Positions 1-64,000 of a stretch of DNA of 64,000 nt are shown here, one piece after another (the first letter of the stretch is position 1; each line of letters opens with the position of its first letter). The DNA is taken from sequence record MW735835.1. One strand, 5' to 3'. The notes beneath the pieces were generated by a model. The model was not told the DNA's origin, did not search any database, and saw only the letters and a program-made list of their open reading frames with translations. The translations under genes were made by a program, and so were the position numbers.

Positions 1-498
1 TTCCGGGTCGTTGCCGAGAGCTGCGGCGATTTCCTGGATGGTGTCCAGGGTGCCCGGAGCAGCGCCAACGAGGTCGTCGATCTTCTTCTGGGCGATCTTG
101 TCGGCCAGGAAGGCAGTGACGTACTTGTCAGCAGCGCCAGCCAGCGCTTCGGCTTCGGTGGCGACGCCGTAGTTCTCGACGTTACCCAGGCCGACGTCGG
201 CTTTGGTCAGAGCGTCGATGACGCCGTTCAGCTCGCCTTTGGCGGCTACGATCGCGGCGGCGATAGCAGCAGCGTAGTCGGCTTCGACGGTGGCCAGGGA
301 CTTGCCGCCCAGGGCCAGGGCGTTGTCGGCGGTGCCGGCAGTGGCGGCCTTACCGGCCAGGATCTCGGTGGTGATCTCGGCAAGAGTCTTGCCGTTCAGC
401 TTCAGAGAGTTCGGAGCGTCTTTGTTCGCCAGAGCGGCGACCAGACGCTGAAGGGCCGCCTTCATTGCGGCTTCGAGTACAGCGTTGGACATTGCCAT
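1..498 (-). CDS. Tail fibre-like protein, 5' part only (runs off the window edge)
   Basis: Read manually: MAMSNAVLEAAMKAALQRLVAAL...KLNGKTLAEITTEIL...LTKADVGLGNVENY...GAAPGTLDTIQEIAAALGNDPE. TKADVGLGNVEN and APxxLDTxxEIAAAL are phage tail-fibre motifs. N-terminus is paralogous to 6806..7393. Confidence 0.8.
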   Translation of the reverse strand, partial: MAMSNAVLEAAMKAALQRLVAALANKDAPNSLKLNGKTLAEITTEILAGKAATAGTADNALALGGKSLATVEADYAAAIAAAIVAAKGELNGVIDALTKADVGLGNVENYGVATEAEALAGAADKYVTAFLADKIAQKKIDDLVGAAPGTLDTIQEIAAALGNDPE

Positions 499-570
499 TT
501 GTAGCGGTCCTCATGAGGGATGTGTCGACAGTGGGTGAGCTGAGAAAAAAGCTCTCTCACATACTATCAG

Positions 571-578
571 ATCCTATG
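571..578 (+). promoter_or_regulatory. Putative late promoter, ATCCTATG (TATG core)
   Basis: Same 8-mer lies upstream of four structural genes (571, 2750, 8619 minus, 40060 minus). TATG is the phiKZ late-promoter core. Confidence 0.5.
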
Positions 579-640
579 AATGCAGGAAATGAACCATTCT
601 GCTCTTACATTCTTTTCCACTAACGCATCGAGGCATCGAC

Positions 641-2707
641 ATGCGCATACATCTCATGGCGGCTGCGATCCGTCAGGTCATTGCACCACCAATTCAGGCG
701 GTGGACCAAAGGAACTTTTGGGATAACACTGTTTCCCAACTGGTAGTGGATGAAGGAGTTATCCGCGACCTTAAACGTGCCGGTTATACCAGTCGAGTCG
801 GTAACCTCGGCACGGGCCCGTTCAGTAAACAGTCCATTCAGTTCAATACCACTTCCCAGGTTCGTTATGGTAGTTCCCCGTTCTCCCTGTACGGAAACTT
901 CACCATTGAAGGCCATGTCAACTTCGATTCTGCTGGCTTCGCCACCAACACGAACCAATACATCTTCGACATCGGGACCAACAACTTTGTGTTCCGTCTG
1001 TACAACAAGAAGTGGCACTTGAGCGCGCCTGCCAACACCACGTTGTTGCAGTCTACTGAAGAAGCGGTGCCGGATAAGTGGTACCATTACGCCATCAGTC
1101 GCTATAACGGCGTGATCAAACTGTTCATCGACGGGGTGATGGTAGCACAAGTGGCTAACACCGCTAGCTTCTCGTTTGCTCAATTCACCTGGGGCAACTA
1201 CGGCGGTGGTGGCTATGGTCTGCGTGGTCGGATGACTAACTGCCGGGTGGTCATGGCTGCCTGCTACACCGAGAACTTCCTGCCACCGACTTCCGATCTG
1301 CCAGCAGGTAACGAGTTCGAAGCAACCTACGATCCGTACTGGGACAATGTGGCATTCCTGTCTCGCGGGGGCGTTGCTGCTCCGGCTGACGATAAGGGTG
1401 CAACCCTCACGGTGACAGGACCGAGTGCAGCACAGATCCTCAATTCGAGTATCTATCGATTTGGTCCTAACGCTTACTTCTTCAATGGTGACGGTACCCG
1501 TGCATCGACACCAAACACCAGTGGAAAGTTCGACTTCGGTTCCGGCGATTTCACAATAGAGGCTTGGGTCCGCCCGACCCTCACTACAGGTGCTTCGGTC
1601 ATCCAGACTATCTGCGGTGTACGCGGGATCTCGGGTGTCGATCAACTGGGCTCGTTCGTTCTGGTGATTGAAGGCAACCGTCCTCGGTTCTACTTCAACA
1701 TGGCTGTTGGTGGATGGTCCAGCATCGCTCCTGCCAGCGGGTTTGAAGTCCTGTTGAACGTGTGGAGCCATATTGTGGCGATGCGCGTAGGCAACACTAT
1801 CCGTCTGATGGTCAATGGTATCCAAGTGGCCACCGTGGCCGTATCTGGAGCCATGACGTCCTCCACCGAGCAGTTGCACATCGGCAGTGTTAACAACGGT
1901 ACATTGCCGTTCAATGGGTATATCGACAGCGTCCGCATTACCAAAGGTATTGCACGTTACTCGATGGACATCTCGCCTAAATGGAACTCCGATTGGGCCG
2001 TCCGCGCGAAGAACGGCACTGACCCAGAACGTCCAGCAAACGACGACCGCTTCGGTCAGGTTTCCTTGAGCCTGCCCTTGAGTGACACACTGTACGAACG
2101 TCGTAATTCCCTGTGGCCTACTGCCGTAGGTAGCCAGACGGCGTTCAGCGGTAGCAAGATGCTCTTCGGTAAACCTACCCTGAACCTCAACACCGGCGCT
2201 AATGGTGATGTGGCCTGGGAGCCCAATAAGGCTCTCTTGAACGGCATGGGCAGTGCAGTCGCTGATTTCACGGTGGAAGGCTGGATCAACACTGACTTCT
2301 ACCACTCTTCGGTACCGATTCCGTTGGTGACCCAATGGCATACCTCTTCCACTGGGACGTGGATGCTGGGCGTGCGAGACCGTAAGCTCTGCTGGGCTTA
2401 TAACGCCACGCAATATCATCAAACTGAAGCCGTGGTGGCCGATGGCCAATGGCACCACATTGCGGCGGTTCGTAAGAACGGGCAGATCACCTTGTTCCTC
2501 GATGGTGTGGCCGTTGGCACGTTTGCCAACTCCATCGTCTATGGTTACGGTGGTACTCTGCATGTGGGCGGTAACCCGCGTAACGTGCTCACCGAAGGCT
2601 TCACGATGGCTGCGGCCGATATCCGTGTCACTGCGGGTCTCGCTCGCTATGAAGGGAACTTCGCGGTACCCACTGCGAACCTGCCCATTCGGGCACTCGC
2701 TGCCTAA
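641..2707 (+). CDS. Tail/receptor-binding protein with three LamG (ConA-like) domains
   Basis: Three repeats of (G/D)FT(I/V)E(A/G)W...W(Y/S/H)H(Y/I)xxxRxxxxxxL(F/M)xxG; starts MRIHLMAAAIR. Confidence 0.8.
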   Translation: MRIHLMAAAIRQVIAPPIQAVDQRNFWDNTVSQLVVDEGVIRDLKRAGYTSRVGNLGTGPFSKQSIQFNTTSQVRYGSSPFSLYGNFTIEGHVNFDSAGFATNTNQYIFDIGTNNFVFRLYNKKWHLSAPANTTLLQSTEEAVPDKWYHYAISRYNGVIKLFIDGVMVAQVANTASFSFAQFTWGNYGGGGYGLRGRMTNCRVVMAACYTENFLPPTSDLPAGNEFEATYDPYWDNVAFLSRGGVAAPADDKGATLTVTGPSAAQILNSSIYRFGPNAYFFNGDGTRASTPNTSGKFDFGSGDFTIEAWVRPTLTTGASVIQTICGVRGISGVDQLGSFVLVIEGNRPRFYFNMAVGGWSSIAPASGFEVLLNVWSHIVAMRVGNTIRLMVNGIQVATVAVSGAMTSSTEQLHIGSVNNGTLPFNGYIDSVRITKGIARYSMDISPKWNSDWAVRAKNGTDPERPANDDRFGQVSLSLPLSDTLYERRNSLWPTAVGSQTAFSGSKMLFGKPTLNLNTGANGDVAWEPNKALLNGMGSAVADFTVEGWINTDFYHSSVPIPLVTQWHTSSTGTWMLGVRDRKLCWAYNATQYHQTEAVVADGQWHHIAAVRKNGQITLFLDGVAVGTFANSIVYGYGGTLHVGGNPRNVLTEGFTMAAADIRVTAGLARYEGNFAVPTANLPIRALAA

Positions 2708-2708
2708 A

Positions 2709-2738
2709 CATAGAGAGGGCCTTCGGGTCCTCTCTATG
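2709..2738 (+). terminator. CATAGAG...CTCTATG-family hairpin
   Basis: catagagagggcc-ttcg-ggtcctctctatg directly after the stop codon. Confidence 0.7.
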
Positions 2739-2749
2739 CTGTTTATCAA

Positions 2750-2757
2750 ATCCTATG
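2750..2757 (+). promoter_or_regulatory. Putative late promoter ATCCTATG
   Basis: Identical 8-mer about 60 nt upstream of the ATG at 2818. Confidence 0.5.
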
Positions 2758-2817
2758 GGAGCCTTTAACGAGCATTTCGTTCACGAAGATGTCTTCCTTT
2801 CTCAAGAGGCGATAAAC

Positions 2818-4845
2818 ATGCGCATTCATCTCATGGCTGCGGCCATTCGGAATGTCATCACGCCACCTGTTGTTCCCGCTGGGACATGGGAAAACGTGGT
2901 GGCACAGATCTACGAAGAGGGCGGTAGTTTTTACGACATCCGCAACCCGTCTCTCGGTACCAGGACGGCACTGATCGGGACCGGCAAGTTCGGGGGCAAC
3001 TGCCCACGGTTCACGTCTGCCGAGCAACTGACTTTCACCAGTACGCCTTTCGCGCTGCATGGCGACTTCTGCATCGAGGCCCATTACAACTTCGACGATG
3101 TAGCCAACAACAATCAGTACATGTTCGACTTGGGTAGCAACGGCTTTACTCTGCGCTATCGTAATGATGGTGCTGGTAACGGCCTGCGTATCAGCCAGGG
3201 CGCCGCCAACCTCGTCATCACCTCGTTCGTTCCGGTCCCTGGGACTTGGTACCACGTGGCGGTGGTACGTCGTAATGGCCTCATCATGCTATTTGTGGAC
3301 GGTGTCTTGCGTGGCACTGGCACTTACACCCCGAGCATGGCTTATACGTCGTACACGGTCGGCTGCTATGGTGGCAGCGGAGCGTACTCGATCCATGGTC
3401 GGATCGACCAGTTCCGCGTTTCGGTCTGGGCAGTCTACACCGAAACCTTCAGTCCGCCGATCATGCCATTCCCGACGCACGGTGAAGAAGCCGACTTCGA
3501 CCCGATGTGGTCCGATGTGGTACTGCTTCTGAAAGATGCTTCGGGTGGCATTCCAATCGACGCAACTGGTTTCCACACGGTTACCAAGTTGGGCAATGCT
3601 GCAACCACTACTGCCGCAATGCGCCTGCCAAAAATGAGCATGCAGTTCAGCGGCGCGGCTGGCGAAGCGTTCAACGTGGCCGACTCCAGTGACCGGTTCG
3701 ACATGGGGGCTCTCGACTTCTGCGTTGAAGCCTTTGTACGACCCACCGTTACGTTGCCGGCCTCGTTCGTTCAACTGGTAGGGCGTTCTGGCGCGGCCTA
3801 TGGCGGCTGGTGCCTTGGTTTGAACAACGGTGTTCTCCAGGCACGATTGTCCAACACGGGCACCTCGACTTGGGCGGTATCCTTCACTGCGCCGACCGAC
3901 ACCAAGTTGCAACTCAACCGCTGGTACCATGTCGCACTCACCCGTTACAACGGCTTGTGCACCCTGTGGATCGACGGGAAAGCGGTGGCGACATACACCT
4001 ACGGCACTGCATTGTTTGCAGGCACCGCGGCAGTCAACATCGGCGCCGACAGCAACGGTAACTTCCAATTCGGTGGGCAGATCAACAGCGTCCGTATCAC
4101 TCGGAACAATGCCCGTTACTCCAACAACTTCTCTCCGAAACGAGTCAAAGAGTTGGGTCACGTCACTGGCGACAGCGTTGACTTCGATGCGTACTACTGC
4201 CGTACTTCGGCCATGTTTGAACTGGCAACCGAACTCCAGTCCGGCCTGCGTCAGCTTCAGATCGCCACCCAGCGTTCGACCTCGCAGCTCGATGCTACCC
4301 GGCTGCTACACGGCAAGCCTACCCTGACGCTCACCTCCGGTGCCAACGGCGGGATCAACTACAACTCCTTCAACCGGGCTCTATTGGTTGCTGGAGATTG
4401 TACTGTTGAAGCGTGGGTGAATACCGACTATTCGGGAGCTGCCACGGTACTGCCGATTATTGGTCAGTATCACGCTACCACGTCCGGTGCTTGGATCTTG
4501 GGCGTCTACGATCGTAAAGCCTACTTCTTCATCCGGGGAGGCATCAACGTCGCAGGTACCACCATCATTGCTGACGGTAACTGGCACCATGTGGCAGTAG
4601 TGATTCGTAGCGGTGTAGCTTACCTGTACATCGATGGTGTGCGGGAAGGTAATACCCCCAATGTGGGCTCGGTGTGGCCGTCTTACATCGGTGCCATCCA
4701 ACTGGGTATGAACATCGCATCGGAAGCTCCGGCAGGCGCCCGCATGAACATCGGTCGTGTACGTACCACTCATGGCAAGGCTCGCTACACGGCGAACTTC
4801 ACCCCGAGTGAGAAGACGGTTCAGACGTTGTCCATGGCGGCATAA
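2818..4845 (+). CDS. Tail/receptor-binding protein with three LamG domains (tandem paralog of 641..2707)
   Basis: Start moved from 2755 to ATG 2818 (GAGG RBS; MRIHLMAAAIR identical to the paralog); three LamG signatures. Confidence 0.8.
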   Translation: MRIHLMAAAIRNVITPPVVPAGTWENVVAQIYEEGGSFYDIRNPSLGTRTALIGTGKFGGNCPRFTSAEQLTFTSTPFALHGDFCIEAHYNFDDVANNNQYMFDLGSNGFTLRYRNDGAGNGLRISQGAANLVITSFVPVPGTWYHVAVVRRNGLIMLFVDGVLRGTGTYTPSMAYTSYTVGCYGGSGAYSIHGRIDQFRVSVWAVYTETFSPPIMPFPTHGEEADFDPMWSDVVLLLKDASGGIPIDATGFHTVTKLGNAATTTAAMRLPKMSMQFSGAAGEAFNVADSSDRFDMGALDFCVEAFVRPTVTLPASFVQLVGRSGAAYGGWCLGLNNGVLQARLSNTGTSTWAVSFTAPTDTKLQLNRWYHVALTRYNGLCTLWIDGKAVATYTYGTALFAGTAAVNIGADSNGNFQFGGQINSVRITRNNARYSNNFSPKRVKELGHVTGDSVDFDAYYCRTSAMFELATELQSGLRQLQIATQRSTSQLDATRLLHGKPTLTLTSGANGGINYNSFNRALLVAGDCTVEAWVNTDYSGAATVLPIIGQYHATTSGAWILGVYDRKAYFFIRGGINVAGTTIIADGNWHHVAVVIRSGVAYLYIDGVREGNTPNVGSVWPSYIGAIQLGMNIASEAPAGARMNIGRVRTTHGKARYTANFTPSEKTVQTLSMAA

Positions 4846-4846
4846 A

Positions 4847-4880
4847 GCATAGAGGGAGGGCAGCTGCCCTCCCTCTATGC
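4847..4880. terminator. Perfect 34-bp palindromic hairpin between convergent genes
   Basis: gcatagagggagggcag|ctgccctccctctatgc. Confidence 0.75.
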
Positions 4881-4883
4881 CGT

Positions 4884-5534
4884 TTAGCTGTTGGTGTACA
4901 GATCCTGCACCTCTTCCAAGGACAAGGCCTTGTCGTAGATACGGAGATCTGCTTGCCAGCCTCGCGAGTACTCACCCGTGCCCACACCGTTACCGATGCG
5001 GAAGGTTTTTGCCGCGATGTTCATGGTTACCGAGTAGGTACCACGCAGAACGCCGTTGATGTAGAACTTCAACGTGCCGGCATCGTAGGTGATAGTGATC
5101 AGGTGCCACACATTCACGCTGATGTTGACGTTGGCAAATTTGCTTCCAGCGGGTGCCATGGTCTTAGCGTAGAGGTAGGTCCTGGTCGGTGTCGGATCAG
5201 ACGTCGGAGAGATCTTGAACAGGAACTCGGTGTTGTCAGAGCTGCTCAGCAGGTGTTGATAACCCGCCAGCGTCTCTGGGCAATACCAAGTACTGACCGT
5301 CCAAGGCCCGGCACCGATAGTCAGGCTAGGCAAGTCAATCCAGTTGTTGATCGAACCTGGGAGCTTGACCGCTTTACGACCCAGCTTGGTTTCGAATGTG
5401 AGTCCAGCCGTACCGGTACCGTTCTTACCACCTACGCTGTCAACGTAGTCAGTTTGGAACTTCCACCAGTTCTTCAGGTTGGCAGAGATAGCAGAAGCCT
5501 GCTTGATCGCTGCGGGAAGTAACATGCGCACCAT
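4884..5534 (-). CDS. Single LamG-domain tail-associated protein
   Basis: WTVSTWY...WHLITITYDAGTLKFYING...ADLRIYDKALSLEEV is a LamG_3 pattern. Confidence 0.75.
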   Translation of the reverse strand: MVRMLLPAAIKQASAISANLKNWWKFQTDYVDSVGGKNGTGTAGLTFETKLGRKAVKLPGSINNWIDLPSLTIGAGPWTVSTWYCPETLAGYQHLLSSSDNTEFLFKISPTSDPTPTRTYLYAKTMAPAGSKFANVNISVNVWHLITITYDAGTLKFYINGVLRGTYSVTMNIAAKTFRIGNGVGTGEYSRGWQADLRIYDKALSLEEVQDLYTNS

Positions 5535-5548
5535 GATCGGTACCTTTC

Positions 5549-6739
5549 TTAGAAGCGCAGATCTACCACTTCACTTACGGTGAGTGGTTGGTACAGACCG
5601 GTCGTGTCAAAAGTCAAACGGGTGTAGTTCGATCCAGCGACGTAGTCGTGGACGATCCGTTTGGTCAACATGATGCCGTCGATCTGTGCCTCGGTGATGT
5701 TGTCTGCACGCACATCACCTGTGATGTACAGGTTGAACTGTTTGTCGGTGGTGTTCCACTGAGCGAAGAAGATCGCATTGGTACCTTTGTACAACGGGTT
5801 GGCAATGGAGCCCATGCCGTTGTTCGAAGGATCGCGATAACCCAGCAGTACGAGGCCGGTGAGGGTGCGGGTACCTACGGTGATCTGGCATTCGTGACGA
5901 TATGCCGGGACCGAGGTCTTACCCGTTGCAGTGAAGATCACGACTGGGAGCTTCGCACCTTCTACTTTGGAAATATCCATACCCAAAGTATCGAATACCA
6001 ACGTGGTCTGGTCTGCCGTTGGGGCGTAACGAGAATACTTGAAAGTCAGTAGCACCCCGCCCACCATGACCAACCACTGCTTACCAGCTACACGAGCGTT
6101 ACCCGTGATACCGATGCGGAATTCGTTGAGGGCGTCATGCCAGTTCATGGCATAGATTGGAAGACCTTCCAGATTCACGTCACTCAATGCACCCATCGGG
6201 TTGGGTAGCGAGTTATCACGGAAGCCGTAGGACGGATTTGGAGCATACACGTCGGTGCGCTTGCCGACAATGATCTCTGCTTCGTAAACCTGCACAGGGA
6301 GGTCTCTCGGCGTCGATGTGACGAGTTGGATGGTGACGGGTCGTCCTGGGCCAGTACTTCCAGGAAGAGCCACAGAGGACCAATCGAAGGTCACTGAGGT
6401 GGTATTGGCGCCTGCGTTGTACGAGACCCCTGTCACCGGCACTACCAGGCCATTGATGACGCACTTGGTGAAACTGAGGTTACGATGGTCGCCTTTAATC
6501 ACGAAGCCGCCAGTTCGGTCATAGACGTGCCAGTTGGCCATTAAGACTTCGTATTGGTTATTGAACTGGTTGTTCGACACCGAACCCATTGGGTATTGTT
6601 CTGTGCTTGCGCGGTAACCATAAGAGGGCTGTCCGCCATAGAACGTCCGAGTACCGATGACCAAGGTGGTTTCGAACGCCACCGTGGATTTGTACTTGGC
6701 GTATCTCCGCGCGGCCGCAGCTAGATATCCAATTCGCAT
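5549..6739 (-). CDS. Tail-associated protein with three 130-aa tandem repeats
   Basis: Start at ATG 6739 (MRIGYLAAAARR, GAGG RBS). Repeat units begin at 6676, 6286 and 5896. Confidence 0.65.
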   Translation of the reverse strand: MRIGYLAAAARRYAKYKSTVAFETTLVIGTRTFYGGQPSYGYRASTEQYPMGSVSNNQFNNQYEVLMANWHVYDRTGGFVIKGDHRNLSFTKCVINGLVVPVTGVSYNAGANTTSVTFDWSSVALPGSTGPGRPVTIQLVTSTPRDLPVQVYEAEIIVGKRTDVYAPNPSYGFRDNSLPNPMGALSDVNLEGLPIYAMNWHDALNEFRIGITGNARVAGKQWLVMVGGVLLTFKYSRYAPTADQTTLVFDTLGMDISKVEGAKLPVVIFTATGKTSVPAYRHECQITVGTRTLTGLVLLGYRDPSNNGMGSIANPLYKGTNAIFFAQWNTTDKQFNLYITGDVRADNITEAQIDGIMLTKRIVHDYVAGSNYTRLTFDTTGLYQPLTVSEVVDLRF

Positions 6740-6759
6740 GAACCTGTCCTCGAAAATAA

Positions 6760-6787
6760 AGACCACCGGGGATATCCCCGGTGGTCT
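6760..6787 (-). terminator. Intrinsic terminator (perfect 28-bp palindrome with T-tract on the minus strand)
   Basis: agaccaccggggat|atccccggtggtct, followed by tttatttt on the minus strand. Confidence 0.7.
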
Positions 6788-6805
6788 AGGACTGAGCAGA
6801 CTGGC

Positions 6806-7393
6806 TTACGCCGGCAGCTTCATGTCGCGGCCGATGTGGTAGCCGTCCCAGGTCGCACCACCGTCGTAGGAGGTGAAGGCCAGGACGTCGCGACCGGCAG
6901 CTTTCAGGGTGGGCTTGGTGCCTTCCGACCAGCTGATGTTCGGCCAGTAGTTCACGGCAGCGGAACCGCCGTTGACCAGGTGCAGGGTGAAGCTCACCAC
7001 GCGACCGCTCTCCGGGACGTTGCTCACCGAAAGGGTGGTGGCGCCGGTGATGGTCTTTTTGTAGTGGTTGGCCAGGCGGACATCGATGGCGGTGCCAGCG
7101 GCCAGGTCGGCCAGCTTCTCGATGATGGCGACGTTCATCTCGCCGCCGACCGGCAGGCCAGCTTCGTTGATGGCTTCGTCGATGGCCGCTACCAGCGCGT
7201 TACCTTCAACGAGGTCGATGACTTCGCCGTCGGTGTAAGTCGCTGCTTGGGCCAGAATTTCAGAGGTGATCTCGGCAAGAGTCTTGCCTTCGAGTTTTGC
7301 AGCATCGTCGGCCTGACGAGCGGCCAGCGCGGTAACGACGCGCTGAATAGACGCCTTCAGCGCGGCTTCAATTACCGGATTGGACATTGCCAT
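6806..7393 (-). CDS. Short tail fibre-like protein
   Basis: MAMSNPVIEAALKA N-terminus is paralogous to 1..498; KLEGKTLAEIT motif; beta-rich C-terminal domain (GRDVLAFTSYDGGATWDG) typical of phage tail proteins. Confidence 0.7.
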   Translation of the reverse strand: MAMSNPVIEAALKASIQRVVTALAARQADDAAKLEGKTLAEITSEILAQAATYTDGEVIDLVEGNALVAAIDEAINEAGLPVGGEMNVAIIEKLADLAAGTAIDVRLANHYKKTITGATTLSVSNVPESGRVVSFTLHLVNGGSAAVNYWPNISWSEGTKPTLKAAGRDVLAFTSYDGGATWDGYHIGRDMKLPA

Positions 7394-7486
7394 GGTTTTG
7401 TACCTTTCAGTTGTTAGAGAGCGTGGTTGATGCTCCCGCATAACATTGGACCAGGCAAAGAGGAGGCCTGAGCCTCCCTCCGCCAA

Positions 7487-7990
7487 TTACTGCTGTTCAG
7501 CTTCCAAGCCGGCGGCAATATCGTCAATGTCATTGGTCACATTGGTCATCACTTGCTGGAATTCGTCACGCAGCAGGTATTCGGAGGCGTTCACCCCACC
7601 CAGCTGCTCAGAGTCTTTAACGGTGCCATCGCGGGCTTCGGTAATGATCTCTTCGCGAGTCTTTCCATCCAACTTCAGTGCGTTGACTGCAATATCTTCA
7701 ACGCCCAACTTTTCCTTGAGCAGGTCTTCGATCTCAGTCCGCGAGAAAGTACCTACTTGGGCAGCAGTTACCTGGTTGGGGTTATCCCGCCTTGCGGCAA
7801 AGATAGCAAGGATAGCATTGATAGTGGTGCGGTAGGTTTTCTTCTCCATACCTGCACCGCCGTCAGCCCGTGTTCTGACGGTAATCTCAATGCTATCCTC
7901 ACCAGAGAGCTGCTCAGGATCGATTGGGGGAAGTTGGAAGATCGTGGCGGTCCAATCATTCGCCGGTACCGGCGGGTTCTCTTCTGCCAT
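7487..7990 (-). CDS. Tail fibre-associated protein
   Basis: Contains NPNQVTAAQVG and LKLDGKTREE, motifs shared with the fibre at 59817..62210. Confidence 0.65.
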   Translation of the reverse strand: MAEENPPVPANDWTATIFQLPPIDPEQLSGEDSIEITVRTRADGGAGMEKKTYRTTINAILAIFAARRDNPNQVTAAQVGTFSRTEIEDLLKEKLGVEDIAVNALKLDGKTREEIITEARDGTVKDSEQLGGVNASEYLLRDEFQQVMTNVTNDIDDIAAGLEAEQQ

Positions 7991-8036
7991 GGTCCTTCCC
8001 TCAATTATCCGTGATTAGCTGATCAGATCCGTTGAC

Positions 8037-8561
8037 TTAGGTAGGCTGAGCTTCGCTGTCAACGATTTCGATCTGGAGGCCGCCGAGTTCCGGGTTACCG
8101 ACGGCTTCAGTCAAAGGGAGCTTGTCAACCACCAGGCTGACCAGCAGTTGACCTTTGAACGCGAAGGAGCCCGGCAGGGCTTCCAGGACGATGCTGTCGC
8201 TGCCCGGCTCGATGGCCTGGGCGAAGTCGAAGTCATCGTCGGTGAAGCCCAGGTCGAAGCGGGTGTTCAGCTTCTCGACCAGTGCACCAACGGTCTCGTC
8301 GCCCTGGAGGACTTCGATGTTGTTGATGTTGTAGCTGGCGAACCAGGCGGTCAGGTCCAGACGGTCGTAGAAGGCGGTGGCGCTGCCTTCGAACAGGCTG
8401 TCCGGAGTGGCGGAGTAGACGACCTGAACCTCGCGGTTCGGGTTGGTGGAGGCTTCCGGAGCGGCGAAGCTCAGATCGGAGGCCAGGAAGGAAACGCCTT
8501 CGTTGGCGGCAGCGTTCAGGGCTGCCAGCAGGGCGGCGCGACCAGTTTTGGCGCTGTTCAT
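8037..8561 (-). CDS. Virion structural protein (phiKZ-like Y(D/R)R(L/I)DL paralog family)
   Basis: Start ATG 8561 with GAGG RBS; FYDRLDL motif resembles the YRRL/YRRI/IKRIDL motifs of 31087..33545. Confidence 0.55.
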   Translation of the reverse strand: MNSAKTGRAALLAALNAAANEGVSFLASDLSFAAPEASTNPNREVQVVYSATPDSLFEGSATAFYDRLDLTAWFASYNINNIEVLQGDETVGALVEKLNTRFDLGFTDDDFDFAQAIEPGSDSIVLEALPGSFAFKGQLLVSLVVDKLPLTEAVGNPELGGLQIEIVDSEAQPT

Positions 8562-8618
8562 GCGGTAATCCTCGTTGGGATGGATGAATGCAGCCGTTGA
8601 TGGTAAAAAACAACTGCA

Positions 8619-8626
8619 CATAGGAT
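8619..8626 (-). promoter_or_regulatory. Putative late promoter ATCCTATG
   Basis: cataggat on the plus strand, upstream of 8561. Confidence 0.5.
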
Positions 8627-8676
8627 GTCGGCATAAAACCCTCACGATACCATTACAGTATCGTGAGGGCTGATGC

Positions 8677-9831
8677 TTATTGACGCGGCAGCCAGATTTG
8701 ACTGGATGCGGGGCGGTGCAGCTCGAACGGGAAGGTCATGCCATGGTCATTGTGGCGTACCACGTTGACACGGTATTGGCCGTTGTCCTGCTCTTGCGGA
8801 GCGGCTTGAGTCGCTGCCACATCGAGCCACTTCTCCATGTAGGGGAGCGGCATTTCCAACGGTGCCTTGAAGTCCACCGGACGTTCGAGCACGTCCATGG
8901 CGTCGGCACAGTTGAAGTTGATGTAGGAACCGATCTCGTCCCAGCCCACACCCGGCACCTTGGAACCGGAGTCACGCTGGAAGTTGCGCCAGCGCATTTC
9001 CGAAGCACGGACCTCCAGCATCATGTCGTCGATGAGCTGGCGGTTGGCCTTCCAGGCAGCACGACCACGGGCAGTGGCCATTTCGGTCTGGAGCACGTAC
9101 TTGCCGACGTTCACATGGATCTCGGCTTCGTCCTGAGCGATACGCTGTACCGCTTTGCAGATCGGCATGTAGTCGCCAGTCTGAGCGATAGCGCCGGTCA
9201 CGGCGAAGGAGCCCATGAAGTGGACGCGCTCCAGCAGGAACAGGGCCACGGTGAACATGAAGGCAGCCGAGTAGGCTTCTTCGGAGTTGCGGTCGATCTC
9301 GCCCAGGGAAACACGCAGACCAACGCGGTAGGAATGACCCATGACCTTGCTGACGGTTTCCATGCGGGACATGGCTTCCTTGATCGCCAGGACTTCGGAG
9401 AGCACCTGGTTCGGCGCATCGAAGCTGTACCGCACGATCTCGGAGTAGGTAGTGGCGTGCAGGTTCTCGTTCGCCACGATCTGGTCCCACAGCACTTTGA
9501 GGGCCGGGTTGGTGACGAAGTGGTTGCCTACTGCCATGATGGAGTTGGCTGCGATGGAATCGCCTTCCCACTGCCAGCCGAGGTTCTGGATCATTGCCTG
9601 AGCGATCCACTTGTCCCCGGTCTTGAATTCGAGCAGGCACGGACTGAAGTCGAACTCGTTGGTGTCCCAGTCCAGACCACGCAGCGAACGCCACATCTCC
9701 CACAGACGCGGGTGCGGGTCGTTCACGGTATCCAGCAGGCCCTTTGGTTCACCAAGGAATAGACGCGTGTCCCCATAATCGCCCTTGTTGGCGTTGAAGA
9801 TCACGGAGTCGATGATTGCAATTTCCGACAT
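8677..9831 (-). CDS. nrdB: Ribonucleotide reductase class I beta subunit
   Basis: Di-metal ligand motifs GDS, ENLHATTY (E-x2-H plus radical Tyr), LLERVHF and DEAEIH; adjacent to nrdA. Confidence 0.9.
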   Translation of the reverse strand: MSEIAIIDSVIFNANKGDYGDTRLFLGEPKGLLDTVNDPHPRLWEMWRSLRGLDWDTNEFDFSPCLLEFKTGDKWIAQAMIQNLGWQWEGDSIAANSIMAVGNHFVTNPALKVLWDQIVANENLHATTYSEIVRYSFDAPNQVLSEVLAIKEAMSRMETVSKVMGHSYRVGLRVSLGEIDRNSEEAYSAAFMFTVALFLLERVHFMGSFAVTGAIAQTGDYMPICKAVQRIAQDEAEIHVNVGKYVLQTEMATARGRAAWKANRQLIDDMMLEVRASEMRWRNFQRDSGSKVPGVGWDEIGSYINFNCADAMDVLERPVDFKAPLEMPLPYMEKWLDVAATQAAPQEQDNGQYRVNVVRHNDHGMTFPFELHRPASSQIWLPRQ

Positions 9832-9890
9832 GGGTTTGAATTCCGAAAGAGGGAGGAAAGTCGGGGATTGCTCCCCGACTACCGTAGCAG

Positions 9891-12389
9891 TTAAACCGAG
9901 CAGCCGCCCGAGGTGCAGACCGGACCGGAGGTGTCGATGCCGTCGTCTTCCACGACTTCACGACGCACACGGGTCATCACCGCCTTGAGTGCTTCCTTGT
10001 CGGAAGTCTCGGAGTTGGTGTAGTAGACCGTCTTCTGACCCATGTGGGCCATGTAGTTGGTCTCTTCGATCAGCTGAGAAGAGTCGATCTTCTCGTCGCC
10101 CTTGAAGGTCGCGTACCAGTCGGCACTGATGGACTGATCGCCCCACTTCTGGAAGATCGCGTAGGTGTTGGTATGTTCCTTACGCGTGCGGTTCCAGGCA
10201 ATGGAGTACCATTCCTTCAGGGTGTCGGCTTCCGGCGCTACCCAGTAGATGGAGTTGTCGCCATCGGTCTTGACGATCGACAGGTAACGCAGGTCCATCA
10301 GACTGTTGGTGCAGGCACTGTACTTCGAGGACGACTCACCCGGCATGTGAGCAATGAGCGAGCTGAAGCGACCACCGCCTTGTTCGATCAGGCGACGCGA
10401 GACGTCATCCCAGTCGTACTGGTCAACGAACGGCGCCAGGGTGTCGACGTTGCGGTTGTAGGTGGACTTGGGAGTCCAGCCGCGCGGCCAGTCAGTCTTG
10501 TGAATCCACTCGGCGTTGCCGCGCTCCTGACCCAGGCGAATGGACGCATTGATCAGGTGGTACGCATGACGTTCTGCCAGACGGTGCAGTTCCATCATGC
10601 CCTCTTCCGAGGTATAGCTCAGATGGCGCTGAGCCATGTAGTGCGCGACGTCCATGAGGCCCACACCTGCGTTACGTCGTGCTTGTGCGGTGAGCTTCAT
10701 GTGCGGCAGAGCGTAGTCGTTGTGATCGATGCAGTAGTCGATCATGTACAGTGCGTTGTAGGCAGTCTCTGCGTACTGCTCTTCGCTGTGGATGTTGGTC
10801 GGGATGATGGCAGCCAGGGCACAGAGGGACACCTCCGGCTCTTGACGCTTGTCGTTGACCTGGGTCACGCGGGACCAGTCGTCATCGCCTTCCTTACGAT
10901 CCTGCGGCGCACGACGGTACATGACACCCGGCTTGAGTTCCAGCGCTGCCACGCAGCCCGGGATGCCCTTCACTTCGACCGGCACGTTGGAGTCGAGGAA
11001 CACGTCCTTCTTGTCTTCGGTGTCGAACTTGATGAAGCCCAGGAACTTGGTGCTGTACAGCTCAGTCAGGTGGTTGTAGTACCAGGTTGGCTGGGTGATC
11101 TCGACGCACAGGTTGGAGGAGTAGATCGAATCACGGTGCGGCGTGTGATAGTTGATCTCGTCGATCATGGCCAGGTAGAAGCGGCCAGTCTCGAAGCCTT
11201 CCGAACGAGCGTTCACCACCAGCTGACGGGCAGAGATGAACTTCTTCTTGAACTTCTCATCGGCTTCGTACTTGTTGTACAGCTCGATGAAGTGCCTCAG
11301 GTCCTTACCGTACAGCGCGGCGTACAGGTCCGGCGCGGTGTAGATGTTGAACAGGAAGACTTGTTCGCCCTTGGCTGACTTGTCGAGCAGCCAACGGTTC
11401 AGCATCATGGTGTAATCGATGCTGCGGTTACGCTTGTTGATCGGAGTCCGCGGGTTCTTGAGAACCATGATTTCCTGGACTTCCGGATCGTAGCAGCTGA
11501 AGTACTCGTTCAGGCTGCCGCCACGGCTACCTTGCTTGTTCGACTTGACGATGCCAGTCTGCTTGCCGTAGTACGGGATCTTGCCGCTGTGGATGATGGA
11601 ACCACCACGGATGGGGTCGCCCAGCGAGCGCACCTGCATGTTCTCGCCCAGACCGGCGGACATGTAGGTCATGACTTCGGCGATGTGGCTGGCCGCTGCG
11701 ATGGACTCTTTGGAGTCGCCAGCAGTGAACAGGCAGCACGAGAAGAAGCCGTTGTGGCCAGTGCCGAAGTTGTTGTGGTTCGGAGTCGGTGCCGACAGAC
11801 GCTCGCTGTAGAGGTCTTCGTAGATCGACTTCAGGCGAGCCATACGAAGGATCGGGTCGTGATCCTCACACATGACCATCGCGACACGCGCCAGGGCGTG
11901 CTGACGGGTCTCGTAGACCTTGCCGGTGATGCGGTTGCGCAGGGAGTACTTGTCGCGACCCTGCTTGAGTTGGTAGTGCGCGCAATGGAAGTCACGCTCG
12001 TGGTCGATCCAGGTCTCGATCAGCGCGTACTCTTCTTCGGAGTAGTTGAGCTGGACCATGACACCGGCGGCGATCATGATTTCGTGCACTTGCTTCAGCG
12101 GAAGCTTCTTCTTGCTGCCGAATACCTCTTTGTGGATATCGGCGGCATAAATGCGCCCTGCCATCAATTGGCCGGCCCAGCTGTCCTCATTCAGCGCATT
12201 GCGGATGAGGCCGTTGTTGAATTCCTTGGCTGTGCAGCGCTCAGACATCTGCGAGACGGTCTGGACGACGATCTTCTGCCAGTCGATGTATTTGGAGAAG
12301 CCACGAGCACCCCACTTACCCCAACCAAGGGCTTTCTCTGCCTGGAAAGGCACTACTCGTCCGTCGCGTTTGATGAATTCTTTGATCAT
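9891..12389 (-). CDS. nrdA: Ribonucleotide reductase class I alpha subunit
   Basis: IKRDG start, SAPTP, FSCC, SNLCVEI catalytic motif, SLCALAAI, C-terminal CTSGGC. Confidence 0.95.
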   Translation of the reverse strand: MIKEFIKRDGRVVPFQAEKALGWGKWGARGFSKYIDWQKIVVQTVSQMSERCTAKEFNNGLIRNALNEDSWAGQLMAGRIYAADIHKEVFGSKKKLPLKQVHEIMIAAGVMVQLNYSEEEYALIETWIDHERDFHCAHYQLKQGRDKYSLRNRITGKVYETRQHALARVAMVMCEDHDPILRMARLKSIYEDLYSERLSAPTPNHNNFGTGHNGFFSCCLFTAGDSKESIAAASHIAEVMTYMSAGLGENMQVRSLGDPIRGGSIIHSGKIPYYGKQTGIVKSNKQGSRGGSLNEYFSCYDPEVQEIMVLKNPRTPINKRNRSIDYTMMLNRWLLDKSAKGEQVFLFNIYTAPDLYAALYGKDLRHFIELYNKYEADEKFKKKFISARQLVVNARSEGFETGRFYLAMIDEINYHTPHRDSIYSSNLCVEITQPTWYYNHLTELYSTKFLGFIKFDTEDKKDVFLDSNVPVEVKGIPGCVAALELKPGVMYRRAPQDRKEGDDDWSRVTQVNDKRQEPEVSLCALAAIIPTNIHSEEQYAETAYNALYMIDYCIDHNDYALPHMKLTAQARRNAGVGLMDVAHYMAQRHLSYTSEEGMMELHRLAERHAYHLINASIRLGQERGNAEWIHKTDWPRGWTPKSTYNRNVDTLAPFVDQYDWDDVSRRLIEQGGGRFSSLIAHMPGESSSKYSACTNSLMDLRYLSIVKTDGDNSIYWVAPEADTLKEWYSIAWNRTRKEHTNTYAIFQKWGDQSISADWYATFKGDEKIDSSQLIEETNYMAHMGQKTVYYTNSETSDKEALKAVMTRVRREVVEDDGIDTSGPVCTSGGCSV

Positions 12390-12448
12390 GGGTTACTGCC
12401 CTAGCTGGTGATTCCTTGACCGATTCCGTTAAGTGATGGTCCTCTATG

Positions 12449-12459
12449 CATAATGTATC
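12449..12459 (-). promoter_or_regulatory. Putative phage promoter GATACATTATG upstream of nrdA
   Basis: Matches the ATACAT(T)AT motif also at 12495, 23161, 41087 and 42285. Confidence 0.45.
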
Positions 12460-12494
12460 CGGGGGTCTATTTCTTTTGTAAATTCGACGGATAT

Positions 12495-12509
12495 ATAACG
12501 ATACATTAT
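12495..12509 (+). promoter_or_regulatory. Putative phage promoter ATAACGATACATTAT
   Basis: ATAACGATACAT (12 nt) recurs exactly at 41087; both copies lie in AT-rich intergenic DNA ahead of accessory operons. Confidence 0.5.
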
Positions 12510-12574
12510 CGCGGTGTGAAGGCCCAGTTAAAATAAAAGGACCAACACTTTACTATGCTGTAAGGGGAGTTTTT

Positions 12575-12889
12575 ATGGAAGCCATAACCGTCCACAAGCT
12601 CAACGATAAGCTCATTGTGAGCCTCCTTGAGTTACCGGGGTTTCGCCGCTTGGGGGCAGTGGTAGTGCGGAACGAGCAAGGAGAGAAGTCAGGCGACGTG
12701 GATGTCTACTTCTCGGGCGATTACTTCGATCATCAACTTGAACCAGGGGAGTTCGATAAAACGCGTAACCAGATGACCAAGCTGGTCAGGAACTACGCAA
12801 TCAAAAATAAGCTGGGCGTCTCGACAGGGCGGTTCAATCTGTCCCTGACGTTGCGCGAACGAGCAAACGCAAAACTCGCAGTGGTATAA
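12575..12889 (+). CDS. Hypothetical protein
   Basis: ORF with GGGGAG RBS, first gene of the rightward operon. Confidence 0.65.
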   Translation: MEAITVHKLNDKLIVSLLELPGFRRLGAVVVRNEQGEKSGDVDVYFSGDYFDHQLEPGEFDKTRNQMTKLVRNYAIKNKLGVSTGRFNLSLTLRERANAKLAVV

Positions 12890-12899
12890 GGGGAACTCA

Positions 12900-13235
12900 A
12901 TGGGTTGGATCAGAAACATGCGCGGTCGCCAAGAAGAGCGTGAAAGACTGTACAAAAGCATCGAGATCAACGGGAGAGCACTCCTCGGTCTGATCAAGGT
13001 ACCTCCAGCTCGAGCGTACGGGTTAGAAACCCTGAATGAAGAAATCCGTTCCATCTACCGTGAATTCCTTGATCAAGGGAAGCGGCTGGGTGAACTGAGC
13101 AAAGGTCAACCCTGGTATGTGGTTTCCTGGTACGGAACCCGTATCTGTGAAATGGCAACGAATGCCAAAAACTACTTAACCATGATCGAGAAGAAGATCT
13201 ATGGTCCACCATTAACACCCTCGGAAGAAGGTTAA
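12900..13235 (+). CDS. Hypothetical protein
   Basis: ORF with RBS, tightly packed in the operon. Confidence 0.65.
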   Translation: MGWIRNMRGRQEERERLYKSIEINGRALLGLIKVPPARAYGLETLNEEIRSIYREFLDQGKRLGELSKGQPWYVVSWYGTRICEMATNAKNYLTMIEKKIYGPPLTPSEEG

Positions 13236-13239
13236 CGAC

Positions 13240-14064
13240 ATGTCCCTCAAGAGCGATGGCTGGATCATCCACCAGTGTTCCAAGCCCACTCACCGTTATC
13301 ACGTTTACGGTCATCCTGAGAAGTTCAGGCTGATCTCTCCGCCTTACTCGTTCGAAGAACGTCAGGCCATCGACAACTGGTGTCCTGAGATGGGTCACGA
13401 GCGCCTGATGCGTCGCGACTACGCCATGCCTCTGGAAGAAGCAGAATTGGCTGACTGGAAGCCAATGATCGAGAACTTCCATGAGCAGCCGGTCCGTTAC
13501 GTGGACAAGACCACGGGTGAGCCGGTGAACCTAGCCGATGGCGTCGACCCTGATGGCGCCCTGCGCAAGGTCATCTCCTACGGCACGTCGTCGTACGGCT
13601 ACGATGTCCGCCTGGCTGGCAACGTCGAACACCTCAAGGTCTTCACCAACGTCTACGAAGCCGAGATCGATCCCAAGCGCATGAAGGCTACGAACTTCGG
13701 CACCCCGGCGATCAAGGTGGATGAGGACGGTGCACGTTACGTGATGATCCCGCCGCACAGCTACCTGCAAGGCCCGACCATGGAGTACTTCCGCATTCCG
13801 CGCGATGTACTCGTGATCGTGTTGGGTAAGAGCACCTACGCCCGCTCTGCCCTGATCTGCAACGTCACTCCGATCGAGCCTGAGTTTGAAGGCGAAGTTG
13901 TGATCGAAGTGGCCAACACCACCAACAGCCCTGTCCGCTGCTACCTGGAAGAAGGCATCGCACAGTTCGTCTTCTTCCAAGGCGACGAAGCCTGCCTGCG
14001 TTCCTACAAGGACAAGCTCGGCAAGTACATGGGACAACGCGGCCTGCAACTGGCTAAGGTATAA
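13240..14064 (+). CDS. dcd: dCTP deaminase
   Basis: ISYGTSSYGYDVRL; GKSTYARS...NVTPIEPEFEG; EGIAQFVFF; KYMGQRG. Confidence 0.92.
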   Translation: MSLKSDGWIIHQCSKPTHRYHVYGHPEKFRLISPPYSFEERQAIDNWCPEMGHERLMRRDYAMPLEEAELADWKPMIENFHEQPVRYVDKTTGEPVNLADGVDPDGALRKVISYGTSSYGYDVRLAGNVEHLKVFTNVYEAEIDPKRMKATNFGTPAIKVDEDGARYVMIPPHSYLQGPTMEYFRIPRDVLVIVLGKSTYARSALICNVTPIEPEFEGEVVIEVANTTNSPVRCYLEEGIAQFVFFQGDEACLRSYKDKLGKYMGQRGLQLAKV

Positions 14065-14068
14065 CGAG

Positions 14069-14449
14069 ATGAAAGAAGCAGTACTGAAACTCGGCGTGGG
14101 TCAAATCCAGATTTCCGATGAGACCCTGGAGAAACTCAAGGCCAAAGCCGACAAAGGCCAGCTCCTCTCTGAGTTCGGCGCACCTCGATTGCCGGAGGGT
14201 GTAGGTGGCGCTGAGAAAGCTGACCGTTACCGCACCATTCTGCCATCCCGTGTCTGTGCCCAGATCACTAATCTGCACCGTGGTGATGACGGCAACGTCT
14301 ACGGCACTGTCAAACCCCACGGCCCCATGGCCAAGGTGTTGAAGCAGGCAATGGAAGGCGGTAATGCCGAAGCACTTCAATTCGGTGTCCGCGTCGTCAC
14401 CCGCGCCAGCGTCTCTGAAGCCATCACCTACGACCTCGTCAAGTTCTGA
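14069..14449 (+). CDS. Hypothetical protein
   Basis: ORF with phage-like codon usage, tightly packed. Confidence 0.65.
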   Translation: MKEAVLKLGVGQIQISDETLEKLKAKADKGQLLSEFGAPRLPEGVGGAEKADRYRTILPSRVCAQITNLHRGDDGNVYGTVKPHGPMAKVLKQAMEGGNAEALQFGVRVVTRASVSEAITYDLVKF

Positions 14450-14456
14450 GGACAAC

Positions 14457-15407
14457 ATGAAAGACACCATCGTTCTGTATCACCGTGGCTGCAATGACGG
14501 TATCGTTGCTGCCTGGGCTGTACGCCAGAAACTGGGCATGGGGCCGCACGTCAAGTACTTCCCTTACCAGTACGGCGAGAAGCTGCCGGTAGAAGTGTTC
14601 GGCAACCATGTCATCATGGTCGACCTGTCCGTCCCGGAGAAGCAGCTTGCTGAGCTGCGTCAGGAAGTGGAGTCGGTGCTCATCATTGACCACCACAAGA
14701 CGGCTGAACCGCTGCAAGCTGCCATGCGCCCGGTGAGAACCTACAGCGAGTACATCCGCTATCGGTCGCAGGGCGATATGACGTTCCTGTACTTCGATAA
14801 GGAACATTCGGGTGCGGTCTTGACCTGGGCCTTCTTCAACGACCACAAGGACATCGACACCGCGTTGATGCCTATGGCGCTGAAATTGATCGAGGACTAC
14901 GACCTGTGGAAACACGAGCACCCGGACTCGAAGGCAGTCAACGCCTGGCTGATCAATGGTGGCCTCTCCATGGACCGTGTCGACCAGCTGATGTCGCATG
15001 ATGGCGAAGTACCGGAAGAAGTCTTGCTCGTTGGGCGCGCCCTGATGCGTTACGACGACAAGATCATCAAGTCGGTGCTGCGTGAATACGTGGTCGAGGA
15101 AACCCTCGATGACGGCACCACGCTCGCCATCGTCAACGCTCCGCACCACCTGCGTAACGAGATCGGTGATCGTCTCGCTGACAAGTACGACTTCGTGGCG
15201 CTCTACACCTACCGCAAGGAGAAGGTGATCTGGAGCCTGCGATCCAAGTCCTACGACGTCTCGAAGGTAGCCGAGAAGTTCGATGGTGGTGGTCATCACC
15301 TGGCTGCCGCCTTCGCTCGGGTTCATCATCCGATCCGTCATCCATTCCACCGTTTCAGTATCCGCCGCCGTCTGAAGGCTGCGTGGTACGGCCTGATAGG
15401 GAAATAG
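14457..15407 (+). CDS. DHH/DHHA1-family phosphoesterase
   Basis: YHRGCNDG, MVDL, IDHHKT, DYDLW and C-terminal GGGHHLAAAF; start reset to ATG 14457. Confidence 0.85.
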   Translation: MKDTIVLYHRGCNDGIVAAWAVRQKLGMGPHVKYFPYQYGEKLPVEVFGNHVIMVDLSVPEKQLAELRQEVESVLIIDHHKTAEPLQAAMRPVRTYSEYIRYRSQGDMTFLYFDKEHSGAVLTWAFFNDHKDIDTALMPMALKLIEDYDLWKHEHPDSKAVNAWLINGGLSMDRVDQLMSHDGEVPEEVLLVGRALMRYDDKIIKSVLREYVVEETLDDGTTLAIVNAPHHLRNEIGDRLADKYDFVALYTYRKEKVIWSLRSKSYDVSKVAEKFDGGGHHLAAAFARVHHPIRHPFHRFSIRRRLKAAWYGLIGK

Positions 15408-15409
15408 CA

Positions 15410-15640
15410 ATGGCAAAAAAGAAACTGCGTGCTCCCGCTCGTGTCAATGCTTACGAGCATTACATGCGCGGTCGTGATCTCTGCGACACCAGCGTGGAGA
15501 TCACTCAAGGCAACGGCCACAAGGCCTGGGTCCCTGCTCGGTTCATGGGCTATGACACCATCCTCGAACGGATCAAGCTCACCTGGGCGGTCTTCACGGG
15601 CCGTGCAGACGCACTGTTCTGGCCGGGGCAGGAGGACTGA
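15410..15640 (+). CDS. Small hypothetical protein
   Basis: ATG 15410 (MAKKKL), 2 nt after the previous stop. Confidence 0.6.
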   Translation: MAKKKLRAPARVNAYEHYMRGRDLCDTSVEITQGNGHKAWVPARFMGYDTILERIKLTWAVFTGRADALFWPGQED

Positions 15641-15642
15641 GC

Positions 15643-15852
15643 ATGACCGACAACTCCGTGCTGATCATCGCATCTGTCGTCATGGCTGCGGTGGTTCAGA
15701 TGCTCGTCCCGTTCCTGTTCCAACTCTGGCGACCGAGCAAGACCGTCCCCAACCCGCTGCTGGTGATCTTCGTTTACTGGCCAGCGGCATCGCTGGTCAT
15801 CTGGGCGATCCTCTGGATTGCCTACCGGCTGTATTTCAACTCTTACCCCTGA
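15643..15852 (+). CDS. Small two-helix membrane protein
   Basis: Two hydrophobic stretches; GGAGG RBS. Confidence 0.65.
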   Translation: MTDNSVLIIASVVMAAVVQMLVPFLFQLWRPSKTVPNPLLVIFVYWPAASLVIWAILWIAYRLYFNSYP

Positions 15853-15946
15853 GAAAGGGTATAACCCACCGGCTACATGAGTAGCCGGTTTTTAACCGTC
15901 CGCAAGGACATCACCCTAAAGCTACCCAAGTAGCAGGAGACTTCCC

Positions 15947-16366
15947 ATGGAAGCCAAAGAAACCGCCCGTCAAGCCGCACTGCACGAGAACCTCGAAGTC
16001 CTGACCATTCGCCAACTGAAGGCGTTGCTCTGCTTCCAGACTCTCCAGATGATGGCCACGCGGAAACAGACCGTCAACTACGAGACCCTGGCGATCATGT
16101 TAGGCATGCCTTCTCAAGGCAGCCAATTGGCCCAGTCGATCTCGCCGGTCCTGTACGACGTCTTCAACTTCTGCATCGAAGCAGGCCTACCGCACCTGAC
16201 CGTCCTGGTGGTGCGTAAGTCCGGCCGTGACCGCGATCTCCCTGGTCCGGGCTTCTGGAAGGTGTACCGCCCGAATGAAGAGCTGAACATGGCTCAGAAG
16301 GTGGAACTCACCGAAGAAGAAACCACGAAGTGCTTCCGCCTGTTCGAGAAGCTTGGCGCCTCGTAA
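15947..16366 (+). CDS. Hypothetical protein (possible winged-helix-like domain)
   Basis: AGGAG RBS; Y-E-x-LA...C...GLPHLTVLVVRKSG...PGPGFW pattern. Confidence 0.6.
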   Translation: MEAKETARQAALHENLEVLTIRQLKALLCFQTLQMMATRKQTVNYETLAIMLGMPSQGSQLAQSISPVLYDVFNFCIEAGLPHLTVLVVRKSGRDRDLPGPGFWKVYRPNEELNMAQKVELTEEETTKCFRLFEKLGAS

Positions 16367-16385
16367 CGCCTAGAAGGAACCTATC

Positions 16386-17189
16386 ATGAAACGAATTCTC
16401 AGCATCCTGTTACTGTCGTTCTGCGCCAATGCACTGGCCGCGGTGGACTACACATGGACCAGCCTCGCCATCCCGGATGAGACCTCCACCAAGGGCCTCC
16501 CTGCCGTGATCCCTTGCGTAACCAAGACGGCACAGGACGGCAAGCCTCTGCTAGTGTGCACCTGGATGGAGACTTCGCGTGAAGTCCTTATCTGGGATGC
16601 TCAGCGGCAGCAGGATGTACGCTACGTCAACCAGGTGGGTGGCACGTGCCTCCGTGGCAAATGTCGCACCAGCAACGCCATTGTCGGTCAATGGAACCAA
16701 GACGGCTATTTCCGGCTGTCCATCTGGTACCAGATCGGCGTGAGCACCGATGGCTTGCCGGTGGCCTACCGCATTGATACCAACAAACAGGTGTCGTACC
16801 TGGATGCTGGGATTTCGTTGCTGCAATTCTATCTGGACATCGGGGTGCCCGACGATCAGATCCGTCCGACCTTCGAAAACCGCTACCAAGGCGGTTATCA
16901 AGGTTTCCGTGATGCAGGCGGTTACCTGTCCAGCGATCCGTTGGACTTGCCGCCTACTAACGTCACGGCCAGCGCTACTCAATCCGAGTGGCCTGAAGTC
17001 AAAACTGCGTGGTGTAACCCGCGCATGGATGACGACTGCTACATCAACGGGAAGAAGGTACCGATTGCCGAGTTGGGCAAGTGGCTCCCAGACGTCGCCG
17101 AATCGAACATAGACCAGATCGGCGGCTACTGCGAGACCATCCTCTGCTTCGACAAGGACAATCAGCCGATCGGCTACCTGTTGCAATAA
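16386..17189 (+). CDS. Secreted/periplasmic Cys-containing protein
   Basis: Sec-type signal MKRILSILLLSFCANALA ending in an AxA site; several Cys. Confidence 0.7.
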   Translation: MKRILSILLLSFCANALAAVDYTWTSLAIPDETSTKGLPAVIPCVTKTAQDGKPLLVCTWMETSREVLIWDAQRQQDVRYVNQVGGTCLRGKCRTSNAIVGQWNQDGYFRLSIWYQIGVSTDGLPVAYRIDTNKQVSYLDAGISLLQFYLDIGVPDDQIRPTFENRYQGGYQGFRDAGGYLSSDPLDLPPTNVTASATQSEWPEVKTAWCNPRMDDDCYINGKKVPIAELGKWLPDVAESNIDQIGGYCETILCFDKDNQPIGYLLQ

Positions 17190-17244
17190 CTTCGTTCCAC
17201 AGGGGCTGCCCATGTAGCCCCTTTGACCACTATGGGGTAACAAA

Positions 17245-17787
17245 ATGTCTGTAATGATCCTGAAGACCGGCTACATCATTCATGACCTCGGTCTGGTTCC
17301 GCGTATCAAAGGCTTGTCCCGTGACCCGCACAGCGGACGTGACCGCTGGGTCGTCAATCCGACCAACAGCAACACTGTCGAAGAGCGCACCGTGTTCCAC
17401 GACGGTTGCTACGGCCAGTCTGCTGCCATGTCTTACAAGGCTGCCATCGAGTTCCTCTACGCCCACAGCGAACGCCTCTACACCGGCGGCATGCGTCGTA
17501 CGCTCCACGAGCGTCGGGACAAGAAGAACAAGACAGGTACAGTCGGCGTGTGCTTGAACATCACGCACCGTGGCAATCTGGATTACTACTGTGTGGTGGC
17601 CACACCTCTGGCTGAGCAGCCGGGCATGATGATCTATGCGGGTAACGAGAACACCAAGGATAAATACCTTGCTGCTGCACTCGTGCTGGCTAAGGACCAT
17701 CGGGATAACGCTGTGCACAAGTACAGCAAGCGACGCCGCGTGAAACTCAAGGACGCCATGCCATGGCGAATCCCGGGTATCATGTGA
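17245..17787 (+). CDS. Hypothetical basic protein, possibly AP2-like DNA-binding
   Basis: NKTGTVGV resembles the AP2-domain lead-in of phage HNH-AP2 proteins; no HNH motif. Confidence 0.45.
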   Translation: MSVMILKTGYIIHDLGLVPRIKGLSRDPHSGRDRWVVNPTNSNTVEERTVFHDGCYGQSAAMSYKAAIEFLYAHSERLYTGGMRRTLHERRDKKNKTGTVGVCLNITHRGNLDYYCVVATPLAEQPGMMIYAGNENTKDKYLAAALVLAKDHRDNAVHKYSKRRRVKLKDAMPWRIPGIM

Positions 17788-17796
17788 CGATCTCTA

Positions 17797-17822
17797 GCAG
17801 GGAGGGGTCATCCCCTCCCTGC
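17797..17822 (+). terminator. Intrinsic terminator
   Basis: gcagggagggg-tcat-cccctccctgc followed by a T-rich tract. Confidence 0.7.
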
Positions 17823-17854
17823 ATCCCTTTATTTTTTCTTTGTTCGAGGACGCC

Positions 17855-18466
17855 ATGGCTCGTAACACTCCTCCGATGAATGTCTCGGGTGCCTTCCTCC
17901 TACGTTCCCCATTTGTGGCCGACCCAGCGAAAAGCTACACGGTCACTGCCCTGCGTAGCTTCGCAGAACTGGTGGCACGTGGACAGGACCCACTCAAGCT
18001 GATCTACCTGCCCGTCAACCTCAGCGAAACCAACTACGCTGAAGACCAACTGGAAGGTGCGCTGGTTGTTGCACTGCGTGACAGCACTGGCAAGATCCTC
18101 TATGTCCCTGACACCTGGATCGACCGTTACCCGAACATGGGCAGCGTACCGTACAGTCGTCTGGTGGCTGCGATTGATCTGGGCATGTGGCCTGACGCTC
18201 GTGACCTGGACGATGTCGAACAGGCGATCAAGGAATCCATCCGGTCCAAGATCGGCGTAGACGTCGAAGTCAAGCTGACTCGCGGCATTGCCACCGACTT
18301 CGTCTCTGAGGAACGTCACGTCCAACTCACCCAAGCCCGTGAGAACGCCGTGACCAACAACGAGACCTACACCGCCACCATCATTCGCCTGTCCGATGAG
18401 ATCGCCCGTAAGGACGTTACCATCGCCGAACAAGCGGAATTGATCCAAGCCCTGGCCAACCCCTAG
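17855..18466 (+). CDS. Conserved phiKZ-like hypothetical protein
   Basis: ATG 17855 with GAGG RBS; convergent on the DnaB-like gene as in the phiKZ-like core block. Confidence 0.6.
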   Translation: MARNTPPMNVSGAFLLRSPFVADPAKSYTVTALRSFAELVARGQDPLKLIYLPVNLSETNYAEDQLEGALVVALRDSTGKILYVPDTWIDRYPNMGSVPYSRLVAAIDLGMWPDARDLDDVEQAIKESIRSKIGVDVEVKLTRGIATDFVSEERHVQLTQARENAVTNNETYTATIIRLSDEIARKDVTIAEQAELIQALANP

Positions 18467-18481
18467 AGTACCTGACAAACG

Positions 18482-18517
18482 GCATAGAGAGCAGCTCCTA
18501 GGAGCTGCTCTCTATGC
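18482..18517. terminator. Perfect 36-bp palindromic hairpin between convergent genes
   Basis: gcatagagagcagctcct|aggagctgctctctatgc. Confidence 0.75.
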
Positions 18518-18527
18518 TGCTGTGCTG

Positions 18528-20093
18528 TTACGCGGCTTCGTTCATCTCGTCGATGTCGTTCCACTGCATCCCACCACCTTGGGAATTCGGACGACCACCC
18601 ACGATCTTGTAACTCAGATCCTCCTCGAGGTCAAAGTCGTACGGCAGACCATACATCGGGCTCTCATGGAACTTCATGACGAAGTACTTGTGAGCTTCCG
18701 GTGTCGGCTCTACCACACCCCGGTGCTTGCCCCAGAGGTATTCCAGGTACGCACCATCGTTGACCACTTGCTTGTTGACGTAGAACTCCCAGTCCACTTC
18801 GGTGTCAAGCTTCTTGCACCCTTGGTAGTAACCACCACCCGGCATATCACGAATGAACTTGGTGGGGTTCATCCGCTTCTCTTCCTTGGCTTGGGTCGAG
18901 AGCTGGTGGGCAGTGACTTGCAAGATCTTCTCAGCGGCCGTGTATTCACGGGTACGCTTGTACAGGTCTTGCAGGTCGTCGCCAGTGGCGCCTTGGATAC
19001 AGCCGTCTTTGCTGAACATTGCCAGGTAATCGACAAAGGACGCGCAGACTTCGTAACCCTTGGCCTTGTACTGCTCCAGGTGCTTGATGTACTTGGCATA
19101 GGTGAACGCCGAGCCCTTGATCCGGTGAATCTCGACGAACCATCCACGGGCCTGGAGTTTCTCCATGACGTACGCAGCTGCTTCGGCTGGGTCGATGCCC
19201 TTGACGGACACTGCATAGCCCAGCTCACGCTGCTTGAGGATGACGTAGATCTTCTGGATGATGACAGGAACATCGTCCTCGGTGCTGTACAGCATGCACA
19301 GGGGCTTCTTGGTCGTGTCGAACAAGAACGGATCGTTGAACAAGCAGGTCCCGATGAACAGGTCCAGCAAGGTACCCGACTTGTTGTTGTGCGGCAAGGC
19401 GTTGACCAAGCCGAACTCACCCCGACGTCCACCGGATTGGACGCCCATCATCCGGTTCAGTGCCTTGAACGGGAACTTGATGATACCTTCTGTACTCAAG
19501 GACTTGTTCATGTCCTCGAACGCAGCGGTCACCGAGCCAATGTCGTTGAAGTTCACCGAAGTGATGAAGGCCGGGTCTACCCGTTCTTCGGTCTCCATGT
19601 CCACCGAGAGTAGGTCCTGGGCGGTTTGCAGCACGAAGCTGTCCCAGTCTTCCACATCGGCTTCGTTGAAGTTCAGGGTGTACGACGCTTTCTTGATGAT
19701 CTCGTGGAGCTTTTCGCGGTTCTTGTACCGGCGCATCTCCCGAGCAATGTCGTTGATGTGTTTCCGAATCACCGATTCATCGGCATACTTCCGGATGGCC
19801 TTTTCAAAGGCCTTGTAGGTCACATCGTCGGTCTGCACGTTCATCCGTAGACGCTGTAGCAGCATTTCCGGTTCATATCTCTGTGAACCACCGCTATTTA
19901 GCATCTCCAGTACCGTGGAGCGCAGATTCGACAGGACGTTCCGTCCTTCTCCTAGGTCACCAATGTTCTCTGGGAGCTTGATTTCCGACAGCATCTCCCG
20001 AATCACCGATGCGTTGCTCGAGCTGAATCCTTCGATTTGGCTTTCGAGATACAACATGGTGATGGATTTGACTAGGAATAACTTGATGTCCAT
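18528..20093 (-). CDS. dnaB: Replicative DnaB-like helicase (phiKZ gp118-like)
   Basis: Variant Walker A ALPHNNKS, YSTED, FVDYLAM (Walker B), VTAHQLS, LWGKHRG; lies two genes from the capsid gene. Confidence 0.8.
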   Translation of the reverse strand: MDIKLFLVKSITMLYLESQIEGFSSSNASVIREMLSEIKLPENIGDLGEGRNVLSNLRSTVLEMLNSGGSQRYEPEMLLQRLRMNVQTDDVTYKAFEKAIRKYADESVIRKHINDIAREMRRYKNREKLHEIIKKASYTLNFNEADVEDWDSFVLQTAQDLLSVDMETEERVDPAFITSVNFNDIGSVTAAFEDMNKSLSTEGIIKFPFKALNRMMGVQSGGRRGEFGLVNALPHNNKSGTLLDLFIGTCLFNDPFLFDTTKKPLCMLYSTEDDVPVIIQKIYVILKQRELGYAVSVKGIDPAEAAAYVMEKLQARGWFVEIHRIKGSAFTYAKYIKHLEQYKAKGYEVCASFVDYLAMFSKDGCIQGATGDDLQDLYKRTREYTAAEKILQVTAHQLSTQAKEEKRMNPTKFIRDMPGGGYYQGCKKLDTEVDWEFYVNKQVVNDGAYLEYLWGKHRGVVEPTPEAHKYFVMKFHESPMYGLPYDFDLEEDLSYKIVGGRPNSQGGGMQWNDIDEMNEAA

Positions 20094-20134
20094 TCTGTAG
20101 TCCCAAAACTGCTCTTTGAGAGGATGAAATTCTG

Positions 20135-20677
20135 ATGAGCAATCTCAAACTGGTCATCATGCCCGCTTGGCTCGACCTCATTAAGAAGGAGCTGGGCATC
20201 ACGTCCGATGATCTTGCGAAGTGTGAAAAGCTTTCTGGCATAGTATCGCCCCGAGATCTTTTGATTTACAAGATGCTCAATTTCCGCAGCGATGAAGTCT
20301 TCCTTCAGCTGCTGGGCGATGCGGGTTTGGCCCGTGAATTGGGCTACGATTTCGACGCAGGCTTCCCGACGCCGACGCTCGAAGAGCGTGCGTTCTGCGC
20401 CAACATGGACATCGACACTCTTATCTATGGGGCAACTTCGCTTCGTGATAAGGGTCAGCCTCTGCTGGCGGACGTCTTCATGGCGGACACCGAAGTGCTG
20501 TGCATTCGCCTGGTCCCGCAGTCTCGCGCCAGCGACGAACTGAAGGAAACCAGCGCCGGCCTGCCCGAACGCATGTTCAAGGCCGTGTTCGAACGACTGG
20601 GTCTGGAAAGAGCGGTTCAGTTCCGCGCTTTCAAACAGTATGTAAAGGAAATTCCTTTTAACCCGGTATTCTATTGA
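20135..20677 (+). CDS. Hypothetical protein between helicase and capsid genes
   Basis: ORF in the position of phiKZ gp119-like genes. Confidence 0.6.
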   Translation: MSNLKLVIMPAWLDLIKKELGITSDDLAKCEKLSGIVSPRDLLIYKMLNFRSDEVFLQLLGDAGLARELGYDFDAGFPTPTLEERAFCANMDIDTLIYGATSLRDKGQPLLADVFMADTEVLCIRLVPQSRASDELKETSAGLPERMFKAVFERLGLERAVQFRAFKQYVKEIPFNPVFY

Positions 20678-20799
20678 GACCAGTGCGGTAAAAAACTGCA
20701 ATGGTATGCAAACATGCGGAAGTACTGAGGGACGGCAATGAGAACTCAGTATGTCCGCTGTAAATCGCTGCGCGCGCAGCAAACCTCCGGAGAAACATA

Positions 20800-23040
20800 A
20801 TGAGCGTAGTAGGTAAAAAGGCTCGTACGGCCCAGGAGACCCTGGCCGCACAAGCGGACGCGATTCAGCACCGTTACGGCCAAGGCGGTTTCACTGCCAA
20901 CGGCCACATCACCGCTTCCTTCGAAAGCCTGAGCGAACTGGACCACGAGAACCTGACCGGTTCCATGGAATCCGCCGTCAAGGGCCTGGAAGCGTCGATG
21001 GAATCCCTGGGTGGCTTCGGCGACCTGACCACCGCTCAGAAGGACGCCATGGCCGTTCTGGCAGTGGCCACCGGTGACCTGGTTGGTTACCACCGCCAGG
21101 CCCTGGGCCAGAGCGACACAGGAGCGCCGAAAGGTGCCGGTTCCGTCGTTTCCGTCGAGTCGCTGGGCGACTTCGACTTCATGGACAAAGCCGTTCCGTC
21201 GATGGAAGCCTTCGACAACAGCAACCTGACCGACTTCATCGGTCTGTCCATGGTCTACAACCAGAAAGTGGCCAAGCAGGGCGAGTTCGCTGAAGCGTTC
21301 TACCGCACTGTGATCCTGACCCCGGAACAAGGCGGCGCCGACGTAACCATCCGTTCGCACCTGGTTCTGAACCACTTCCTGCACAACACCCGTGGCGACC
21401 ACGCTGACTTCAAACAGCGCCGTCTGCTCGAAGCCGCGATCAACTACAAGATCCTGGCTGACCAGAGCACCACTCTGGTTCCGGAAGTGCACAGCGGCAA
21501 CGCCGATCTGTTCGTTCCCGAGTCCAAGGTCGAGCGTCGCAACGTCGAGCTGGGCAACCGCACCGTGACCACCGCTCCGCTGCTGCTCGGCAAGCGCGTG
21601 AACCTGGTGGGCCTGGCCCAGAACACCCTGGTCAAGATCGCCGGTCAGGCGAACCAGACCGATGCCCTGGACCGCGCCGTTGGCCTGAAGTCCCTGTACC
21701 TGCAACTGGGCGACGCTGACGTTCTGTCCTTCGACGTGGAAACCATGCCGCGCGCTGCCTTCATCAAAGGCAACCAAGGTCTGGCCCGCGAGCTGGAACT
21801 GAACTTCCGCACCTCCTCGCTCCAGCTGAACGCTCACAGCGTCAACTACAAGGGCGAAGCTCTGGTCGCTCCGGTTCTGAAGCAGATCGTCGACGGTGGC
21901 TACACCGTGACCCTGTCCATGACCGTTACCGGCCAGGTCGACACCGAGAAAGGCAACGCTTCCGTGAACGCTGCCCCGATCAACGTCGAGAAGGTCGTGA
22001 ACGCCGCTGGCGAAATCCTCTCCACCACCGCTGCCGGTGTGGGCAAGGACATCGCTGATGGTCTGGCCGAACTGGCCATCATCGGCTGGGAACCGAACGC
22101 TCGTCTGTCCAACGCCAACCGCCGTCTGCGCGGTCTGCAACTGAACAGCTCCGAGTACACCGAGCGCTACCCGGTAATGCTGGGCAGCCCGCTGTCGATC
22201 CCGAGCCCGCTGGCCGAAGCTCGTGGCATGGCTGACATCGACCTGCTGGTCACCGCAGCTCGTCTGCGTAACGACAACATGGCGATCACCACCCTGCTGC
22301 GCTTCACCGACGGCCTGAGCCGCTGGCGCTTCCTGACCGACGTGGTCAACAGCGACGACCTGCTGCCGGAAGTCGAAGGTATCGCACGCTTCCTGGTGAA
22401 GCCGTGGTACCGTGAGCGTGATCTGGACCTGCGTACCCTCGTGGTATCGCTGCGTTCCTACGAGCGCGTTCAGGACGTCCAGGCTGCCCTGGCCAACGTC
22501 CTGCGTAGCGACATCCAGGACGCCATCCTGGAATCGAACTACAAGACCGCTCTGGACGCCTACACCGGCTACACCGGCGAGAAAGTGAACGTGCTGATCG
22601 GTTCCGATCCGAAGACCGCCAGCTACATCCTCCAGACCGGCGACAGCCGCACCCTGGGCGATGACATCACCTTCGAGAAGGTGTCCTCGGTTGACCAGCG
22701 CATCCGCAAGCAGATCTTCTGGACCTTCAAGCGTCCGACCGAAGGTCTCGATCCGCTGAACTGCGGTACCCACTTCTGGATTCCGGAGCTGATCTCCCAC
22801 GTGAACGTATCGCGTGACGAGACCCAGATCCGCGAGGCCATGGTGCAGCCGCGTAACCGTCACGTGAACCACCTGCCGATCTTCGGCAAGATCAACGTGA
22901 TCGGCCTGGACGAAGTGCTGTCGGAGGGCTGGGCTATCCCTGTCGCCACATTTCCCGGAGACGCCGACGACACCACCGGTCAAGACCCCGTTGGCGGGGC
23001 TGGTACCGGAAGTGATACCGGCGCTGGCACTCAGCCCTAA
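20800..23040 (+). CDS. Major capsid protein precursor (phiKZ gp120-like)
   Basis: 746 aa with very strong codon bias; S-x-E-rich N-terminal propeptide ending SMEAFD; QGEFAEAFYRTVILTP, QPRNRHVNHLPI. Confidence 0.85.
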   Translation: MSVVGKKARTAQETLAAQADAIQHRYGQGGFTANGHITASFESLSELDHENLTGSMESAVKGLEASMESLGGFGDLTTAQKDAMAVLAVATGDLVGYHRQALGQSDTGAPKGAGSVVSVESLGDFDFMDKAVPSMEAFDNSNLTDFIGLSMVYNQKVAKQGEFAEAFYRTVILTPEQGGADVTIRSHLVLNHFLHNTRGDHADFKQRRLLEAAINYKILADQSTTLVPEVHSGNADLFVPESKVERRNVELGNRTVTTAPLLLGKRVNLVGLAQNTLVKIAGQANQTDALDRAVGLKSLYLQLGDADVLSFDVETMPRAAFIKGNQGLARELELNFRTSSLQLNAHSVNYKGEALVAPVLKQIVDGGYTVTLSMTVTGQVDTEKGNASVNAAPINVEKVVNAAGEILSTTAAGVGKDIADGLAELAIIGWEPNARLSNANRRLRGLQLNSSEYTERYPVMLGSPLSIPSPLAEARGMADIDLLVTAARLRNDNMAITTLLRFTDGLSRWRFLTDVVNSDDLLPEVEGIARFLVKPWYRERDLDLRTLVVSLRSYERVQDVQAALANVLRSDIQDAILESNYKTALDAYTGYTGEKVNVLIGSDPKTASYILQTGDSRTLGDDITFEKVSSVDQRIRKQIFWTFKRPTEGLDPLNCGTHFWIPELISHVNVSRDETQIREAMVQPRNRHVNHLPIFGKINVIGLDEVLSEGWAIPVATFPGDADDTTGQDPVGGAGTGSDTGAGTQP

Positions 23041-23069
23041 TCCGTAAGGATCGGGTTGATCCACGTCCA

Positions 23070-23101
23070 CATAGAGAGGAGCCTTCGGGCTCCTCTCTAT
23101 G
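23070..23101 (+). terminator. CATAGAG...CTCTATG-family hairpin after the capsid gene
   Basis: catagagaggagcc-ttcg-ggctcctctctatg. Confidence 0.75.
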
Positions 23102-23160
23102 CTGCCTCTCTTTATTTTCCGTGTTGCCATTATAGTGCCATGTCTGCTCAACCAATTTAA

Positions 23161-23174
23161 AGCAATACATTATC
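23161..23174 (+). promoter_or_regulatory. Putative phage promoter AGCAATACATTAT
   Basis: ATACATTAT motif in AT-rich spacer upstream of the operon containing the RNAP subunit. Confidence 0.45.
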
Positions 23175-23236
23175 TAACAGAGCAAACGTGTGGTAATAAA
23201 ATACACGTGTAATTTTTTAAAGAAGAGCCATCATCT

Positions 23237-24364
23237 ATGGACGAGTTCTCGCGTATCGACCAACGCCGTAATACCGCAAAACGCACAGACACCCAGTACC
23301 ATCAGTCCAAACCGGCTCTGCCGTTTCAGAACAGAAGCGCGAACCGGATGCGGGGCGCGAGTCGCACACACGAGAACGGCATCAAAGGTGCCCCGGTCGT
23401 CACCATCTCTTATTTCAACTACATGGACCGCGATCTTCTGGTTACCACGCGAGACGGTACCAGTGTCGTTGTCTCTCCCATCGGAGATTATTCGTCGGAC
23501 GAGTTCGTTGTCTGTGTCACGCATGCCATGAGCCGTGAGGCGATGGAGCGAGCACTGGACTTCCTGCGTAATCGGACGAGTACCGAAGATCGGGAAACCT
23601 ACTACTGGATCAGGGCGTACGAGAACGCGTTGTACAACAACACGCGTCAGTCGCTCAGTGCCAGTGTCGAGTACGTCATTTATCATCGCGACATCCAGGA
23701 CGCCGCAGGGCGTTGCTATATGCCGGATGTTGATTTGCTGGTGGAGTTTCTGGCAGATCACGGAGCCGTACATCCGTTTGACAAGGTCAAGCGTGATGAG
23801 GCCATGGTGCAGTCCATTGCGCCTGGGGTGGGTGAATCGACTTTCGTCTTTATGGTGAAGTTGGTTGACAACTCCCAGCACGTGCAGCGGGCAACGCGCT
23901 ACGTCAACCTGGGTGGCGACATCTTCATGCTCCCGATCGAACGGGATCTCAACTATCAGACGGGCGTCCATGTAGTCAGTCGTTCACCGATCCGTGATGG
24001 AGAAGTGGTGACAGACATCATCGCTCGAACGTATACTTTCGAGGAGGCAGATGAGAAGCTAGGCCTACGCCGGACCATTGAGGACGCCATCCAAGGCGGG
24101 CCGCTCAATGACATGGTGAAAGCTATCATCGAACGCGAGACGACCTTGAAGAAGGTTGAGGAAGTAAAACTCCGTGGGGAGCAGGTGGGCGATGACATTA
24201 CCCTCCAGCGCCTGCGGAACGAGGGAGCCCTGTCGCGAGCCCAGCAAGATAAAGAAGCCGCGATGCGGCGCAACTATGTCGAATGGGCCAAGACGGGTGT
24301 CGCTCTGCTAGGGGCGGCAATAACCATTTATGGGATATTGTCAAAGTTAAGATCCGACAAGTGA
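23237..24364 (+). CDS. Conserved phiKZ-like hypothetical protein with C-terminal membrane anchor
   Basis: Coiled-coil-like region then GVALLGAAITIYGIL; sits between the capsid and RNAP genes. Confidence 0.65.
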   Translation: MDEFSRIDQRRNTAKRTDTQYHQSKPALPFQNRSANRMRGASRTHENGIKGAPVVTISYFNYMDRDLLVTTRDGTSVVVSPIGDYSSDEFVVCVTHAMSREAMERALDFLRNRTSTEDRETYYWIRAYENALYNNTRQSLSASVEYVIYHRDIQDAAGRCYMPDVDLLVEFLADHGAVHPFDKVKRDEAMVQSIAPGVGESTFVFMVKLVDNSQHVQRATRYVNLGGDIFMLPIERDLNYQTGVHVVSRSPIRDGEVVTDIIARTYTFEEADEKLGLRRTIEDAIQGGPLNDMVKAIIERETTLKKVEEVKLRGEQVGDDITLQRLRNEGALSRAQQDKEAAMRRNYVEWAKTGVALLGAAITIYGILSKLRSDK

Positions 24365-24374
24365 AGGCGTTCCA

Positions 24375-26021
24375 ATGGACGACAAACTATTCGAATTCAG
24401 TCACCGTAAACGCGCACCGGTTTTTAACCAGGACGTGGTGAAAGGGATTGCCTGCAAGGATGTGCCGTCGGCGCGCAAGTATGTCGATAACATCATCCGT
24501 TGCGGGGAGTCGCAGTATCCCGATGAATTCGTCTTCATCAGAAGTGAGCGTTGCAATCCTCTCGAGGAGTACAACGTCATCACTCGAGCCAGGGCTGGTA
24601 ATAATCGGATCTACGACATCGCGCGAAGTGACGTCTACCTGGTGAAGTACCTCTTCTCCTACAAGGGGAAAGAGCTGGCACCGATGTACATGTACCTGCC
24701 ATTCGTCCGGCAGGCGGGCATGCTATACATTTCCGGTAAGCAGTTTGCCATTGCACCGGTGATGGGGGATATAGCATTCGAGATCGAGGAGAATAGCATC
24801 TTCATCCGCATTCCTCGAGCGCCCATCAGTTTCAACCGTGAAGCACACACGGTGGTGATTGACGGGATTCGGGTCAAGCCGTTCGTGGTCTACTCGTTGC
24901 TGCACAACAAGGGCGGCAAGAAATCACGCAACCGTTCCGACCTGATTCGATTGGGCCATGTACACAGTTCGCTGCCGCACTACCTGTTCTGTAAGCACGG
25001 AATGTACGGCGCGTTCGAGAAGTATTGCGGTACCCGCCCCATCGTGCTGAAAGAAGAAGACTACAGCGAAGAGCAGTACCCCAACGAACATTGGGTGAAG
25101 ATCTCCTCGCTGCGCAAAGCGCCTGACGGCATCAACCCCCGTCGGCAGTACGAGCACATCGCTACCAAGCTGATCATGCTCGTGGACCGCGGTGCGTGGA
25201 CGGACCTGACCAAGTCGTTCGCCACGGGCTTCTTCTACGTGATTGACCACTTCCCAGAATTCGTGACAGAACCAGCTGAGCTGGATGATACCTGGTGGTG
25301 GAAAGTCTGGATGGCCTTCATCCTCTGGGGTGAGGGTAACAACTATGGTCGACTCGTGGACGATGTCGAGACGCACTTGAACTCTCTGGACGGCTATGTC
25401 GACCAAGAGACTGTCAAGACGCTCGCTCAGGTGAACGTGCACTGTAAAGATCTGTACGATCTCATGGCTTACATCATGCGTGAGATGAACACGATGCTGG
25501 AAAACAACCGCGGCAAGGAAGCTTGCCTGTACAACAAGCGGTTGGAAGTGCTCCGGTATCTGTTGCGTAACATCAACAACAACATGTTCGAGTTCCTGTT
25601 CAAGATCACGGGCAACAGCAAGAAGGTCCTCCAACCGAAAGAGTACGAGGACATCCTGCGCAAGTATTTCAACCCTTGGCTGATTCATGGCATCAGCTCA
25701 GCAGCTGAGCATCCTGAAGTCTCCTCGGTATCCAACCCGAGCGACAACATGTTCTTCAAGGTCACCTCGGTGATCGTGCAGCAGACTGACACGCATGGTC
25801 GTGGTAAGTCGCAGGATGCCAAGCCGATCGGCCCCACCATGTACTTGGATTCCTCCTTCGCCGAAGTCACCGGCTTCGGGGTTCTGCCCAAGTCGATGCC
25901 GATTGGTAACAATCGGTTCAACCCTTGCGTCAAGCTTGATCCGGAAACCCGCACCACGGTAGCGAGCCCGGAGCACGAGCCTGTTCTCGGCGGTGTACAA
26001 CGCCTGATTCAACGCATTTAA
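24375..26021 (+). CDS. Non-virion RNA polymerase beta-like subunit (phiKZ gp123-like)
   Basis: YLPFVRQAGMLYISGKQFAIAPV resembles the RpoB N-terminal region; size and synteny after the capsid gene match phiKZ-like phages. Confidence 0.7.
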   Translation: MDDKLFEFSHRKRAPVFNQDVVKGIACKDVPSARKYVDNIIRCGESQYPDEFVFIRSERCNPLEEYNVITRARAGNNRIYDIARSDVYLVKYLFSYKGKELAPMYMYLPFVRQAGMLYISGKQFAIAPVMGDIAFEIEENSIFIRIPRAPISFNREAHTVVIDGIRVKPFVVYSLLHNKGGKKSRNRSDLIRLGHVHSSLPHYLFCKHGMYGAFEKYCGTRPIVLKEEDYSEEQYPNEHWVKISSLRKAPDGINPRRQYEHIATKLIMLVDRGAWTDLTKSFATGFFYVIDHFPEFVTEPAELDDTWWWKVWMAFILWGEGNNYGRLVDDVETHLNSLDGYVDQETVKTLAQVNVHCKDLYDLMAYIMREMNTMLENNRGKEACLYNKRLEVLRYLLRNINNNMFEFLFKITGNSKKVLQPKEYEDILRKYFNPWLIHGISSAAEHPEVSSVSNPSDNMFFKVTSVIVQQTDTHGRGKSQDAKPIGPTMYLDSSFAEVTGFGVLPKSMPIGNNRFNPCVKLDPETRTTVASPEHEPVLGGVQRLIQRI

Positions 26022-26037
26022 TCCAGCTGGAGTCATC

Positions 26038-27963
26038 ATGAGCGATTTTGTCAACTACGTCTACGACCGCACCATCGATTACATCGAGAACCGTGCACCC
26101 GATAACCCGCTACGTGAAGAGTACGCTCGTTACATGAGCGCGCAGAACTACAACAACCGCGACATGCAAGACCTGGTGGACGTGGTAGCCACCATCGCGG
26201 ACAACGAAGTCCGTGGCGCTCGCAACGACCGCGAGGCCGAAGCCATCGTACGCGATATCGTCACCCTGGTGATCGATGCGCACGTGGGTCACTTCGGTAT
26301 CTCCGATCAGCGCATCGCCAATGCGGTAAGCGACGACGTCTACCAGGACATGCGTCGTGCCAATGCCAAGTGGGAAGAGATCATCGGTCGTCTGACTGGC
26401 CGTGGTCGTGGCATGGGCGGTAGCCGCAGCAGCTTCGGTGGTGGTCGCAGCAGCGGCGGCCGCAGTGTGTTCGAGACCGATCGTGGTTCCTTCGGTTCCG
26501 GCCGGGGTGGCAGCATCTTCGGTGATCGTGAGCAGCCGGATGAGCGTGCCAGCAACAGCGTCTTTGGCGGTGGCCGTAGCTCGCAGCGTCCGCAGCGCAG
26601 CAGCAGCCCGGTGTTCCAGAACGCTGAAGAGCGCGGTACCCAGCAGCGCAGCAGCTGGGCAGGTGGTGGTCGTCAGGAAGAACAACGCCAGGGGCAACGC
26701 CGCGAAGAACCGGCACCGGCTCAGAGCGCTCGCCAAGAAGAGCGTAAAGAAGACGGCCCGGACATGACCAAAGATCGTCCGTACGACGATTTCTGGATCA
26801 ACGGCGAGAATTGGCAGATCGCTCACCGCTCCAAGTTCGTCTGGACCTGGAGTCCGAAACAACAAACCCGCCGTGCCTACGATCCGGATAACGAAGTTCG
26901 TTTCCTGGTCAAGGGGAAAGACGGCCTTGTCCGCGAGGAGTTCATCGCAATGACCGACGATTTGGTCGAATCCGCTCACGAGATCCGTGAACAGCAGCGC
27001 CCCAACCGCACCCGCCACACCATCGACCGTGTCGACGGTGACGCCATGTTCGTCGGCAGCGATCCCGACGCCGTGGACCTGAACGCGCTGGGCGAAACCC
27101 TGAAGCTGGCCCGCAAGGAATTCCTGGCCGAGCTGGAAGTCAGCAACCCGACCATCATTGGTCAGGGCACCTCCGTGAGCAACCTGGAAGAAGCCATCGT
27201 TCGTGTGGCCGGTGAAGCCCACCGTTCCGACACCGACGTTACTTCGGTGAACACCATCCAGGGCATCATGCTCCCGGCTGACCAAGTCACCATGGAAGCG
27301 CTGGATTCCATCAAGTCCATCGGGCAATCCGACGGCGATCTGCTGATCCTCCAGAAGCGCCTGAAGTCGCTGCGCGGCACCATGGCGGAAAACGTGCTGA
27401 CCTACCTGGACAAGCACTTCACCGGTGAAGTCAACGCGGCTCTGCGCGATCAGTTCGGCATGCCGAAGCTGAACATCGACAGCTTCATCGACGACTTCGA
27501 AGATCTGCTCAACTGCAAGGCGTTCCAGAAGCACGGCACCGCCTACTCCAGCCAGTTCCTCAGCCGTACCCGGGTTCTCCTGGCGTCGCTGCACTACATG
27601 ACCGAGGCCGACCAACGTGCCGAGTTCCTGGACTGTGCCGACATGCTGCCGGCAGGCGAGAACGACCCGGAGGTCTTCACCGAGTTCCGCAAGAACGTGG
27701 TGGTGATCTTCAAACCGCTGGCGATGGTACACATCAAGCTGGACAGCGACCAACTCGGCTTCGTCAACGACGAGGTTCGTGTGCCGCAGCGTAGCGGCAA
27801 GGGCGCAGATCCGGCCATGGCCGAAGCTCTGAACGTGCTGTACACCATCGGTCGTAAGACCAGTGGCGCTGGTCATGTCTACCTGGTATCCGCTGACAAC
27901 ATCTGCTTCGAGCTGGTGCCGATCAGTGGTGCACGTGACATCATCGGCATCCGTACTGCCTAA
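26038..27963 (+). CDS. Conserved jumbo-phage protein with an RG/RS-rich disordered segment
   Basis: 641-aa ORF with strong codon bias; low-complexity G/R/S then Q/E/R region. Confidence 0.65.
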   Translation: MSDFVNYVYDRTIDYIENRAPDNPLREEYARYMSAQNYNNRDMQDLVDVVATIADNEVRGARNDREAEAIVRDIVTLVIDAHVGHFGISDQRIANAVSDDVYQDMRRANAKWEEIIGRLTGRGRGMGGSRSSFGGGRSSGGRSVFETDRGSFGSGRGGSIFGDREQPDERASNSVFGGGRSSQRPQRSSSPVFQNAEERGTQQRSSWAGGGRQEEQRQGQRREEPAPAQSARQEERKEDGPDMTKDRPYDDFWINGENWQIAHRSKFVWTWSPKQQTRRAYDPDNEVRFLVKGKDGLVREEFIAMTDDLVESAHEIREQQRPNRTRHTIDRVDGDAMFVGSDPDAVDLNALGETLKLARKEFLAELEVSNPTIIGQGTSVSNLEEAIVRVAGEAHRSDTDVTSVNTIQGIMLPADQVTMEALDSIKSIGQSDGDLLILQKRLKSLRGTMAENVLTYLDKHFTGEVNAALRDQFGMPKLNIDSFIDDFEDLLNCKAFQKHGTAYSSQFLSRTRVLLASLHYMTEADQRAEFLDCADMLPAGENDPEVFTEFRKNVVVIFKPLAMVHIKLDSDQLGFVNDEVRVPQRSGKGADPAMAEALNVLYTIGRKTSGAGHVYLVSADNICFELVPISGARDIIGIRTA

Positions 27964-28057
27964 TAGGCACTGACGGGTAATAGGTGGGGGCCTTCGGGCC
28001 CCCATTTATTATGACACAGTTCCTTTTTCTTTTTTCTCCCTTTAGGCAGAACCGGTT

Positions 28058-28768
28058 ATGAACAAAGCAATGATGAAGCAATACCTCGGCGTAGTCGAAA
28101 TGACCACGTCGCTGGAATCACTCGAGGGCGTGACCCAAGAAGAGCGTGAATATGAAATCTACGGTCGGGTGGATGATCTGGCTGCCATGAAAGCGGCTGC
28201 CAGTCGTTCTGAGTACCAGGAACAGTGGGGCCTGCCCTGCAATGCTGGTGCCGATGCGGGCGTCTTTGGTAACATCCGCGTGCGCATGACCCGCGAGGGT
28301 GATGACGGCGAACCGAAGTACACCCAGACCATCAAGGTCAAGAAAGATACCGGTAACGATGAGAACGAGATGGACATCTCTGCCGGTACCTTCGAGATCT
28401 TCTCCCGACTGGTGCCGACTGGTCTGCTGAAGACCCGTTACTTCTTCCCGCTGGAAGGTACTGACTACGAACTGGAAGTGGACGTGTTCCATTCCCCGGA
28501 CGGTAAGCAGTGCCCGGTGGTCAAGATCGACCTGGAAGTGCCGGAAGGCGCCACCGTGGATCAGATCAAGATCCCGTTCAAGTTGGAAGACGTACGTGTC
28601 ATCAAGCCTGGCAAGAAATCGCCTGAAGATGCCGACTTCGCCCGTAACCTGTTCGCGAACCACTACGAGTTCAAGAACCCTCTGCATATCAAGGCCGCTC
28701 CTGAGCAGCCTGAAGAGCCCGTAGAGAGCGGCGAAGGCGAAACCCAGGGCGACGCCCAGCCTGCGTAA
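28058..28768 (+). CDS. CYTH-like (triphosphate tunnel metalloenzyme) protein
   Basis: EREYE (ExE), IRVR, YTQTIK, ENEMDI, KTRYFF, LEVDVF, IDLEV are all CYTH-fold motifs. Confidence 0.75.
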   Translation: MNKAMMKQYLGVVEMTTSLESLEGVTQEEREYEIYGRVDDLAAMKAAASRSEYQEQWGLPCNAGADAGVFGNIRVRMTREGDDGEPKYTQTIKVKKDTGNDENEMDISAGTFEIFSRLVPTGLLKTRYFFPLEGTDYELEVDVFHSPDGKQCPVVKIDLEVPEGATVDQIKIPFKLEDVRVIKPGKKSPEDADFARNLFANHYEFKNPLHIKAAPEQPEEPVESGEGETQGDAQPA

Positions 28769-28778
28769 GAACATGCGT

Positions 28779-28825
28779 CATAGAGCCACTCCAGTCCCCT
28801 TACGGAGGCTGGAGTGGCTCTTATG
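28779..28825. terminator. CATAGAG-family hairpin between convergent genes
   Basis: catagagccactccagtcc...ggaggctggagtggctcttatg. Confidence 0.7.
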
Positions 28826-28827
28826 CA

Positions 28828-29037
28828 CTATTCGCCGGATGGCGGAGACCCTAGCAAGGTCAGCAGCGTGTCCAGAGCCTTGTTGATAAGCTCCATGTTC
28901 ATGCTGCGGCCCTCTTTCAATGCTGCGATTGCTTCCACAGCGAAAGAGGCAATAGTCAGTATGATGATCGTGATGATCACGTACCGACTGAGGCCCGACT
29001 TTGCTGCCGGGCTTTTATTTTCGTCTGGCTCAGCCAT
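28828..29037 (-). CDS. Small membrane protein (possible holin/spanin-like)
   Basis: One strong transmembrane helix YVIITIIILTIASFAV; GGAGG RBS. Confidence 0.55.
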   Translation of the reverse strand: MAEPDENKSPAAKSGLSRYVIITIIILTIASFAVEAIAALKEGRSMNMELINKALDTLLTLLGSPPSGE

Positions 29038-29047
29038 GGTAGCCTCC

Positions 29048-29524
29048 CTAGAAGCCAAAGACTTTCCAGAACGCCGAGAAGACAGCGCTCCAGTCGATGC
29101 CGTTGTGCACCGACAATGTCGAGATCATGTAGCCAGCCATACACAGTCCAAGGAAGACCATGAAAAACACCCCCATGAACTGAGGGTTCATCAGCGCGTG
29201 CCGCAGGGCGGCAGTGTCCGCAGTAACTTCATCAGAGTCAGGAGCAGGTTCCGGCTTGCGATCCACGTGCTCCACTACCATCCCTCCCCCGATGGGAGTA
29301 GTGGTGCAACGGCGGTTCGGGTCGATGCTTGCCCGCATGACGAGGTCACGGTTTTCTTCTGGCAGAGACTCAAGGGCGGCGAGGACATCGACGCCGGTGG
29401 ACGCATCCGTCAACCTGTACGGGTCAACAGCGAACACGTTCACCGTATCGCGTACTGCACAGCCCCAAGGGAACTCTTTCAAGGTCGTGTTCCCCAAGAC
29501 CTTTATTACGTCAGAGATTAACAT
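29048..29524 (-). CDS. Membrane protein
   Basis: C-terminal hydrophobic helices (FMGVFFMVFLGLCMAGYMI). Confidence 0.6.
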   Translation of the reverse strand: MLISDVIKVLGNTTLKEFPWGCAVRDTVNVFAVDPYRLTDASTGVDVLAALESLPEENRDLVMRASIDPNRRCTTTPIGGGMVVEHVDRKPEPAPDSDEVTADTAALRHALMNPQFMGVFFMVFLGLCMAGYMISTLSVHNGIDWSAVFSAFWKVFGF

Positions 29525-29542
29525 GACGTGATCCTCACAGGC

Positions 29543-30133
29543 TTATCCCCTGAGGAACCCGGCCGCTTTCCGAATGGCTTCACCATGTGCAATGATGACG
29601 GCAATGGCGTCGTACTCGTGCTCCGTCAGGGCATCTTTGCGAATGTCTTCATTATAGGTGATGAACGGCAATGCGAGGACGCAATCCTTGATTACGACCT
29701 TCTTCATTGAGAAGTTGGCAGTTTGGACGGCACGCTTGGCTTCACCCGGAGTGACCCGGTAGATGTCCGATGAAGGATTATACTCCTCAACCGCTTGGCG
29801 GATGAAGATCATCATCTCTGTCAGCGTCTCGAAGCTCTGCACGCGTCTTGGCATGAAGAACGGAGTTTCGACAGCAACAGCGTGAGGGTTGTGGAACCGG
29901 AGTTCCCTGCGTAACGCAGCTTGCAGGGTGTTCTGGCGGGCCCAGCGAGCACCATGAGTCGTTACCAACCCAGAGTACTCGCCAAGCATTTTCTCTGCCA
30001 CAAACGTGTCTTTAAACAGGATGTGGTAGGTACCGTGCCTAAGGTCAAGATCGGCAATCACCATTCCCAGTTGGGATGAACCATTGTCGATCCCCATAAT
30101 CCGGTAGATGAATGACTCGTCAGAGAACTGCAT
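29543..30133 (-). CDS. ruvC: RuvC-like Holliday junction resolvase
   Basis: IMGIDNG, AVAVETP, EYDAIAV give the RuvC acidic catalytic set. Confidence 0.75.
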   Translation of the reverse strand: MQFSDESFIYRIMGIDNGSSQLGMVIADLDLRHGTYHILFKDTFVAEKMLGEYSGLVTTHGARWARQNTLQAALRRELRFHNPHAVAVETPFFMPRRVQSFETLTEMMIFIRQAVEEYNPSSDIYRVTPGEAKRAVQTANFSMKKVVIKDCVLALPFITYNEDIRKDALTEHEYDAIAVIIAHGEAIRKAAGFLRG

Positions 30134-30155
30134 AAACTTTACCTTAGGCGGTTAC

Positions 30156-31031
30156 TTAGCCGCCAAGCAGAGACATGGTCACGGTCGGAATCTGACCGGT
30201 GGCGAGCAGCGGTTGAACGGCACCCACTTCGAGGCTGAAGTCGAAGCCTTTGCTGTTGAAGATCAGCTCGTAATGACCACTGATGTGCGCTGCGATCTGG
30301 GCGGCAATCACTTCCTTGAAATTGACTGCACCAGCCGAGGTGTTGATGGAAACGTCGGCGTCAACGCCGGTCACGAAGCCGAACTCGGAGATGATCGCCA
30401 TGCGGCGGTCACCGAAGAGGGTCTCGGCTACGTTGTACAGCTCAGCGACGTCTTTCTCGGTGAACGGCATCGGTACGATGGCGCTGGTGGCCAGGTACTC
30501 GTTGCTGGTGGTGACAGCGCCGGTGTTCGGGATCTCCGGCGGAGTCGGGCTCAGGTTCGCTTCGGTGTAGACGTAATCTTCGATCACGGTCTGACCGTCA
30601 ACGATGGTGCGCTTGGTCATCTTCGGCAGGACGCCGGTCTTGTCCAGACGCTTGCCGTAGTAGGCGATCTTGTTGACGCTGTCGACCGAAATGATCTTGC
30701 GCAGGAAGTACTTCGAACGCTCACCGGCCGTCAGGTCGTCGTTCATGTCACGGATGACGAACGGCAGGTGCTTGTACAGACCAGCATCACCCGAGCTGTG
30801 GTCCACGACCTGGCTCAGCGGGATGTTGTTGGCGCCCATGGTGTACGCGTGACCGCCGATACCGATGGTGAAACCCTTCAGGTTCGGGATCATGCCCGGC
30901 TGAATGACGGCGTTGGCTTGGACGTCGAACTTCTGGTTCAGCGTGGTGTTGTCTTTCTTGTCGAAGTTCACACCCAGGAAGTTGGATACCTGGAGGAAGT
31001 TCGACAACTGAGTTGGAACGATCTTTTGCAT
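30156..31031 (-). CDS. Virion structural protein (phiKZ-like)
   Basis: 291-aa strongly biased ORF in the structural operon. Confidence 0.6.
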   Translation of the reverse strand: MQKIVPTQLSNFLQVSNFLGVNFDKKDNTTLNQKFDVQANAVIQPGMIPNLKGFTIGIGGHAYTMGANNIPLSQVVDHSSGDAGLYKHLPFVIRDMNDDLTAGERSKYFLRKIISVDSVNKIAYYGKRLDKTGVLPKMTKRTIVDGQTVIEDYVYTEANLSPTPPEIPNTGAVTTSNEYLATSAIVPMPFTEKDVAELYNVAETLFGDRRMAIISEFGFVTGVDADVSINTSAGAVNFKEVIAAQIAAHISGHYELIFNSKGFDFSLEVGAVQPLLATGQIPTVTMSLLGG

Positions 31032-31086
31032 GACTGAGGCCTTTAAAGGTCAGGGACGAATAGGGTTCATACGATTGGCAGCGAGG

Positions 31087-32106
31087 TCACTGATCGCCGA
31101 TCGGCAGGTTATCGATGCGATCGCGCCTGAGCCAGGTATCACGGTTGTAGTAACCGATGATCCACTGACCGCGGATGTTCTTGCAGTACACATCCGAGAA
31201 CTGGATGATGAGCAAGTTGGTGACCTTGGGGTCGTCAATGTAGACTTCGCCCGTGTTCAAGCCGTTGTAAATCACCTTGGCGCCATAGAGGTTGAACGGC
31301 ACCATGTCTTCACCGGTGAAGACCCAGTTGTCGTGGGTCACGGCTTTCGCTGTATCGACAATCCATTCCCCTACCAAATCGCCGACCTTCTGGCCTTGCA
31401 TCACATGGTAGTGGTCTACGAACTTGTGGTTCGGCAGAATCATCTCAGCCGGCATCTTGTTGTGATCACCCGGGCCGAGGTACGTACGGACTTCCAGGGT
31501 GGTCTTGATGTCACGGTCGAGGAACTGCACGGCCTCGCGGATGAAGACGTTGATTTCACCCATGAAGATCGGGTGCTCAGGCTTCATGCGAATGACCACG
31601 TTCTGGGCAATCGGAGCGACGAAGTCACCGCACGTATCGGTTTCCAGGATGGAGCCCATGTGCGTGCGGAACAGTACGTCGTTCAGATCCACTGGCTTGA
31701 ATTCAAATTCCACCAGATCCAGATCAAGAAAGAGACCATATTGTTCCAGCAAAGCTTTCAAAATTACTTCATGAGCCATGTCCACCGCGTAGATCACGAA
31801 GGGAACAGATACGAAGTAATCCTGGATCACCAGACGGCGGTAGGTGAGCTGTTGCTCCTTGCGCCAGCCCGATTCCGGTGTCGGCTTGACAACGATACCG
31901 GTCAGGGTGCCCTGAGTGGGTCGCGGGTTGTCGTAAGCCTGCATGTGAGTCAGTTTGATCTGCGGTTCCGTCTCTTGCATCGGGAACGGCGCACCAAAGG
32001 TGATCTGCCACGGCTCGACAGCGGTCTTGTTGGTAAAGTTGAAGATGTCCAGCAACATCTCGTTTGCGGGCTTGTTATACCGCAGGGGACGTACGTAAGC
32101 AGACAT
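31087..32106 (-). CDS. Virion structural/baseplate-associated protein
   Basis: QLTYRRLVI motif of the paralog family; operon context. Confidence 0.6.
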   Translation of the reverse strand: MSAYVRPLRYNKPANEMLLDIFNFTNKTAVEPWQITFGAPFPMQETEPQIKLTHMQAYDNPRPTQGTLTGIVVKPTPESGWRKEQQLTYRRLVIQDYFVSVPFVIYAVDMAHEVILKALLEQYGLFLDLDLVEFEFKPVDLNDVLFRTHMGSILETDTCGDFVAPIAQNVVIRMKPEHPIFMGEINVFIREAVQFLDRDIKTTLEVRTYLGPGDHNKMPAEMILPNHKFVDHYHVMQGQKVGDLVGEWIVDTAKAVTHDNWVFTGEDMVPFNLYGAKVIYNGLNTGEVYIDDPKVTNLLIIQFSDVYCKNIRGQWIIGYYNRDTWLRRDRIDNLPIGDQ

Positions 32107-32115
32107 GTGAACCTC

Positions 32116-32559
32116 TTAGGCTTTCTGGATGGTCATCTGACCGTACCACCGCAGGGAGTTTGCAGCTGCCTGTAGGGTAAAGGACGGTGTGTTGAAGACC
32201 ACTGAATCGAAGTCGCTCTGAGCGAAGACGATGCCGGTCTTGGCGGAGATCGCATTGCCTACGTCGTGGCTGAGGATCTCGCCGTCGAACGGCACAGGGA
32301 ACGGCGTGCTGAACAGAGCACCCAAATCGATGCGTTTGATCGTGATGTCGCACTGACCACTGAAGCGGTTCGCCTCCGAGTTCGGGAGCGAAGCGCGGGC
32401 CTTTATGCGCAGCACGATGTCAGGGCCATTGCTGCTGACCACGGAAACCAGTTCCACGAAACGCGGATTAAACTGGGTGCCGTGCACTTCATTGAAAGCA
32501 ATCAGCGCGGCCTCGAACGGTTCGTACTTGAGCAGCTGCTCGAGGGTAAAGTTGGCCAT
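32116..32559 (-). CDS. Virion structural protein
   Basis: ITIKRIDL motif; AANSLRWYG similar to ADNLRYTG in 32562..33545. Confidence 0.6.
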   Translation of the reverse strand: MANFTLEQLLKYEPFEAALIAFNEVHGTQFNPRFVELVSVVSSNGPDIVLRIKARASLPNSEANRFSGQCDITIKRIDLGALFSTPFPVPFDGEILSHDVGNAISAKTGIVFAQSDFDSVVFNTPSFTLQAAANSLRWYGQMTIQKA

Positions 32560-32561
32560 GA

Positions 32562-33545
32562 TCAGTTCGCCTTGTAGTCGATGGTCAGCTCGCCGGTGTA
32601 ACGCAGGTTGTCAGCCCGGAAGACGATAGTCAACGTCACCAGCTGACCAGAAGGCACTGGCTGGTAGGTTTCGATCTCCACGTCAACCAATGCGATAGGC
32701 AAGCCGGTCTGCTGAGCCACCGCAGCGATCATGTACATGGTGGTCGGGACACTCGGACCCTGGACCACGAACTGTGCACCGCTCTGGCTCCAGCCAAAAT
32801 CGTAACGGGTGTAGACCAGTTCGACATTGCCCAGGTAGTAGCCATCACCGGAAGCAGTGGCCACGATCTTGGTGTTGTCGTACCGGTAACCGCTGATCTT
32901 TTCCGGCGTACCAAACGTCATCCGAGCCGGCTCCAGAGGGTACGGCAGAGTGGCGTTGTTATCGGCTTGCATCTGGGTGATGAGTCTGGCCTGGGCCTCG
33001 CCAGTGAAGTCGGCTGCCGCGCGGAACCCACTGAGAGTGGTGTCAGCGATGACATCGACCAGCTGTCGCTGTTTCGGCTTGAGCACGAAAGTGTCCGACC
33101 CGTAGAGCAGGAACTGGCCCGGATTCATCGTCAGAGTGACGTTACCCAGTGCATTGACCGGAGCGTTCACCACCTGGTCCGAACGATCGGCCAAACCGTT
33201 GGCATGGCAGAAGATCGCCATCAGCTCTTTGGTGGTGGTGGGGAGGTCTGCTCGGATGGTCGAACCGAACTTGCTCTTGAGCGCTGCCAGTGCGATCCGG
33301 CGGTACCGGATGTCCTGGCTGTTCTGATAACCCCACAGGGAGACATCAGCTTTACTGCGGTTGATCGACACAGCAGTCTTGGCAAACTGAGCATCAGCCT
33401 CCACGCGAATGGGGCCGTATTGGAATCCCGAAGCATCTACGCCCGCAGTAAGCAAAGAGCCCAGGAGGCGCTGGAACGCCTCCTGGTCGGATTCCTTCAG
33501 TGCTGCCAGGGTCAACTGGGCGCCACTAAGGATTTGTGAAGGCAT
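32562..33545 (-). CDS. Virion structural protein (two paralog-family domains)
   Basis: IRYRRIAL and LVYTRYDF motifs. Confidence 0.6.
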   Translation of the reverse strand: MPSQILSGAQLTLAALKESDQEAFQRLLGSLLTAGVDASGFQYGPIRVEADAQFAKTAVSINRSKADVSLWGYQNSQDIRYRRIALAALKSKFGSTIRADLPTTTKELMAIFCHANGLADRSDQVVNAPVNALGNVTLTMNPGQFLLYGSDTFVLKPKQRQLVDVIADTTLSGFRAAADFTGEAQARLITQMQADNNATLPYPLEPARMTFGTPEKISGYRYDNTKIVATASGDGYYLGNVELVYTRYDFGWSQSGAQFVVQGPSVPTTMYMIAAVAQQTGLPIALVDVEIETYQPVPSGQLVTLTIVFRADNLRYTGELTIDYKAN

Positions 33546-35715
33546 CGGTTTCTGTCCTGTCGAAAAGGTCAGCGATTGGCTTGGACTGGAGGCTCGGGAT
33601 AGCAGCCACTTTACCGTTCAAGGTAGTCAGGTCCACCGTCGGTTGCGTAATCGCCCCGAACAATGTTCCCAGGGACACACCTCGTTCGATGTATTGGTTC
33701 ATCCCAGACATGTCCCAGTCCAACCCGATCTGCATTTCCATGTCGTGAGCAGCGTGCTGATCGAATGCCCGAATGGACACGCCGCTCAGGTCGATCAACT
33801 GCTTCCACTTGGCCTTGCCGTAGAAGTCCAGCGGGACTGCCAAGGTGACCGGGAGACGCATGTGGTGGTGGGAAATGCCGCCTTGGTTGTGCCAGCGGAT
33901 GTGCGGCCAGTCAAACATCATGACCGCTTCTTCGTTGATCTGTTGAATGAACTGGATGCTGTAGGACGACAGCTGCGACATGATGTTCAGCATCGCACGC
34001 TGGATGTCTTTCAGGGTCATGGCGGTGCGCAACGACAGACCAGTGGCCTGGTTGAGGATACCGAGCATGATTTCATCAAGTTCAGACGGGGTGTAGTTCT
34101 CGAAGCTAAGTCCACGGTCACGCAACCACTGGGAATAGTTCTGCCCGTGGTCCATGTCGACTGGGATGTCGGCATAGAAGCGATTGGTCATCAACTGGAT
34201 CTCGGCGTATTGCAGGAGGTCTTCCCGGAACACGTAAAGATCACGGTGCAGGAGCATCCGGGCTTGGATTTCTTGACACGCCTTGAGGAATGAGTCCACC
34301 GACACGTAGTTGGTGATAACGACATTGTCCTTCAAAGCTTCATTGATGAATGCATCGCTGGTGACTTCGCGAGTGGTGATGCTGCGCAGCTCTTCGAAGG
34401 TCGGCAAAGGCATCCGACGTACCCGTTTGGCCATGATCCGAGGGATCTCGACCATCTCCACGCCCAGACGGAGCATGTAGAGGTACTGGTAGACGATGTA
34501 CGCCTCTTTCATGGACAGCTTGAAGCTCTCGCCGCCATTCGGCATCTGCAAAGTCAGCACCGTGCGGTACAAACCCTTGTCTGCGAAGTAGATCCACTGG
34601 TTCAGTAGCACTTCCGAGAGGGTGTACGGCTCGGATTCCTTCAGATCGAGGACGTTCGACTCAAGCGTCTTGGTCTCGACCTCGGCATTGAGGCTTCTGG
34701 CCGCCAATGTCGGGATGTATTCCTCAGCATACTCCTGTTCGGAGAGGTTCGAACGGGCCAACGTGCGCTGAAGATCCAACATCTGTCGGGTATTCTTGAT
34801 GTCTTCACCCAACGCCGACGGAATTCCGTTGATGCTGGAGCGGAAGTACTGAATTTCCGGGTCGTAGTTCTCAGCGACCGCCTCATCTTGTTGCTGGAGG
34901 GTGTATTCGGCCACCGGGAAGTTCCGTTTGGTCATGACTTGCTCGACCAGTTCACGGAAAATCTCGTCTTTACCGTTGTTGCGCATGATGTAACGAATGT
35001 TGCGGTAGAAATACAGCCGCTGGAACTCGTTCATCTCGTTGTAGTACTGGTCCAAGGGACCAAACGACGCCAGGTAACGACGAATGTGGTAGCTGTGCAC
35101 CTTCTCGGTACGGCAGTTGTCCAAACGAATGGACTTGATCTGCTTACCCATGGCCATGAACATCACGCCGAGGCGTGCTGCGATGAACATGCTGTTGTTG
35201 ATGCGGTAATCATCAGCTGCCCAACGGATAAAAAGACCGTTGATCCACTCTTGCAGCTGTGGGATCAGGTTGGTTTCCCGCGATTCGACCAGGGACGGGT
35301 CATAATAGAGAATACTATGATCCGGCGCGGCGATTGCCTTAGCCATATCCACTGGATACAAGATTCCGTGGATAAGCATGTCTTGATGCGGGTACCGAGC
35401 AATCAGCTCTCTATAGTAGCGGGAGTCGTACTGATACTCTCGCCACGTGGCTCGGTGGATGTCCATGTTCTCACGGGTGAAATCAATCTCCTCGTGGGTA
35501 TCCATGGAGGTGACTTTCATGGGCGTGTCAGTAGAGTGGTACTGACCCGCCAGGTTGAGGTAGTATTTCCAGGTCTCTGGCTTGCCGGCGAGTACTTCGT
35601 GTCCCATGATGGACAGTCGGCTGTTGATGATCTCGCAAGTCGCCTCATCCTTCACCACCATAGTGGCAGCCAACCTGACCACCGACTCGTGATAGATCTG
35701 ATAAAGAGTACTCAT
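33526..35715 (-). CDS. Baseplate/virion structural protein (phiKZ gp128-like)
   Basis: WKYYLNLAGQYH, VHSYHIRRYLAS, YFYRNIRYI; divergent from the portal gene as in phiKZ-like genomes. Confidence 0.6.
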   Translation of the reverse strand: MSTLYQIYHESVVRLAATMVVKDEATCEIINSRLSIMGHEVLAGKPETWKYYLNLAGQYHSTDTPMKVTSMDTHEEIDFTRENMDIHRATWREYQYDSRYYRELIARYPHQDMLIHGILYPVDMAKAIAAPDHSILYYDPSLVESRETNLIPQLQEWINGLFIRWAADDYRINNSMFIAARLGVMFMAMGKQIKSIRLDNCRTEKVHSYHIRRYLASFGPLDQYYNEMNEFQRLYFYRNIRYIMRNNGKDEIFRELVEQVMTKRNFPVAEYTLQQQDEAVAENYDPEIQYFRSSINGIPSALGEDIKNTRQMLDLQRTLARSNLSEQEYAEEYIPTLAARSLNAEVETKTLESNVLDLKESEPYTLSEVLLNQWIYFADKGLYRTVLTLQMPNGGESFKLSMKEAYIVYQYLYMLRLGVEMVEIPRIMAKRVRRMPLPTFEELRSITTREVTSDAFINEALKDNVVITNYVSVDSFLKACQEIQARMLLHRDLYVFREDLLQYAEIQLMTNRFYADIPVDMDHGQNYSQWLRDRGLSFENYTPSELDEIMLGILNQATGLSLRTAMTLKDIQRAMLNIMSQLSSYSIQFIQQINEEAVMMFDWPHIRWHNQGGISHHHMRLPVTLAVPLDFYGKAKWKQLIDLSGVSIRAFDQHAAHDMEMQIGLDWDMSGMNQYIERGVSLGTLFGAITQPTVDLTTLNGKVAAIPSLQSKPIADLFDRTETDAFTNP

Positions 35716-35746
35716 CGTTTAGATTCCAGATGGATAAGAGGTAAAC

Positions 35747-38700
35747 ATGAATGACCAAGTGAGGCGGTTTCCGCAGTTCGCTGGCCAGCGTTCGATCCCG
35801 AACGAGGTAAAGGCTGCGATCTCGAAACTCGGCGCAGATCCGCACGGTTCCGCCAATAAACGCGGAAATATGCGGCTACCCGATGGTCGTGTGATGGCAC
35901 ACGTTGCCAACACGACCATCGGTAACATCCGCGATGCACGCAACCTCTTCCAAATCCTGCCGGACATGGACTATGCGCGGCAGATCCTGATCTCGGCCAC
36001 CATCTCCCCCGGTGACCTGACGGACACGAAGGTTCTGTACAGCCTGGCGGATGACTCGCTCGATAGCAACCTGTCCGGACCTCTCTTGAGGATGGTCCAG
36101 GAGTTCTTCGATAATTCCTATAGGATTAGGCCGCTGCTACACCCGATCCTGAACGACGTTATGTTCGAGACGGGCTCCTATCCGATCATGATGATGCCTG
36201 AGTCGTCTATCGACCGAATCATCAACTCGGAGAACTATGGCGGCGTGTCCATGGAGTCTGCCCAACAGACCCTCGACGCGTACATGCAGGAAGAAACCAA
36301 GGATGGCAAGTACATCCCGTGGGGCATCCTGGGTAACGCCAACGCAGCCAAGGACAACGTCGATAGCTACACCGGCGTGTCGTTTGAAAGTCTGACCTTC
36401 AACGGTAGCAGCTACAACTCGGCGGTGCAAACCACCGAACTGAAGGTATCGTTCGAAAACCTGCTGGTGGACAACGAGGCCAACAAGAAGTACCGCAGTG
36501 ACCTGCAAGTGCAGTCCACTGAGATGAACAAGATCCTCAACAGCAAGGGATCGACGGTTGACGTCATCGACAACCTGACCATCCTGAAGCGTCCGCAGAT
36601 CGTGGAGACCCGTCGTAAGTTGGCCGTGCGCCGCATTTATGGCGGCAAGCTGCATCAGCGCGCTTCGCTGGAAAGTCGTGCTCAGAACGGCGACAGAGAT
36701 GCAGCACGTAACCTGGCCGCTGTTGAACGCAGCATGTACCAGAAGCGCCGCTACCAGCACATCCCTGTCCAGCCGATCATGACCCACTCCCAGACCGGCA
36801 CCGAGACCTATGGTCATCCGCTGGTCATGCACCTGCCGTCGGAATCGGTGATCCCGATCCACGTCCCAGGCAACCCGGCTGAACACGTTGGCTACTACGT
36901 CATGTTGGACATCGATGGCAACCCCATCAGCGTGGCTGATCAGACGTCGTACTACGACGACATCAAGTCGCAGATGAACAACGTGGACAGCTACGCCTCG
37001 CAAATCATCCAACAGGCCCGTCGGGGCTTCGAGGGGATGGGCGACTTCCACAACGAGATCATCGACGAGATGGGCAAGGTGTATTCCGAGGCCATCGAAC
37101 GTGATCTGCTGGCGCGGCTGCGTGCCGGTGCCCTCTCTGGCAACTACGAGCTGGGCAAGACCGAGAACATCAACCGCATCATGTTCGGTCGTCACATGAA
37201 GGGTCAGAAGACCATCATGCTGTACGTGCCTGCTGAACTGATGACTTACATCGCATTCGACTACAACGAGTTCGGTGTCGGTAAATCGGTCCTGGAAGAC
37301 GGCAAGATCCTGGGCGCTATCCGTGCCTCGCTGATGCTGTCCAACACCCTGGCTACCCTCAACAACGCGGTCGGTGGTAAGACCATCGAGATCGAGCTGG
37401 ACCCTGAAGACGAAGACCCGGTATCCACGGTGGAGTTCATGCTCTCCGAGTACGCCAAGGTCAACGCCCAAGGCTTCAGTCGCATCATCGGTTCTACTCA
37501 CCCGTTGGGCCTGGCTGACCAGATCCAAAACCACGGCGTCAACGTGGTGGTCTCGGGTAACACCCGTTATCCGGAAACCAAGCTCAACGTCAGCTCGCGT
37601 GATGGCACCAACAAGCCCATCGACTCTGATTTCGAAGAGACGATGCGTAAGCGTCACATCCAGATGTTCGGCTTGTCGCCGGAGGTCATGGAGGGCATCA
37701 ACCAGGCTGACTTCGCGACTACGGTCGTGCAGAACAACCTGATGCTGCTCAAACGCGTGATCATGAACCAGGAGAAGTTCGAGCCATTCCTCACCGACTT
37801 CGTGCGGCGGTACATCTTGAACAGCGGTACCTTCCTGGAAGACATGCGTGCCTTGATCATCGAGAACAAGACGCTCATCCCAGACCACATCAAGCAAGAC
37901 GAACGCTTCAAGGACGACGAAGCCGCTCAGGTGGATGCGTTCCTGTTCGAGTTCATCGACAGCCTGATGGTAGGTCTGCCTTCGCCGGAAGTGGGCGACA
38001 TCAGAAAGGCCATGGAGTCTTTCGATTCGTACAGCGAGGCGCTGGACAAGGTCATCGACGCGTACGTCAACGAGGAGATGTTTGCTGCCGATTACTCGGT
38101 GGGCATGGAACAACTCATCCCCAACATCAAAGCGGTCACCAAAGCGGAGTTCCAACGCCGCTGGTTGCGCAAGCACAACGTCATGCCCGAGCTGGATGTG
38201 TTCAACACGGTCAGGGAAGAAGATCAAGGCCCAGCCTTCGATCTCCTGGGCGCGGCGGAAGAACACCTCGACGGCCTCAATGGCTCCATTGCCAGCTACG
38301 TCAAACGTCTGGTTAAGGCAGCCAAGAAGCGCGCCAAAGTGCTCGAGAAACTCACCGAAGAGAAGACCGAACTGGAAAATCTCAAGAACGACGCCGCCGG
38401 CGCCGGTGGTGACGACTACGGCAGCGATGCCGGAGGCGGTGATGGTGGTGATGATCTGGGTGACGGCGGTGACGCCGGTCTGGATCTGGATGGCGGTGAT
38501 GCAGGAGACGGGGGTACTGACGAGGGCGGAGACGGCCTTGACATGGACCTCGATGGAGGTGACGGCACTGACACCGGCGATGCCGGTGATGGCACCGATG
38601 GTCTCGACCTTGACGGTGGAGATGGTGCTGACGGTACCGACGGTGGTGAATCCGGCGCCGATGCAGAGCTTGCCGCTCTGGACGCTGGTGGGGAGGGCGG

Positions 38701-39322
38701 TGACGCAGAACCTGCTGCCGCTGAAGCTGCATCTGCTGATGCTGACCTGGCTCTGGATGACACTGCTGCTGACGCTACTGGCGATGAGGCTCCGGCCGAA
38801 CCCGCAGAGGCTGACGCAGACCTCGACCTGGATGAAGGTGATGGAACCGGAACTGACACCGACGCAGACAATGCAGGTGCTGGTGACGATCTGGATCTGG
38901 ATGCAGGCACTGAACAACCGGCAGAAAACGAAGGCGCTGAGTCTGAATTGGAAGTAGAGGACGAACCTGAAGCTGCTCCTGAGCCGAAGGAAGACACCCC
39001 TGCTGAACAACCGGCTGAGAGCAACGTAGAACCGGTCACTGAAGAAAACCTCCAGATCAAGGATATCCCGATCGAAGAGGAAGAAGAGCCTGAACTGGAA
39101 GGCGCTGCTGCCACTGACGAACCCGCTGCTCCGGCAGAAGGTACCGACGGTGAACAGCCTGCTGCGGAAGAACCTGAGCCGGAACTGGAGGAGACCCCAG
39201 AAGCCCCGCAGGTAGACGACGAAGCAAACAAGCCAGAAGGTGAGGAAGAAGAGGAAGAGAGCAAGGATAAGTCCGACAAGGACGATCTGGATCTCGACCT
39301 GCCGACTCCTCCTAAGGCGTAA
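35747..39322 (+). CDS. Portal protein (phiKZ gp129-like) with long acidic C-terminal tail
   Basis: About 880-aa folded region (HLPSESVIPIHVPG, FGVGKS, FGLSPE) followed by a D/E/G/A/P low-complexity tail; synteny. Confidence 0.7.
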   Translation: MNDQVRRFPQFAGQRSIPNEVKAAISKLGADPHGSANKRGNMRLPDGRVMAHVANTTIGNIRDARNLFQILPDMDYARQILISATISPGDLTDTKVLYSLADDSLDSNLSGPLLRMVQEFFDNSYRIRPLLHPILNDVMFETGSYPIMMMPESSIDRIINSENYGGVSMESAQQTLDAYMQEETKDGKYIPWGILGNANAAKDNVDSYTGVSFESLTFNGSSYNSAVQTTELKVSFENLLVDNEANKKYRSDLQVQSTEMNKILNSKGSTVDVIDNLTILKRPQIVETRRKLAVRRIYGGKLHQRASLESRAQNGDRDAARNLAAVERSMYQKRRYQHIPVQPIMTHSQTGTETYGHPLVMHLPSESVIPIHVPGNPAEHVGYYVMLDIDGNPISVADQTSYYDDIKSQMNNVDSYASQIIQQARRGFEGMGDFHNEIIDEMGKVYSEAIERDLLARLRAGALSGNYELGKTENINRIMFGRHMKGQKTIMLYVPAELMTYIAFDYNEFGVGKSVLEDGKILGAIRASLMLSNTLATLNNAVGGKTIEIELDPEDEDPVSTVEFMLSEYAKVNAQGFSRIIGSTHPLGLADQIQNHGVNVVVSGNTRYPETKLNVSSRDGTNKPIDSDFEETMRKRHIQMFGLSPEVMEGINQADFATTVVQNNLMLLKRVIMNQEKFEPFLTDFVRRYILNSGTFLEDMRALIIENKTLIPDHIKQDERFKDDEAAQVDAFLFEFIDSLMVGLPSPEVGDIRKAMESFDSYSEALDKVIDAYVNEEMFAADYSVGMEQLIPNIKAVTKAEFQRRWLRKHNVMPELDVFNTVREEDQGPAFDLLGAAEEHLDGLNGSIASYVKRLVKAAKKRAKVLEKLTEEKTELENLKNDAAGAGGDDYGSDAGGGDGGDDLGDGGDAGLDLDGGDAGDGGTDEGGDGLDMDLDGGDGTDTGDAGDGTDGLDLDGGDGADGTDGGESGADAELAALDAGGEGGDAEPAAAEAASADADLALDDTAADATGDEAPAEPAEADADLDLDEGDGTGTDTDADNAGAGDDLDLDAGTEQPAENEGAESELEVEDEPEAAPEPKEDTPAEQPAESNVEPVTEENLQIKDIPIEEEEEPELEGAAATDEPAAPAEGTDGEQPAAEEPEPELEETPEAPQVDDEANKPEGEEEEEESKDKSDKDDLDLDLPTPPKA

Positions 39323-39325
39323 CAG

Positions 39326-39358
39326 CATAGAGCGGGAGCCATTGGCTCCCGCTCTATG
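39326..39358. terminator. CATAGAG-family hairpin between convergent genes
   Basis: catagagcgggagcc-att-ggctcccgctctatg. Confidence 0.75.
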
Positions 39359-39365
39359 TCGCGTG

Positions 39366-40025
39366 TCACAGATCGCCGATATTGGTCGATGGGTACGCTC
39401 GATTCGGACCCCAGATAATGCGGACGGCACCCTTACCACCAGCCGAGTGGTTATACGGGTAGCCAGGACCAGCGTTATAAGAACCACCACCACCACCGAA
39501 GTCACTACCAGTACGAACAGCTGGCCAGTTATAGCCAGCAGGGCGAACGGTGTACTGTGTCCAGGTTTTGATGTTGAAGCCGTATTCGTTGTTGGCGGGG
39601 GCTAGACCACCTGCGTTACCACCACCTATCGAAGGACTGTTAAGGTAAGTAGGTGCTGCATCCATACCCTGGATCTTCCCACCGAGTGGATCTTCCGAAG
39701 AATACCCAAATGCGGTGGCAGGGGAGCCGATGCCGGACACTGCTCCTGCTCCACCACCCGGTGGCACTACGATGGTGTATTTTTCACCTGGGGTAACGGG
39801 GATGTCGTTGATGTACCGGACGTTACCACCTCGTCCGTTATGACACAGTGCAGCACTGGAAGAACTGCGAGCACCACCACCGGCACCGACCATGGCCAAG
39901 CTGATACTGTAGACGTTATCCGGACAAGTCCATTCGAATGTACCTACGGTGGTGAAGTACTGCTGACCATTCACCAGCGTCAGCTTTTTAGCAGGAGGCC
40001 CACCTGCAAGAAGAAAGGTTCTCAC
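39366..40025 (-). CDS. Glycine-rich tail-associated protein
   Basis: Probable GTG start 40025 (MRTFLLAGG); VGAGGG, GGGGG, GGKGAVRIIW are typical of phage glycine-rich tail domains. Confidence 0.7.
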   Translation of the reverse strand: MRTFLLAGGPPAKKLTLVNGQQYFTTVGTFEWTCPDNVYSISLAMVGAGGGARSSSSAALCHNGRGGNVRYINDIPVTPGEKYTIVVPPGGGAGAVSGIGSPATAFGYSSEDPLGGKIQGMDAAPTYLNSPSIGGGNAGGLAPANNEYGFNIKTWTQYTVRPAGYNWPAVRTGSDFGGGGGSYNAGPGYPYNHSAGGKGAVRIIWGPNRAYPSTNIGDL

Positions 40026-40059
40026 GTTGTGATCTCTCAATCAGTTAAAAAAGGTCGTA

Positions 40060-40067
40060 CATAGGAT
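40060..40067 (-). promoter_or_regulatory. Putative late promoter ATCCTATG
   Basis: cataggat on the plus strand, upstream of the glycine-rich tail gene. Confidence 0.5.
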
Positions 40068-40255
40068 TTCCCCGTAATTTATTCCGGGTGGGGGTAATCC
40101 TCTGAATAAATTCGAAATGCTATAAAAAGCATTGTCGGAGCCTGCGTAGACAATGCGCTAGCGGAGGAGCGAAGCGACGACTTCTTCTATTCTTTTCTGT
40201 GGGACGCGAGTCCGAGTACAGTATGAAGTACTCCTAGGCTCATCTGGACGTGACT

Positions 40256-40465
40256 ATGGACATCAAACTGTTTTCTGACGTAGCGTTGTTTCTGGCATTG
40301 TTGGTCTCTACAGTGACCATCAGTCATTGTGCAGGTTTCGTGAAGCATAACAACATCCAACCGATCAAGATCCATCTGGATGCAATCGAGATGTTGAACA
40401 TCGTATTGACCCTGACGATTGCAGCAAAGATCGGTATCCAGGTATGGAATTGGAGTAATCCCTGA
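40256..40465 (+). CDS. Small two-helix membrane protein
   Basis: Two hydrophobic segments; stop overlaps the next start. Confidence 0.55.
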   Translation: MDIKLFSDVALFLALLVSTVTISHCAGFVKHNNIQPIKIHLDAIEMLNIVLTLTIAAKIGIQVWNWSNP

Positions 40466-40680
40466 TGTACACCCTTGCGTTGATGGTCATTGCCCTGTGC
40501 TTAGTGTTTTCGATCATCGTGACTTTCGATGTCCACCACAAGTTGAGTTACACCAGTATCCGAGATCACCGTAAGGTCTTGAGGCTGGCAGGGACGGTGC
40601 AGATCTTGATCCTCCTGTGGATCATTGGTGTCATCCTGTATCGCCACGTGCGCATTGTGAACGGATGGTGGCCACTATGA
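40465..40680 (+). CDS. Small two-helix membrane protein
   Basis: Two transmembrane segments; TGATG and ATGA overlaps with neighbours. Confidence 0.6.
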   Translation: MYTLALMVIALCLVFSIIVTFDVHHKLSYTSIRDHRKVLRLAGTVQILILLWIIGVILYRHVRIVNGWWPL

Positions 40681-40898
40681 GCGAGATCTCTGAGAAAGCC
40701 CAACTGGAAGCGGATCTGGCGTACATCGATGCTATCTTGATTGCCATTGATGATGCAGCAGAGAAACGTCAACAGGCCCTCCATACGAAGCATAAGGACT
40801 ACCTGTCACCTTCTGTCGTAGAAGCCCGGAATACCCTGTCTATCCGTCGGGTAGGGATCGCGGCTAAGCTGCAACGGATCAAGCTCATCGGGCGTTAG
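40677..40898 (+). CDS. Small helical hypothetical protein
   Basis: ATGA overlap with the previous gene. Confidence 0.55.
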   Translation: MSEISEKAQLEADLAYIDAILIAIDDAAEKRQQALHTKHKDYLSPSVVEARNTLSIRRVGIAAKLQRIKLIGR

Positions 40899-41086
40899 AT
40901 AGAGGGGTGGAAATCTCAGCTAACTCCCCCAAGACGGATAAGCAAAAATCAAAGCGTAGCAGGGGGCTTTTCCCTGCTTATGCTCCGCGTCACCGTGAAA
41001 TTCGGGGAGGACGGAAGCTGCATCTAGTTATATAGCTTTTAGACACCCTATTTATATCGGGATTAAGAATTCCATCCGAATCAATT

Positions 41087-41101
41087 ATAACGATACATCA
41101 T
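41087..41101 (+). promoter_or_regulatory. Putative phage promoter ATAACGATACATCAT
   Basis: First 12 nt identical to the motif at 12495. Confidence 0.5.
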
Positions 41102-41156
41102 TAACATGAAGTGGCGTCACTTCTTCGCCCTAATCTTCCAACTTACTGGAGGCATA

Positions 41157-41360
41157 ATGAAACCGTATATCTGGATAGTCCTCATCATCGGCGCTATCTT
41201 CTTCTTTTCGGGATGTCTCCTCGGCCGTGCTGAAGGTGGGGAGGCAGAACGGCAAGTGACTGTTCGCGAGATGGTGACCTTTACGTTTATCGTTAATGGC
41301 GGAACGACCATGGCGCTGGGTCTGATATGGATGATCACCTTCCATGTTCAAACTGGCTAA
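41157..41360 (+). CDS. Small membrane protein
   Basis: GGAGG RBS; two hydrophobic helices. Confidence 0.6.
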   Translation: MKPYIWIVLIIGAIFFFSGCLLGRAEGGEAERQVTVREMVTFTFIVNGGTTMALGLIWMITFHVQTG

Positions 41361-41519
41361 ATGGTAAATAAATACTAGGTCGGGTAATGATGTAGGGGAA
41401 GGGTACCAGCATCCCCGGGACAGACCAGGCGCGCGGTTAGGCAACGGCCACCGCCCCTGGCTGTCAGCTATGCCGCGTGACAGGTAGTCTACACTAACGA
41501 TGCACTATGGGGACTCGTC

Positions 41520-41714
41520 ATGAGTGAAGCCGTAGCACTGCTCCGTCGTTCTACCGAGACAAAGCAAGATACCCTGGACCTCCATTCACCGGAGATAGAG
41601 GCTAAGAACCGTGAGGCACTCCTGCTGGTCAGGAAACTACTTCGCGATTCAGTGGTCATGCCAGTGAATGAGATCGTGCTGCACAGGCTTTACCAACCCG
41701 AGTTGATTGCGTAA
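41520..41714 (+). CDS. Small hypothetical protein
   Basis: GGGGA RBS; 64 aa. Confidence 0.5.
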   Translation: MSEAVALLRRSTETKQDTLDLHSPEIEAKNREALLLVRKLLRDSVVMPVNEIVLHRLYQPELIA

Positions 41715-41851
41715 CCGCTACACCACTAAAACTCTTTACTATGCTGCTGCTCCTTCAGCATTAACCCGTAGCCGACATTGTCGGTCCTACCCAGAGCCTC
41801 CCATAGGGCTCTGGGTAGGGGGTCTATTCCCTTTGACCATGAGAGGTAACC

Positions 41852-42229
41852 ATGAAGTTCCTACGTAGACTGTACGCTCGAATCTGTCACCGCATCACCG
41901 GTGAGATGCCCACCCTGTACGAAGGCTATATGTACGGCATGGGTTTCACGCCTCCGAACTTCCTGATCCGTTTCAGACCAGGCTGTCCCTTTGTCAAGAA
42001 CAACGTCCCTGTCTCCCTCAACCATCAGGTGATCCACCTCAGCTATTACGATCAGAACGGTCTGGGGGATTTCTCCTACGTCATGACACTCAAAGACGAG
42101 CAAGATCGTCTCATCAAGATCCGTACCGGTAAGAAAGAGATCGGAGACATCGGCATCGAGTTCGTCCCGTTCTATGACATCTTCATCCGGCCTGGGCTTG
42201 CTCAGCCGATAGAGTCTATCGAGAGCTAG
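41852..42229 (+). CDS. Hypothetical protein
   Basis: GAGG RBS; followed by a terminator. Confidence 0.6.
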   Translation: MKFLRRLYARICHRITGEMPTLYEGYMYGMGFTPPNFLIRFRPGCPFVKNNVPVSLNHQVIHLSYYDQNGLGDFSYVMTLKDEQDRLIKIRTGKKEIGDIGIEFVPFYDIFIRPGLAQPIESIES

Positions 42230-42245
42230 GGGATATCCCCTAGCT
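42224..42245 (+). terminator. Intrinsic terminator
   Basis: agctaggggat|atcccctagct followed by a long T-tract. Confidence 0.75.
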
Positions 42246-42284
42246 TCTTTTTTCTTTGTCAGAAAGTCGATTCGAATATTTTTC

Positions 42285-42297
42285 AGCAATACATAGT
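42285..42297 (+). promoter_or_regulatory. Putative phage promoter AGCAATACATAGT
   Basis: AGCAATACAT identical to the motif at 23161. Confidence 0.45.
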
Positions 42298-42355
42298 ACT
42301 GGTGATCCACTGGAATAATCCATTGGTTAACCATGTACTGAACTGGAGATACATC

Positions 42356-42880
42356 ATGCTGAAGAATGTCCTGGGTGTTGCTGCTGTTGCTGGCGTAGCT
42401 TTCGTTGGTTACAAAGCCATTCGCCACTTCAAGAAAGACAGCCCTGCCGAGCTGCAAGTGTCGGCAAAGGAAGCAGTTGATAACGCACTGAAGGGCGTGC
42501 GTGAAGACCTGGCCAAGCCGGCTCCGGCCAAGTCCGATCTGCACCAGACCTTCGAGGCCTACTACGCCACCATCGCCACGTCGATTGGTTTCGAGCAGTC
42601 CTGGAAGAACGGCACCGACTACCTGAACGGTGCCATCAAGAACGTGAAGCTGGAAGATGGCAAGCTGGCCAAGTCGATCGACGATCACGGTCGTCGCATC
42701 ATCCTGATCGGCACTCAACACGGCACCATCGTGCTGTTCGAGCGTTTCAGCCCGCAAGTCCCCAACCAGCCGTTCGTCGTGGTTCACAACGAGCCACGTG
42801 AGCTGATCAACGACATCCCGCGCAGCAACCTGACCATGGAACAATTCGTTTCCGTGGTCGGCACGTTCGCAAAGCGTTAA
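42356..42880 (+). CDS. N-terminally membrane-anchored hypothetical protein
   Basis: GGAG RBS; MLKNVLGVAAVAGVAFVGYK anchor. Confidence 0.7.
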   Translation: MLKNVLGVAAVAGVAFVGYKAIRHFKKDSPAELQVSAKEAVDNALKGVREDLAKPAPAKSDLHQTFEAYYATIATSIGFEQSWKNGTDYLNGAIKNVKLEDGKLAKSIDDHGRRIILIGTQHGTIVLFERFSPQVPNQPFVVVHNEPRELINDIPRSNLTMEQFVSVVGTFAKR

Positions 42881-42983
42881 TGATGAAGGGCTGGGGTCAC
42901 ACCCAGCCCCATCACTTAGTTTCATTCCGAGAGTGAGACTAAGTGATGGACCGTGTACCCACAATCCCAACTGGAGATAGAAC

Positions 42984-43184
42984 ATGACTAAGTTCTTCAG
43001 GTTGGTAAATGGTGAGTACCTTCCCATGAGTACTAGCGAGCTTAGGTTCTACCCGCTAGTGAAGTTTCTGAAGGAAACCTTTTACCAACTTCCCGACGGC
43101 CAAATGGTCAAGTCGGCTGTCGTACCAACCGAGTATCCCGAACTCATCGACGAGTTCACCAGCGCCCTCATGGCGTCTGAATAA
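42984..43184 (+). CDS. Small hypothetical protein
   Basis: GGAG RBS; 66 aa. Confidence 0.55.
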   Translation: MTKFFRLVNGEYLPMSTSELRFYPLVKFLKETFYQLPDGQMVKSAVVPTEYPELIDEFTSALMASE

Positions 43185-43206
43185 CCCTGTTCTTAGGAGA
43201 ACAATC

Positions 43207-43770
43207 ATGAAAGTTTCCAAAGCCCCGGTTACCTCCACTGTAGCCGCCCTGATGTCCGCTGCCCGTGTTACTGAACCGACGCGCGTTGAGTGGGGCAGTG
43301 GTACCCGCGTTGAGTTCAAGCGCGGTAACAACCATTCTGGCATCGCCCTGAAATACGTGATGGACGACTACGATCGCGAAAGCATCTGGTTGTCTTCCGA
43401 ATGGAGCGATCTGGATAGCGACAAACAAGACCTGGTGCTGGCTGCGGCTATCAAGCTCGGCTACACCTGCTTCATGGTCAACAAGGACCTGGTCTCCATC
43501 ATCTCCTCGATCCACACCGTGATCATCGAGCCGGATGTGAGCGTCAAGTCCAAACCCCGTCATGCCACTTCCTGGGAGAACGCTCAGGAGTACGGCCTGT
43601 CGGGTTATCGCAAGAACGCCGATCGCCGTGTCGAGACCAAAGTCGAAACCGGCCCGGTCACCGTCAGCACCAACGTGAAAGTCACCGGTAAGGGTCTGAT
43701 GATCGGTCTGGGTGTCCTGGCTGTAGGCCTGGGCATCTGCGCCATCGCAGCCTCTGTATCCGACAACTGA
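43207..43770 (+). CDS. C-terminally membrane-anchored hypothetical protein
   Basis: AGGAG RBS; ends GLMIGLGVLAVGLGICAIAASVSDN. Confidence 0.7.
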   Translation: MKVSKAPVTSTVAALMSAARVTEPTRVEWGSGTRVEFKRGNNHSGIALKYVMDDYDRESIWLSSEWSDLDSDKQDLVLAAAIKLGYTCFMVNKDLVSIISSIHTVIIEPDVSVKSKPRHATSWENAQEYGLSGYRKNADRRVETKVETGPVTVSTNVKVTGKGLMIGLGVLAVGLGICAIAASVSDN

Positions 43771-43801
43771 TCCATAACCCCGTCCCATTAGGAGAGACAC
43801 C

Positions 43802-44080
43802 ATGCAACAAGCCCAAGCCGCCAAGAAAGAATACCACGACGCCAACGGCAAGTTCTTCACCCGTCGTGAGACCCCCGACATGGTCTACTGGGAACTGTGC
43901 CGTTACGGTTCCTCGGTGTCCGATGCCCAAGCGGTAGAAGACATCAAGAAGAACGGCTACAAGCGTGTGGAAACCCGTGGCCAGAACGATCACGTCTACG
44001 TGAAAGTCTCGGTGCTGCTGGCCACCACTGCGAAAGACGAAGTGCTGAAAGAAATCAACGCCCACATGGGCATCCAGTAA
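43802..44080 (+). CDS. Small hypothetical protein
   Basis: AGGAG RBS; strong codon bias. Confidence 0.65.
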   Translation: MQQAQAAKKEYHDANGKFFTRRETPDMVYWELCRYGSSVSDAQAVEDIKKNGYKRVETRGQNDHVYVKVSVLLATTAKDEVLKEINAHMGIQ

Positions 44081-44156
44081 GCGTTGAGTCTCTCAGAGGG
44101 GTTCGTAAGAGCCCCTCTCGGAGAAACAACCCATAACCTAATCTTGGAGATACACC

Positions 44157-44579
44157 ATGTCTTATTACACCTACCAGCTGAACCCTGGTGCTGAATCCGC
44201 CGTCAAAGCCGTCACCCATGATGGCAAGCGCGGTACCGTAGAAGCTGGTCTGTGGGTCGATTACGAAGTCGCTGGTGACACGATGGTGGTCAAAGCCATC
44301 GCCAGCGGTATCCTCCCACCTGTAACCATCACCCGCTTCACTTCCTTCAATCGCCTGGCCCAAGGCGATCAAGGAGTGATCGCCGTAGTGGCAAAATCCC
44401 TCAACATGAAGAAGATCAAAGTCGGCTCCGACACTGTCCACCTGGTGGATTCTGCGGCAGAATCGGACAAGGTCTTCAGCAAAATCAAACGTGACAGTGC
44501 ACTGAAGACTCTGGGCGTTCTGGCCGGGGTTGCCGTAGTCATCGGCGTTGGTTCCTGGCTGTCCAACCGTAACAACTAA
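44157..44579 (+). CDS. C-terminally membrane-anchored hypothetical protein
   Basis: GGAG RBS; ends LGVLAGVAVVIGVGSWLSNRNN. Confidence 0.7.
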   Translation: MSYYTYQLNPGAESAVKAVTHDGKRGTVEAGLWVDYEVAGDTMVVKAIASGILPPVTITRFTSFNRLAQGDQGVIAVVAKSLNMKKIKVGSDTVHLVDSAAESDKVFSKIKRDSALKTLGVLAGVAVVIGVGSWLSNRNN

Positions 44580-44603
44580 CCACACCTGAAAGGAGGAGTG
44601 GCC

Positions 44604-44825
44604 ATGTCTAGCATCAACAAGCAAATCATCGCCACTCGTCTCCGTGTGGCCAAGAACTTCAATCTCCTGATCGGCGCTGGCGTTGACAGCATGGTCGCCG
44701 CGGAGATTGTCAGTAAGCACAACAACCTGGCCTTCAACGACATCCGTGTCGCTGACGACCGCATCGTAATCGAATACAAGACCTGTACTTCCAAACACAG
44801 TGTCGATTTCCCTATCGCTGCATAA
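44604..44825 (+). CDS. Small hypothetical protein
   Basis: AGGAGG RBS before ATG 44604. Confidence 0.6.
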   Translation: MSSINKQIIATRLRVAKNFNLLIGAGVDSMVAAEIVSKHNNLAFNDIRVADDRIVIEYKTCTSKHSVDFPIAA

Positions 44826-44836
44826 GGAGCAATACC

Positions 44837-45004
44837 ATGGATAAGAAAGAAGTTGCGCTGTACGTTGGAGCTGCTGTTGTTGGTACTATCATCGGTACCG
44901 TCACTGGCAACTGGCTGAGCAAGAAACTGTTCCACCCGCTGATGTGCGATTGCGACAAGTGCAAAGCTGAGAACGATGCGCTGGCTGCCAAAGGCAACAA
45001 GTAA
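44837..45004 (+). CDS. 55-aa membrane-anchored protein with a CxCxxC motif (absent from the ORF track)
   Basis: Read manually: MDKKEVALYVGAAVVGTIIGTVTGNWLSKKLFHPLMCDCDKCKAENDALAAKGNK; AAGGAG RBS. Confidence 0.65.
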   Translation: MDKKEVALYVGAAVVGTIIGTVTGNWLSKKLFHPLMCDCDKCKAENDALAAKGNK

Positions 45005-45009
45005 GACAG

Positions 45010-45038
45010 CATAAGAGGGAGGGCAACCTCCCTCTATC
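45010..45038 (+). terminator. CATA-AGAG-family hairpin
   Basis: cataagagggaggg-caa-cctcccctctat. Confidence 0.6.
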
Positions 45039-45071
45039 CTCTCATCTCATTTTATCTTTGGAGGATCTGGC

Positions 45072-45809
45072 ATGAGCGAGATCTTGGTTGTAGAACTTCG
45101 TCGAGGTAAGCTTGGCAAAGAAGAACAACTGTTGGTCGATATGGCCAATGAATTGGGTATCGAGGTACAGACCACGTACGAGAAAGTGGTCTCTCGTAAC
45201 CAATTCGCCTTCAACGAGAATCACATCGTTGCGGGTGGGGTGCAATTTATCAAACATGCGCTCCGGGCCTACGGTAAAGAGTTGCCAGTTGAGAACTCTT
45301 ATCCGGAATGCTTGCACAAGTACTTGAAACGTGAAGTGAGGAAGGTTCGCACTCTGCGCGAAGCCAAGGCGATGCTCGATGAGGGCAGAACACTCTTCAT
45401 CAAACCGTGCAACATAAAGCGATTCACAGGCTTCGTCACCTGCGATCGAAACGACTTCCGGTTTAATGGCGCATCGGATCAAACGCCGGTGTGGATTTCC
45501 GAACCGGTGCAGTTCGACAGTGAATGGCGCTGTTATGTGGCCAACGGTATCATCGTGGGCGTGGAGTTCACTGACAATAGCGGTATGATTTCAGTCAAGC
45601 CTCACGTAGGCGTCATCTACGATGCCGTGCGGATCTTGACGGAGAATGGTGGTCATGCGGGTTATGCCATTGATTTCGGTGTCCTGAAGAACGGCCAGAC
45701 TGTGTTGGTTGAACTCAACGACGGTTTCTCCATAGGTGCCTACGGTGACATAGACCCAGAAGCGTACTGGGAAGTCATCCGTCAACGCTGGAAAGAGATG
45801 ATCCGCTAG
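45072..45809 (+). CDS. ATP-grasp protein, R2K/DUF4343-like
   Basis: FIKP, ISEPVQFDSEWRCYV, YAIDFG, LVELNDGFS-G-YG motifs. Confidence 0.75.
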   Translation: MSEILVVELRRGKLGKEEQLLVDMANELGIEVQTTYEKVVSRNQFAFNENHIVAGGVQFIKHALRAYGKELPVENSYPECLHKYLKREVRKVRTLREAKAMLDEGRTLFIKPCNIKRFTGFVTCDRNDFRFNGASDQTPVWISEPVQFDSEWRCYVANGIIVGVEFTDNSGMISVKPHVGVIYDAVRILTENGGHAGYAIDFGVLKNGQTVLVELNDGFSIGAYGDIDPEAYWEVIRQRWKEMIR

Positions 45810-45813
45810 ACGG

Positions 45814-45861
45814 CATAAGAGGGAGCCCTAGGGCTCCCTCTAGCTTTCTTTTTTCTTTTTT
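45814..45861. terminator. Bidirectional terminator
   Basis: cataagagggagccc-ta-gggctccctctag plus T-tract, between the convergent ATP-grasp and endolysin genes. Confidence 0.7.
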
Positions 45862-45863
45862 GC

Positions 45864-46589
45864 TTACGCGATGCGCAGGTTGCTCGGATGCAGACCTTCC
45901 ACCAACTTCTGCTCGACCTTGGCCGCAGCTTCCGCTTTGGTGATCAGACCGTCCTTGTTTGCATCCAGGCCCTTGTTCTGCATGTAGGCTTTGGACTTGG
46001 CGTTCGCTTCGCTGAACAGCACGTAGTCTTCAGGCTTACCGACAGCAACCGGGTAGAGGATGCGCATGTAGACGTCGGAAAGGGTCTGCAACTTGCCTGC
46101 GTAGGGCTTGAAGAAGTTGTAGACGTAGGTCAGCTGTTCTTCAGCGGTCATCTTCAGAAGCTTGGCCACGGTGGTGCCAGCATCCTTAGCGGCCGCATCG
46201 CCGAACTGGATGATGCCGTAGTACGGAGCACCCGCGCCGTTCTTGATGGTCGGGGAGAACGTACCGCCGGTCTCGAACGCCATGCAGGCCATCAACTGAT
46301 CCTGACCCTGCCAGCCCATCTTCAGCTTCTGGGCGATCTCGCCAGTCTTGAAGCAGAAGTCCAGGGACACCCGTTCAGACCACGCAGGAGCCTTGCAGTA
46401 AGCGAAAAGCAGGACACCAATACCATCGGGTGCATTCGACGGTTTGGACATCGTGGAGGCCTTCCTACGGGCGTTCAGGAACGCCCCGTGAGATGCCGGA
46501 CCCCACAGGCCGTCAATGACGCCGGTGTAGAGGCCCATGGCCTTCATGTTGCGCTGAAGTTCCTTCAGCTGTTCCTTAGTTGCTGCCAT
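45864..46589 (-). CDS. Endolysin (N-terminal peptidoglycan-binding domain plus lysozyme/transglycosylase-like domain)
   Basis: LQRNMKAMGLYTGVIDGLWGPAS (PG-binding); MAFETGGTFSP with catalytic Glu, YGIIQF, AEEQLTYV; start ATG 46589. Confidence 0.85.
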   Translation of the reverse strand: MAATKEQLKELQRNMKAMGLYTGVIDGLWGPASHGAFLNARRKASTMSKPSNAPDGIGVLLFAYCKAPAWSERVSLDFCFKTGEIAQKLKMGWQGQDQLMACMAFETGGTFSPTIKNGAGAPYYGIIQFGDAAAKDAGTTVAKLLKMTAEEQLTYVYNFFKPYAGKLQTLSDVYMRILYPVAVGKPEDYVLFSEANAKSKAYMQNKGLDANKDGLITKAEAAAKVEQKLVEGLHPSNLRIA

Positions 46590-47226
46590 TGCCAAGGCCC
46601 TCGAGGAAAGTCTGCATGGCCGGATACATGTCACGCAGCTTGGTGAATGGGAGGTTGCTGATCTGGGCGGACTGCGGCTGTTCGATGCCAGTGACCTTCC
46701 AGTCGAAACGCAGGCCCTGCTGGGTCAGCGTCAACGGAGTCGAACTGGTTGCCTCGAACTTGGTGATGTGCACCGCGTTCTGGTAAGACCACTTGGTTTT
46801 CTCCAGCACACGCCACAGTGCTGCCGATGCCACCTGCTCAGCGGACTCCTGAGCGTAGGTCAGCAGGCTCATGGAGTCGGCCAGGACCTTGGCGTTCAGG
46901 AAGTCGTTGATGATGGCGTCTTCCACGTAGAGCATCTTCGGCGTGATGGTGCCCTTGGTGCGGAAGTACAGACGGGAGATCTGCGGACGGTTACGCGGGA
47001 TGTACGGTTGAGCGTTGCCACCTTCGTGAGGGGCATCGGCTTCTTCCGGCCACCACTCGATGGTGTAACCCACGATGGCGTATTGCAGATCGCTCAGGAA
47101 GTTGAAGACCGTGGCTTCCTTGATGCGGCAGTTGGCGCGCAGTTGCACACCGGAGTTGTCGATCAGGCGCAGGCAGCGGAAATGCCCACGATCTGCACCG
47201 GCATAGAGGGGTTGTTCTTCAGCCAC
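46576..47226 (-). CDS. Hypothetical protein
   Basis: GGAGG RBS; 3' end overlaps the endolysin start. Confidence 0.65.
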   Translation of the reverse strand: MAEEQPLYAGADRGHFRCLRLIDNSGVQLRANCRIKEATVFNFLSDLQYAIVGYTIEWWPEEADAPHEGGNAQPYIPRNRPQISRLYFRTKGTITPKMLYVEDAIINDFLNAKVLADSMSLLTYAQESAEQVASAALWRVLEKTKWSYQNAVHITKFEATSSTPLTLTQQGLRFDWKVTGIEQPQSAQISNLPFTKLRDMYPAMQTFLEGLGNGSN

Positions 47227-47235
47227 GATGGCCTC

Positions 47236-47805
47236 CTAAAGGTCTTTGACGACGTAGTACTCGTGCAGCAGACTCAGCCGCATCTCTTCCGTCACGTGCG
47301 TCACGCTGTGCTGGATATAGCTGGGGAAGATGTAGACATCACCAGCTTTGGGTGAGATGCGATAGTTGCCGAAATGGAACTGACGCATGGGTTTGGGATA
47401 CCCGCGACATGCGTTACCACGAGGGTCGAACATGTTCAAACCATTTGCCGAGTCCGACGGGTAGCAAATTGCCGACAGGACAGACCCGGGATGGTAATGC
47501 GGATACAGGCCTTCACCGCTTTCGATCCACTTGCCATTGGTCTCGACGTAGAACTCTTCCATGCTGGTGCCGAAGGCATGCTTGGAGAACTCTTTGACCG
47601 CCGGAGTGATCACGTCGTCACGGATCTCGATGATCAGTGGCATGACATCGCGCAGGACTTTCACCTGCGAGGCGTCTTCGCCCTGGGTCATGGTGAACAG
47701 CAGGAAGATCTCTTCTGCGTAGGCTTCCATGTCGAAGCGGTCAGCCACGTTGAAGTGTGCAATCTCGGTTTTCCACGGTTGGATGATTTCCACGTTACGC
47801 TCCAT
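47236..47805 (-). CDS. Putative Fe(II)/2OG-dependent oxygenase (PF13759/TIGR02466-like)
   Basis: YPHYHPGSVLSAICYP...PKAGDVYIFPSYIQHSV; start uncertain (47805 or 47826). Confidence 0.75.
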   Translation of the reverse strand: MERNVEIIQPWKTEIAHFNVADRFDMEAYAEEIFLLFTMTQGEDASQVKVLRDVMPLIIEIRDDVITPAVKEFSKHAFGTSMEEFYVETNGKWIESGEGLYPHYHPGSVLSAICYPSDSANGLNMFDPRGNACRGYPKPMRQFHFGNYRISPKAGDVYIFPSYIQHSVTHVTEEMRLSLLHEYYVVKDL

Positions 47806-48226
47806 TAACAGAAATGATGCCCTCATCCGTGCACTCGAGCAGACAGTACCGGACAGTCTGCGGAGCCCAACCCGAATTGATCCAATCAGGGATCTCCTTT
47901 AGACGCTCAATAATGGCGTCGTAGGTGGCTTGGTCTTGGTCGTAAGTGACGAAGTAAGGATCTTGACCCAGGAACAGGTCCTCATCACGCAAGGTCTCGT
48001 AAATGTCAATCCCGAAGAGTTCATTCAGCTTGTAGGCGTAAATGATCGCTACCGAGTAAGACTTGGCCGGGTAGTAAAGCGGGAAGGTCGCCTCTTTGAA
48101 GTAGTGCAGGGCGTTTTCGATCTTCTCCTCGCTCTCGACCATCTCCATCAACTCGAAGTCGTCGGTGTGGTCTCGGACAAGTTGGTTGTACAGGCGCTGG
48201 TTGTCTTTATACGGATGGGAACTCAT
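47795..48226 (-). CDS. Hypothetical acidic protein in the modification cluster
   Basis: ORF overlapping both neighbours; FPLYYPAKSYSVAIIYA block. Confidence 0.65.
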   Translation of the reverse strand: MSSHPYKDNQRLYNQLVRDHTDDFELMEMVESEEKIENALHYFKEATFPLYYPAKSYSVAIIYAYKLNELFGIDIYETLRDEDLFLGQDPYFVTYDQDQATYDAIIERLKEIPDWINSGWAPQTVRYCLLECTDEGIISVNGA

Positions 48227-48644
48227 AGTTGCTCACAAACGAGATGCGCAACTCATCATGAGGTGACCGCTCAACATGATGCAACAGTCGAGCTGAGAAG
48301 ATGACCAAGCGGCCTTCCTTCGGGTGCACACGGTGATGGTTGCCTTGTTGATCGTGGATCACCAATGGTCCTTCGGCATCCAGTAGGTAGAGTACCGAAG
48401 TGAACACATGAGGCAGGTGATCATGAGGGGTGAGGCCTCCCGGACCGATGTGCACGTGGTTCGCACAGATGACCAAGTCCTGGAGTTGCAGATGCTGCTG
48501 CGTCAGGGGCAGGATTGTTTCGTCCGCCCACTTGATCAGGTCTTCATTGATCACGACATCTTTGTCGATCTCGCAGAAAGCCTGATCTACGACCCAGTCG
48601 GGGACAGGTATCCCTTCAACCTGGAAGAACAAAGGCTCGTTCAT
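48207..48644 (-). CDS. Putative Fe(II)/2OG-dependent oxygenase (PF13759-like)
   Basis: TPHDHLPHVFTSVLYL...PKEGRLVIFSARLLHHV; ATGA overlap at 48641-48644. Confidence 0.75.
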   Translation of the reverse strand: MNEPLFFQVEGIPVPDWVVDQAFCEIDKDVVINEDLIKWADETILPLTQQHLQLQDLVICANHVHIGPGGLTPHDHLPHVFTSVLYLLDAEGPLVIHDQQGNHHRVHPKEGRLVIFSARLLHHVERSPHDELRISFVSNYEFPSV

Positions 48645-49666
48645 ACCAGCACGTCCCATTTATTTTTCATGTTGACAAGGCAGGTATCGTGCTTGAGATG
48701 ATTCATGACCGCATGGATATCGCCACGCGCACAACGATCCAAATGCAAGCACTTCCCACACTCAGGCGAATGACTGCGCTGCACCAACTGCTCGAAGTAC
48801 ATCTCTTCTTCGAACTGCTCGAGGTTGATCCCAATCCATGGCTTCTTCAGTTCGAAGTCTGGCGCAAAGATGGGGAACTTCTCGATCAAGGTAGGTGTGT
48901 AGTACAACTTGCCTTGTCGGTAGGTAGCCTCCAGACTGTCCGTCTTGGGCTTGATCAGGAACCGGTTGTACTGGGTATCCTTGCAGGCCTGAATGACGTC
49001 ACAGAAGCGACTGAAGGCGTTCAGGAATGCTTGCCGGTTGACGAGGTCATCGAAGCCCTTACGCACATGCGGAAACACGTACTCGACCAAACGACGCATG
49101 CCGAATTCCAGCTCATGGATTTGCTGATTGGTCTCCACGGAGAAGTTCTCAATGGAGTCGCCAGTCATGTTCACCGTCAGGTACAGCAGCTCGAACTTCA
49201 CGTCCGGCAGGTGGTCAATCACGTACCGGACACGCTGACGGATCAAGTCCTGGTGCTTAGGGTTGTTGATACTCTTGAGCGGGAAGGGTGTCGCCAAGGT
49301 GAAAGACTTGCCTTTCATCAGGACGTTGATCTTCTCGCAGAGCACATCGAGCCCTGTGTCGTCTAACAAGGCCAAGGGCAATACCACGCTGTCAAAGCGT
49401 TCAGCGAGTCCCTGGATCAGAGCATGTTCCAGGATACCGACACTCGCCTTAGAGGCAATGACGTCCACCGGACCAATGGTGAACTCCCGCAAGCGGTAGC
49501 CTTCCTGCTTCATGTCATCGACCAGATCCAACAGATCCCGTCGATCTTTGTTGAACGGACCGGGATCGAAGTCCCGGTCTACCATGCAACCCACGCAGTG
49601 GTACTTACAGCCTTGAAGAATCTCAAGCGTCAGGTTGAACGCTCTGTTCGGAACCAGTGCTGACAT
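48641..49666 (-). CDS. Degenerate radical SAM-like protein
   Basis: CKYHCVGC (CX3CX2C); GPVD in place of GGEP; C-terminal CGKCLHLDRC...C. Confidence 0.65.
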   Translation of the reverse strand: MSALVPNRAFNLTLEILQGCKYHCVGCMVDRDFDPGPFNKDRRDLLDLVDDMKQEGYRLREFTIGPVDVIASKASVGILEHALIQGLAERFDSVVLPLALLDDTGLDVLCEKINVLMKGKSFTLATPFPLKSINNPKHQDLIRQRVRYVIDHLPDVKFELLYLTVNMTGDSIENFSVETNQQIHELEFGMRRLVEYVFPHVRKGFDDLVNRQAFLNAFSRFCDVIQACKDTQYNRFLIKPKTDSLEATYRQGKLYYTPTLIEKFPIFAPDFELKKPWIGINLEQFEEEMYFEQLVQRSHSPECGKCLHLDRCARGDIHAVMNHLKHDTCLVNMKNKWDVLV

Positions 49667-50672
49667 ATTGGAGCCCTACCAGGCAGTCTTTTATTTTCAT
49701 GCGTTCCATGATGTTGATGATGCCCTTCTCACTGCAACTGGACATGTAGACGCAGGACATGCATGGCGTATCTGCCAGATAGTCCAGGGCGCGTTCTAGG
49801 GCCTTCTGACGGGTGTTCAGAAGATTCTCCATAGTCCAGGGGCGGGGAATGACGAAGTCGTCTTCTAGGAAGGGACAATCGTCTTTGAGGAAGGGTACCC
49901 AGTACAGCTTGCTGTCGGTGTACAGCAAGTTCACCATAGTGCCGGTGTGGTAGCAGAGATCGGGGTTACGGCGGCGCTCATCCTCACCCGACAGACCCGA
50001 GTAGAACTGGGTGATGCGGTGAGACATACGCTTGATGTTCTGGGCGACCATCAGGTCCTTCACTGGCACACGCCCGTACGGGATGTTCAGGATGTCGTCC
50101 TTGTCCACCGGGAAGTCGACCTTGAAACCGTTCTTCATCATCTCGTCGAAGTCTTCGCCCACGGTGTCCGTGGTGCAGTTGACCACAAAGCCTGCTTCGT
50201 TGAGGTAGGCCTTTTTCAAGTGCTCCTTCACGAAGTCCAGCTTGGAGACGATCATCTTGCTGAACTTGTCCGACTTGAAGAACGATGGCGCAGCTGGCAT
50301 CAGGAACCGCACAGCCTTGCCGGGTATGGCCTCGTCGATCTCTTCGCACATGACCTTGTACAGGTCCATGTTCTTCTCAAGGAACGCCGCGTTGAAGGTG
50401 ACCTGATGAAACCCCTGAGCCATCTCACGGAACACCGGATGTTCCATGACCTCAGCCACGTTGTCCGCAGACATGTAGTCGGTCGGGCCGATCCCCATGT
50501 CGAACGCCACGTAGCCATTGGCCACCATTTCGTTGACCAAGGCAGCCAGTTTAGGAATGTCATCGACATCCCCTCCCAACTCACGGTCAATCATGCAGCC
50601 GGCGCAATGGTTCGCGCAACCCCGGAAGATGTCCAGGGTGATTTCCAGCCGTTGACGATGTTGTACGATCAT
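49623..50672 (-). CDS. Degenerate radical SAM-like protein (paralog of 48641..49666)
   Basis: CANHCAGC; GPTD; C-terminal CMSCVYMSSC...C. Confidence 0.65.
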   Translation of the reverse strand: MIVQHRQRLEITLDIFRGCANHCAGCMIDRELGGDVDDIPKLAALVNEMVANGYVAFDMGIGPTDYMSADNVAEVMEHPVFREMAQGFHQVTFNAAFLEKNMDLYKVMCEEIDEAIPGKAVRFLMPAAPSFFKSDKFSKMIVSKLDFVKEHLKKAYLNEAGFVVNCTTDTVGEDFDEMMKNGFKVDFPVDKDDILNIPYGRVPVKDLMVAQNIKRMSHRITQFYSGLSGEDERRRNPDLCYHTGTMVNLLYTDSKLYWVPFLKDDCPFLEDDFVIPRPWTMENLLNTRQKALERALDYLADTPCMSCVYMSSCSEKGIINIMERMKIKDCLVGLQYVSTGSEQSVQPDA

Positions 50673-51601
50673 TTCTTACGTCCAGCCCAATTGTCCAATA
50701 GACCCCGGAAGCCGTTACAGGAATTCTTCAGGGAGGTGACTTCACGCAAGTGTTCGGAAAGGCAGTTGCCAAAGTACGGGCAGGAGGAGCAGAAGGGATT
50801 GTCTTGGACCCGGTCGCGTTCAAAACCACACCAGTCCAGATACCCTTGTACTCCATCGACCGTCAGGAAATACTCACGGTCGTCCTTGTCGAACTCCAGT
50901 ACTGCAAAATCCCCAGAGGGCGTGATGTAGATGTGGTCGTCGCTGAATGCATTGCGCTTACCTTCTACCGCCTCTTTTACTTGGGTCTCGTTCTCGAAGT
51001 AGAACTTGCGTGCAGGATGCTTGATCACTGCCCATACAAACTCTTCGAATTCCTTGAACGACACCTCGTGCTCGTTAGCCTGGTTGGTGCTGTACGGCTT
51101 GATCTCACACCCCATGAGGTGCGGGAACATGTTCATCGTCTCGACGTAATCGTCAGGCGTTGTCTTATCGAGGAACGCACGACTGGCCAGCGTCAGCACG
51201 TTGAAGCGCTGACTCAGCAGGAACATGTTGTTCAACACCAGCTCATGTTTCTCACGGGCTTCGAAGTCGTACGACACCGAGATCATGAACGCCTTGTCAT
51301 GGACGATGTCTGGCACGTGAGACAGGTTGGTCACCAGCACGATGTCAGTGATCCCACGGGTCAACAGAACCTGCTTGACGCCAATGAGGTACTCTTGAGG
51401 CAGCACCAGCACCTCACCACCGTAGATGTCGACATGACCAATTTCGAAGTGCTCCATCAGAGCATCGAGCCGATCAGCAAAGACATCCACAGGCAACAGA
51501 GTGCGGTCGCTTAACTGTTGCTCGGTGAGGTAACAAAACGAGCACCGGAAGTTGCAGTAGTACCAGGGGTTGAAGCTGATGTTGAGGCTGGGTTTGGCCA
51601 T
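50669..51601 (-). CDS. Radical SAM protein with truncated SPASM-like C-terminus
   Basis: CNFRCSFC, YGGE, C-terminal CSSCPYFGNC...C. Confidence 0.85.
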   Translation of the reverse strand: MAKPSLNISFNPWYYCNFRCSFCYLTEQQLSDRTLLPVDVFADRLDALMEHFEIGHVDIYGGEVLVLPQEYLIGVKQVLLTRGITDIVLVTNLSHVPDIVHDKAFMISVSYDFEAREKHELVLNNMFLLSQRFNVLTLASRAFLDKTTPDDYVETMNMFPHLMGCEIKPYSTNQANEHEVSFKEFEEFVWAVIKHPARKFYFENETQVKEAVEGKRNAFSDDHIYITPSGDFAVLEFDKDDREYFLTVDGVQGYLDWCGFERDRVQDNPFCSSCPYFGNCLSEHLREVTSLKNSCNGFRGLLDNWAGRKK

Positions 51602-51780
51602 GATTGCAACGATTCCAGGAAGCGGCGTTGGTAGGGATGCAGGGGCTTGGTGTGACCGAGCGCCATCTCGGCAAAATCAGCGAGGTTGTCTCGGCAACGC
51701 TTGACGACTACTTTCTTGAGGACTTCGGGGATCTCAAGCTTGAGTTCGTATCCCGGAGGGAAGAATGCCATTTGATCCAT
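51511..51780 (-). CDS. Small hypothetical protein overlapping the next radical SAM start
   Basis: AAAGGT RBS; fills a 180-nt gap, then overlaps 50669..51601 by 91 nt. Confidence 0.45.
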   Translation of the reverse strand: MDQMAFFPPGYELKLEIPEVLKKVVVKRCRDNLADFAEMALGHTKPLHPYQRRFLESLQSWPNPASTSASTPGTTATSGARFVTSPSNS

Positions 51781-51782
51781 GA

Positions 51783-52874
51783 TTAACCTTTCGCGATGAG
51801 TTGGACGGATTCGTCCTCGTAAGGGGTCGGTGTCAGATGGGCCGACATGCCATTGATCTCGATGATCTTGGCTGCCTGACTCTTCATCTTCCGACAGTGG
51901 TGTTCGGTCAAGCCAAACCGCTTGGTGTCCGAGATGGTCTTACGGCAACCATTGCAGATGGCAAACATCGGGCAGATGTAGCAGGATTCCTTCATCGACT
52001 GAAGGTGTTCCTGATCCCGTAACGGCAGGACCAGTTCCTTGCCAGACATCTCGGTCTCGAAGTCAATCGGGAACGCCATGTCGTCAGCAAAGGCACCGCA
52101 GGAGAAGTAATGACCACCGGGCTGCAAGGTACGGATACCTTCATCGCAGTTGCGAGCCAGAGGACACGTGGTGTGCTTGCCTTTAAGGCGCTTGGCCATC
52201 TGTTTGGTGTTGTACTCCCACTCCATCAGACCGGCTTCGTAGATCTGGATGTAGTGGCCGTAGATATCGGCTTGGGTGAAGAAGTTGTTCTCACTACCCA
52301 TCACCGTGCCGCGGTTGTTCACTTCAGGCCCAGAGGCCACGACATGGTTCACCTTGGCCTCGACACCCATCTCCTTGGCCAGCCTGACCGTATCCAAGAC
52401 AGTGTGCTCGTTGTCCTTGTCGATCACCGCAATGAAGTCCAAGCGGTAGCCGATGCGTTCAAAGAACAGGTCCGAGACCTTACGGAAATCCTCTTCAGTG
52501 AACGGCGTACCATCACCCTTCAGGCGTTTGTCGCCGTATTGGAACGACGTGGTGATGCCCAGACGTTCATGCTTGAACAACTCTTCCCACATCTCGGGCT
52601 TCTTGTAGAAAGCCCAGAGGTTAGAAGTGAAGCTGATGGATGCATCGCAGTTGTTGCGGTCCAGGATGGCGATCATGTCCCAGTAGTACTGGGGCGGCAT
52701 CATCAGAGGATCGCCACCGTTGACGATGATGGTGTTGGTATCGGGGAAGCGCTGAATGAAGCGTTCGATCTGATCCAGCTCAACGATGTCCTTGGGGTCC
52801 TCGGACAGGTAAGTACTGGAGCAGAACGTGCACTTGAAGTTACAGGCTACCGTTGGCTTGACGATGAGATCCAA
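51783..52874 (-). CDS. Radical SAM/SPASM-domain protein
   Basis: TTG start after AGGAG; CNFKCTFC, NGGDP, CPLARNC...GHYFSC, CYICPMFAICNGC...C. Confidence 0.9.
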   Translation of the reverse strand: MDLIVKPTVACNFKCTFCSSTYLSEDPKDIVELDQIERFIQRFPDTNTIIVNGGDPLMMPPQYYWDMIAILDRNNCDASISFTSNLWAFYKKPEMWEELFKHERLGITTSFQYGDKRLKGDGTPFTEEDFRKVSDLFFERIGYRLDFIAVIDKDNEHTVLDTVRLAKEMGVEAKVNHVVASGPEVNNRGTVMGSENNFFTQADIYGHYIQIYEAGLMEWEYNTKQMAKRLKGKHTTCPLARNCDEGIRTLQPGGHYFSCGAFADDMAFPIDFETEMSGKELVLPLRDQEHLQSMKESCYICPMFAICNGCRKTISDTKRFGLTEHHCRKMKSQAAKIIEINGMSAHLTPTPYEDESVQLIAKG

Positions 52875-53019
52875 TTGCCTGCTCCTGAGGTTGAGTGGTC
52901 CAAAGGTTGAAGTAATCGCGCTTGTCGATCTTGTCCGGGTTCTCGATAGTGAGTTGTTTCAGCTTCTCGGCTATTTCTTTTTCGGACATCTTGAGAAAAT
53001 TACGGGGAGGTACGGCCAT
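52840..53019 (-). CDS. Small hypothetical protein (59 aa) heading the second sub-operon
   Basis: GAGGG RBS before ATG 53019; overlaps the radical SAM start by 35 nt. Confidence 0.5.
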   Translation of the reverse strand: MAVPPRNFLKMSEKEIAEKLKQLTIENPDKIDKRDYFNLWTTQPQEQAIGSHRQANGSL

Positions 53020-53082
53020 GGCAGTCACCCTCTTTAAAGAAAAGATTCATAAGAAAGGTTCCGCATGTTTTAAGACACACGG

Positions 53083-53113
53083 CATAAAGGCCCGGTCTAG
53101 CCGGGCCCCTATG
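53083..53113 (-). terminator. CATA-family hairpin splitting the modification cluster
   Basis: cataaaggcccgg-tctag-ccgggcccctatg directly after the stop at 53117. Confidence 0.65.
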
Positions 53114-53116
53114 TTG

Positions 53117-54118
53117 TCACGCAAGGATCACCTTGAACATGGCCTTGATCGAGCAGTCTTTCGACTTCTCGCCCAGGACCGTGTCATGCAGGAAACACCG
53201 TAGGCCACAGCGCTGATAGAACTCGCAACTGAAGCACCCGTAGTGTTCCACAAATGTCACTTCTGCGTTGTCCTTCGCGATCAGGCCTTCCTTCTCATCG
53301 AGGATTGCATCTTTGCCCGCTTCAGACCAACAGGTACTGATCACCCCATCCTTGTTGATGATCTTGGTGGAACGGCACGTGGTCTCGTTGACGACGTTAC
53401 GTTTCCAGTCCTTGATCGGATAGGAGTTCGGGTACTTGTCGTTCAGCTTGATGTACAGCTGACTGATCAGGTCTTCGTCGGGTTGATGATAGGCGTACAG
53501 CTGACTGGGGATGTAATGATCGAAGTACACGTCGTACTTGTCACAGAGCCAGACGAACTCGTCACCTTCCTTGCCATCGAGGAAGATTTGGATGTTCTGC
53601 TTGGTGATCACCACGTTGACCGTCTGAACGTACTCGCCCAGGACTTCGAGGTTCTGGAAGAACAGTTCACGCTGAGCACCATTGAAGCGCCCAGCAGGGT
53701 CGTAGGACGTGGCTAGCCAAACACGTGGGTCGATCAGCCGGAGCCGTTCGATCAGGTGCTTGACGCGGTCGGTGTTGTGGTAGACGAGATTGGTACCGAA
53801 GACCAACTTGACATCCTTGAAGTGTTCCAAGCACATCTTGCCGACTTGGTAGTACGCCTCGAAGACGTCATCACCAATCTCGTTCATGAACAGTTCACCG
53901 CCGGTGATGTTGACCACCATAGCCGTGTCTGGGTGCGTGGTTGCCAAGAGCTTGGCAGCCTTCTCGATCATCAGATCCCCGTCGAGACCCACTTTGGAAT
54001 CATGGTCCTGGTGGCAGAACGAGCAACGCATGTTGCACAGCTCGAACAGGATCAGGTGGGCTTCTTTCCACTTGCCCTTCTTGTCACGCAGGATGTCTAC
54101 AACAGGGATCAGGTCCAT
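53117..54118 (-). CDS. Radical SAM/SPASM-like protein
   Basis: CNMRCSFC, TGGE, TCRS...STCW, CFSCEFYQRCGLRC...C; TAATG overlap at 54118. Confidence 0.88.
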   Translation of the reverse strand: MDLIPVVDILRDKKGKWKEAHLILFELCNMRCSFCHQDHDSKVGLDGDLMIEKAAKLLATTHPDTAMVVNITGGELFMNEIGDDVFEAYYQVGKMCLEHFKDVKLVFGTNLVYHNTDRVKHLIERLRLIDPRVWLATSYDPAGRFNGAQRELFFQNLEVLGEYVQTVNVVITKQNIQIFLDGKEGDEFVWLCDKYDVYFDHYIPSQLYAYHQPDEDLISQLYIKLNDKYPNSYPIKDWKRNVVNETTCRSTKIINKDGVISTCWSEAGKDAILDEKEGLIAKDNAEVTFVEHYGCFSCEFYQRCGLRCFLHDTVLGEKSKDCSIKAMFKVILA

Positions 54119-55173
54119 TACCAACGCGCTCCGGTGAGAGCCGCCTTCAGGCCTGCCAGGTCAGTGGTCAGGATGTGGCGGATCAGGTTCTCGTCGTACT
54201 TGCCGGTGTCACGCATCGCCAGGGCAATACGCATCTCGCCAGCAAACATGTCGGTCACACGACGCAGGCAGTTCTCGGGTTCACGCATGTTGGCTTCGTC
54301 GTTCAGCAGCGAGAGGATCTGAGCAGCACGGCGGGACGAGGATTCGTCTTCGAGCTGGTGCATCAGTTCAACGGCCTCCATCAGCATGCCCTTGATCCAG
54401 ACGTCGGTCGGACGGAAGTCGTACAGGCCCGGACGGAGCAACTGTTGAGACGCCAGGTGCGGCAGATTGAGGCAACCTTCGAACACGGTCGGTGCGTTCA
54501 GCAAGGTGTCGACGTCGGCGCCGGCCAGTTCCCAGTTCTCGGGACGGGTCAGGTGACGAGCCCAGACGTCCATGGCATCGTGGGCGTTCGACAGTGCGAT
54601 ACGACGCAGGATGTTCTTGGTGGTCTTCGGGATCTTGCCGACACGGGCATCGGTACGCAGGCGAGCAATGTGCCACTCCAGCGAGAGGGCTTCCGGGTTA
54701 CGGAGTACCAGCTCGTTCATGGCCTCTTGCAGCGGTTCGTCCTTGTCGAACAGCGCCTGCACGACCTTGGTGTCGATCTTGATGCTGGACAGCACATCGA
54801 CGCGAGGTTCGCCCATGGCGACGATCAGGCTGTTGAAGGTGGCCTTCTTGCACACGAAGAACCAACGGAAGTTCTCGAAGTCGATCTTCGGGAACAACGC
54901 CTTGATCAACATGGCGTACAGGCGGGTATAGGTGTCGCTGTCGCAGTACACCATGACCTTGTCCTTGCTCTCGAGCGCTGCACCGAAGACCTCGGTGAAT
55001 TGCTCGGGTTCGAACTGGTCGAGGCTCTGGGCGAAACCCAGCTGCACACCGACTTCTTCGAACTCGCCCGGGCTGTGTTTCCAGCCGATCTGGGGCGAGA
55101 TGGTAATGACGTTCTTCGAGCGGTCAATCCGCAGTTCGGAGTCGACGTACGCCTGGTTAAACAGATGGTACAT
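54118..55173 (-). CDS. Hypothetical protein in the modification cluster
   Basis: 351-aa strongly biased ORF overlapping both neighbours; no motif recognised. Confidence 0.7.
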   Translation of the reverse strand: MYHLFNQAYVDSELRIDRSKNVITISPQIGWKHSPGEFEEVGVQLGFAQSLDQFEPEQFTEVFGAALESKDKVMVYCDSDTYTRLYAMLIKALFPKIDFENFRWFFVCKKATFNSLIVAMGEPRVDVLSSIKIDTKVVQALFDKDEPLQEAMNELVLRNPEALSLEWHIARLRTDARVGKIPKTTKNILRRIALSNAHDAMDVWARHLTRPENWELAGADVDTLLNAPTVFEGCLNLPHLASQQLLRPGLYDFRPTDVWIKGMLMEAVELMHQLEDESSSRRAAQILSLLNDEANMREPENCLRRVTDMFAGEMRIALAMRDTGKYDENLIRHILTTDLAGLKAALTGARW

Positions 55174-56032
55174 GTTCGATACCTTTCAGGACATTGAGGT
55201 TGGACTGGAGTTCCGCACGTCCAGCTTGCTCGAGTCGAACCAGCTGCTCGGGTTCGCTCAGCGACAGCAGACCCAGGAAGTAGGGGTTGTGCTCGCTATC
55301 GAAGAAGGCGAACAGGTTCTTGCCGGCGAAGCAGTACTCGTTGAAGAACATCTTGTTCCAGCACCAGTCTTCTTCCGGGATGTCTTGCATCAGCACCGGG
55401 AACAACGGGTGTTGGATGAGCTTCACGAAGTTCAGGCCCAGCAGGCTTTCACCTTCGATCTCGGGGTAGTTGGCTACCTGATCCTTCAGCGTGGCGTAGC
55501 TGTGCAGGGCGTAGACCGGGACCATGCAGACGTTCTGCATCCAGGTCTCGAGGATGTCGCGATGCTCCTCGATGAACGGGACGGGATTGAACGGCAGCAG
55601 GTAAGGCTTGCCCGACGCAGCCAAAAGCAAGTTGATGGCCAGGTCTTCCATCTCAGGCAGATTCACCATGGAGGTGATGTAGAGATAGTCCTTCAGCATG
55701 TCCAACTTGGCTTCCAGCGAGGAGAACTTGATCTCGCACTTGATGTCCAGGTTGGTTAGGTAGGTGATCAGCACACTGCCTTTGTACTTGCTGTTGTCGT
55801 AGTCGACGATGAACTTCACGTTCTCCGAGAACTTACGCTTGAGCGTCAGCATCGGGATCGGAACGGTCACTTCGAGCACGACCAACTTGTCCCGCCACTC
55901 CTGCTCTTCTTTCAAGAGCAGTTTGTATTCCAGCTTCATGCCGAGAGACATGCTGTTCAGGCGCTCTCGGTCTTTTCTCGGATTGCCGGTCAACTTGTGC
56001 CGTTTGCGGAACTCGTCGAGTTGCTTCTCCAT
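55157..56032 (-). CDS. Hypothetical protein in the modification cluster
   Basis: AGGAG RBS; 291 aa; no motif recognised. Confidence 0.7.
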   Translation of the reverse strand: MEKQLDEFRKRHKLTGNPRKDRERLNSMSLGMKLEYKLLLKEEQEWRDKLVVLEVTVPIPMLTLKRKFSENVKFIVDYDNSKYKGSVLITYLTNLDIKCEIKFSSLEAKLDMLKDYLYITSMVNLPEMEDLAINLLLAASGKPYLLPFNPVPFIEEHRDILETWMQNVCMVPVYALHSYATLKDQVANYPEIEGESLLGLNFVKLIQHPLFPVLMQDIPEEDWCWNKMFFNEYCFAGKNLFAFFDSEHNPYFLGLLSLSEPEQLVRLEQAGRAELQSNLNVLKGIEHVPSV

Positions 56033-56044
56033 GGTGAACTCCTA

Positions 56045-56581
56045 TTACCGGCGGCCGCGAGCAGAGTGACAGCTCGTGTGGCAGCTGGTGTGACAGATGG
56101 TATTTTGCAGGGTGAGGACCTGTGCACGGCAGGCATTCTGATAAGCGCTCAGGAGAGCGTTACATGCGTTGTTATAGACGTTGAGGTCCATGTTGGTGCC
56201 TTCGGTCAGAGCGCCGAGGTTAGCACCAGAGGCGAAATCCACTCCATAGACCGTATGACCAACAGCGGTCACATCGAAGATCAGTTCCTGACCAACAGCG
56301 TAATGGGTACGCCAGATCAGGACACGGCACGTCCGAATACCACTGAATAGGTTGGCCACGTAACGAAGAACCTGGGTGGCTTGCAGTGCTTGCGGCTCAC
56401 CGGCGGTGAATTGCTCGGTAGCGAACAGTGCGCCTTTGCCACCGGTAGTGCCAGCGAACCAGCCTGGCAGGCCATTCGGCGGTACGTTGTTGGTACCCCA
56501 GGCGATACCGGCGTTCATGTTGTTGCTGAGAATCGTGTTGGCGTTGGCAGCCAGTCGACTCCGACGAATCACTTCGGTCAT
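56045..56581 (-). CDS. Candidate radical SAM substrate/precursor with C-terminal (CHxS)3-type motif
   Basis: Ends TICHTSCHTSCHSARGRR; starts 1 nt after the stop of the SPASM gene. The CDS is well supported; the substrate role is inferred. Confidence 0.7.
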   Translation of the reverse strand: MTEVIRRSRLAANANTILSNNMNAGIAWGTNNVPPNGLPGWFAGTTGGKGALFATEQFTAGEPQALQATQVLRYVANLFSGIRTCRVLIWRTHYAVGQELIFDVTAVGHTVYGVDFASGANLGALTEGTNMDLNVYNNACNALLSAYQNACRAQVLTLQNTICHTSCHTSCHSARGRR

Positions 56582-56582
56582 A

Positions 56583-57623
56583 TCACACCTTCAGAATCAG
56601 ATTGGTCTGTTGCGTTCGACCGGAGAGGTAACGCAGGGTGTTCTTGAGACCCCCACAGCGACCCTTCTGCCAAGGCAGTCGGTGACAGTCGCCCCCACAC
56701 AGATCAAACACGTCGCACGTAATGCACGTATCGCCCCAAGTCAGTTCTTTGGCTTGTTGCTCCACCCGGCCATCCGAAATAAGGAAAGCGTCGACACCAT
56801 CCTCCAAGCGTGCATGGTGCAGCTTAGCGGCAGCGTTAGGGCAACCAGACAAAGAACCGTCCGAGTTGATGGTCACCAGGTTCTGCTCGCAGTTGCGGCA
56901 GTTGGTGTCCACCTTGACGACGTTCTTCTTGAGCTTTTCCTCGAGGATGTCGAGGGTCTTGATGCGCACACGTGGCTTGCGTTCTTTGTAGCGCAGGTAC
57001 AGCGCAAGGTACCAGTTGTCCTGGTCCTCATTGTTAGGGAAGATCTCGGGGTTATCGACAGCACTGCCATCGTTGGTCAACCGTTCCAAGGACGCTTCAT
57101 CCACTGCAAAGCTGTCCAACTGGTCCATCAGCCAATCGGGCGACATGGCGATGAGTTGCTTGCTGACCGACACCTTGACATTGATGCCCACGCCGTGGGA
57201 CTTCAGGGTCTCGAGGTTCTTCTTCCATAGCTGGAACTGCTTGTCGTTGCTCCAGCGAATCCAGTGGTCCCAGCTGGTCCCAATGAATGCACCGAAGTAA
57301 TCCTTGATGAAGGCGATGTGCTCATCCGTCAACTTGAAGGTCAGGTTGCTGGCGGCACACATCGACACGTTCGGCAGATCCACGAAGTGATCAGCGAAAC
57401 GCTTGAGCTTTTCCAACGGGACCAGGAACGGTTCCCCACCATGGAACTCCATGTGGTAGTGCGTGCTCTTGGGGTACTTGGACATGAAGTCCTTCACCCA
57501 ATCGCTGACCTGGTCCGGATCGAACGGGGTCTTATCCCCGGCCTTGCCGTTGGTGAAACAATGCTGACAGTTCAGATTGCAAGTGCCCGTGGTCTTGACA
57601 TAGATGGTTTTGTAGGCGTTCAC
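56583..57623 (-). CDS. Radical SAM/SPASM-domain maturase
   Basis: CNLNCQHC, FHGGEPFL, NCRNC...GSLSGCP, CITCDVFDLCGGDC...C; GTGA overlap with the JmjC gene. Confidence 0.92.
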   Translation of the reverse strand: MNAYKTIYVKTTGTCNLNCQHCFTNGKAGDKTPFDPDQVSDWVKDFMSKYPKSTHYHMEFHGGEPFLVPLEKLKRFADHFVDLPNVSMCAASNLTFKLTDEHIAFIKDYFGAFIGTSWDHWIRWSNDKQFQLWKKNLETLKSHGVGINVKVSVSKQLIAMSPDWLMDQLDSFAVDEASLERLTNDGSAVDNPEIFPNNEDQDNWYLALYLRYKERKPRVRIKTLDILEEKLKKNVVKVDTNCRNCEQNLVTINSDGSLSGCPNAAAKLHHARLEDGVDAFLISDGRVEQQAKELTWGDTCITCDVFDLCGGDCHRLPWQKGRCGGLKNTLRYLSGRTQQTNLILKV

Positions 57624-58126
57624 AGCTTCGCTTCCAAAAAGAGTTCCAAGCCGAAACTAATCATCAGGGAACTGTCGACATTGATGGCCTGGTGAAGTTC
57701 ACCACGCGGAATATGGATGCTGTCCCCGGCAGTGAGTTCGATCTCGCCATCAGGGAACTTGAAAACTTTACGGCCTTCGACCATGTAGATGACGACGTCA
57801 TCTAGGTCTGTGTGCATCGGGAAGCTGACGCCCCCTTTCGGCGAAATGAAAAGATGAGCGCTCACTGGCCCCACGTGTCCGAAATGCGCAGCAAGCCGCG
57901 CACAGTTCTGGAACATGGTGGCATTGAGGCGCTCGATCCCTTCGATCTTGACCGGGCAATCGCTGTTCTCCAGGAAGTCAGACTGACTGTAGAGGTCGAA
58001 CGATTGCGCGTTCTTGATGTATTTCACCAGGCACTGCTCGTACAGATGCGGGCTTGACAGCAGAAGGTCCACATCGAGAAGCTCAGGAGTGATCCCCTCG
58101 AATTGAAAACCAAGACGTTCGAACAT
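57620..58126 (-). CDS. JmjC/cupin-type Fe(II)/2OG hydroxylase
   Basis: SFPMHTDLDDV (HxD), MVEGRKVF, GDSIHIPRGELHQA (distal His); start ATG 58126 with GAGGG RBS. Confidence 0.8.
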   Translation of the reverse strand: MFERLGFQFEGITPELLDVDLLLSSPHLYEQCLVKYIKNAQSFDLYSQSDFLENSDCPVKIEGIERLNATMFQNCARLAAHFGHVGPVSAHLFISPKGGVSFPMHTDLDDVVIYMVEGRKVFKFPDGEIELTAGDSIHIPRGELHQAINVDSSLMISFGLELFLEAKL

Positions 58127-58173
58127 GTTCAAGCCCTCTCTGAAGTTGGTGTCTATAGGATTGCCTAGAAGGA

Positions 58174-59748
58174 TCAATCCTGCCAGAGCGGCGGCCAGAC
58201 CTGCTGCCAGACACTGTTCACGGAGGCGTACAGACGGCCACCGGCGTTCAGCAGGGCAATGGTCGGATCGCTACCCAGGTTCGGGTCATTAGCCCCCGGA
58301 GCAGCGAAGCCGGTCCAGGTAGCCGGCCACAGTTGGCGCCAGGCACCAGAGATGTAACCTTGCAGGGTGCTACCCACTACACGAAGCGAGGTGTTCTGCG
58401 AGACGTTGATCTTCACATAACGCGAATCGTGGTCACCCGACTGCACGTGATCGTACATCCCGCCTGCGGTGAGCAGGTAGGCATCGGAGTTCAGCGTACG
58501 GGAACGAGTGATGGCGTTCGGCAGGTTGCCGAGGCCCACTTGTGCCTTGGTCGTTTGGTGCGGGTTGTTGAGGTTGGACACGTGGGAGTTGATCAGGTTA
58601 CCGGCGATTGCGTCGATGGCCTGCTTGGTCCGCAGAGGTGTCATGAACCGGTCATTGAGAACACCGGCTACCGCTTCGGCTTGGGTGGCGGTCTGGAAGT
58701 TGTCTACCAGGCCCAGGCCCACCTGTGCTTTCGTGGTGTTGTGCGGGTTGTTCTTATCGTTGACGTGGTTCTGGATGAGGGTACCGGCGTGGACCATGAT
58801 GGCCTGGTAAGTGCGCTGCGGCGTCATGAACGCGTTAGCAGCAGTACCGGCTTCGGCTTGAGCCTGGGTCGCTGTCGGGAAGTTGTCCACGCTACCGAGC
58901 CCGACTTGGGCCTTGGTGGTATTGTGGGGGTTGTTCTTGTCCGCGATGTGCGTGTCGACGGCTTCATTGGCCAGACGAGCAGCAAGCACTGCCACCAGAC
59001 TCGGGGTCATGTACTTGTTGTTCACGACACCGGCCAGCGCTTCTGCGTTGGTGGCGATACCGTAGTTCTCGACCGAACCCAACCCTACCTGCGCCTTGGT
59101 GGTGCGGTGTGGGTTGTTGAAGTCGTTCAGGTGCGCATCGACTTTGTCATCCAGAGCATCGATGTTCGCCTGGAGCTGGTCACGGATGAATTGCATCTGT
59201 TGACGCAGTTCGTCGTGAGACGCCTCATCACCCACCAGGATGGCATTGGTGATGCGTTCCAGCTGCCATACGACGTATTCCCAGCCATAGCTGTCGCCGA
59301 TGTCGTGGATGTGCGGAGCCGGCGGGTAAGCCGTCGGACGACCGATGATCGAACCCCACTTGATGGGGCGTTCATCGAGGTCCAGCTCAGCGATGAGGTC
59401 AGCCAGGGCACCCAGGTTCCAGGAGTACTCGCCACCGACGACTTGGTAGTCCATGCGGACTGCAACCGGGGCTTGTACCTTCAGAACGACGGCACACTGC
59501 ACGTCCTTGCCGCTGCGCAGAGAAGCTTGAGCGAATGGTTGAGCGAGCACGTAGTCGTCGACCGGAATCAACGGCTCACCGGTGTCGTCGTTGACCAGGA
59601 CCATGCTCTCAGTGTAGAACGGGCCAGCCTTGGGAACGAAGACCCGCTCGTTGTTGGCGGAGATCTCTCGGCGTTCCCCGACGATCTTGTTCGTCGGCGA
59701 GGTACCCTTGAGATCAAGAGGGTACTGAATGATCGGTGGTACTGGCAT
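58174..59748 (-). CDS. Tail fibre protein with four H-x5-NPH-x-TTKAQVGLG repeats
   Basis: Phage-tail-repeat motif present 4 times; N-terminal QYPLDLKGT paralogous to 59817..62210. Confidence 0.8.
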   Translation of the reverse strand: MPVPPIIQYPLDLKGTSPTNKIVGERREISANNERVFVPKAGPFYTESMVLVNDDTGEPLIPVDDYVLAQPFAQASLRSGKDVQCAVVLKVQAPVAVRMDYQVVGGEYSWNLGALADLIAELDLDERPIKWGSIIGRPTAYPPAPHIHDIGDSYGWEYVVWQLERITNAILVGDEASHDELRQQMQFIRDQLQANIDALDDKVDAHLNDFNNPHRTTKAQVGLGSVENYGIATNAEALAGVVNNKYMTPSLVAVLAARLANEAVDTHIADKNNPHNTTKAQVGLGSVDNFPTATQAQAEAGTAANAFMTPQRTYQAIMVHAGTLIQNHVNDKNNPHNTTKAQVGLGLVDNFQTATQAEAVAGVLNDRFMTPLRTKQAIDAIAGNLINSHVSNLNNPHQTTKAQVGLGNLPNAITRSRTLNSDAYLLTAGGMYDHVQSGDHDSRYVKINVSQNTSLRVVGSTLQGYISGAWRQLWPATWTGFAAPGANDPNLGSDPTIALLNAGGRLYASVNSVWQQVWPPLWQD

Positions 59749-59816
59749 GGATTACTCCATTTCCTAAAAGGGGATCGAATAATGACACGCTCCGCCGAAA
59801 CGGAGCGTGTTCATGG

Positions 59817-62210
59817 TCAGGCGAACAGGTTGGTCATCGCGTTATCGATAACCGAGATCAGCCCATCGCAGAGCAGACCAATGTCGTTGTCCACCTTGGC
59901 CGCGGTCGATTTCGGAGTCATGTACAGGTTGGTCGCAGTGCCAGTTACAGCTTGAGCGTCAGTCGCCGTACCGTAGTTGTTGACGCTGCCGAGGCCCACC
60001 TGAGCCTTCGTCACTTGCATCGGGTTGTCCCGACGGGCAATGAAGGTTTGCAGGGCTTCGATATCTGCCGAACCGTCAGCGATGACTTCCGGGTACACGA
60101 TGCCAGCAGGTTCTACACGGATCAGATCCGCGACATCTTCCCACACGGGGTATTCAGCCCCAACGAACCGCTTGAAGGACAGTTCGGTGATGGTCAGACG
60201 GTTACGCGAACCGGTGGACTTCAGCCACACTTCCATGATCGCATCGGTACCGGTGCCCACAGCCAGCACACCGATCTCGATGGGCTTGTCGGCAGGCGAC
60301 AGATGCTTGACCGAGGCACCCTTGAGCACCATCAGGAACGGACCAGCGCCATCGATGTTGTCGTACACCGCACCGATCTCTACCAGCACCGTGTGGTGTT
60401 TGAAATCACCGAGGCTATCGTCGTCACGACCACCGCTGATCAACAGGGTCAGGTCAGCAGTCAGGTCTTCAGCAGTGTTGCTGAAATGACCCAGCTTGAC
60501 CCAGTTCGTTGGCGCCTGGACTTCGTTGCCCACGTCATCGAACAGCTGCGGCATCGGCGGTACATCCCACTGGATGGAACTGCCTTCCACGGCCGTGGCC
60601 ATGTCTGCCTTAACCTGAGCGTAGGTCTTGCCGTCGAACTTGCTGGTGTCGGCCGCTTTACCGGTCAGGATGTCGGTTTTGGCTTCGAGGTAGGTCTTAC
60701 CTTCGAACTTCAGCGCGTTACCCGCAGTCTGGGTGGCCAGCCAAGCGATCATCTCTGCCTGACTCATGCCGTAGACACGGTTGGAGTTGGCAGCGGTGTC
60801 GTTCAGCCCGATCTTGTCCTCGAGGAGGGTATCGATCTCTTGCTCGGTGTACGTGCCGACCTGTGCAGCGGTCACCCGGTGTGGGTTGGTGTAGTCGGTC
60901 ACGTGAGCATTGGAGCTGTCACCCACAAGTTCGTTGATCGCATAACGCACCTGGAGCGGGGTCATGTAACGATCGTTGGCAGTGGCTGCCCGAGACTCGG
61001 CTTCCGTAGCGATGCCGTAGTTCTGAACGAGGCCCAGACCTACTTGTGCTTTGGTAGTGCCGTGTGGGTTGTTGAAGTTGTTGACGTGATCGCTCACGCC
61101 CGAACCAACGGTCTGGCTCAGCACCAGCGCCAGCAGACGCGGGGTGATGATGCCGGAGTCATCCACGCCCGACAGGGCCGCAGAGTCACTGGCAACGGGG
61201 ATGTTCGGGACGTTACCCAGACCTACCTGAGCCTTGGTCGTTTGGTGCGGGTTGTTCTTATCGGCAACGTGAGCATCGAAGGCATTGCCAATGATGGCGA
61301 CGATGGCCTCACGGACACGAACCGGGGTCATGTAACGGGCAGCGGATGCACCGGCCTCGGCTTCTGCCTGAGTGGCGATCGCGTAGTTCTGCACGTTACC
61401 CAGGCCGACCTGAGTCTTGGTGACCTGGTGAGGATTGTTCATGTCGGCCATGTGCAGGTTGAGGTTTGCCTGCGCGGTCGCATCGATCAGCTGCTTGACG
61501 CGCAGCGGCGTCATGAAGCGATTGTTCGCTGTACCGGTGGTCGCTTCACCAACGGTAGCCGTCGGGAAGTTATCGACCAGACCCAGACCCACTTGGGCCT
61601 TGGTCACATCGTGCGGGTTACTCTTGTCCGCCAAGTGGTCAGCCAGGCCGCCAGCGTTCTTCATCAGAATCGCTTGTTCGATGTCACCCAGTTCGTCGAC
61701 CACTTCCGACATGCCGACGAAATCGTCGATATTGAAGTCGTGGTTGACCACCGGGAACTGATGCGGCAATTCGACGACCTGTTCCCAGGTGCCGATACGC
61801 GGGTTGAAGGCGACGTTGAGCAGCAGCTCGCTGTACTTCTGATCATCGAGCACCCACTCGCCGCCGATGTTCTGGTATTCCATCCGCAGCTGACCGGCCA
61901 AGTTGCGGTCATAGAACGTGATGGCACCGTAGACGGGCAGTCCAATGGTATGCGATGCGTGAGCGAAGTGGTAACCGAAGTTATAGTGCACGCCCTCTTC
62001 GAGGGCCTGACCTAGTGCCGGATTGTTGGTGTTGGCTCCAGCCGGATAGAGGCGGAGTTTAACGCTTTCGGCATAAAACGGGCCACTGCGCGGAATGATG
62101 TAATAATGGTCGAACATCCCACGAGATTGGATCTGTTGGGTTTCGACCACCTTATTCGTCGCCGCAGTCCCCGTCGGATCGAAAGGGTATTGTGGAAGGA
62201 CAGTACTCAT
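59817..62210 (-). CDS. Tail fibre protein with 5-6 NPH-x-(V/T)TKAQVGLG repeats
   Basis: Repeats visible in the translation; QYPFDPTGT N-terminus; K(F/L)xGKT motifs. Confidence 0.8.
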   Translation of the reverse strand: MSTVLPQYPFDPTGTAATNKVVETQQIQSRGMFDHYYIIPRSGPFYAESVKLRLYPAGANTNNPALGQALEEGVHYNFGYHFAHASHTIGLPVYGAITFYDRNLAGQLRMEYQNIGGEWVLDDQKYSELLLNVAFNPRIGTWEQVVELPHQFPVVNHDFNIDDFVGMSEVVDELGDIEQAILMKNAGGLADHLADKSNPHDVTKAQVGLGLVDNFPTATVGEATTGTANNRFMTPLRVKQLIDATAQANLNLHMADMNNPHQVTKTQVGLGNVQNYAIATQAEAEAGASAARYMTPVRVREAIVAIIGNAFDAHVADKNNPHQTTKAQVGLGNVPNIPVASDSAALSGVDDSGIITPRLLALVLSQTVGSGVSDHVNNFNNPHGTTKAQVGLGLVQNYGIATEAESRAATANDRYMTPLQVRYAINELVGDSSNAHVTDYTNPHRVTAAQVGTYTEQEIDTLLEDKIGLNDTAANSNRVYGMSQAEMIAWLATQTAGNALKFEGKTYLEAKTDILTGKAADTSKFDGKTYAQVKADMATAVEGSSIQWDVPPMPQLFDDVGNEVQAPTNWVKLGHFSNTAEDLTADLTLLISGGRDDDSLGDFKHHTVLVEIGAVYDNIDGAGPFLMVLKGASVKHLSPADKPIEIGVLAVGTGTDAIMEVWLKSTGSRNRLTITELSFKRFVGAEYPVWEDVADLIRVEPAGIVYPEVIADGSADIEALQTFIARRDNPMQVTKAQVGLGSVNNYGTATDAQAVTGTATNLYMTPKSTAAKVDNDIGLLCDGLISVIDNAMTNLFA

Positions 62211-62352
62211 TTAAGCTCTCCGTGGGGGAACTCCATCGGTTTCAAATAGCCGCGTGGAAGGCCTCGAAATCTGAGTCATTCTTTAAAAACAAAGTCTGTT
62301 TAATATTGGATATCAAACAACTGGCATACCATTATCGTGGGAGACTCGATAA

Positions 62353-63654
62353 ATGTACGAATACCAAGGCGCTTTGGTCAAGCACCGTAAGCCTGACGTC
62401 CGCTTTGAAGAAAAGGACGTGAAGGATATCGCGGTCAAGACCCTCCTGCGTGATTATGCCGAGGTCTACCTCACCCTGACTCATCCGAGTCTGGAAGGGA
62501 AACACACCCTCGTGTTGACCGAAGTGGCAGACCGGACAGGCAGCCTTCTCGAAACCACCACCGTAGCGCAGTGGTTGGTCGATAACGGCAATCTGACCCT
62601 GCCCACGCACGAAGGAATCCCATTCACCAAGACCAGTGTCGTCATGGCGCGTGATGCCTGGATGGCAGGGTATCGGGTGGATCGCTGCATCCCCAATGGT
62701 TCTCCGTTCAACGACGCCATTGACTCGGACAAGACCGACATCTGGCTGACTCGCGACGACACCGACTACGTGGATGTCCAACGCCACTGCTTGGGCACAG
62801 TCAACGGCCTGTTCCACCGGGTGGATGCAGACAACGATGGCGTCTACCTGAAAGACGGCGGTATCACGTTCCGTAAAACCCAGAACGCGCTGGTCGGTCT
62901 GGTGAGTTTCAAGAACATCGGTCGAGTGCACACTGCCAGCATCACGCCGGACATGGTGTACAACCCCGACATCACCAAGCGTTACTCGGACAACTTCTAC
63001 CTGAAGGTCCCGTTCGACACCAGCAACAAGGTAATGGGCATCGTGATCGGTGGTTACCTGCATCTGCACACCAACGACATCCAAGTCATCGGCGGCAATG
63101 CGATGAAGGTACGCATGAACAAGATCCCGTTCCTGGATCGTTACATGGTTTCGCGCTACCTGATCGACCAGTCGTCTATGGAACGCTTCCACGAGGTGTC
63201 GGCCACCAACGAATTGGACTATGACCTGCAAGGGTTCCTGTCCAATGAATGCATGTTGGAACTGTTGACCCTGAGTCAGTCGTTCATCGTTGGTATCGAA
63301 GTGGATCATCTGACCACCAAGGTGTTCCAGACCTCGCGCACTCATCTGCCGGGTCGGTTCTACCATGACCAACGTCCCCTGCTGCCGCTGCGTACCCAAC
63401 TGGGCCTGATGCCCTCGTACATCAGTGAAGAAGAGAACGGTGTCTGGGTTATCCGGGTGGACAACAACCTGCAACAACACCGCTTCATGAACACCCGTGA
63501 TTACAGCCTCCAACCCAAGGTCGATGAGAAACGCATCTCCTCGGAACCGGAGACGCTGGCCCGCGGCGAACTCGTACAGTGGGCAACCCACACGGTCGAG
63601 ATCAAGGTTCCTGAAGTGCAAGTCCCGGCAGACATCCTGCCAATCGTGCCCTAA
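62353..63654 (+). CDS. Virion structural protein (phiKZ-like)
   Basis: 433-aa biased ORF divergent from the fibre genes; the structural role is inferred from context. Confidence 0.55.
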   Translation: MYEYQGALVKHRKPDVRFEEKDVKDIAVKTLLRDYAEVYLTLTHPSLEGKHTLVLTEVADRTGSLLETTTVAQWLVDNGNLTLPTHEGIPFTKTSVVMARDAWMAGYRVDRCIPNGSPFNDAIDSDKTDIWLTRDDTDYVDVQRHCLGTVNGLFHRVDADNDGVYLKDGGITFRKTQNALVGLVSFKNIGRVHTASITPDMVYNPDITKRYSDNFYLKVPFDTSNKVMGIVIGGYLHLHTNDIQVIGGNAMKVRMNKIPFLDRYMVSRYLIDQSSMERFHEVSATNELDYDLQGFLSNECMLELLTLSQSFIVGIEVDHLTTKVFQTSRTHLPGRFYHDQRPLLPLRTQLGLMPSYISEEENGVWVIRVDNNLQQHRFMNTRDYSLQPKVDEKRISSEPETLARGELVQWATHTVEIKVPEVQVPADILPIVP

Positions 63655-63655
63655 C

Positions 63656-63690
63656 GGCAAAAGAGGAGGGCCAGTGGCCCTCCTCTATGC
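63656..63690. terminator. CTCTATG-family hairpin between convergent genes
   Basis: agaggagggcc-agt-ggccctcctctatgc. Confidence 0.7.
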
Positions 63691-63694
63691 TGTC

Positions 63695-63958
63695 TTACGG
63701 GATGTCCATATCACTGGAGCCTGTGGCTCCGTGGCCGCACGAGGCGACGCTTCCGACCCGAGTCACGGGAATGCCATTGATCGTCATCCAAGGACTTGCT
63801 GTGGAGATTACAGGGGCGTTGTGAGGGGGTTGTCCGTGGCCACTGACGCCATCACCCAGCAACGAGATGGGTTTACCGTTCCAGGTCCAATTGGGAGCGC
63901 CTGGTCCAGTGATCACAGCGCCAGCAGAGTCGGCTCCGACTAACGATACGATGCCCAT
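63695..63958 (-). CDS. PAAR-like tail spike tip protein
   Basis: NGKPISLLGDGVSGHG...PH...INGIPVTRVGSVASCGH, a PAAR-type fold with His/Cys metal ligands. Confidence 0.85.
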   Translation of the reverse strand: MGIVSLVGADSAGAVITGPGAPNWTWNGKPISLLGDGVSGHGQPPHNAPVISTASPWMTINGIPVTRVGSVASCGHGATGSSDMDIP

Positions 63959-64000
63959 CAGCTCATCCCTTTGAAGGTTGGCGTTACGAGAGTGGTGCCG

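What the first reader, a model, noticed from the sequence alone, without database searches (positions are those of the whole stretch)
47236..58126. Phage-encoded RiPP-like biosynthetic cluster: six radical SAM proteins, three oxygenases and a Cys/His-motif substrate
Seen directly: six co-oriented genes carry CX3CX2C (56583, 53117, 51783, 50669, 49623, 48641). All have a C-terminal CX2CX5C-type auxiliary cluster motif, and the first three also retain upstream SPASM cysteines. There is one JmjC-type (HxD...H) and two PF13759-like (HxH...H) oxygenases, four unknown ORFs, two small ORFs, and a protein ending CHTSCHTSCHSARGRR. Established: radical SAM-SPASM enzymes mostly modify peptides or proteins (thioether and C-C cross-links in sactipeptides, ranthipeptides and triceptides), and JmjC/2OG enzymes hydroxylate residues. 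Inference: a multi-step post-translational modification pathway run by a lytic jumbo phage. I know of no characterised phage pathway of this kind, though similar loci may exist unannotated in related phages.
Basis: partly seen in the sequence, partly recalled or inferred. Interest (0 to 1): 0.95.

Follow-up and report, generated by a model that had tools for sequence, protein, structure and literature searches.

The report
Phage cassette that modifies a virion protein
A jumbo Pseudomonas phage carries a block of radical-SAM enzymes and oxygenases beside a protein with an invariant Cys-His tail; the same block occurs in over a hundred other phages and in predatory Bdellovibrionota bacteria, and probably modifies a virion protein in an undescribed way.

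Summary
The window is Pseudomonas phage pPa_SNUABM_DT01. On the minus strand, 47236-58126 holds a cupin/JmjC-like gene, four clear SPASM-type radical SAM genes, two divergent probable ones, two PF13759 oxygenases and gp065, which ends CHTSCHTSCHSARGRR.

The cluster is not a one-off. The order cupin, rSAM, Cys-His-tail protein, gp064, gp063, three rSAMs, gp055, oxygenase recurs in at least 128 IMG/VR contigs and 12 cultured jumbo phages. It also recurs in 34 genome contigs, about 24 of them Bdellovibrionota, where it lies among housekeeping genes. The 16-residue tail is invariant while the protein bodies are only 20-30% identical.

The enzymes sit nearest to protein- and peptide-modifying SPASM enzymes: anaerobic sulfatase maturase, cyclophane synthases and sactisynthases. 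All lie far below every family cut-off, and none has a leader-recognition domain.

gp065 is predicted to be a folded domain of unknown fold with a flexible tail. Its Agrobacterium phage Atu_ph07 homologue is a virion protein that peaks in the top gel band.

Best reading (confidence 0.55): a maturation cassette for a virion protein, usually encoded straight after fibre genes. It is not a small secreted RiPP. The chemistry is unknown. Verdict: new variant of a known kind, interest 0.8.

The parts
59817..62210 (-). gp069, tail-fibre-like virion protein (context; first gene of the co-oriented run)
   Evidence: PHROG 2163 and 13857, E 2.5e-139 and 3e-116. Found with gp068 directly upstream of the cassette in 29 related loci.
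58174..59748 (-). gp068, tail-fibre-like virion protein directly upstream of the cassette
   Evidence: PHROG 2163, E 1.4e-139. The C-terminus ending ...VWPPLWQD is shared by the gene before the cupin in the DT01-like and RSF1-like loci.
57620..58126 (-). gp067, cupin/JmjC-like Fe(II) oxygenase (the ORF could start at 58177)
   Evidence: Pfam Cupin_2 at 37.1 bits and JmjC_2 at 33 bits. H105, D107 and H145 are at least 90% conserved in 54 relatives. Present in 79 of 88 loci.
56583..57623 (-). gp066, SPASM radical SAM enzyme A, always next to the Cys-His-tail gene
   Evidence: CX3CX2C at residues 15-22 plus 8 conserved auxiliary Cys. PHROG 1802, E 3.9e-53. The family profile's best solved relatives are anaerobic sulfatase maturase 4k36 (E 2.8e-10), 8vpo, ChlB 9gm3 and 5wgg. 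Present in 87 of 88 loci.
56045..56581 (-). gp065, 178-aa carrier protein with the Cys-His tail; candidate substrate and probable virion protein
   Evidence: AlphaFold pLDDT 89.9, with a folded alpha/beta domain over residues 1-163. No fold neighbour in the PDB. No Pfam, NCBIfam or PADLOC hit. The Atu_ph07 homologue gp170 is in the virion proteome.
56048..56095 (-). The 16 C-terminal codons of gp065 (CHTSCHTSCHSARGRR): proposed modification site
   Evidence: In 88 relatives, Cys at -16, -12 and -8 is 88/88. His at -15 and -11 is 88/88, and at -7 is 87/88. Ser at -13 is 85/88. Arg at -4, -2 and -1 is 88/88 (the set was partly selected on the motif). pLDDT here is 54-68.
55157..56032 (-). gp064, core protein of unknown fold that always follows the tail protein
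   Evidence: PHROG 20767, E 7e-41. Present in 86 of 88 loci. AlphaFold pLDDT 91.4. No significant PDB neighbour and no PDB sequence hit. Its Atu_ph07 homologue gp169 is not in the virion list.
54118..55173 (-). gp063, core protein of unknown function
   Evidence: BLAST finds it in 42 loci. A profile comparison also finds it in the Bdellovibrionota cassette (hhalign probability 98.8%). No PDB or Pfam hit.
53117..54118 (-). gp062, SPASM radical SAM enzyme B
   Evidence: CX3CX2C plus 7 conserved auxiliary Cys. PHROG 1802, E 3.5e-31. Present in 83 of 88 loci.
52840..53019 (-). gp061, small annotated ORF; doubtful, not conserved
   Evidence: No relative in any other locus. No family hit.
51783..52874 (-). 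gp060, SPASM radical SAM enzyme C (the best conserved)
   Evidence: PF04055 at 53.5 bits. 8 conserved auxiliary Cys. The family profile aligns end to end with anaerobic sulfatase maturase 4k36 (E 1.6e-6). Present in 74 of 88 loci, and 44-69% identical in the genome contigs, Bdellovibrionota among them.
51511..51780 (-). Unannotated 89-aa ORF between gp060 and gp059; uncertain
   Evidence: Relatives occur only in 4 closely related loci. No family hit. It overlaps the start of gp059 by 91 bases (51511-51601) in another frame.
50669..51601 (-). gp059, radical SAM enzyme D with one auxiliary-cluster motif
   Evidence: PF04055 at 32.2 bits. CX3CX2C plus 4 conserved C-terminal Cys. Present in 70 of 88 loci.
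49623..50672 (-). gp058, divergent probable radical SAM enzyme (clade-specific)
   Evidence: CX3CX2C plus 4 conserved C-terminal Cys. Paralogue of gp057 (E 9e-33). No Pfam hit. Present in 26 of 88 loci.
48641..49666 (-). gp057, divergent probable radical SAM enzyme (clade-specific)
   Evidence: PF04055 at E 4.3e-4, below the cut-off. 10 of 27 family members hit PF04055 weakly. The profile comparison with the gp066 family matches only the C-terminal Cys region.
48207..48644 (-). gp056, 2OG-Fe(II) oxygenase (PF13759/PF13640)
   Evidence: Pfam 28 and 27.9 bits. H74, H76, H122 and R133 are conserved. Present in 19 of 88 loci.
47795..48226 (-). gp055, core protein of unknown function
   Evidence: PHROG 20737, E 7e-39. 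Present in 63 of 88 loci and in Bdellovibrionota. Invariant residues are D21, Y51, P52, K54, S55, Y62, D88, Y94, Y101 and E130. No PDB hit.
47236..47826 (-). gp054, 2OG-Fe(II) oxygenase (PF13759), usual last gene of the cassette
   Evidence: Pfam 46.6 bits. H110, H112, H173 and R183 are conserved. Present in 58 of 88 loci.
46576..47226 (-). gp053, unknown; follows the cassette only in close relatives (neighbour, probably not part)
   Evidence: Present in 11 of 88 loci. No family hit.
45864..46589 (-). gp052, transglycosylase / baseplate-hub lysozyme-like protein (neighbour; end of the co-oriented run)
   Evidence: PHROG 4928 (E 2.4e-66) and PHROG 196 baseplate hub (E 1.3e-37). A hairpin at 45818-45841 closes the run.

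Best explanation
The cluster is a conserved maturation cassette for one protein, gp065. gp065 is a folded carrier domain of about 160 residues with a flexible 16-residue C-terminal tail: three Cys-His-x-x units followed by Arg-Gly-Arg-Arg.

Inferred mechanism:
- The SPASM radical SAM enzyme encoded next to gp065 (gp066) and its paralogues gp062, gp060 and gp059 act on this tail in the infected cell. In this clade gp057 and gp058 may act too.
- Each enzyme would abstract a hydrogen atom and form intramolecular bonds. These could be thioethers from the cysteines and/or three-residue His-to-C-beta rings of the triceptide type on the His-x-Ser units.
- The cupin and the 2OG oxygenases would add hydroxyl groups.
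- gp064, gp063 and gp055, which have no known fold or catalytic motif, would act as partners. They may stand in for the missing leader-recognition domain.

The product is not released. It stays on the protein and goes into the virion. There, given where the genes lie, it probably belongs to the fibre/baseplate apparatus as a rigid, possibly metal-binding or covalently anchoring knot.

Shown: the genes, motifs and family placement; the conserved gene order; the invariant tail; the predicted fold; the virion location of one homologue.

Inferred: that the tail is the substrate; the kind of bonds formed; the role in the virion.
For: 1. Gene order and co-occurrence. The rSAM-A gene and the tail-protein gene are adjacent in 87 of 88 phage loci, and gp064 follows in 86. 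The same families sit beside the motif gene in all 34 genome contigs.
2. The tail is invariant while the bodies are 20-30% identical (mean column identity 14%). Its variable positions hold only small residues.
3. gp066 and gp060 family profiles match anaerobic sulfatase maturase best. That is a protein-modifying SPASM enzyme without an RRE. Next come ChlB (a triceptide synthase) and 5wgg. The top NCBIfam hits are peptide and protein maturases. The CX3CX2C motif starts at residues 11-31, which leaves no room for an N-terminal RRE.
4. The gp065 model has pLDDT 89.9, with a folded domain and a low-confidence tail.
5. In Atu_ph07, gp170 (the homologue) was found in virions with 8 peptides and 35% coverage. 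It is most abundant in gel band 1, whereas other proteins of about 30 kDa peak in bands 7-8. The enzymes gp171, gp168, gp165, gp172 and gp169 are absent from the list.
6. 64 of 74 phage loci have a fibre-like gene directly upstream. One of these families is homologous to Atu_ph07 gp176, itself a virion protein.
7. There is precedent for a protein-sized rSAM substrate with His-x-Ser repeats: HxsA of the HXS system (PMC13128918). His-x-x cyclophanes made by YhhB, HaaB and HtkB are a second precedent (PMC11499958).
8. Accessory tailoring genes vary between loci, as in biosynthetic clusters: a B12-binding rSAM, extra 2OG oxygenases and halogenase-like genes.
Against: - No modification has been observed on any member.
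- The Atu_ph07 gel buffer lists no reducing agent. The high-mass species may therefore be ordinary disulfide-linked multimers of a Cys-rich tail.
- Virion location is shown for one distant homologue only (22% identity in the body).
- In Bdellovibrionota the cassette lies among housekeeping genes with no fibre gene in view. A link to fibres is therefore not obligatory.
- Cys/His repeats are also classic metal ligands, so the tail could bind a metal without being modified.
- All matches to characterised rSAM families are far below their cut-offs, so the reaction type cannot be read from homology.
- gp057 and gp058 are not securely radical SAM enzymes.
Confidence: 0.55

Rival explanations
1. Released RiPP or peptide-derived cofactor. 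The C-terminal 16 residues are modified, cut off the carrier and act as a small molecule, such as an antibiotic, a metallophore or a redox cofactor. That molecule would serve both the phage and the predatory bacteria.
For: - Repeated core motifs at the C-terminus, multiple rSAMs and variable tailoring enzymes are typical of RiPP clusters.
- The cassette occurs chromosomally in Bdellovibrionota without fibre genes.
- gp060 and gp066 weakly match DynA and DarE, which make BamA-targeting peptides.
Against: - No protease, transporter or RRE was found in the cassette in DT01, S13, Atu_ph07 or L123.
- The carrier is 125-318 residues long with a conserved, confidently predicted fold.
- The Atu_ph07 homologue is itself in the virion with 35% coverage.
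- In 64 of 74 phage loci the genes lie inside the fibre/baseplate module.
Confidence: 0.14
2. The tail is a metal or iron-sulfur binding site, not a substrate. gp065 would be a scaffold or carrier, for example one that delivers clusters to the many Fe-S enzymes. The radical SAM enzymes would modify something else, such as the upstream fibre proteins or a small molecule.
For: - Cys and His spaced four apart are good ligands, and the cassette needs two to three [4Fe-4S] clusters per enzyme.
- Marine T4-like phage genomes rich in rSAM genes also carry Fe-S assembly genes (PMC5332604).
- Fibre-like genes precede the cassette in 64 of 74 loci.
Against: - A cluster donor would not be expected in virions.
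- Near-invariant Ser at -13, the small-residue-only variable positions and the invariant Arg-x-Arg-Arg end are not explained by metal binding alone.
- The fibre families upstream differ between lineages and are absent in Bdellovibrionota, whereas the tail protein is constant.
Confidence: 0.15
3. A functional analogue of the HXS system. The matured, basic His-x-Ser-repeat protein would bind DNA at the cell envelope. It would either escort the phage genome in, or block entry of competing phages.
For: - HxsA is a 214-residue protein with five His-x-Ser repeats. It is matured by two rSAM enzymes plus a small partner and binds DNA in the periplasm (PMC13128918).
- gp065 has three His-x-Ser/Ala units and an Arg-rich end, and its homologue travels in the virion.
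- HxsB and HxsC are among the weak NCBIfam hits.
Against: - There is no sequence relation. HxsA gives no hit. HxsB and HxsC score 26 and 25 bits against cut-offs of 370 and 268. PADLOC gives only viperin N-terminal matches.
- gp065 has no signal peptide and no peptidoglycan-binding domain.
- The invariant cysteines have no counterpart in HxsA as the paper describes it.
Confidence: 0.08
4. The enzymes make a modified nucleotide, DNA base or enzyme cofactor, and gp065 is unrelated to them.
For: - rSAM enzymes take part in thymidine hypermodification in some phages (PMC8989533).
- MoaA, QueE and viperin models give weak N-terminal hits.
- S13 has two true DHFR genes inside its cassette.
Against: - Those hits cover only the shared rSAM core. 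Full-length matches are to SPASM peptide and protein maturases.
- No kinase, glycosylase, transferase or other DNA-modification gene is conserved in the cassette.
- The DHFR genes are peculiar to the S13/RSF1 group.
- This reading does not explain the strict linkage to an invariant peptide tail.
Confidence: 0.04

Closest known systems
HXS anti-phage system (HxsA with His-x-Ser repeats, matured by rSAM enzymes HxsB and HxsC with HxsD; Nat Commun 2026, PMC13128918)
   Same: A protein-sized substrate, not a short peptide. Short tandem His-x-Ser units. More than one radical SAM enzyme plus a non-enzymatic partner. The modification stays on the protein, which then acts outside the cytoplasm.
   Different: - No detectable homology of substrate or enzymes.
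- Here each unit carries an invariant Cys, and the repeats lie at the extreme C-terminus before Arg-x-Arg-Arg.
- Four to six rSAMs plus Fe(II) oxygenases, against two rSAMs.
- Encoded by phages and Bdellovibrionota, not by enterobacterial defence islands.
- No signal peptide or peptidoglycan-binding domain.
Anaerobic sulfatase-maturating enzyme (anSME; PDB 4k36)
   Same: - Best solved relative of the gp066 and gp060 families, aligned end to end for gp060.
- SPASM domain with two auxiliary clusters and no RRE.
- Acts on a Cys or Ser of a protein.
- From my own knowledge: its target motif has an Arg four residues after the Cys/Ser, as does the last Cys of the tail here.
   Different: - TIGR03942 scores 50.9 and 38 bits against a cut-off of 349.
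- The Pro/Ala of the sulfatase motif is replaced by Gly, Ser, Cys or Asn.
- No sulfatase is present.
- Several paralogous enzymes act here, against one for anSME.
Triceptide (three-residue cyclophane) synthases: YhhB, HaaB, HtkB, ChlB, FxsB, AmcB
   Same: - YhhB, FxsB and AmcB are among the top NCBIfam hits for gp066 (E 3e-13 to 4e-11).
- ChlB is the best single-sequence PDB hit.
- These enzymes cross-link His C2 to the C-beta of the residue two places on, in repeated His-x-x motifs (PMC11499958). The tail here has three His-x-Ser/Asn/Ala units.
   Different: - Scores are far below the cut-offs (49.5 against 445).
- Triceptide precursors are short peptides.
- Cys is not part of those motifs.
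- No cross-link has been observed here.
Sactipeptide and ranthipeptide synthases (5wgg; PapB) and QhpD, the maturase of the quinohemoprotein amine dehydrogenase gamma subunit
   Same: - SPASM enzymes that make Cys thioether bridges.
- PapB is a top hit for gp066, gp062 and gp059, and 5wgg is a PDB profile hit.
- From my own knowledge: QhpD cross-links a small protein that stays part of a larger assembly.
   Different: All scores are far below the cut-offs (46.8 against 340; 20.1 against 453). There are no acceptor-rich core peptides, and no dehydrogenase genes.
Multiple PF13759 2OG-Fe(II) oxygenase genes of marine T4-like phages, and rSAM-rich marine phage genomes (PMC5332604)
   Same: The same Pfam family as gp054 and gp056. 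The literature records phage genomes with up to 12 rSAM genes and no assigned function. Many of the cassette-bearing contigs found here are of this marine type.
   Different: Those reports do not recognise the cassette, its Cys-His-tailed protein or its link to fibre genes.

Membership tests
Radical SAM superfamily | CX3CX2C motif binding the SAM-cleaving [4Fe-4S] cluster, in a partial TIM barrel recognised by PF04055 | tested here: met
   Met for gp066, gp062, gp060 and gp059. The motif is at least 90% conserved. PF04055 gives 53.5 and 32.2 bits above the cut-off and 27.2 and 25.0 just below. PHROG 1802 gives E 4e-53 to 4e-31.
Radical SAM superfamily (gp057 and gp058 only) | The same feature, for the two divergent paralogues | tested here: inconclusive
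   The motif and 4 C-terminal Cys are conserved. PF04055 gives 20.9 bits or nothing. 10 of 27 relatives hit weakly. hhalign against the gp066 family matches only the C-terminal Cys region, at probability 4.5%. The Gly-Gly-Glu motif is replaced by Gly-Pro-Thr-Asp.
SPASM subfamily of radical SAM enzymes | C-terminal domain with seven cysteines for two auxiliary [4Fe-4S] clusters, including a CX2CX5CX3C block | tested here: met
   The gp066, gp062 and gp060 families keep 7-8 auxiliary Cys in that spacing. TIGR04085 scores 25.7 bits for gp066, against a cut-off of 27. gp059, gp058 and gp057 keep only 4 Cys, which is a one-cluster, twitch-like or partial SPASM pattern.
Anaerobic sulfatase maturase (TIGR03942) | Score above the equivalog cut-off, and a sulfatase substrate | tested here: not met
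   50.9 and 38.0 bits against a cut-off of 349.45. No sulfatase gene is in the cassette.
Triceptide synthases (YhhB NF041707, FxsB TIGR04269, AmcB NF041718) | Score above the family cut-off; a short precursor with aromatic-x-x motifs; an observed loss of 2 Da per ring | tested here: not met
   49.5, 44.1 and 42.4 bits against cut-offs of 445, 370 and 425. His-x-Ser units are present. The mass change cannot be tested with these tools.
HXS defence system (HxsA, HxsB, HxsC, HxsD) | [quoted passage not shown] | tested here: not met
   gp065 has no NCBIfam hit. HxsB scores 26.2 against 370, and HxsC 25.5 against 267.9. PADLOC has no matching system. Only the idea of a His-x-Ser repeat protein matured by rSAMs is shared.
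RiPP biosynthetic gene cluster | Ribosomal precursor with a recognition (leader or follower) part and a core, encoded beside its modifying enzymes | tested here: met
   gp065 is adjacent to an rSAM in 87 of 88 loci. It has an invariant C-terminal 16-mer and a divergent body.
RiPP biosynthetic gene cluster | RRE or PqqD-like recognition domain, and proteolytic release and export of the core | tested here: not met
   No RRE, protease or transporter was detected in DT01, S13, Atu_ph07, L004, L007, L123 or L125. The full-length homologue is present in virions. Absence of evidence only, because three core proteins have unknown folds.
Fe(II)/2OG oxygenases and JmjC-type cupins | His-x-Asp/His ... 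His metal triad in a double-stranded beta-helix, plus a 2OG-binding Arg or Lys | tested here: met
   gp067 has H105, D107 and H145. gp054 has H110, H112, H173 and R183. gp056 has H74, H76, H122 and R133. All are at least 90% conserved. The Pfam hits for Cupin_2, JmjC_2 and PF13759 are above their cut-offs.
Virion structural protein | Detected in purified particles | tested here: inconclusive
   Met for the Atu_ph07 homologue gp170 (8 peptides, 35% coverage). No proteome exists for DT01. The RP31 proteome is of a phage with a different cassette.

The most novel reading that the evidence does not exclude
Jumbo and marine myoviruses and predatory Bdellovibrionota share a dedicated pathway of several radical SAM enzymes. 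It would build a so far unknown covalent structure, either a Cys/His-derived cross-linked knot or a protein-bound metal or redox cofactor, on the C-terminus of a carrier protein of novel fold. Both kinds of predator would use that modified protein at the surface of the Gram-negative cell they enter. In phages it would be a component of the fibre/baseplate apparatus, possibly joined covalently to other virion proteins.
Probability: 0.25. Interest if true: 0.9.

Novelty: new variant of a known kind. Interest (0 to 1): 0.8.

Why it matters
Radical-SAM maturation of peptides and of a few proteins is well known. A conserved cassette of about ten genes that appears to mature a phage virion protein has not been described.

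If the tail is modified, it would be the first post-translational chemistry of this class in a phage particle. It would also define at least three protein families of unknown fold (gp065, gp064, gp055).

It would give a function to the many unexplained radical SAM and PF13759 oxygenase genes of jumbo and marine phages. The sharing with Bdellovibrionota points to a common need of two very different predators of Gram-negative bacteria.

The invariant 16-residue tail is a simple handle for finding every member of the family. Existing virion proteomics data can already test the idea.

Tried and rejected
- Fold searches of the confident models of gp065 (PDB and BFVD) and gp064 (PDB) gave no significant neighbour. 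BFVD returned only family members.
- Profile searches of the gp064, gp055 and gp063 families against PDB sequences gave nothing.
- PADLOC gave only viperin-type N-terminal matches, so a known defence system is rejected.
- The R2K ATP-grasp gene gp051 next to the cluster was considered as a further modifying enzyme. It is rejected because it accompanies the cassette in no other locus.
- The two DHFR genes inside the S13 cassette are true DHFRs peculiar to that group. They are treated as an insertion, not as part of the pathway.
- The sigma-70 promoter and terminator scan was uninformative, as expected for a phage with its own RNA polymerases.
- hhalign could not join gp057 and gp058 to the other rSAMs.
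- The first genome-contig scan used a narrow peptide pattern and found nothing. A degenerate DNA pattern for the tail then found 34 loci.
- The RP31 virion proteome was read, but that phage has a different rSAM set and none of its proteins was detected.
- A literature search for the tail letters returned only German words.
- Haem c attachment (Cys-x3-Cys-His) and an encapsulin-type targeting peptide were considered for the tail. Both were dropped because there is no signal peptide, cytochrome maturation gene or encapsulin gene nearby.

A note on my own conduct: while reasoning I recalled from memory a few short consensus motifs of non-viral, non-toxin enzyme families. These were the sulfatase target motif, the haem c motif, the SPASM cysteine spacing, and the C-terminal ends of two cofactor precursors. 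They served only as leads, none was used as a query, and nothing was deleted.

Full report
**Identity of the window**

The region is 100% identical to Pseudomonas phage pPa_SNUABM_DT01 (MW735835.1). This is a 265,520-bp lytic jumbo myovirus with phiKZ-type RNA polymerases, and window coordinates equal record coordinates. Its describing paper says only that six radical SAM genes exist and links them loosely to DNA repair and host metabolism (PMC8541153).

**The observation**

They form one tightly packed, co-oriented run from the two tail-fibre-like genes gp069 and gp068 (PHROG 2163, E about 1e-139) down to a baseplate-hub lysozyme-like gene, gp052.

The order of the run is:
- gp067, a cupin/JmjC-like gene
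- gp066, rSAM
- gp065, 178 aa, ending CHTSCHTSCHSARGRR
- gp064 and gp063, both unknown
- gp062, rSAM
- a small ORF
- gp060, rSAM
- an unannotated 89-aa ORF
- gp059, gp058 and gp057, all rSAM
- gp056, 2OG oxygenase
- gp055, unknown
- gp054, 2OG oxygenase

Pfam, NCBIfam and PHROG support four of the rSAMs well and gp057/gp058 weakly. In alignments of 31-90 relatives per family, the CX3CX2C motif and the auxiliary cysteines are at least 90% conserved. gp066, gp062 and gp060 keep seven to eight auxiliary cysteines, which is the full SPASM pattern. gp059, gp058 and gp057 keep four. The metal triads of the cupin and of the two oxygenases are conserved too. The triple Cys-His unit occurs once in the window and never in shuffles.

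**It is a widespread cassette**

tblastn found the gp066 enzyme in 12 distinct cultured phages of three lineages:
- DT01
- the RSL2/RSF1/FLC/S13/RsoM3USA group, infecting Ralstonia and Burkholderia
- Agrobacterium phage Atu_ph07 and Sinorhizobium phage Phosso

 In each, the gene after that enzyme encodes a protein whose body is unrelated at first sight. Its end is the same: CHSSCHTSCHGSRGRR in S13 and CHSSCHASCHNSRSRR in Atu_ph07.

A scan of IMG/VR with an alignment of the tail proteins gave 128 confirmed viral contigs. I called ORFs in the 80 loci that were kept, plus the loci fetched earlier, and compared them with the window's proteins. The conserved order is cupin, rSAM-A, tail protein, gp064, (gp063), rSAM-B, rSAM-C, (2OG), rSAM-D, gp055, 2OG.

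Counts out of 88 loci:

| Gene | Loci |
|---|---|
| gp066 | 87 |
| gp065 | 87 |
| gp064 | 86 |
| gp062 | 83 |
| gp067 | 79 |
| gp060 | 74 |
| gp059 | 70 |
| gp055 | 63 |
| gp054 | 58 |
| gp063 | 42 by BLAST (more by profile) |
| gp057 | 32 |
| gp058 | 26 |
| gp056 | 19 |

The core is therefore four rSAMs, one cupin, one oxygenase, the tail protein and three unknown proteins. gp057 and gp058 are an addition of the DT01-like clade.

The protein databases give the tail-protein family no name and no Pfam domain. The gp066 family is small. In 1.84 billion representative proteins there are 75 clusters at E<1e-30 and 719 at E<1e-3.

**The tail**

Among 88 tail proteins:
- Cys at -16, -12 and -8: 88/88
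- His at -15 and -11: 88/88; at -7: 87/88
- Ser at -13: 85/88
- Ser or Asn at -9: 87/88
- Ser, Ala or Asn at -5: 88/88
- Arg at -4, -2 and -1, and Gly at -3: 88/88

The set was partly selected on this motif. Atu_ph07-type proteins found by other routes have Ser or Ile at -3. The other positions hold only small residues.

The bodies are 20-30% identical, with a mean column identity of 14% over 45 diverse members. Some members have four to six units, and several loci have two tail-protein genes in tandem.

**Not only phages**

A degenerate DNA pattern for the tail found 34 loci in the species-representative genome collection. About 24 of them are in Bdellovibrionota: Bdellovibrio, Bacteriovoracaceae, Halobacteriovoraceae and Pseudobdellovibrionaceae. 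These include contigs of 2.84 and 2.45 Mb. Every one of the 34 has the same rSAM families beside the motif gene, and most also have gp064 or gp055.

Where flanks are visible, the neighbours are housekeeping genes: nrdR, nusB, yceI and an E1 dehydrogenase in one locus, and lspA in another. In these predatory bacteria the cassette is therefore chromosomal and shows no sign of being a prophage. The remaining hits (Rhodobacteraceae, Flavobacteriaceae, Bacilli, an archaeal bin, and a 4.3-kb Dysosmobacter contig) may be phage DNA in bins or assemblies.

**What the enzymes resemble**

NCBIfam matches for gp066 and gp060 that span the whole length are to:
- anaerobic sulfatase maturase
- the cyclophane synthases YhhB, FxsB and AmcB
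- DynA and DarE
- the ranthipeptide maturase PapB

Matches to MoaA, QueE, NrdG and viperin cover only the N-terminal core. Every score is far below the family cut-off, for example 50.9 against 349.

Profiles of the gp066 and gp060 families hit solved structures in this order: anaerobic sulfatase maturase 4k36 (E 2.8e-10; end to end for gp060), 8vpo, the triceptide synthase ChlB, 5wgg, then MoaA and YydG. The SAM-cluster motif begins 11-31 residues from the N-terminus. There is no room for the RRE domain that most RiPP rSAMs use to hold a leader peptide, and in this the enzymes again resemble the sulfatase maturase, which acts on proteins.

The enzymes therefore belong to the peptide- and protein-modifying SPASM world but to none of its named families.

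**What the tail protein is**

With a 95-sequence alignment, AlphaFold2 gives gp065 a mean pLDDT of 89.9. It predicts a compact alpha/beta domain to residue 163, whose last strand runs straight into the first Cys. The tail itself has pLDDT 54-68. Foldseek finds nothing in the PDB (best E 0.18, TM below 0.2) and only uncharacterised family members in BFVD.

gp064 is also confidently modelled (pLDDT 91.4) and has no significant neighbour. Its insignificant hit list is enriched in PP-loop ATP-pyrophosphatase folds, which I record only as a weak lead.

**Decisive outside evidence**

The virion proteome of Atu_ph07 (Attai et al. 2018, Supplementary Table S5) lists gp170, the tail-protein homologue (31.9 kDa). 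It was found with 8 unique peptides and 35% coverage, in gel bands 1-9, and is most abundant in band 1. In the same table, proteins of 29-34 kDa peak in bands 7-8 and proteins of 117-137 kDa peak in band 2.

The neighbouring enzymes (gp171, gp168, gp165), the cupin-position gene gp172 and the gp064 homologue gp169 are not listed. The upstream gp176 and gp177 and the baseplate wedge proteins gp181 and gp182 are listed.

The tail protein therefore goes into the particle and the enzymes do not. In the particle it runs as a very large species that resists SDS and heat. The published loading buffer lists no reducing agent, so disulfides through the tail cysteines could explain the size. This is the main caution.

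**Position in phage genomes**

In 64 of the 74 phage loci with enough upstream sequence, the gene directly before the cassette is fibre-like. It is one of two kinds:
- the gp068/gp069 family (29 loci)
- a protein of about 440 aa whose C-terminus matches tail-fibre PHROGs and is homologous to the virion protein Atu_ph07 gp176 (35 loci), usually behind a giant protein of about 2,000 aa of PHROG 358 (30 loci)

 A minimal arrangement in a Rhodobacteraceae bin is a giant protein, two short tail proteins and one rSAM.

Accessory genes vary between loci: a B12-binding rSAM, extra oxygenases, two tryptophan-halogenase-like genes, and DHFRs in S13.

**Mechanism proposed**

Shown:
- a conserved gene set
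- an invariant, flexible C-terminal tail on a folded carrier
- SPASM enzymes of the protein- and peptide-modifying kind without a leader-binding domain
- virion location of the carrier in one phage, with the enzymes absent from the particle

Inferred:
- The rSAMs modify the tail in the cell. Each unit offers a Cys thiol, a His ring and, two residues after the His, a small residue with a C-beta hydrogen.
- Two known SPASM chemistries fit. One is Cys thioether bridges, as in sacti- and ranthipeptides and the QhpC subunit. The other is His-C2 to C-beta rings on His-x-x, as made by YhhB, HaaB and HtkB (PMC11499958).
- The last Cys has an Arg four residues on, as in the sulfatase target motif (my own knowledge). 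Oxidation to formylglycine is therefore a third option.
- The cupin and the 2OG enzymes would add hydroxyls.
- gp064, gp063 and gp055 would present the substrate or carry out steps that cannot be guessed.
- The mature protein is then built into the adsorption apparatus.

The recently described HXS system is the nearest published parallel in logic. There, two rSAMs and a partner install a +8 Da change on a His-x-Ser repeat of a 214-residue protein that then acts in the periplasm (PMC13128918). There is no homology between the two systems.

**Rivals**

- Released RiPP or cofactor. Weakened by the missing protease, transporter and RRE, by the folded carrier, and by the protein's presence in virions.
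- Metal or Fe-S site with another real substrate. Weakened by the virion location and by the conserved Ser, small-residue and Arg pattern.
- HXS-like role at DNA entry. Possible as a function, but unsupported by homology.
- Nucleotide, DNA or cofactor chemistry. No support beyond core-only hits.

**Novelty**

None of the papers found treats these genes as more than a list of "radical SAM", "Fe-S oxidoreductase", "cupin" and "2OG oxygenase" annotations. The kind of system, rSAM maturation of a ribosomal product, is known. Three things are new: the substrate class (a virion protein with a Cys-His tail), the multi-enzyme core with three unknown folds, and the distribution across phages and Bdellovibrionota. 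I rate it a new variant of a known kind, with interest 0.8. The chemistry and the role are still unproven.

They served only as leads and were never used as queries. I report this as the brief asks.

Noticed in passing
window 63695-63958 (-): An unannotated 87-aa ORF lies directly after the central spike gene gp071. The 87-aa gene at the same place in related contigs (L004, L007) hits PF05488 PAAR_motif, so DT01 probably has an unannotated PAAR spike-tip gene.
   Followed up: partly
window 45072-45809 (+): gp051 is an R2K-clade ATP-grasp protein (PF18299 at 108 bits; PF14243). It is convergent with the end of the cluster. It accompanies the cassette in no other locus, so it is probably unrelated.
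   Followed up: yes
window 58174-62210 (-): The two fibre-like proteins gp068 and gp069 carry 4-6 copies of a repeat of about 60 residues containing NNPHxTTKAQVGLG. They share an ending (...VWPPLWQD) with the gene before the cupin in the DT01-like and RSF1-like phages.
   Followed up: partly
window 51511-51780 (-) and 52840-53019 (-): There are two small ORFs inside the cluster. The unannotated 89-aa ORF has relatives only in four close loci and overlaps the start of gp059. The annotated gp061 has no relative anywhere. Neither is part of the conserved core.
   Followed up: partly
window 53061-53107 and 45818-45841: A GC-rich hairpin lies in the 98-base gap after gp062. A 10-pair hairpin lies between the convergent genes gp051 and gp052. 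These may be an internal attenuator and the end of the transcription unit.
   Followed up: no
Ralstonia phages RP12/RP31 (PMC5468394, supplementary tables): A different radical SAM set sits at the same genomic place, after two YomR-like fibre genes. It comprises a 537-aa rSAM, a sulfatase-maturase-like protein, a MoaA-like protein and an MgoB-like protein. The slot after the fibre genes seems to attract such cassettes.
   Followed up: partly
L045:3301-6439; L055:13244-15022; L063:16701-18332; L002:20403-21580: Accessory genes inside or beside the cassette differ by lineage. L045 has two tryptophan-halogenase-like genes. Marine-type contigs have a B12-binding radical SAM protein of 540-590 aa. 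Burkholderia phage S13 has two true DHFR genes.
   Followed up: partly
L106 (Dysosmobacter segnis BX15, 4,268-bp contig): A short contig in an isolate assembly of a gut anaerobe encodes proteins 62-69% identical to DT01 gp060 and gp062, and a tail protein with extra Cys-His units before the terminal three. It is probably phage DNA in the assembly rather than a gene of that bacterium.
   Followed up: no
L099, L105, L120 (Rhodobacteraceae bacterium Water_Bin34): A minimal form of the system: a giant 1,737-aa protein, two tandem short tail proteins (125-140 aa) and a single gp057-like rSAM of about 400 aa.
   Followed up: partly
L123:6195-18886 and L101 (Bdellovibrionota): The bacterial version has extra genes of unknown function around the tail-protein gene, including a 330-aa gene before it. 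It is followed by a weak glycosyltransferase-8-like gene. It lies next to nrdR, nusB and yceI in one locus and lspA in the other.
   Followed up: partly
BFVD hits A0A8S5USJ7, A0A8S5USJ8, A0A8S5USV2 (Myoviridae sp. ctijX18): One uncultured myovirus has three larger proteins (504-660 aa) whose predicted structures contain the gp065 fold (Foldseek E 1e-4 to 1e-3). The carrier domain therefore also occurs fused to other parts.
   Followed up: no

Follow-up and report, generated by a model that had tools for sequence, protein, structure and literature searches.

Results

The gp065 locus

The analyzed window comprises the first 64 kb of the genome of the Pseudomonas aeruginosa jumbo myovirus pPa_SNUABM_DT01 (MW735835.1, 265.5 kb), hereafter DT01. 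Its minus strand carries, in this order, gp069, gp068, gp067, gp066, gp065, gp064, gp063, gp062, the small gp061, and gp060 to gp054 (Table 1). The database entry for gp065 (QTH80265.1) is named "hypothetical protein", and the encoded protein ends in TICHTSCHTSCHSARGRR.

An earlier note on this DNA had singled out gp065 for its C-terminal repeat, and its reading of the letters holds throughout. The gene opens with an ATG located 1 nt past the TGA of the upstream gp066, and its last 16 codons (56048..56095) encode CHTS, CHTS, CHSA, and RGRR and are followed by TAA. Synonymous codons differ between the repeated units, being tgt/tgc/tgt for Cys, acc/acg for Thr, and agc/agc/tct for Ser. The pattern CHxxCHxxCH occurs once in the six frames of the whole window, where composition predicts 1.7e-4 occurrences, and the previously observed Cys-His repeat is thereby confirmed as real and far from chance. 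The enrichment of the preceding 160 residues in Gly, Ala, Asn, and Thr was likewise borne out, with a combined share of 43.8% as compared to 24.2% in 18 neighboring proteins. A scan of the region between 45.5 and 62.5 kb for sigma-70 promoters and terminators produced counts no higher than those in shuffled sequences.

Table 1. Genes and protein features of the gp065 locus in the analyzed DT01 window.
Feature	Coordinates	Strand	Description
gp068 + gp069	58174..62210	-	Paralogous fiber-like proteins, directly upstream of the cassette
gp067	57620..58126	-	Cupin / JmjC-like oxygenase fold; ortholog in 70/80 viral loci
gp066	56583..57623	-	Radical-SAM/SPASM; most constant neighbor of the tail gene; without RRE-sized N-terminal extension
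gp065	56045..56581	-	178 aa, stop codon within coordinates; family member with Cys-His tail
gp065 body domain	56102..56581	-	Residues 1-160; folded alpha/beta, fast-evolving, without PDB fold match
gp065 conserved tail, T-I-(C-H-x-S)x3-R-G-R-R	56048..56101	-	Residues 161-178; invariant alignment columns
gp064 (phrog_20767)	55157..56032	-	Directly downstream of the tail gene in 74/80 viral loci
gp063	54118..55173	-	Kept in closer relatives only
gp062	53117..54118	-	Radical-SAM/SPASM enzyme; ortholog in 77/80 viral loci
gp060	51783..52874	-	Radical-SAM with SPASM-like block; best conserved cassette enzyme, 57% identity across lineages
gp059	50669..51601	-	Radical-SAM enzyme
gp057 + gp058	48641..50672	-	Paralogous radical-SAM-like proteins, CX3CX2C kept
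gp054, gp056 around conserved gp055	47236..48644	-	gp054 and gp056: 2OG-Fe(II) oxygenases

Conservation of the tail in the gp065 family

Comparison of gp065 with Pfam and NCBIfam models gave no match, even at E<=10, and the only match in PHROGs, phrog_35144, covers just the tail. A word-based search identified 14 close relatives with 45-79% identity, and a profile search against a database of 1.84 billion representatives extended the family to 281 clusters at 50% identity (E<=1e-3), including 94 at E<=1e-10; most of these relatives are 170-200 aa long and align over nearly the full profile. Family members were found in at least 125 loci of IMG/VR, and a tblastn search against isolated phages detected them in the Chiangmaivirus group, represented by Ralstonia phages RSL2 and RSF1 and Burkholderia phages FLC6, FLC8, and SURPRISE13. 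With the last 44 residues of gp065 as a query, we retrieved a second kind of protein, 244-270 aa in length, which has the same end on a body that is rich in Ser, Thr, Gly, and Tyr and quite unlike that of gp065. Alignments of gp065 with its Chiangmaivirus homolog or with the members of a third lineage are confined to the last ~45 residues.

While the body diverges fast, the tail is kept essentially unchanged as V/I-(C-H-x-S/N/A)x3-R-x-R-R, and the motif is present in every relative of gp065 examined. Among 280 distinct proteins, 266 carry three C-H-x-x units, eight carry two, and six carry four; this invariance is partly circular in the two tail collections that were gathered by patterns demanding the tail, and less so in the profile-search set, where only a handful of members are devoid of C-H units. 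Within the same 280 proteins, position X3 of the units is Ser in 70-89% of cases depending on the unit and otherwise nearly always Asn or Ala, X2 is a small or polar residue, the residue before the first tail Cys is Val or Ile in 76%, and the R-x-R-R terminus, with mostly Gly at x, is found in about 85%. The median number of Cys residues elsewhere than in the tail is 0, and the median length of family members is 191 aa. In 123 distinct DNA sequences encoding the tail, the two codons of Cys and of His are each used in a ratio close to 50/50, and Arg is encoded by all six of its codons; therefore, selection acts on the tail peptide and not on a DNA repeat. These data show that the gp065 tail is under purifying selection.

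Fold and fusions of the gp065 body

The AlphaFold2 model of gp065, built with 14 relatives, has an alpha/beta domain for the body (pLDDT 85.4, pTM 0.80), whose last strand (residues 156-163) runs into a tail of low confidence. A Foldseek search of this model against the PDB revealed no known fold (best E 0.4, TM <0.2), and sequence profiles of the gp065 and gp064 families found no match in the PDB either. In BFVD, the model matched uncharacterized phage proteins only, among them the 296-aa protein of Agrobacterium phage Atu_ph07 described below and three paralogs of 504-660 aa from one uncultured myovirus. By profile-profile comparison, 116 columns of the DT01 group align with the Bdellovibrionota group (hhalign probability 98.5%, E 2e-15) and 90 columns with the third lineage; homology across these groups thus covers the C-terminal half of the body, the N-terminal half being free to vary. 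In longer relatives, the domain is located behind a glycine-rich Gly_rich_2 domain (PF21722) or ahead of a Peptidase_S74 fiber chaperone, and one Laminin_G/Ig protein has several partial copies of the gp065-type domain.

Synteny of the cassette in phages

The earlier note had named the occurrence of homologs without radical-SAM neighbors as evidence against its proposal; such homologs are not the pattern, and the linkage is very strong. An ortholog of gp066 is encoded in 78 of 80 IMG/VR loci, on the same strand in all of them and directly upstream of the tail gene in 73/80. Orthologs of gp064 and gp060 were identified in 75/80 and 70/80 of these loci, respectively. The DT01-type fibers gp068/gp069 have orthologs in 19/80 loci only, and in other lineages their place is occupied by Peptidase_S74 or Phage_fiber_2 fibers, and the cassette directly follows fiber genes in all lineages. 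Since the fibers vary by lineage, the constant partner of the enzymes is the tail protein and not one particular fiber. The constant members of the cassette include no protease or exporter, and some loci contain tandem paralogs of the tail gene.

BLASTP comparison with SURPRISE13 and a 160-kb metagenomic phage contig revealed one-to-one orthologs of nine cassette entries with 28-58% identity, namely the cupin, gp066, gp064, gp062, gp060, gp059, gp057/058, gp055, and gp054. Across these two sequences the enzymes retain 35-58% identity, and gp065 can be aligned in the tail alone. The SURPRISE13 ortholog of gp068/gp069 is annotated as a virion structural protein. The same gene order was observed in RSL2, RSF1, FLC6, FLC8, SURPRISE13, Atu_ph07, and Sinorhizobium phage Phosso, as well as on Bdellovibrionota chromosomes.

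The cassette in Bdellovibrionota

A degenerate DNA pattern of the tail was found in 47 places in bacterial and archaeal assemblies, with one genome taken per species. Four of the 47 were rejected as false positives from low-complexity CHCHCH stretches. Most of the others belong to 125-237-aa proteins of Bdellovibrionota, some of them on contigs of 1.3-2.8 Mb, and the carriers include Bdellovibrio, Bacteriovoracaceae, Halobacteriovoraceae, and Pseudobdellovibrionaceae. Orthologs of the cassette enzymes are encoded within 8-kb loci around these genes; in one locus, a single operon starts with the tail gene and continues, in this order, with gp066-, gp064-, gp057/058-, gp062-, gp060-, gp059-, and gp055-like genes. 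In wider views of 20 kb, the flanking genes encode a helicase, an aldolase, cbb3 oxidase, a P-type ATPase, glutamate dehydrogenase, and urocanase, and next to the cassette each view has a Peptidase_S74 protein of 367-430 aa together with a partner of ~200 aa. These views contain neither capsid nor terminase genes, and a prophage origin of the loci was rejected in view of the cellular flanks and the lack of phage genes in ~20 kb. Some Bdellovibrionota loci encode two tandem tail proteins with differing bodies.

Radical-SAM proteins of the cassette

All six radical-SAM proteins of the DT01 cassette retain the cluster motif, and gp060, gp062, and gp066 also have a SPASM-type block. The assignment of gp066 as a canonical SPASM protein was upheld: a CX3CX2C motif and a full SPASM-type CX2CX5CX3C block lie at residues 15 and 300, the Cys residues of both are invariant in 10 orthologs, and gp066 reaches 25.7 bits with the SPASM domain model, whose cut-off is 27. 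The nearest named NCBIfam families, anSME, YhhB, PapB, FxsB, AmcB, and DynA (among the best 25 of 41 matching families), are peptide or protein maturases. However, the scores of gp066 with anSME (51 bits versus a cut-off of 349), YhhB (50 bits), and PapB (47 bits) are all far under the cut-offs, and therefore the chemistry cannot be read from the sequence. The matches of the cassette enzymes to PapB, HxsB, and HxsC reach only 20-47 bits, with cut-offs of 268-370; gp062 and gp060, like gp066, weakly match HxsB or HxsC, at 26 and 19 bits for HxsB (cut-off 370) and 21-25 bits for HxsC (cut-off 268).

When the PDB was searched with the single gp066 sequence, only the triceptide synthase ChlB was found, and a profile of ten gp066 orthologs matched the cyclopropyl synthase 8vpo (9.2e-10) and anSME (1.7e-9), followed by ChlB and CteB. 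This profile, from its own residue ~10, aligns from residue ~100-112 of the RRE-bearing enzymes and from residue 13 of anSME; therefore, the gp066 family is devoid of the leader-binding RRE domain. As a consequence, the enzymes would recognize the tail itself, and an enzyme reading a short motif in a full-size protein would explain the conservation of the tail rather than of the body. The superfamily type of the JmjC-like cupin gp067 and of the 2OG oxygenases presumably points to hydroxylation as well.

A tail protein in Atu_ph07 virions

Orthologs of gp066 are encoded in Atu_ph07 and Phosso, and in both phages the gene that follows encodes a protein with this tail at its end. Other relatives, Noxifer among them, are devoid of gp066. 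In Atu_ph07 this gene is gp170, which lies directly after the radical-SAM gene gp171 and encodes a protein of 296 aa with a computed mass of 31.89 kDa. In the proteome of purified Atu_ph07 virions, Gp170 was detected by 8 unique peptides with 35.16% coverage, and the products of gp171, gp169, gp168, and gp165 are absent from the virion protein list (PMC6102473 Table S5). By its presence in this list, one member of the family is therefore a particle protein. Gp170 was found in gel slices 1-9 with a peak in slice 1, where proteins of 75-139 kDa peak (PMC6102473 Table S5). Its position far above monomer size after SDS and heat fits a covalent linkage or a very stable oligomer; the migration in the top band, observed in one gel of one study, could instead reflect an SDS-stable oligomer or aggregation. 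The presence of Gp170 in virions, together with the AlphaFold2 fold of the body and the fusions to fiber and adhesin domains, fits the earlier suggestion of a virion-type domain, and not a leader, for the long N-terminal part.

Discussion

Relation to known radical-SAM systems

The earlier note had likened the gp065 tail to the core of SCIFF peptides and to His-Xaa-Ser repeats of HxsA-type precursors. As in SCIFF, the Cys residues of the tail recur at every fourth position, with small hydroxyl residues in the intervals, and as in ranthipeptides of the PapB type, which contain Cys-to-carbon thioethers, a SPASM enzyme is encoded next to the substrate candidate and weakly matches PapB. On the other hand, the SCIFF precursor model of NCBIfam matched neither the whole gp065 nor its last 40 residues at E<=10, and the best 25 of the 41 NCBIfam families matching gp066 did not include the SCIFF maturase model. 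A SCIFF peptide has ~45 residues, whereas gp065 has 178 residues with a folded body, four times the length that the name SCIFF stands for; its invariant His has no SCIFF counterpart, and the carriers here are phages and Bdellovibrionota. The His-Xaa-Ser system shares the H-x-S triads with gp065 and differs in its gene set; the HxsA model of NCBIfam gave no match to gp065 (E<=10), and the HxsB and HxsC scores of the enzymes are far under the cut-offs. As neither precursor model matches, gp065 is not a SCIFF or HxsA protein. The core idea of the note, that gp065 is a substrate of the neighboring SPASM enzyme and probably a structural protein with a modified tip, stands as far as sequence reaches, and its filing under SCIFF or HxsA does not.

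A further resemblance is to triceptides, in which a three-residue motif Omega1-X2-X3 with an aromatic first residue is cyclized by rSAM/SPASM synthases (3-CyFEs); His-C2 to C-beta links have been established on HAA, HNR, and HTK, and the His-modifying synthases include HaaB, HtkB, and YhhB (PMC11499958). The three H-x-(S/N/A) triads of the gp065 tail match this rule, a SPASM radical-SAM enzyme is likewise encoded next door, and YhhB, FxsB, and AmcB are among the best matches of gp066. However, triceptides are short peptides, whereas gp065 is a folded virion-type protein of 178 aa with an invariant Cys ahead of every His, an invariant R-x-R-R end, and five further radical-SAM genes and oxygenases at its locus. 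Moreover, the matches of gp066 to cyclophane synthases are far under the cut-offs, and anSME and the cyclopropyl synthase score as well as these do. The invariant Cys before each His would have to be accounted for separately, for example as the site of a thioether or an aldehyde or as a metal ligand.

Two systems that act on proteins rather than on released peptides provide partial parallels. QhpD is a SPASM enzyme that puts several Cys thioether cross-links into the gamma subunit of quinohemoprotein amine dehydrogenase, a small protein which stays in the complex; the QhpD model is faintly matched here, but gp065 has no dehydrogenase partners, a different motif, and a virion context. The second system is anSME, a SPASM enzyme that, like gp066, has no RRE and whose target is a short motif within a full-size protein; it is both the best NCBIfam match and, close behind 8vpo, the second-best PDB profile match of gp066. 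Its substrate is a sulfatase, whereas gp065 has three repeated units, many more enzymes at its side, and no sulfatase or other Pfam domain. With respect to genomic position, gp065 resembles the T4-type adhesins of phage fiber tips, which are likewise small, fast-evolving proteins encoded right after the fiber genes, and the glycine-rich and Peptidase_S74 fusions of the gp065 family and the virion presence of one homolog agree with this likeness. The Pfam and Foldseek searches revealed no sequence or fold relation of gp065 to the adhesins, and the radical-SAM cassette is without counterpart among them.

Proposed role of the tail and alternative explanations

We propose that gp065 is a virion- or fiber-associated protein whose tail is cross-linked by the neighboring radical-SAM enzymes, a reading to which we assign a probability of about 60%. 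In this model, gp065 would be a structural protein of the particle, probably linked to the fibers or baseplate, and its body would form a fast-evolving globular part that possibly contacts the host or the fiber. The 16-18-residue tail would be the substrate of gp066, encoded 1 nt upstream, and probably also of gp067, gp062, gp060, gp059/058/057, and gp056/054, which would form covalent cross-links that lie within the tail or start from it. The likeliest links would be three-residue cyclophanes joining His to C-beta on the H-x-(S/N/A) triads, thioethers from the three Cys residues, or both, and the outcome would be a rigid tip or anchor resistant to protease and SDS. We infer the substrate relation from the gene neighborhood and the logic of the motif, and the chemistry and the location at the fiber are likewise inferences. 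Six radical-SAM genes per tail of 16 residues exceed such a simple model, and some of the enzymes may therefore act on the fibers, on gp064, or on small molecules.

The main alternative, which we regard as unlikely but still a serious contender, is that the tail stays unmodified and binds Zn, Fe, Cu, or Ni through its three Cys and its three His, a site that an oligomer would perhaps multiply and that would stabilize or assemble the fiber tip, and that the cassette acts on other targets such as the fibers, gp064, or a small molecule. The invariant residues are exactly Cys and His, the classical metal ligands, and most family members have no other Cys; in addition, T4-type phage fiber tips hold metal ions on His motifs. 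The low confidence of the tail in the monomer model is as expected if it is ordered only by a ligand or partner, and SDS-stable oligomers could account for Gp170 in band 1. A metal site, however, needs neither the restriction of X3 to Ser, Asn, or Ala nor that of X2 to small residues, and it is difficult to reconcile with the near-absolute adjacency of the tail gene to a SPASM enzyme that has no other obvious substrate, as well as with the retention of the tail protein where fiber types change, as seen from gp068/gp069 orthologs in only 19/80 loci. Improbable in our judgment is a classical RiPP precursor, with the 160-residue body as a cleaved leader and the modified peptide of 16-18 residues as an antibiotic, signal, or cofactor. 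A conserved core beside SPASM enzymes, tandem precursor paralogs in some loci, and a gene that heads a compact enzyme operon in Bdellovibrionota would all be at home in such a pathway, but the body is confidently folded (pLDDT 85, pTM 0.80), common to phage and predator lineages, and fused to adhesin or fiber domains in some relatives, virions contain the Atu_ph07 homolog (35% sequence coverage), the cassette has neither a protease nor an exporter as a constant member, and gp066 has no RRE.

It is comparably improbable that gp066 is an anSME-like enzyme which oxidizes a tail Cys (or Ser) to a reactive aldehyde through which the protein is then bonded to a partner. anSME modifies a short motif of a full-size protein and needs no leader, its family is the top NCBIfam match, and its structure, second in the PDB after 8vpo, aligns over the full length from residue 13; the Arg that always follows four residues after the last Cys and the high-mass species in Atu_ph07 virions also speak for this reading. 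Nevertheless, the match amounts to 51 bits where the cut-off is 349, a sulfatase domain is missing, and the three repeated units with their invariant His would be left unexplained. Covalent heme attachment at overlapping C-x3-C-H spacings, as in variant c-type cytochrome motifs, appears scarcely credible. The spacing of Cys and His, which resembles that of variant heme motifs, is the single point in its favor, whereas the assembly of virion proteins takes place in the cytoplasm, neither the first His nor the Ser positions would be accounted for, no heme lyase is encoded in the cassette, and reading the gp065 sequence by eye revealed no N-terminal hydrophobic signal-like stretch; this reading was rejected.

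Implications for phage and predator attachment structures

The association of a tail protein with radical-SAM and fiber genes extends over hundreds of phages, as well as predatory bacteria, and defines a large protein family that has no Pfam or NCBIfam model. The Cys-His tail and the cassette together point to an enzyme-modified tip or anchor on host-attachment structures that has been undescribed so far. More tentatively, and at less than even odds, phages and predatory Bdellovibrionota may share a dedicated system by which several enzymes, both radical-SAM proteins and oxygenases, rebuild the Cys/His tail of a small, exchangeable receptor-side protein; trimeric attachment fibers would thereby gain a covalent staple or a redox- or metal-active tip. 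If this holds, a radical-SAM post-translational modification would for the first time be known from a virion structural protein, and viral and bacterial predators of Gram-negative cells would have a piece of machinery in common. The shared cassette would then connect phage fibers with fiber-like proteins of Bdellovibrionota, and if the tail is modified, RiPP-type radical chemistry reaches the structural proteins of virus particles.

Jumbo and T4-like phages have long been seen to carry clusters of multiple radical-SAM genes, for which only vague explanations have been offered, and the gp065 tail gives these clusters a concrete candidate for a protein substrate that is tied to the attachment apparatus. 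Literature searches on the cassette, on SPASM in combination with virions, and on Bdellovibrio in combination with radical SAM returned no paper on the gp065 family or the function of the cassette. The published labels of the cassette genes are radical SAM, Fe-S oxidoreductase, and MoaA-like, and in the DT01 paper the radical-SAM genes were read as involved in DNA repair or the boosting of metabolism.

Gene neighbourhoods of the tail family in phages and Bdellovibrionota

The entire cassette, comprising the gene for the protein with the C-terminal (C-H-x-S)x3-R-x-R-R tail and the radical-SAM set, is present in Bdellovibrionota chromosomes (loci L100, L103, L107-L112, L116-L118, L120, L128, L131-L139, and L143-L145), where its neighbours are Peptidase_S74 fibre-like genes as well as ordinary cellular genes, and some of these loci have an additional B12-binding radical-SAM gene. 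In the ~470-490 kb phages Atu_ph07 (L146) and Phosso (L147), the cassette is preceded by a giant gene (>4400 codons) for a virion structural protein. In Atu_ph07, gp176 and gp177 are positioned between this giant gene and the cassette; like the tail homolog gp170, both are virion proteins in the published proteome (PMC6102473).

In DT01, the genes directly upstream of the cassette are the fibre-like gp068 and gp069, which share an 18-residue motif, NNPHxTTKAQVGLGxVxN, found in four copies in gp068 and three in gp069 with a spacing of 61 residues between copies. A Pfam search of the two proteins returned zero domain matches.

Features in and beside the DT01 cassette
Feature	Coordinates	Strand	Remark
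gp068 and gp069, fibre-like paralogs	58174..59748 and 59817..62210	-	Repeated motif in both
gp061, 59-aa ORF without Cys	52840..53019	-	Between two radical-SAM genes
R2K-clade ATP-grasp gene	45072..45809	+	PF18299, E 5e-31

Composition of the DT01 cassette

All six annotated radical-SAM genes (48641..54118(-) and gp066) keep the CX3CX2C cluster motif, a SPASM-type block being retained by gp060, gp062, and gp066 only; gp057 is paralogous to gp058. In close relatives (L003 and L008), the position of gp061 is taken by small ORFs of 55-82 aa. The ATP-grasp gene lies just past the cassette, on the opposite strand.

Long ORFs are found opposite nearly every gene in the window, e.g., 56376..57230(+) and 59736..62015(+); these arise from the G+C content of 55-60% and are not genes.

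Tail variants and tandem tail proteins

Tandem pairs of proteins with the same tail but differing bodies were identified at L103, L111, L113, L123, and L140. Those at L113, L123, and L140 all come from a single Rhodobacteraceae bin, and their bodies are short (125-140 aa). On a short Dysosmobacter contig, one protein (L124:3907-4266(-)) carries two successive (C-H-x-S)x3 blocks followed by the R-G-R-R end. Family members without the R-x-R-R end are rare (P0065, P0092, P0148, P0158, P0125, P0128, and P0149); some have four C-H units and then a Gly/Pro-rich end, and others three C-H units followed by one hydrophobic residue.
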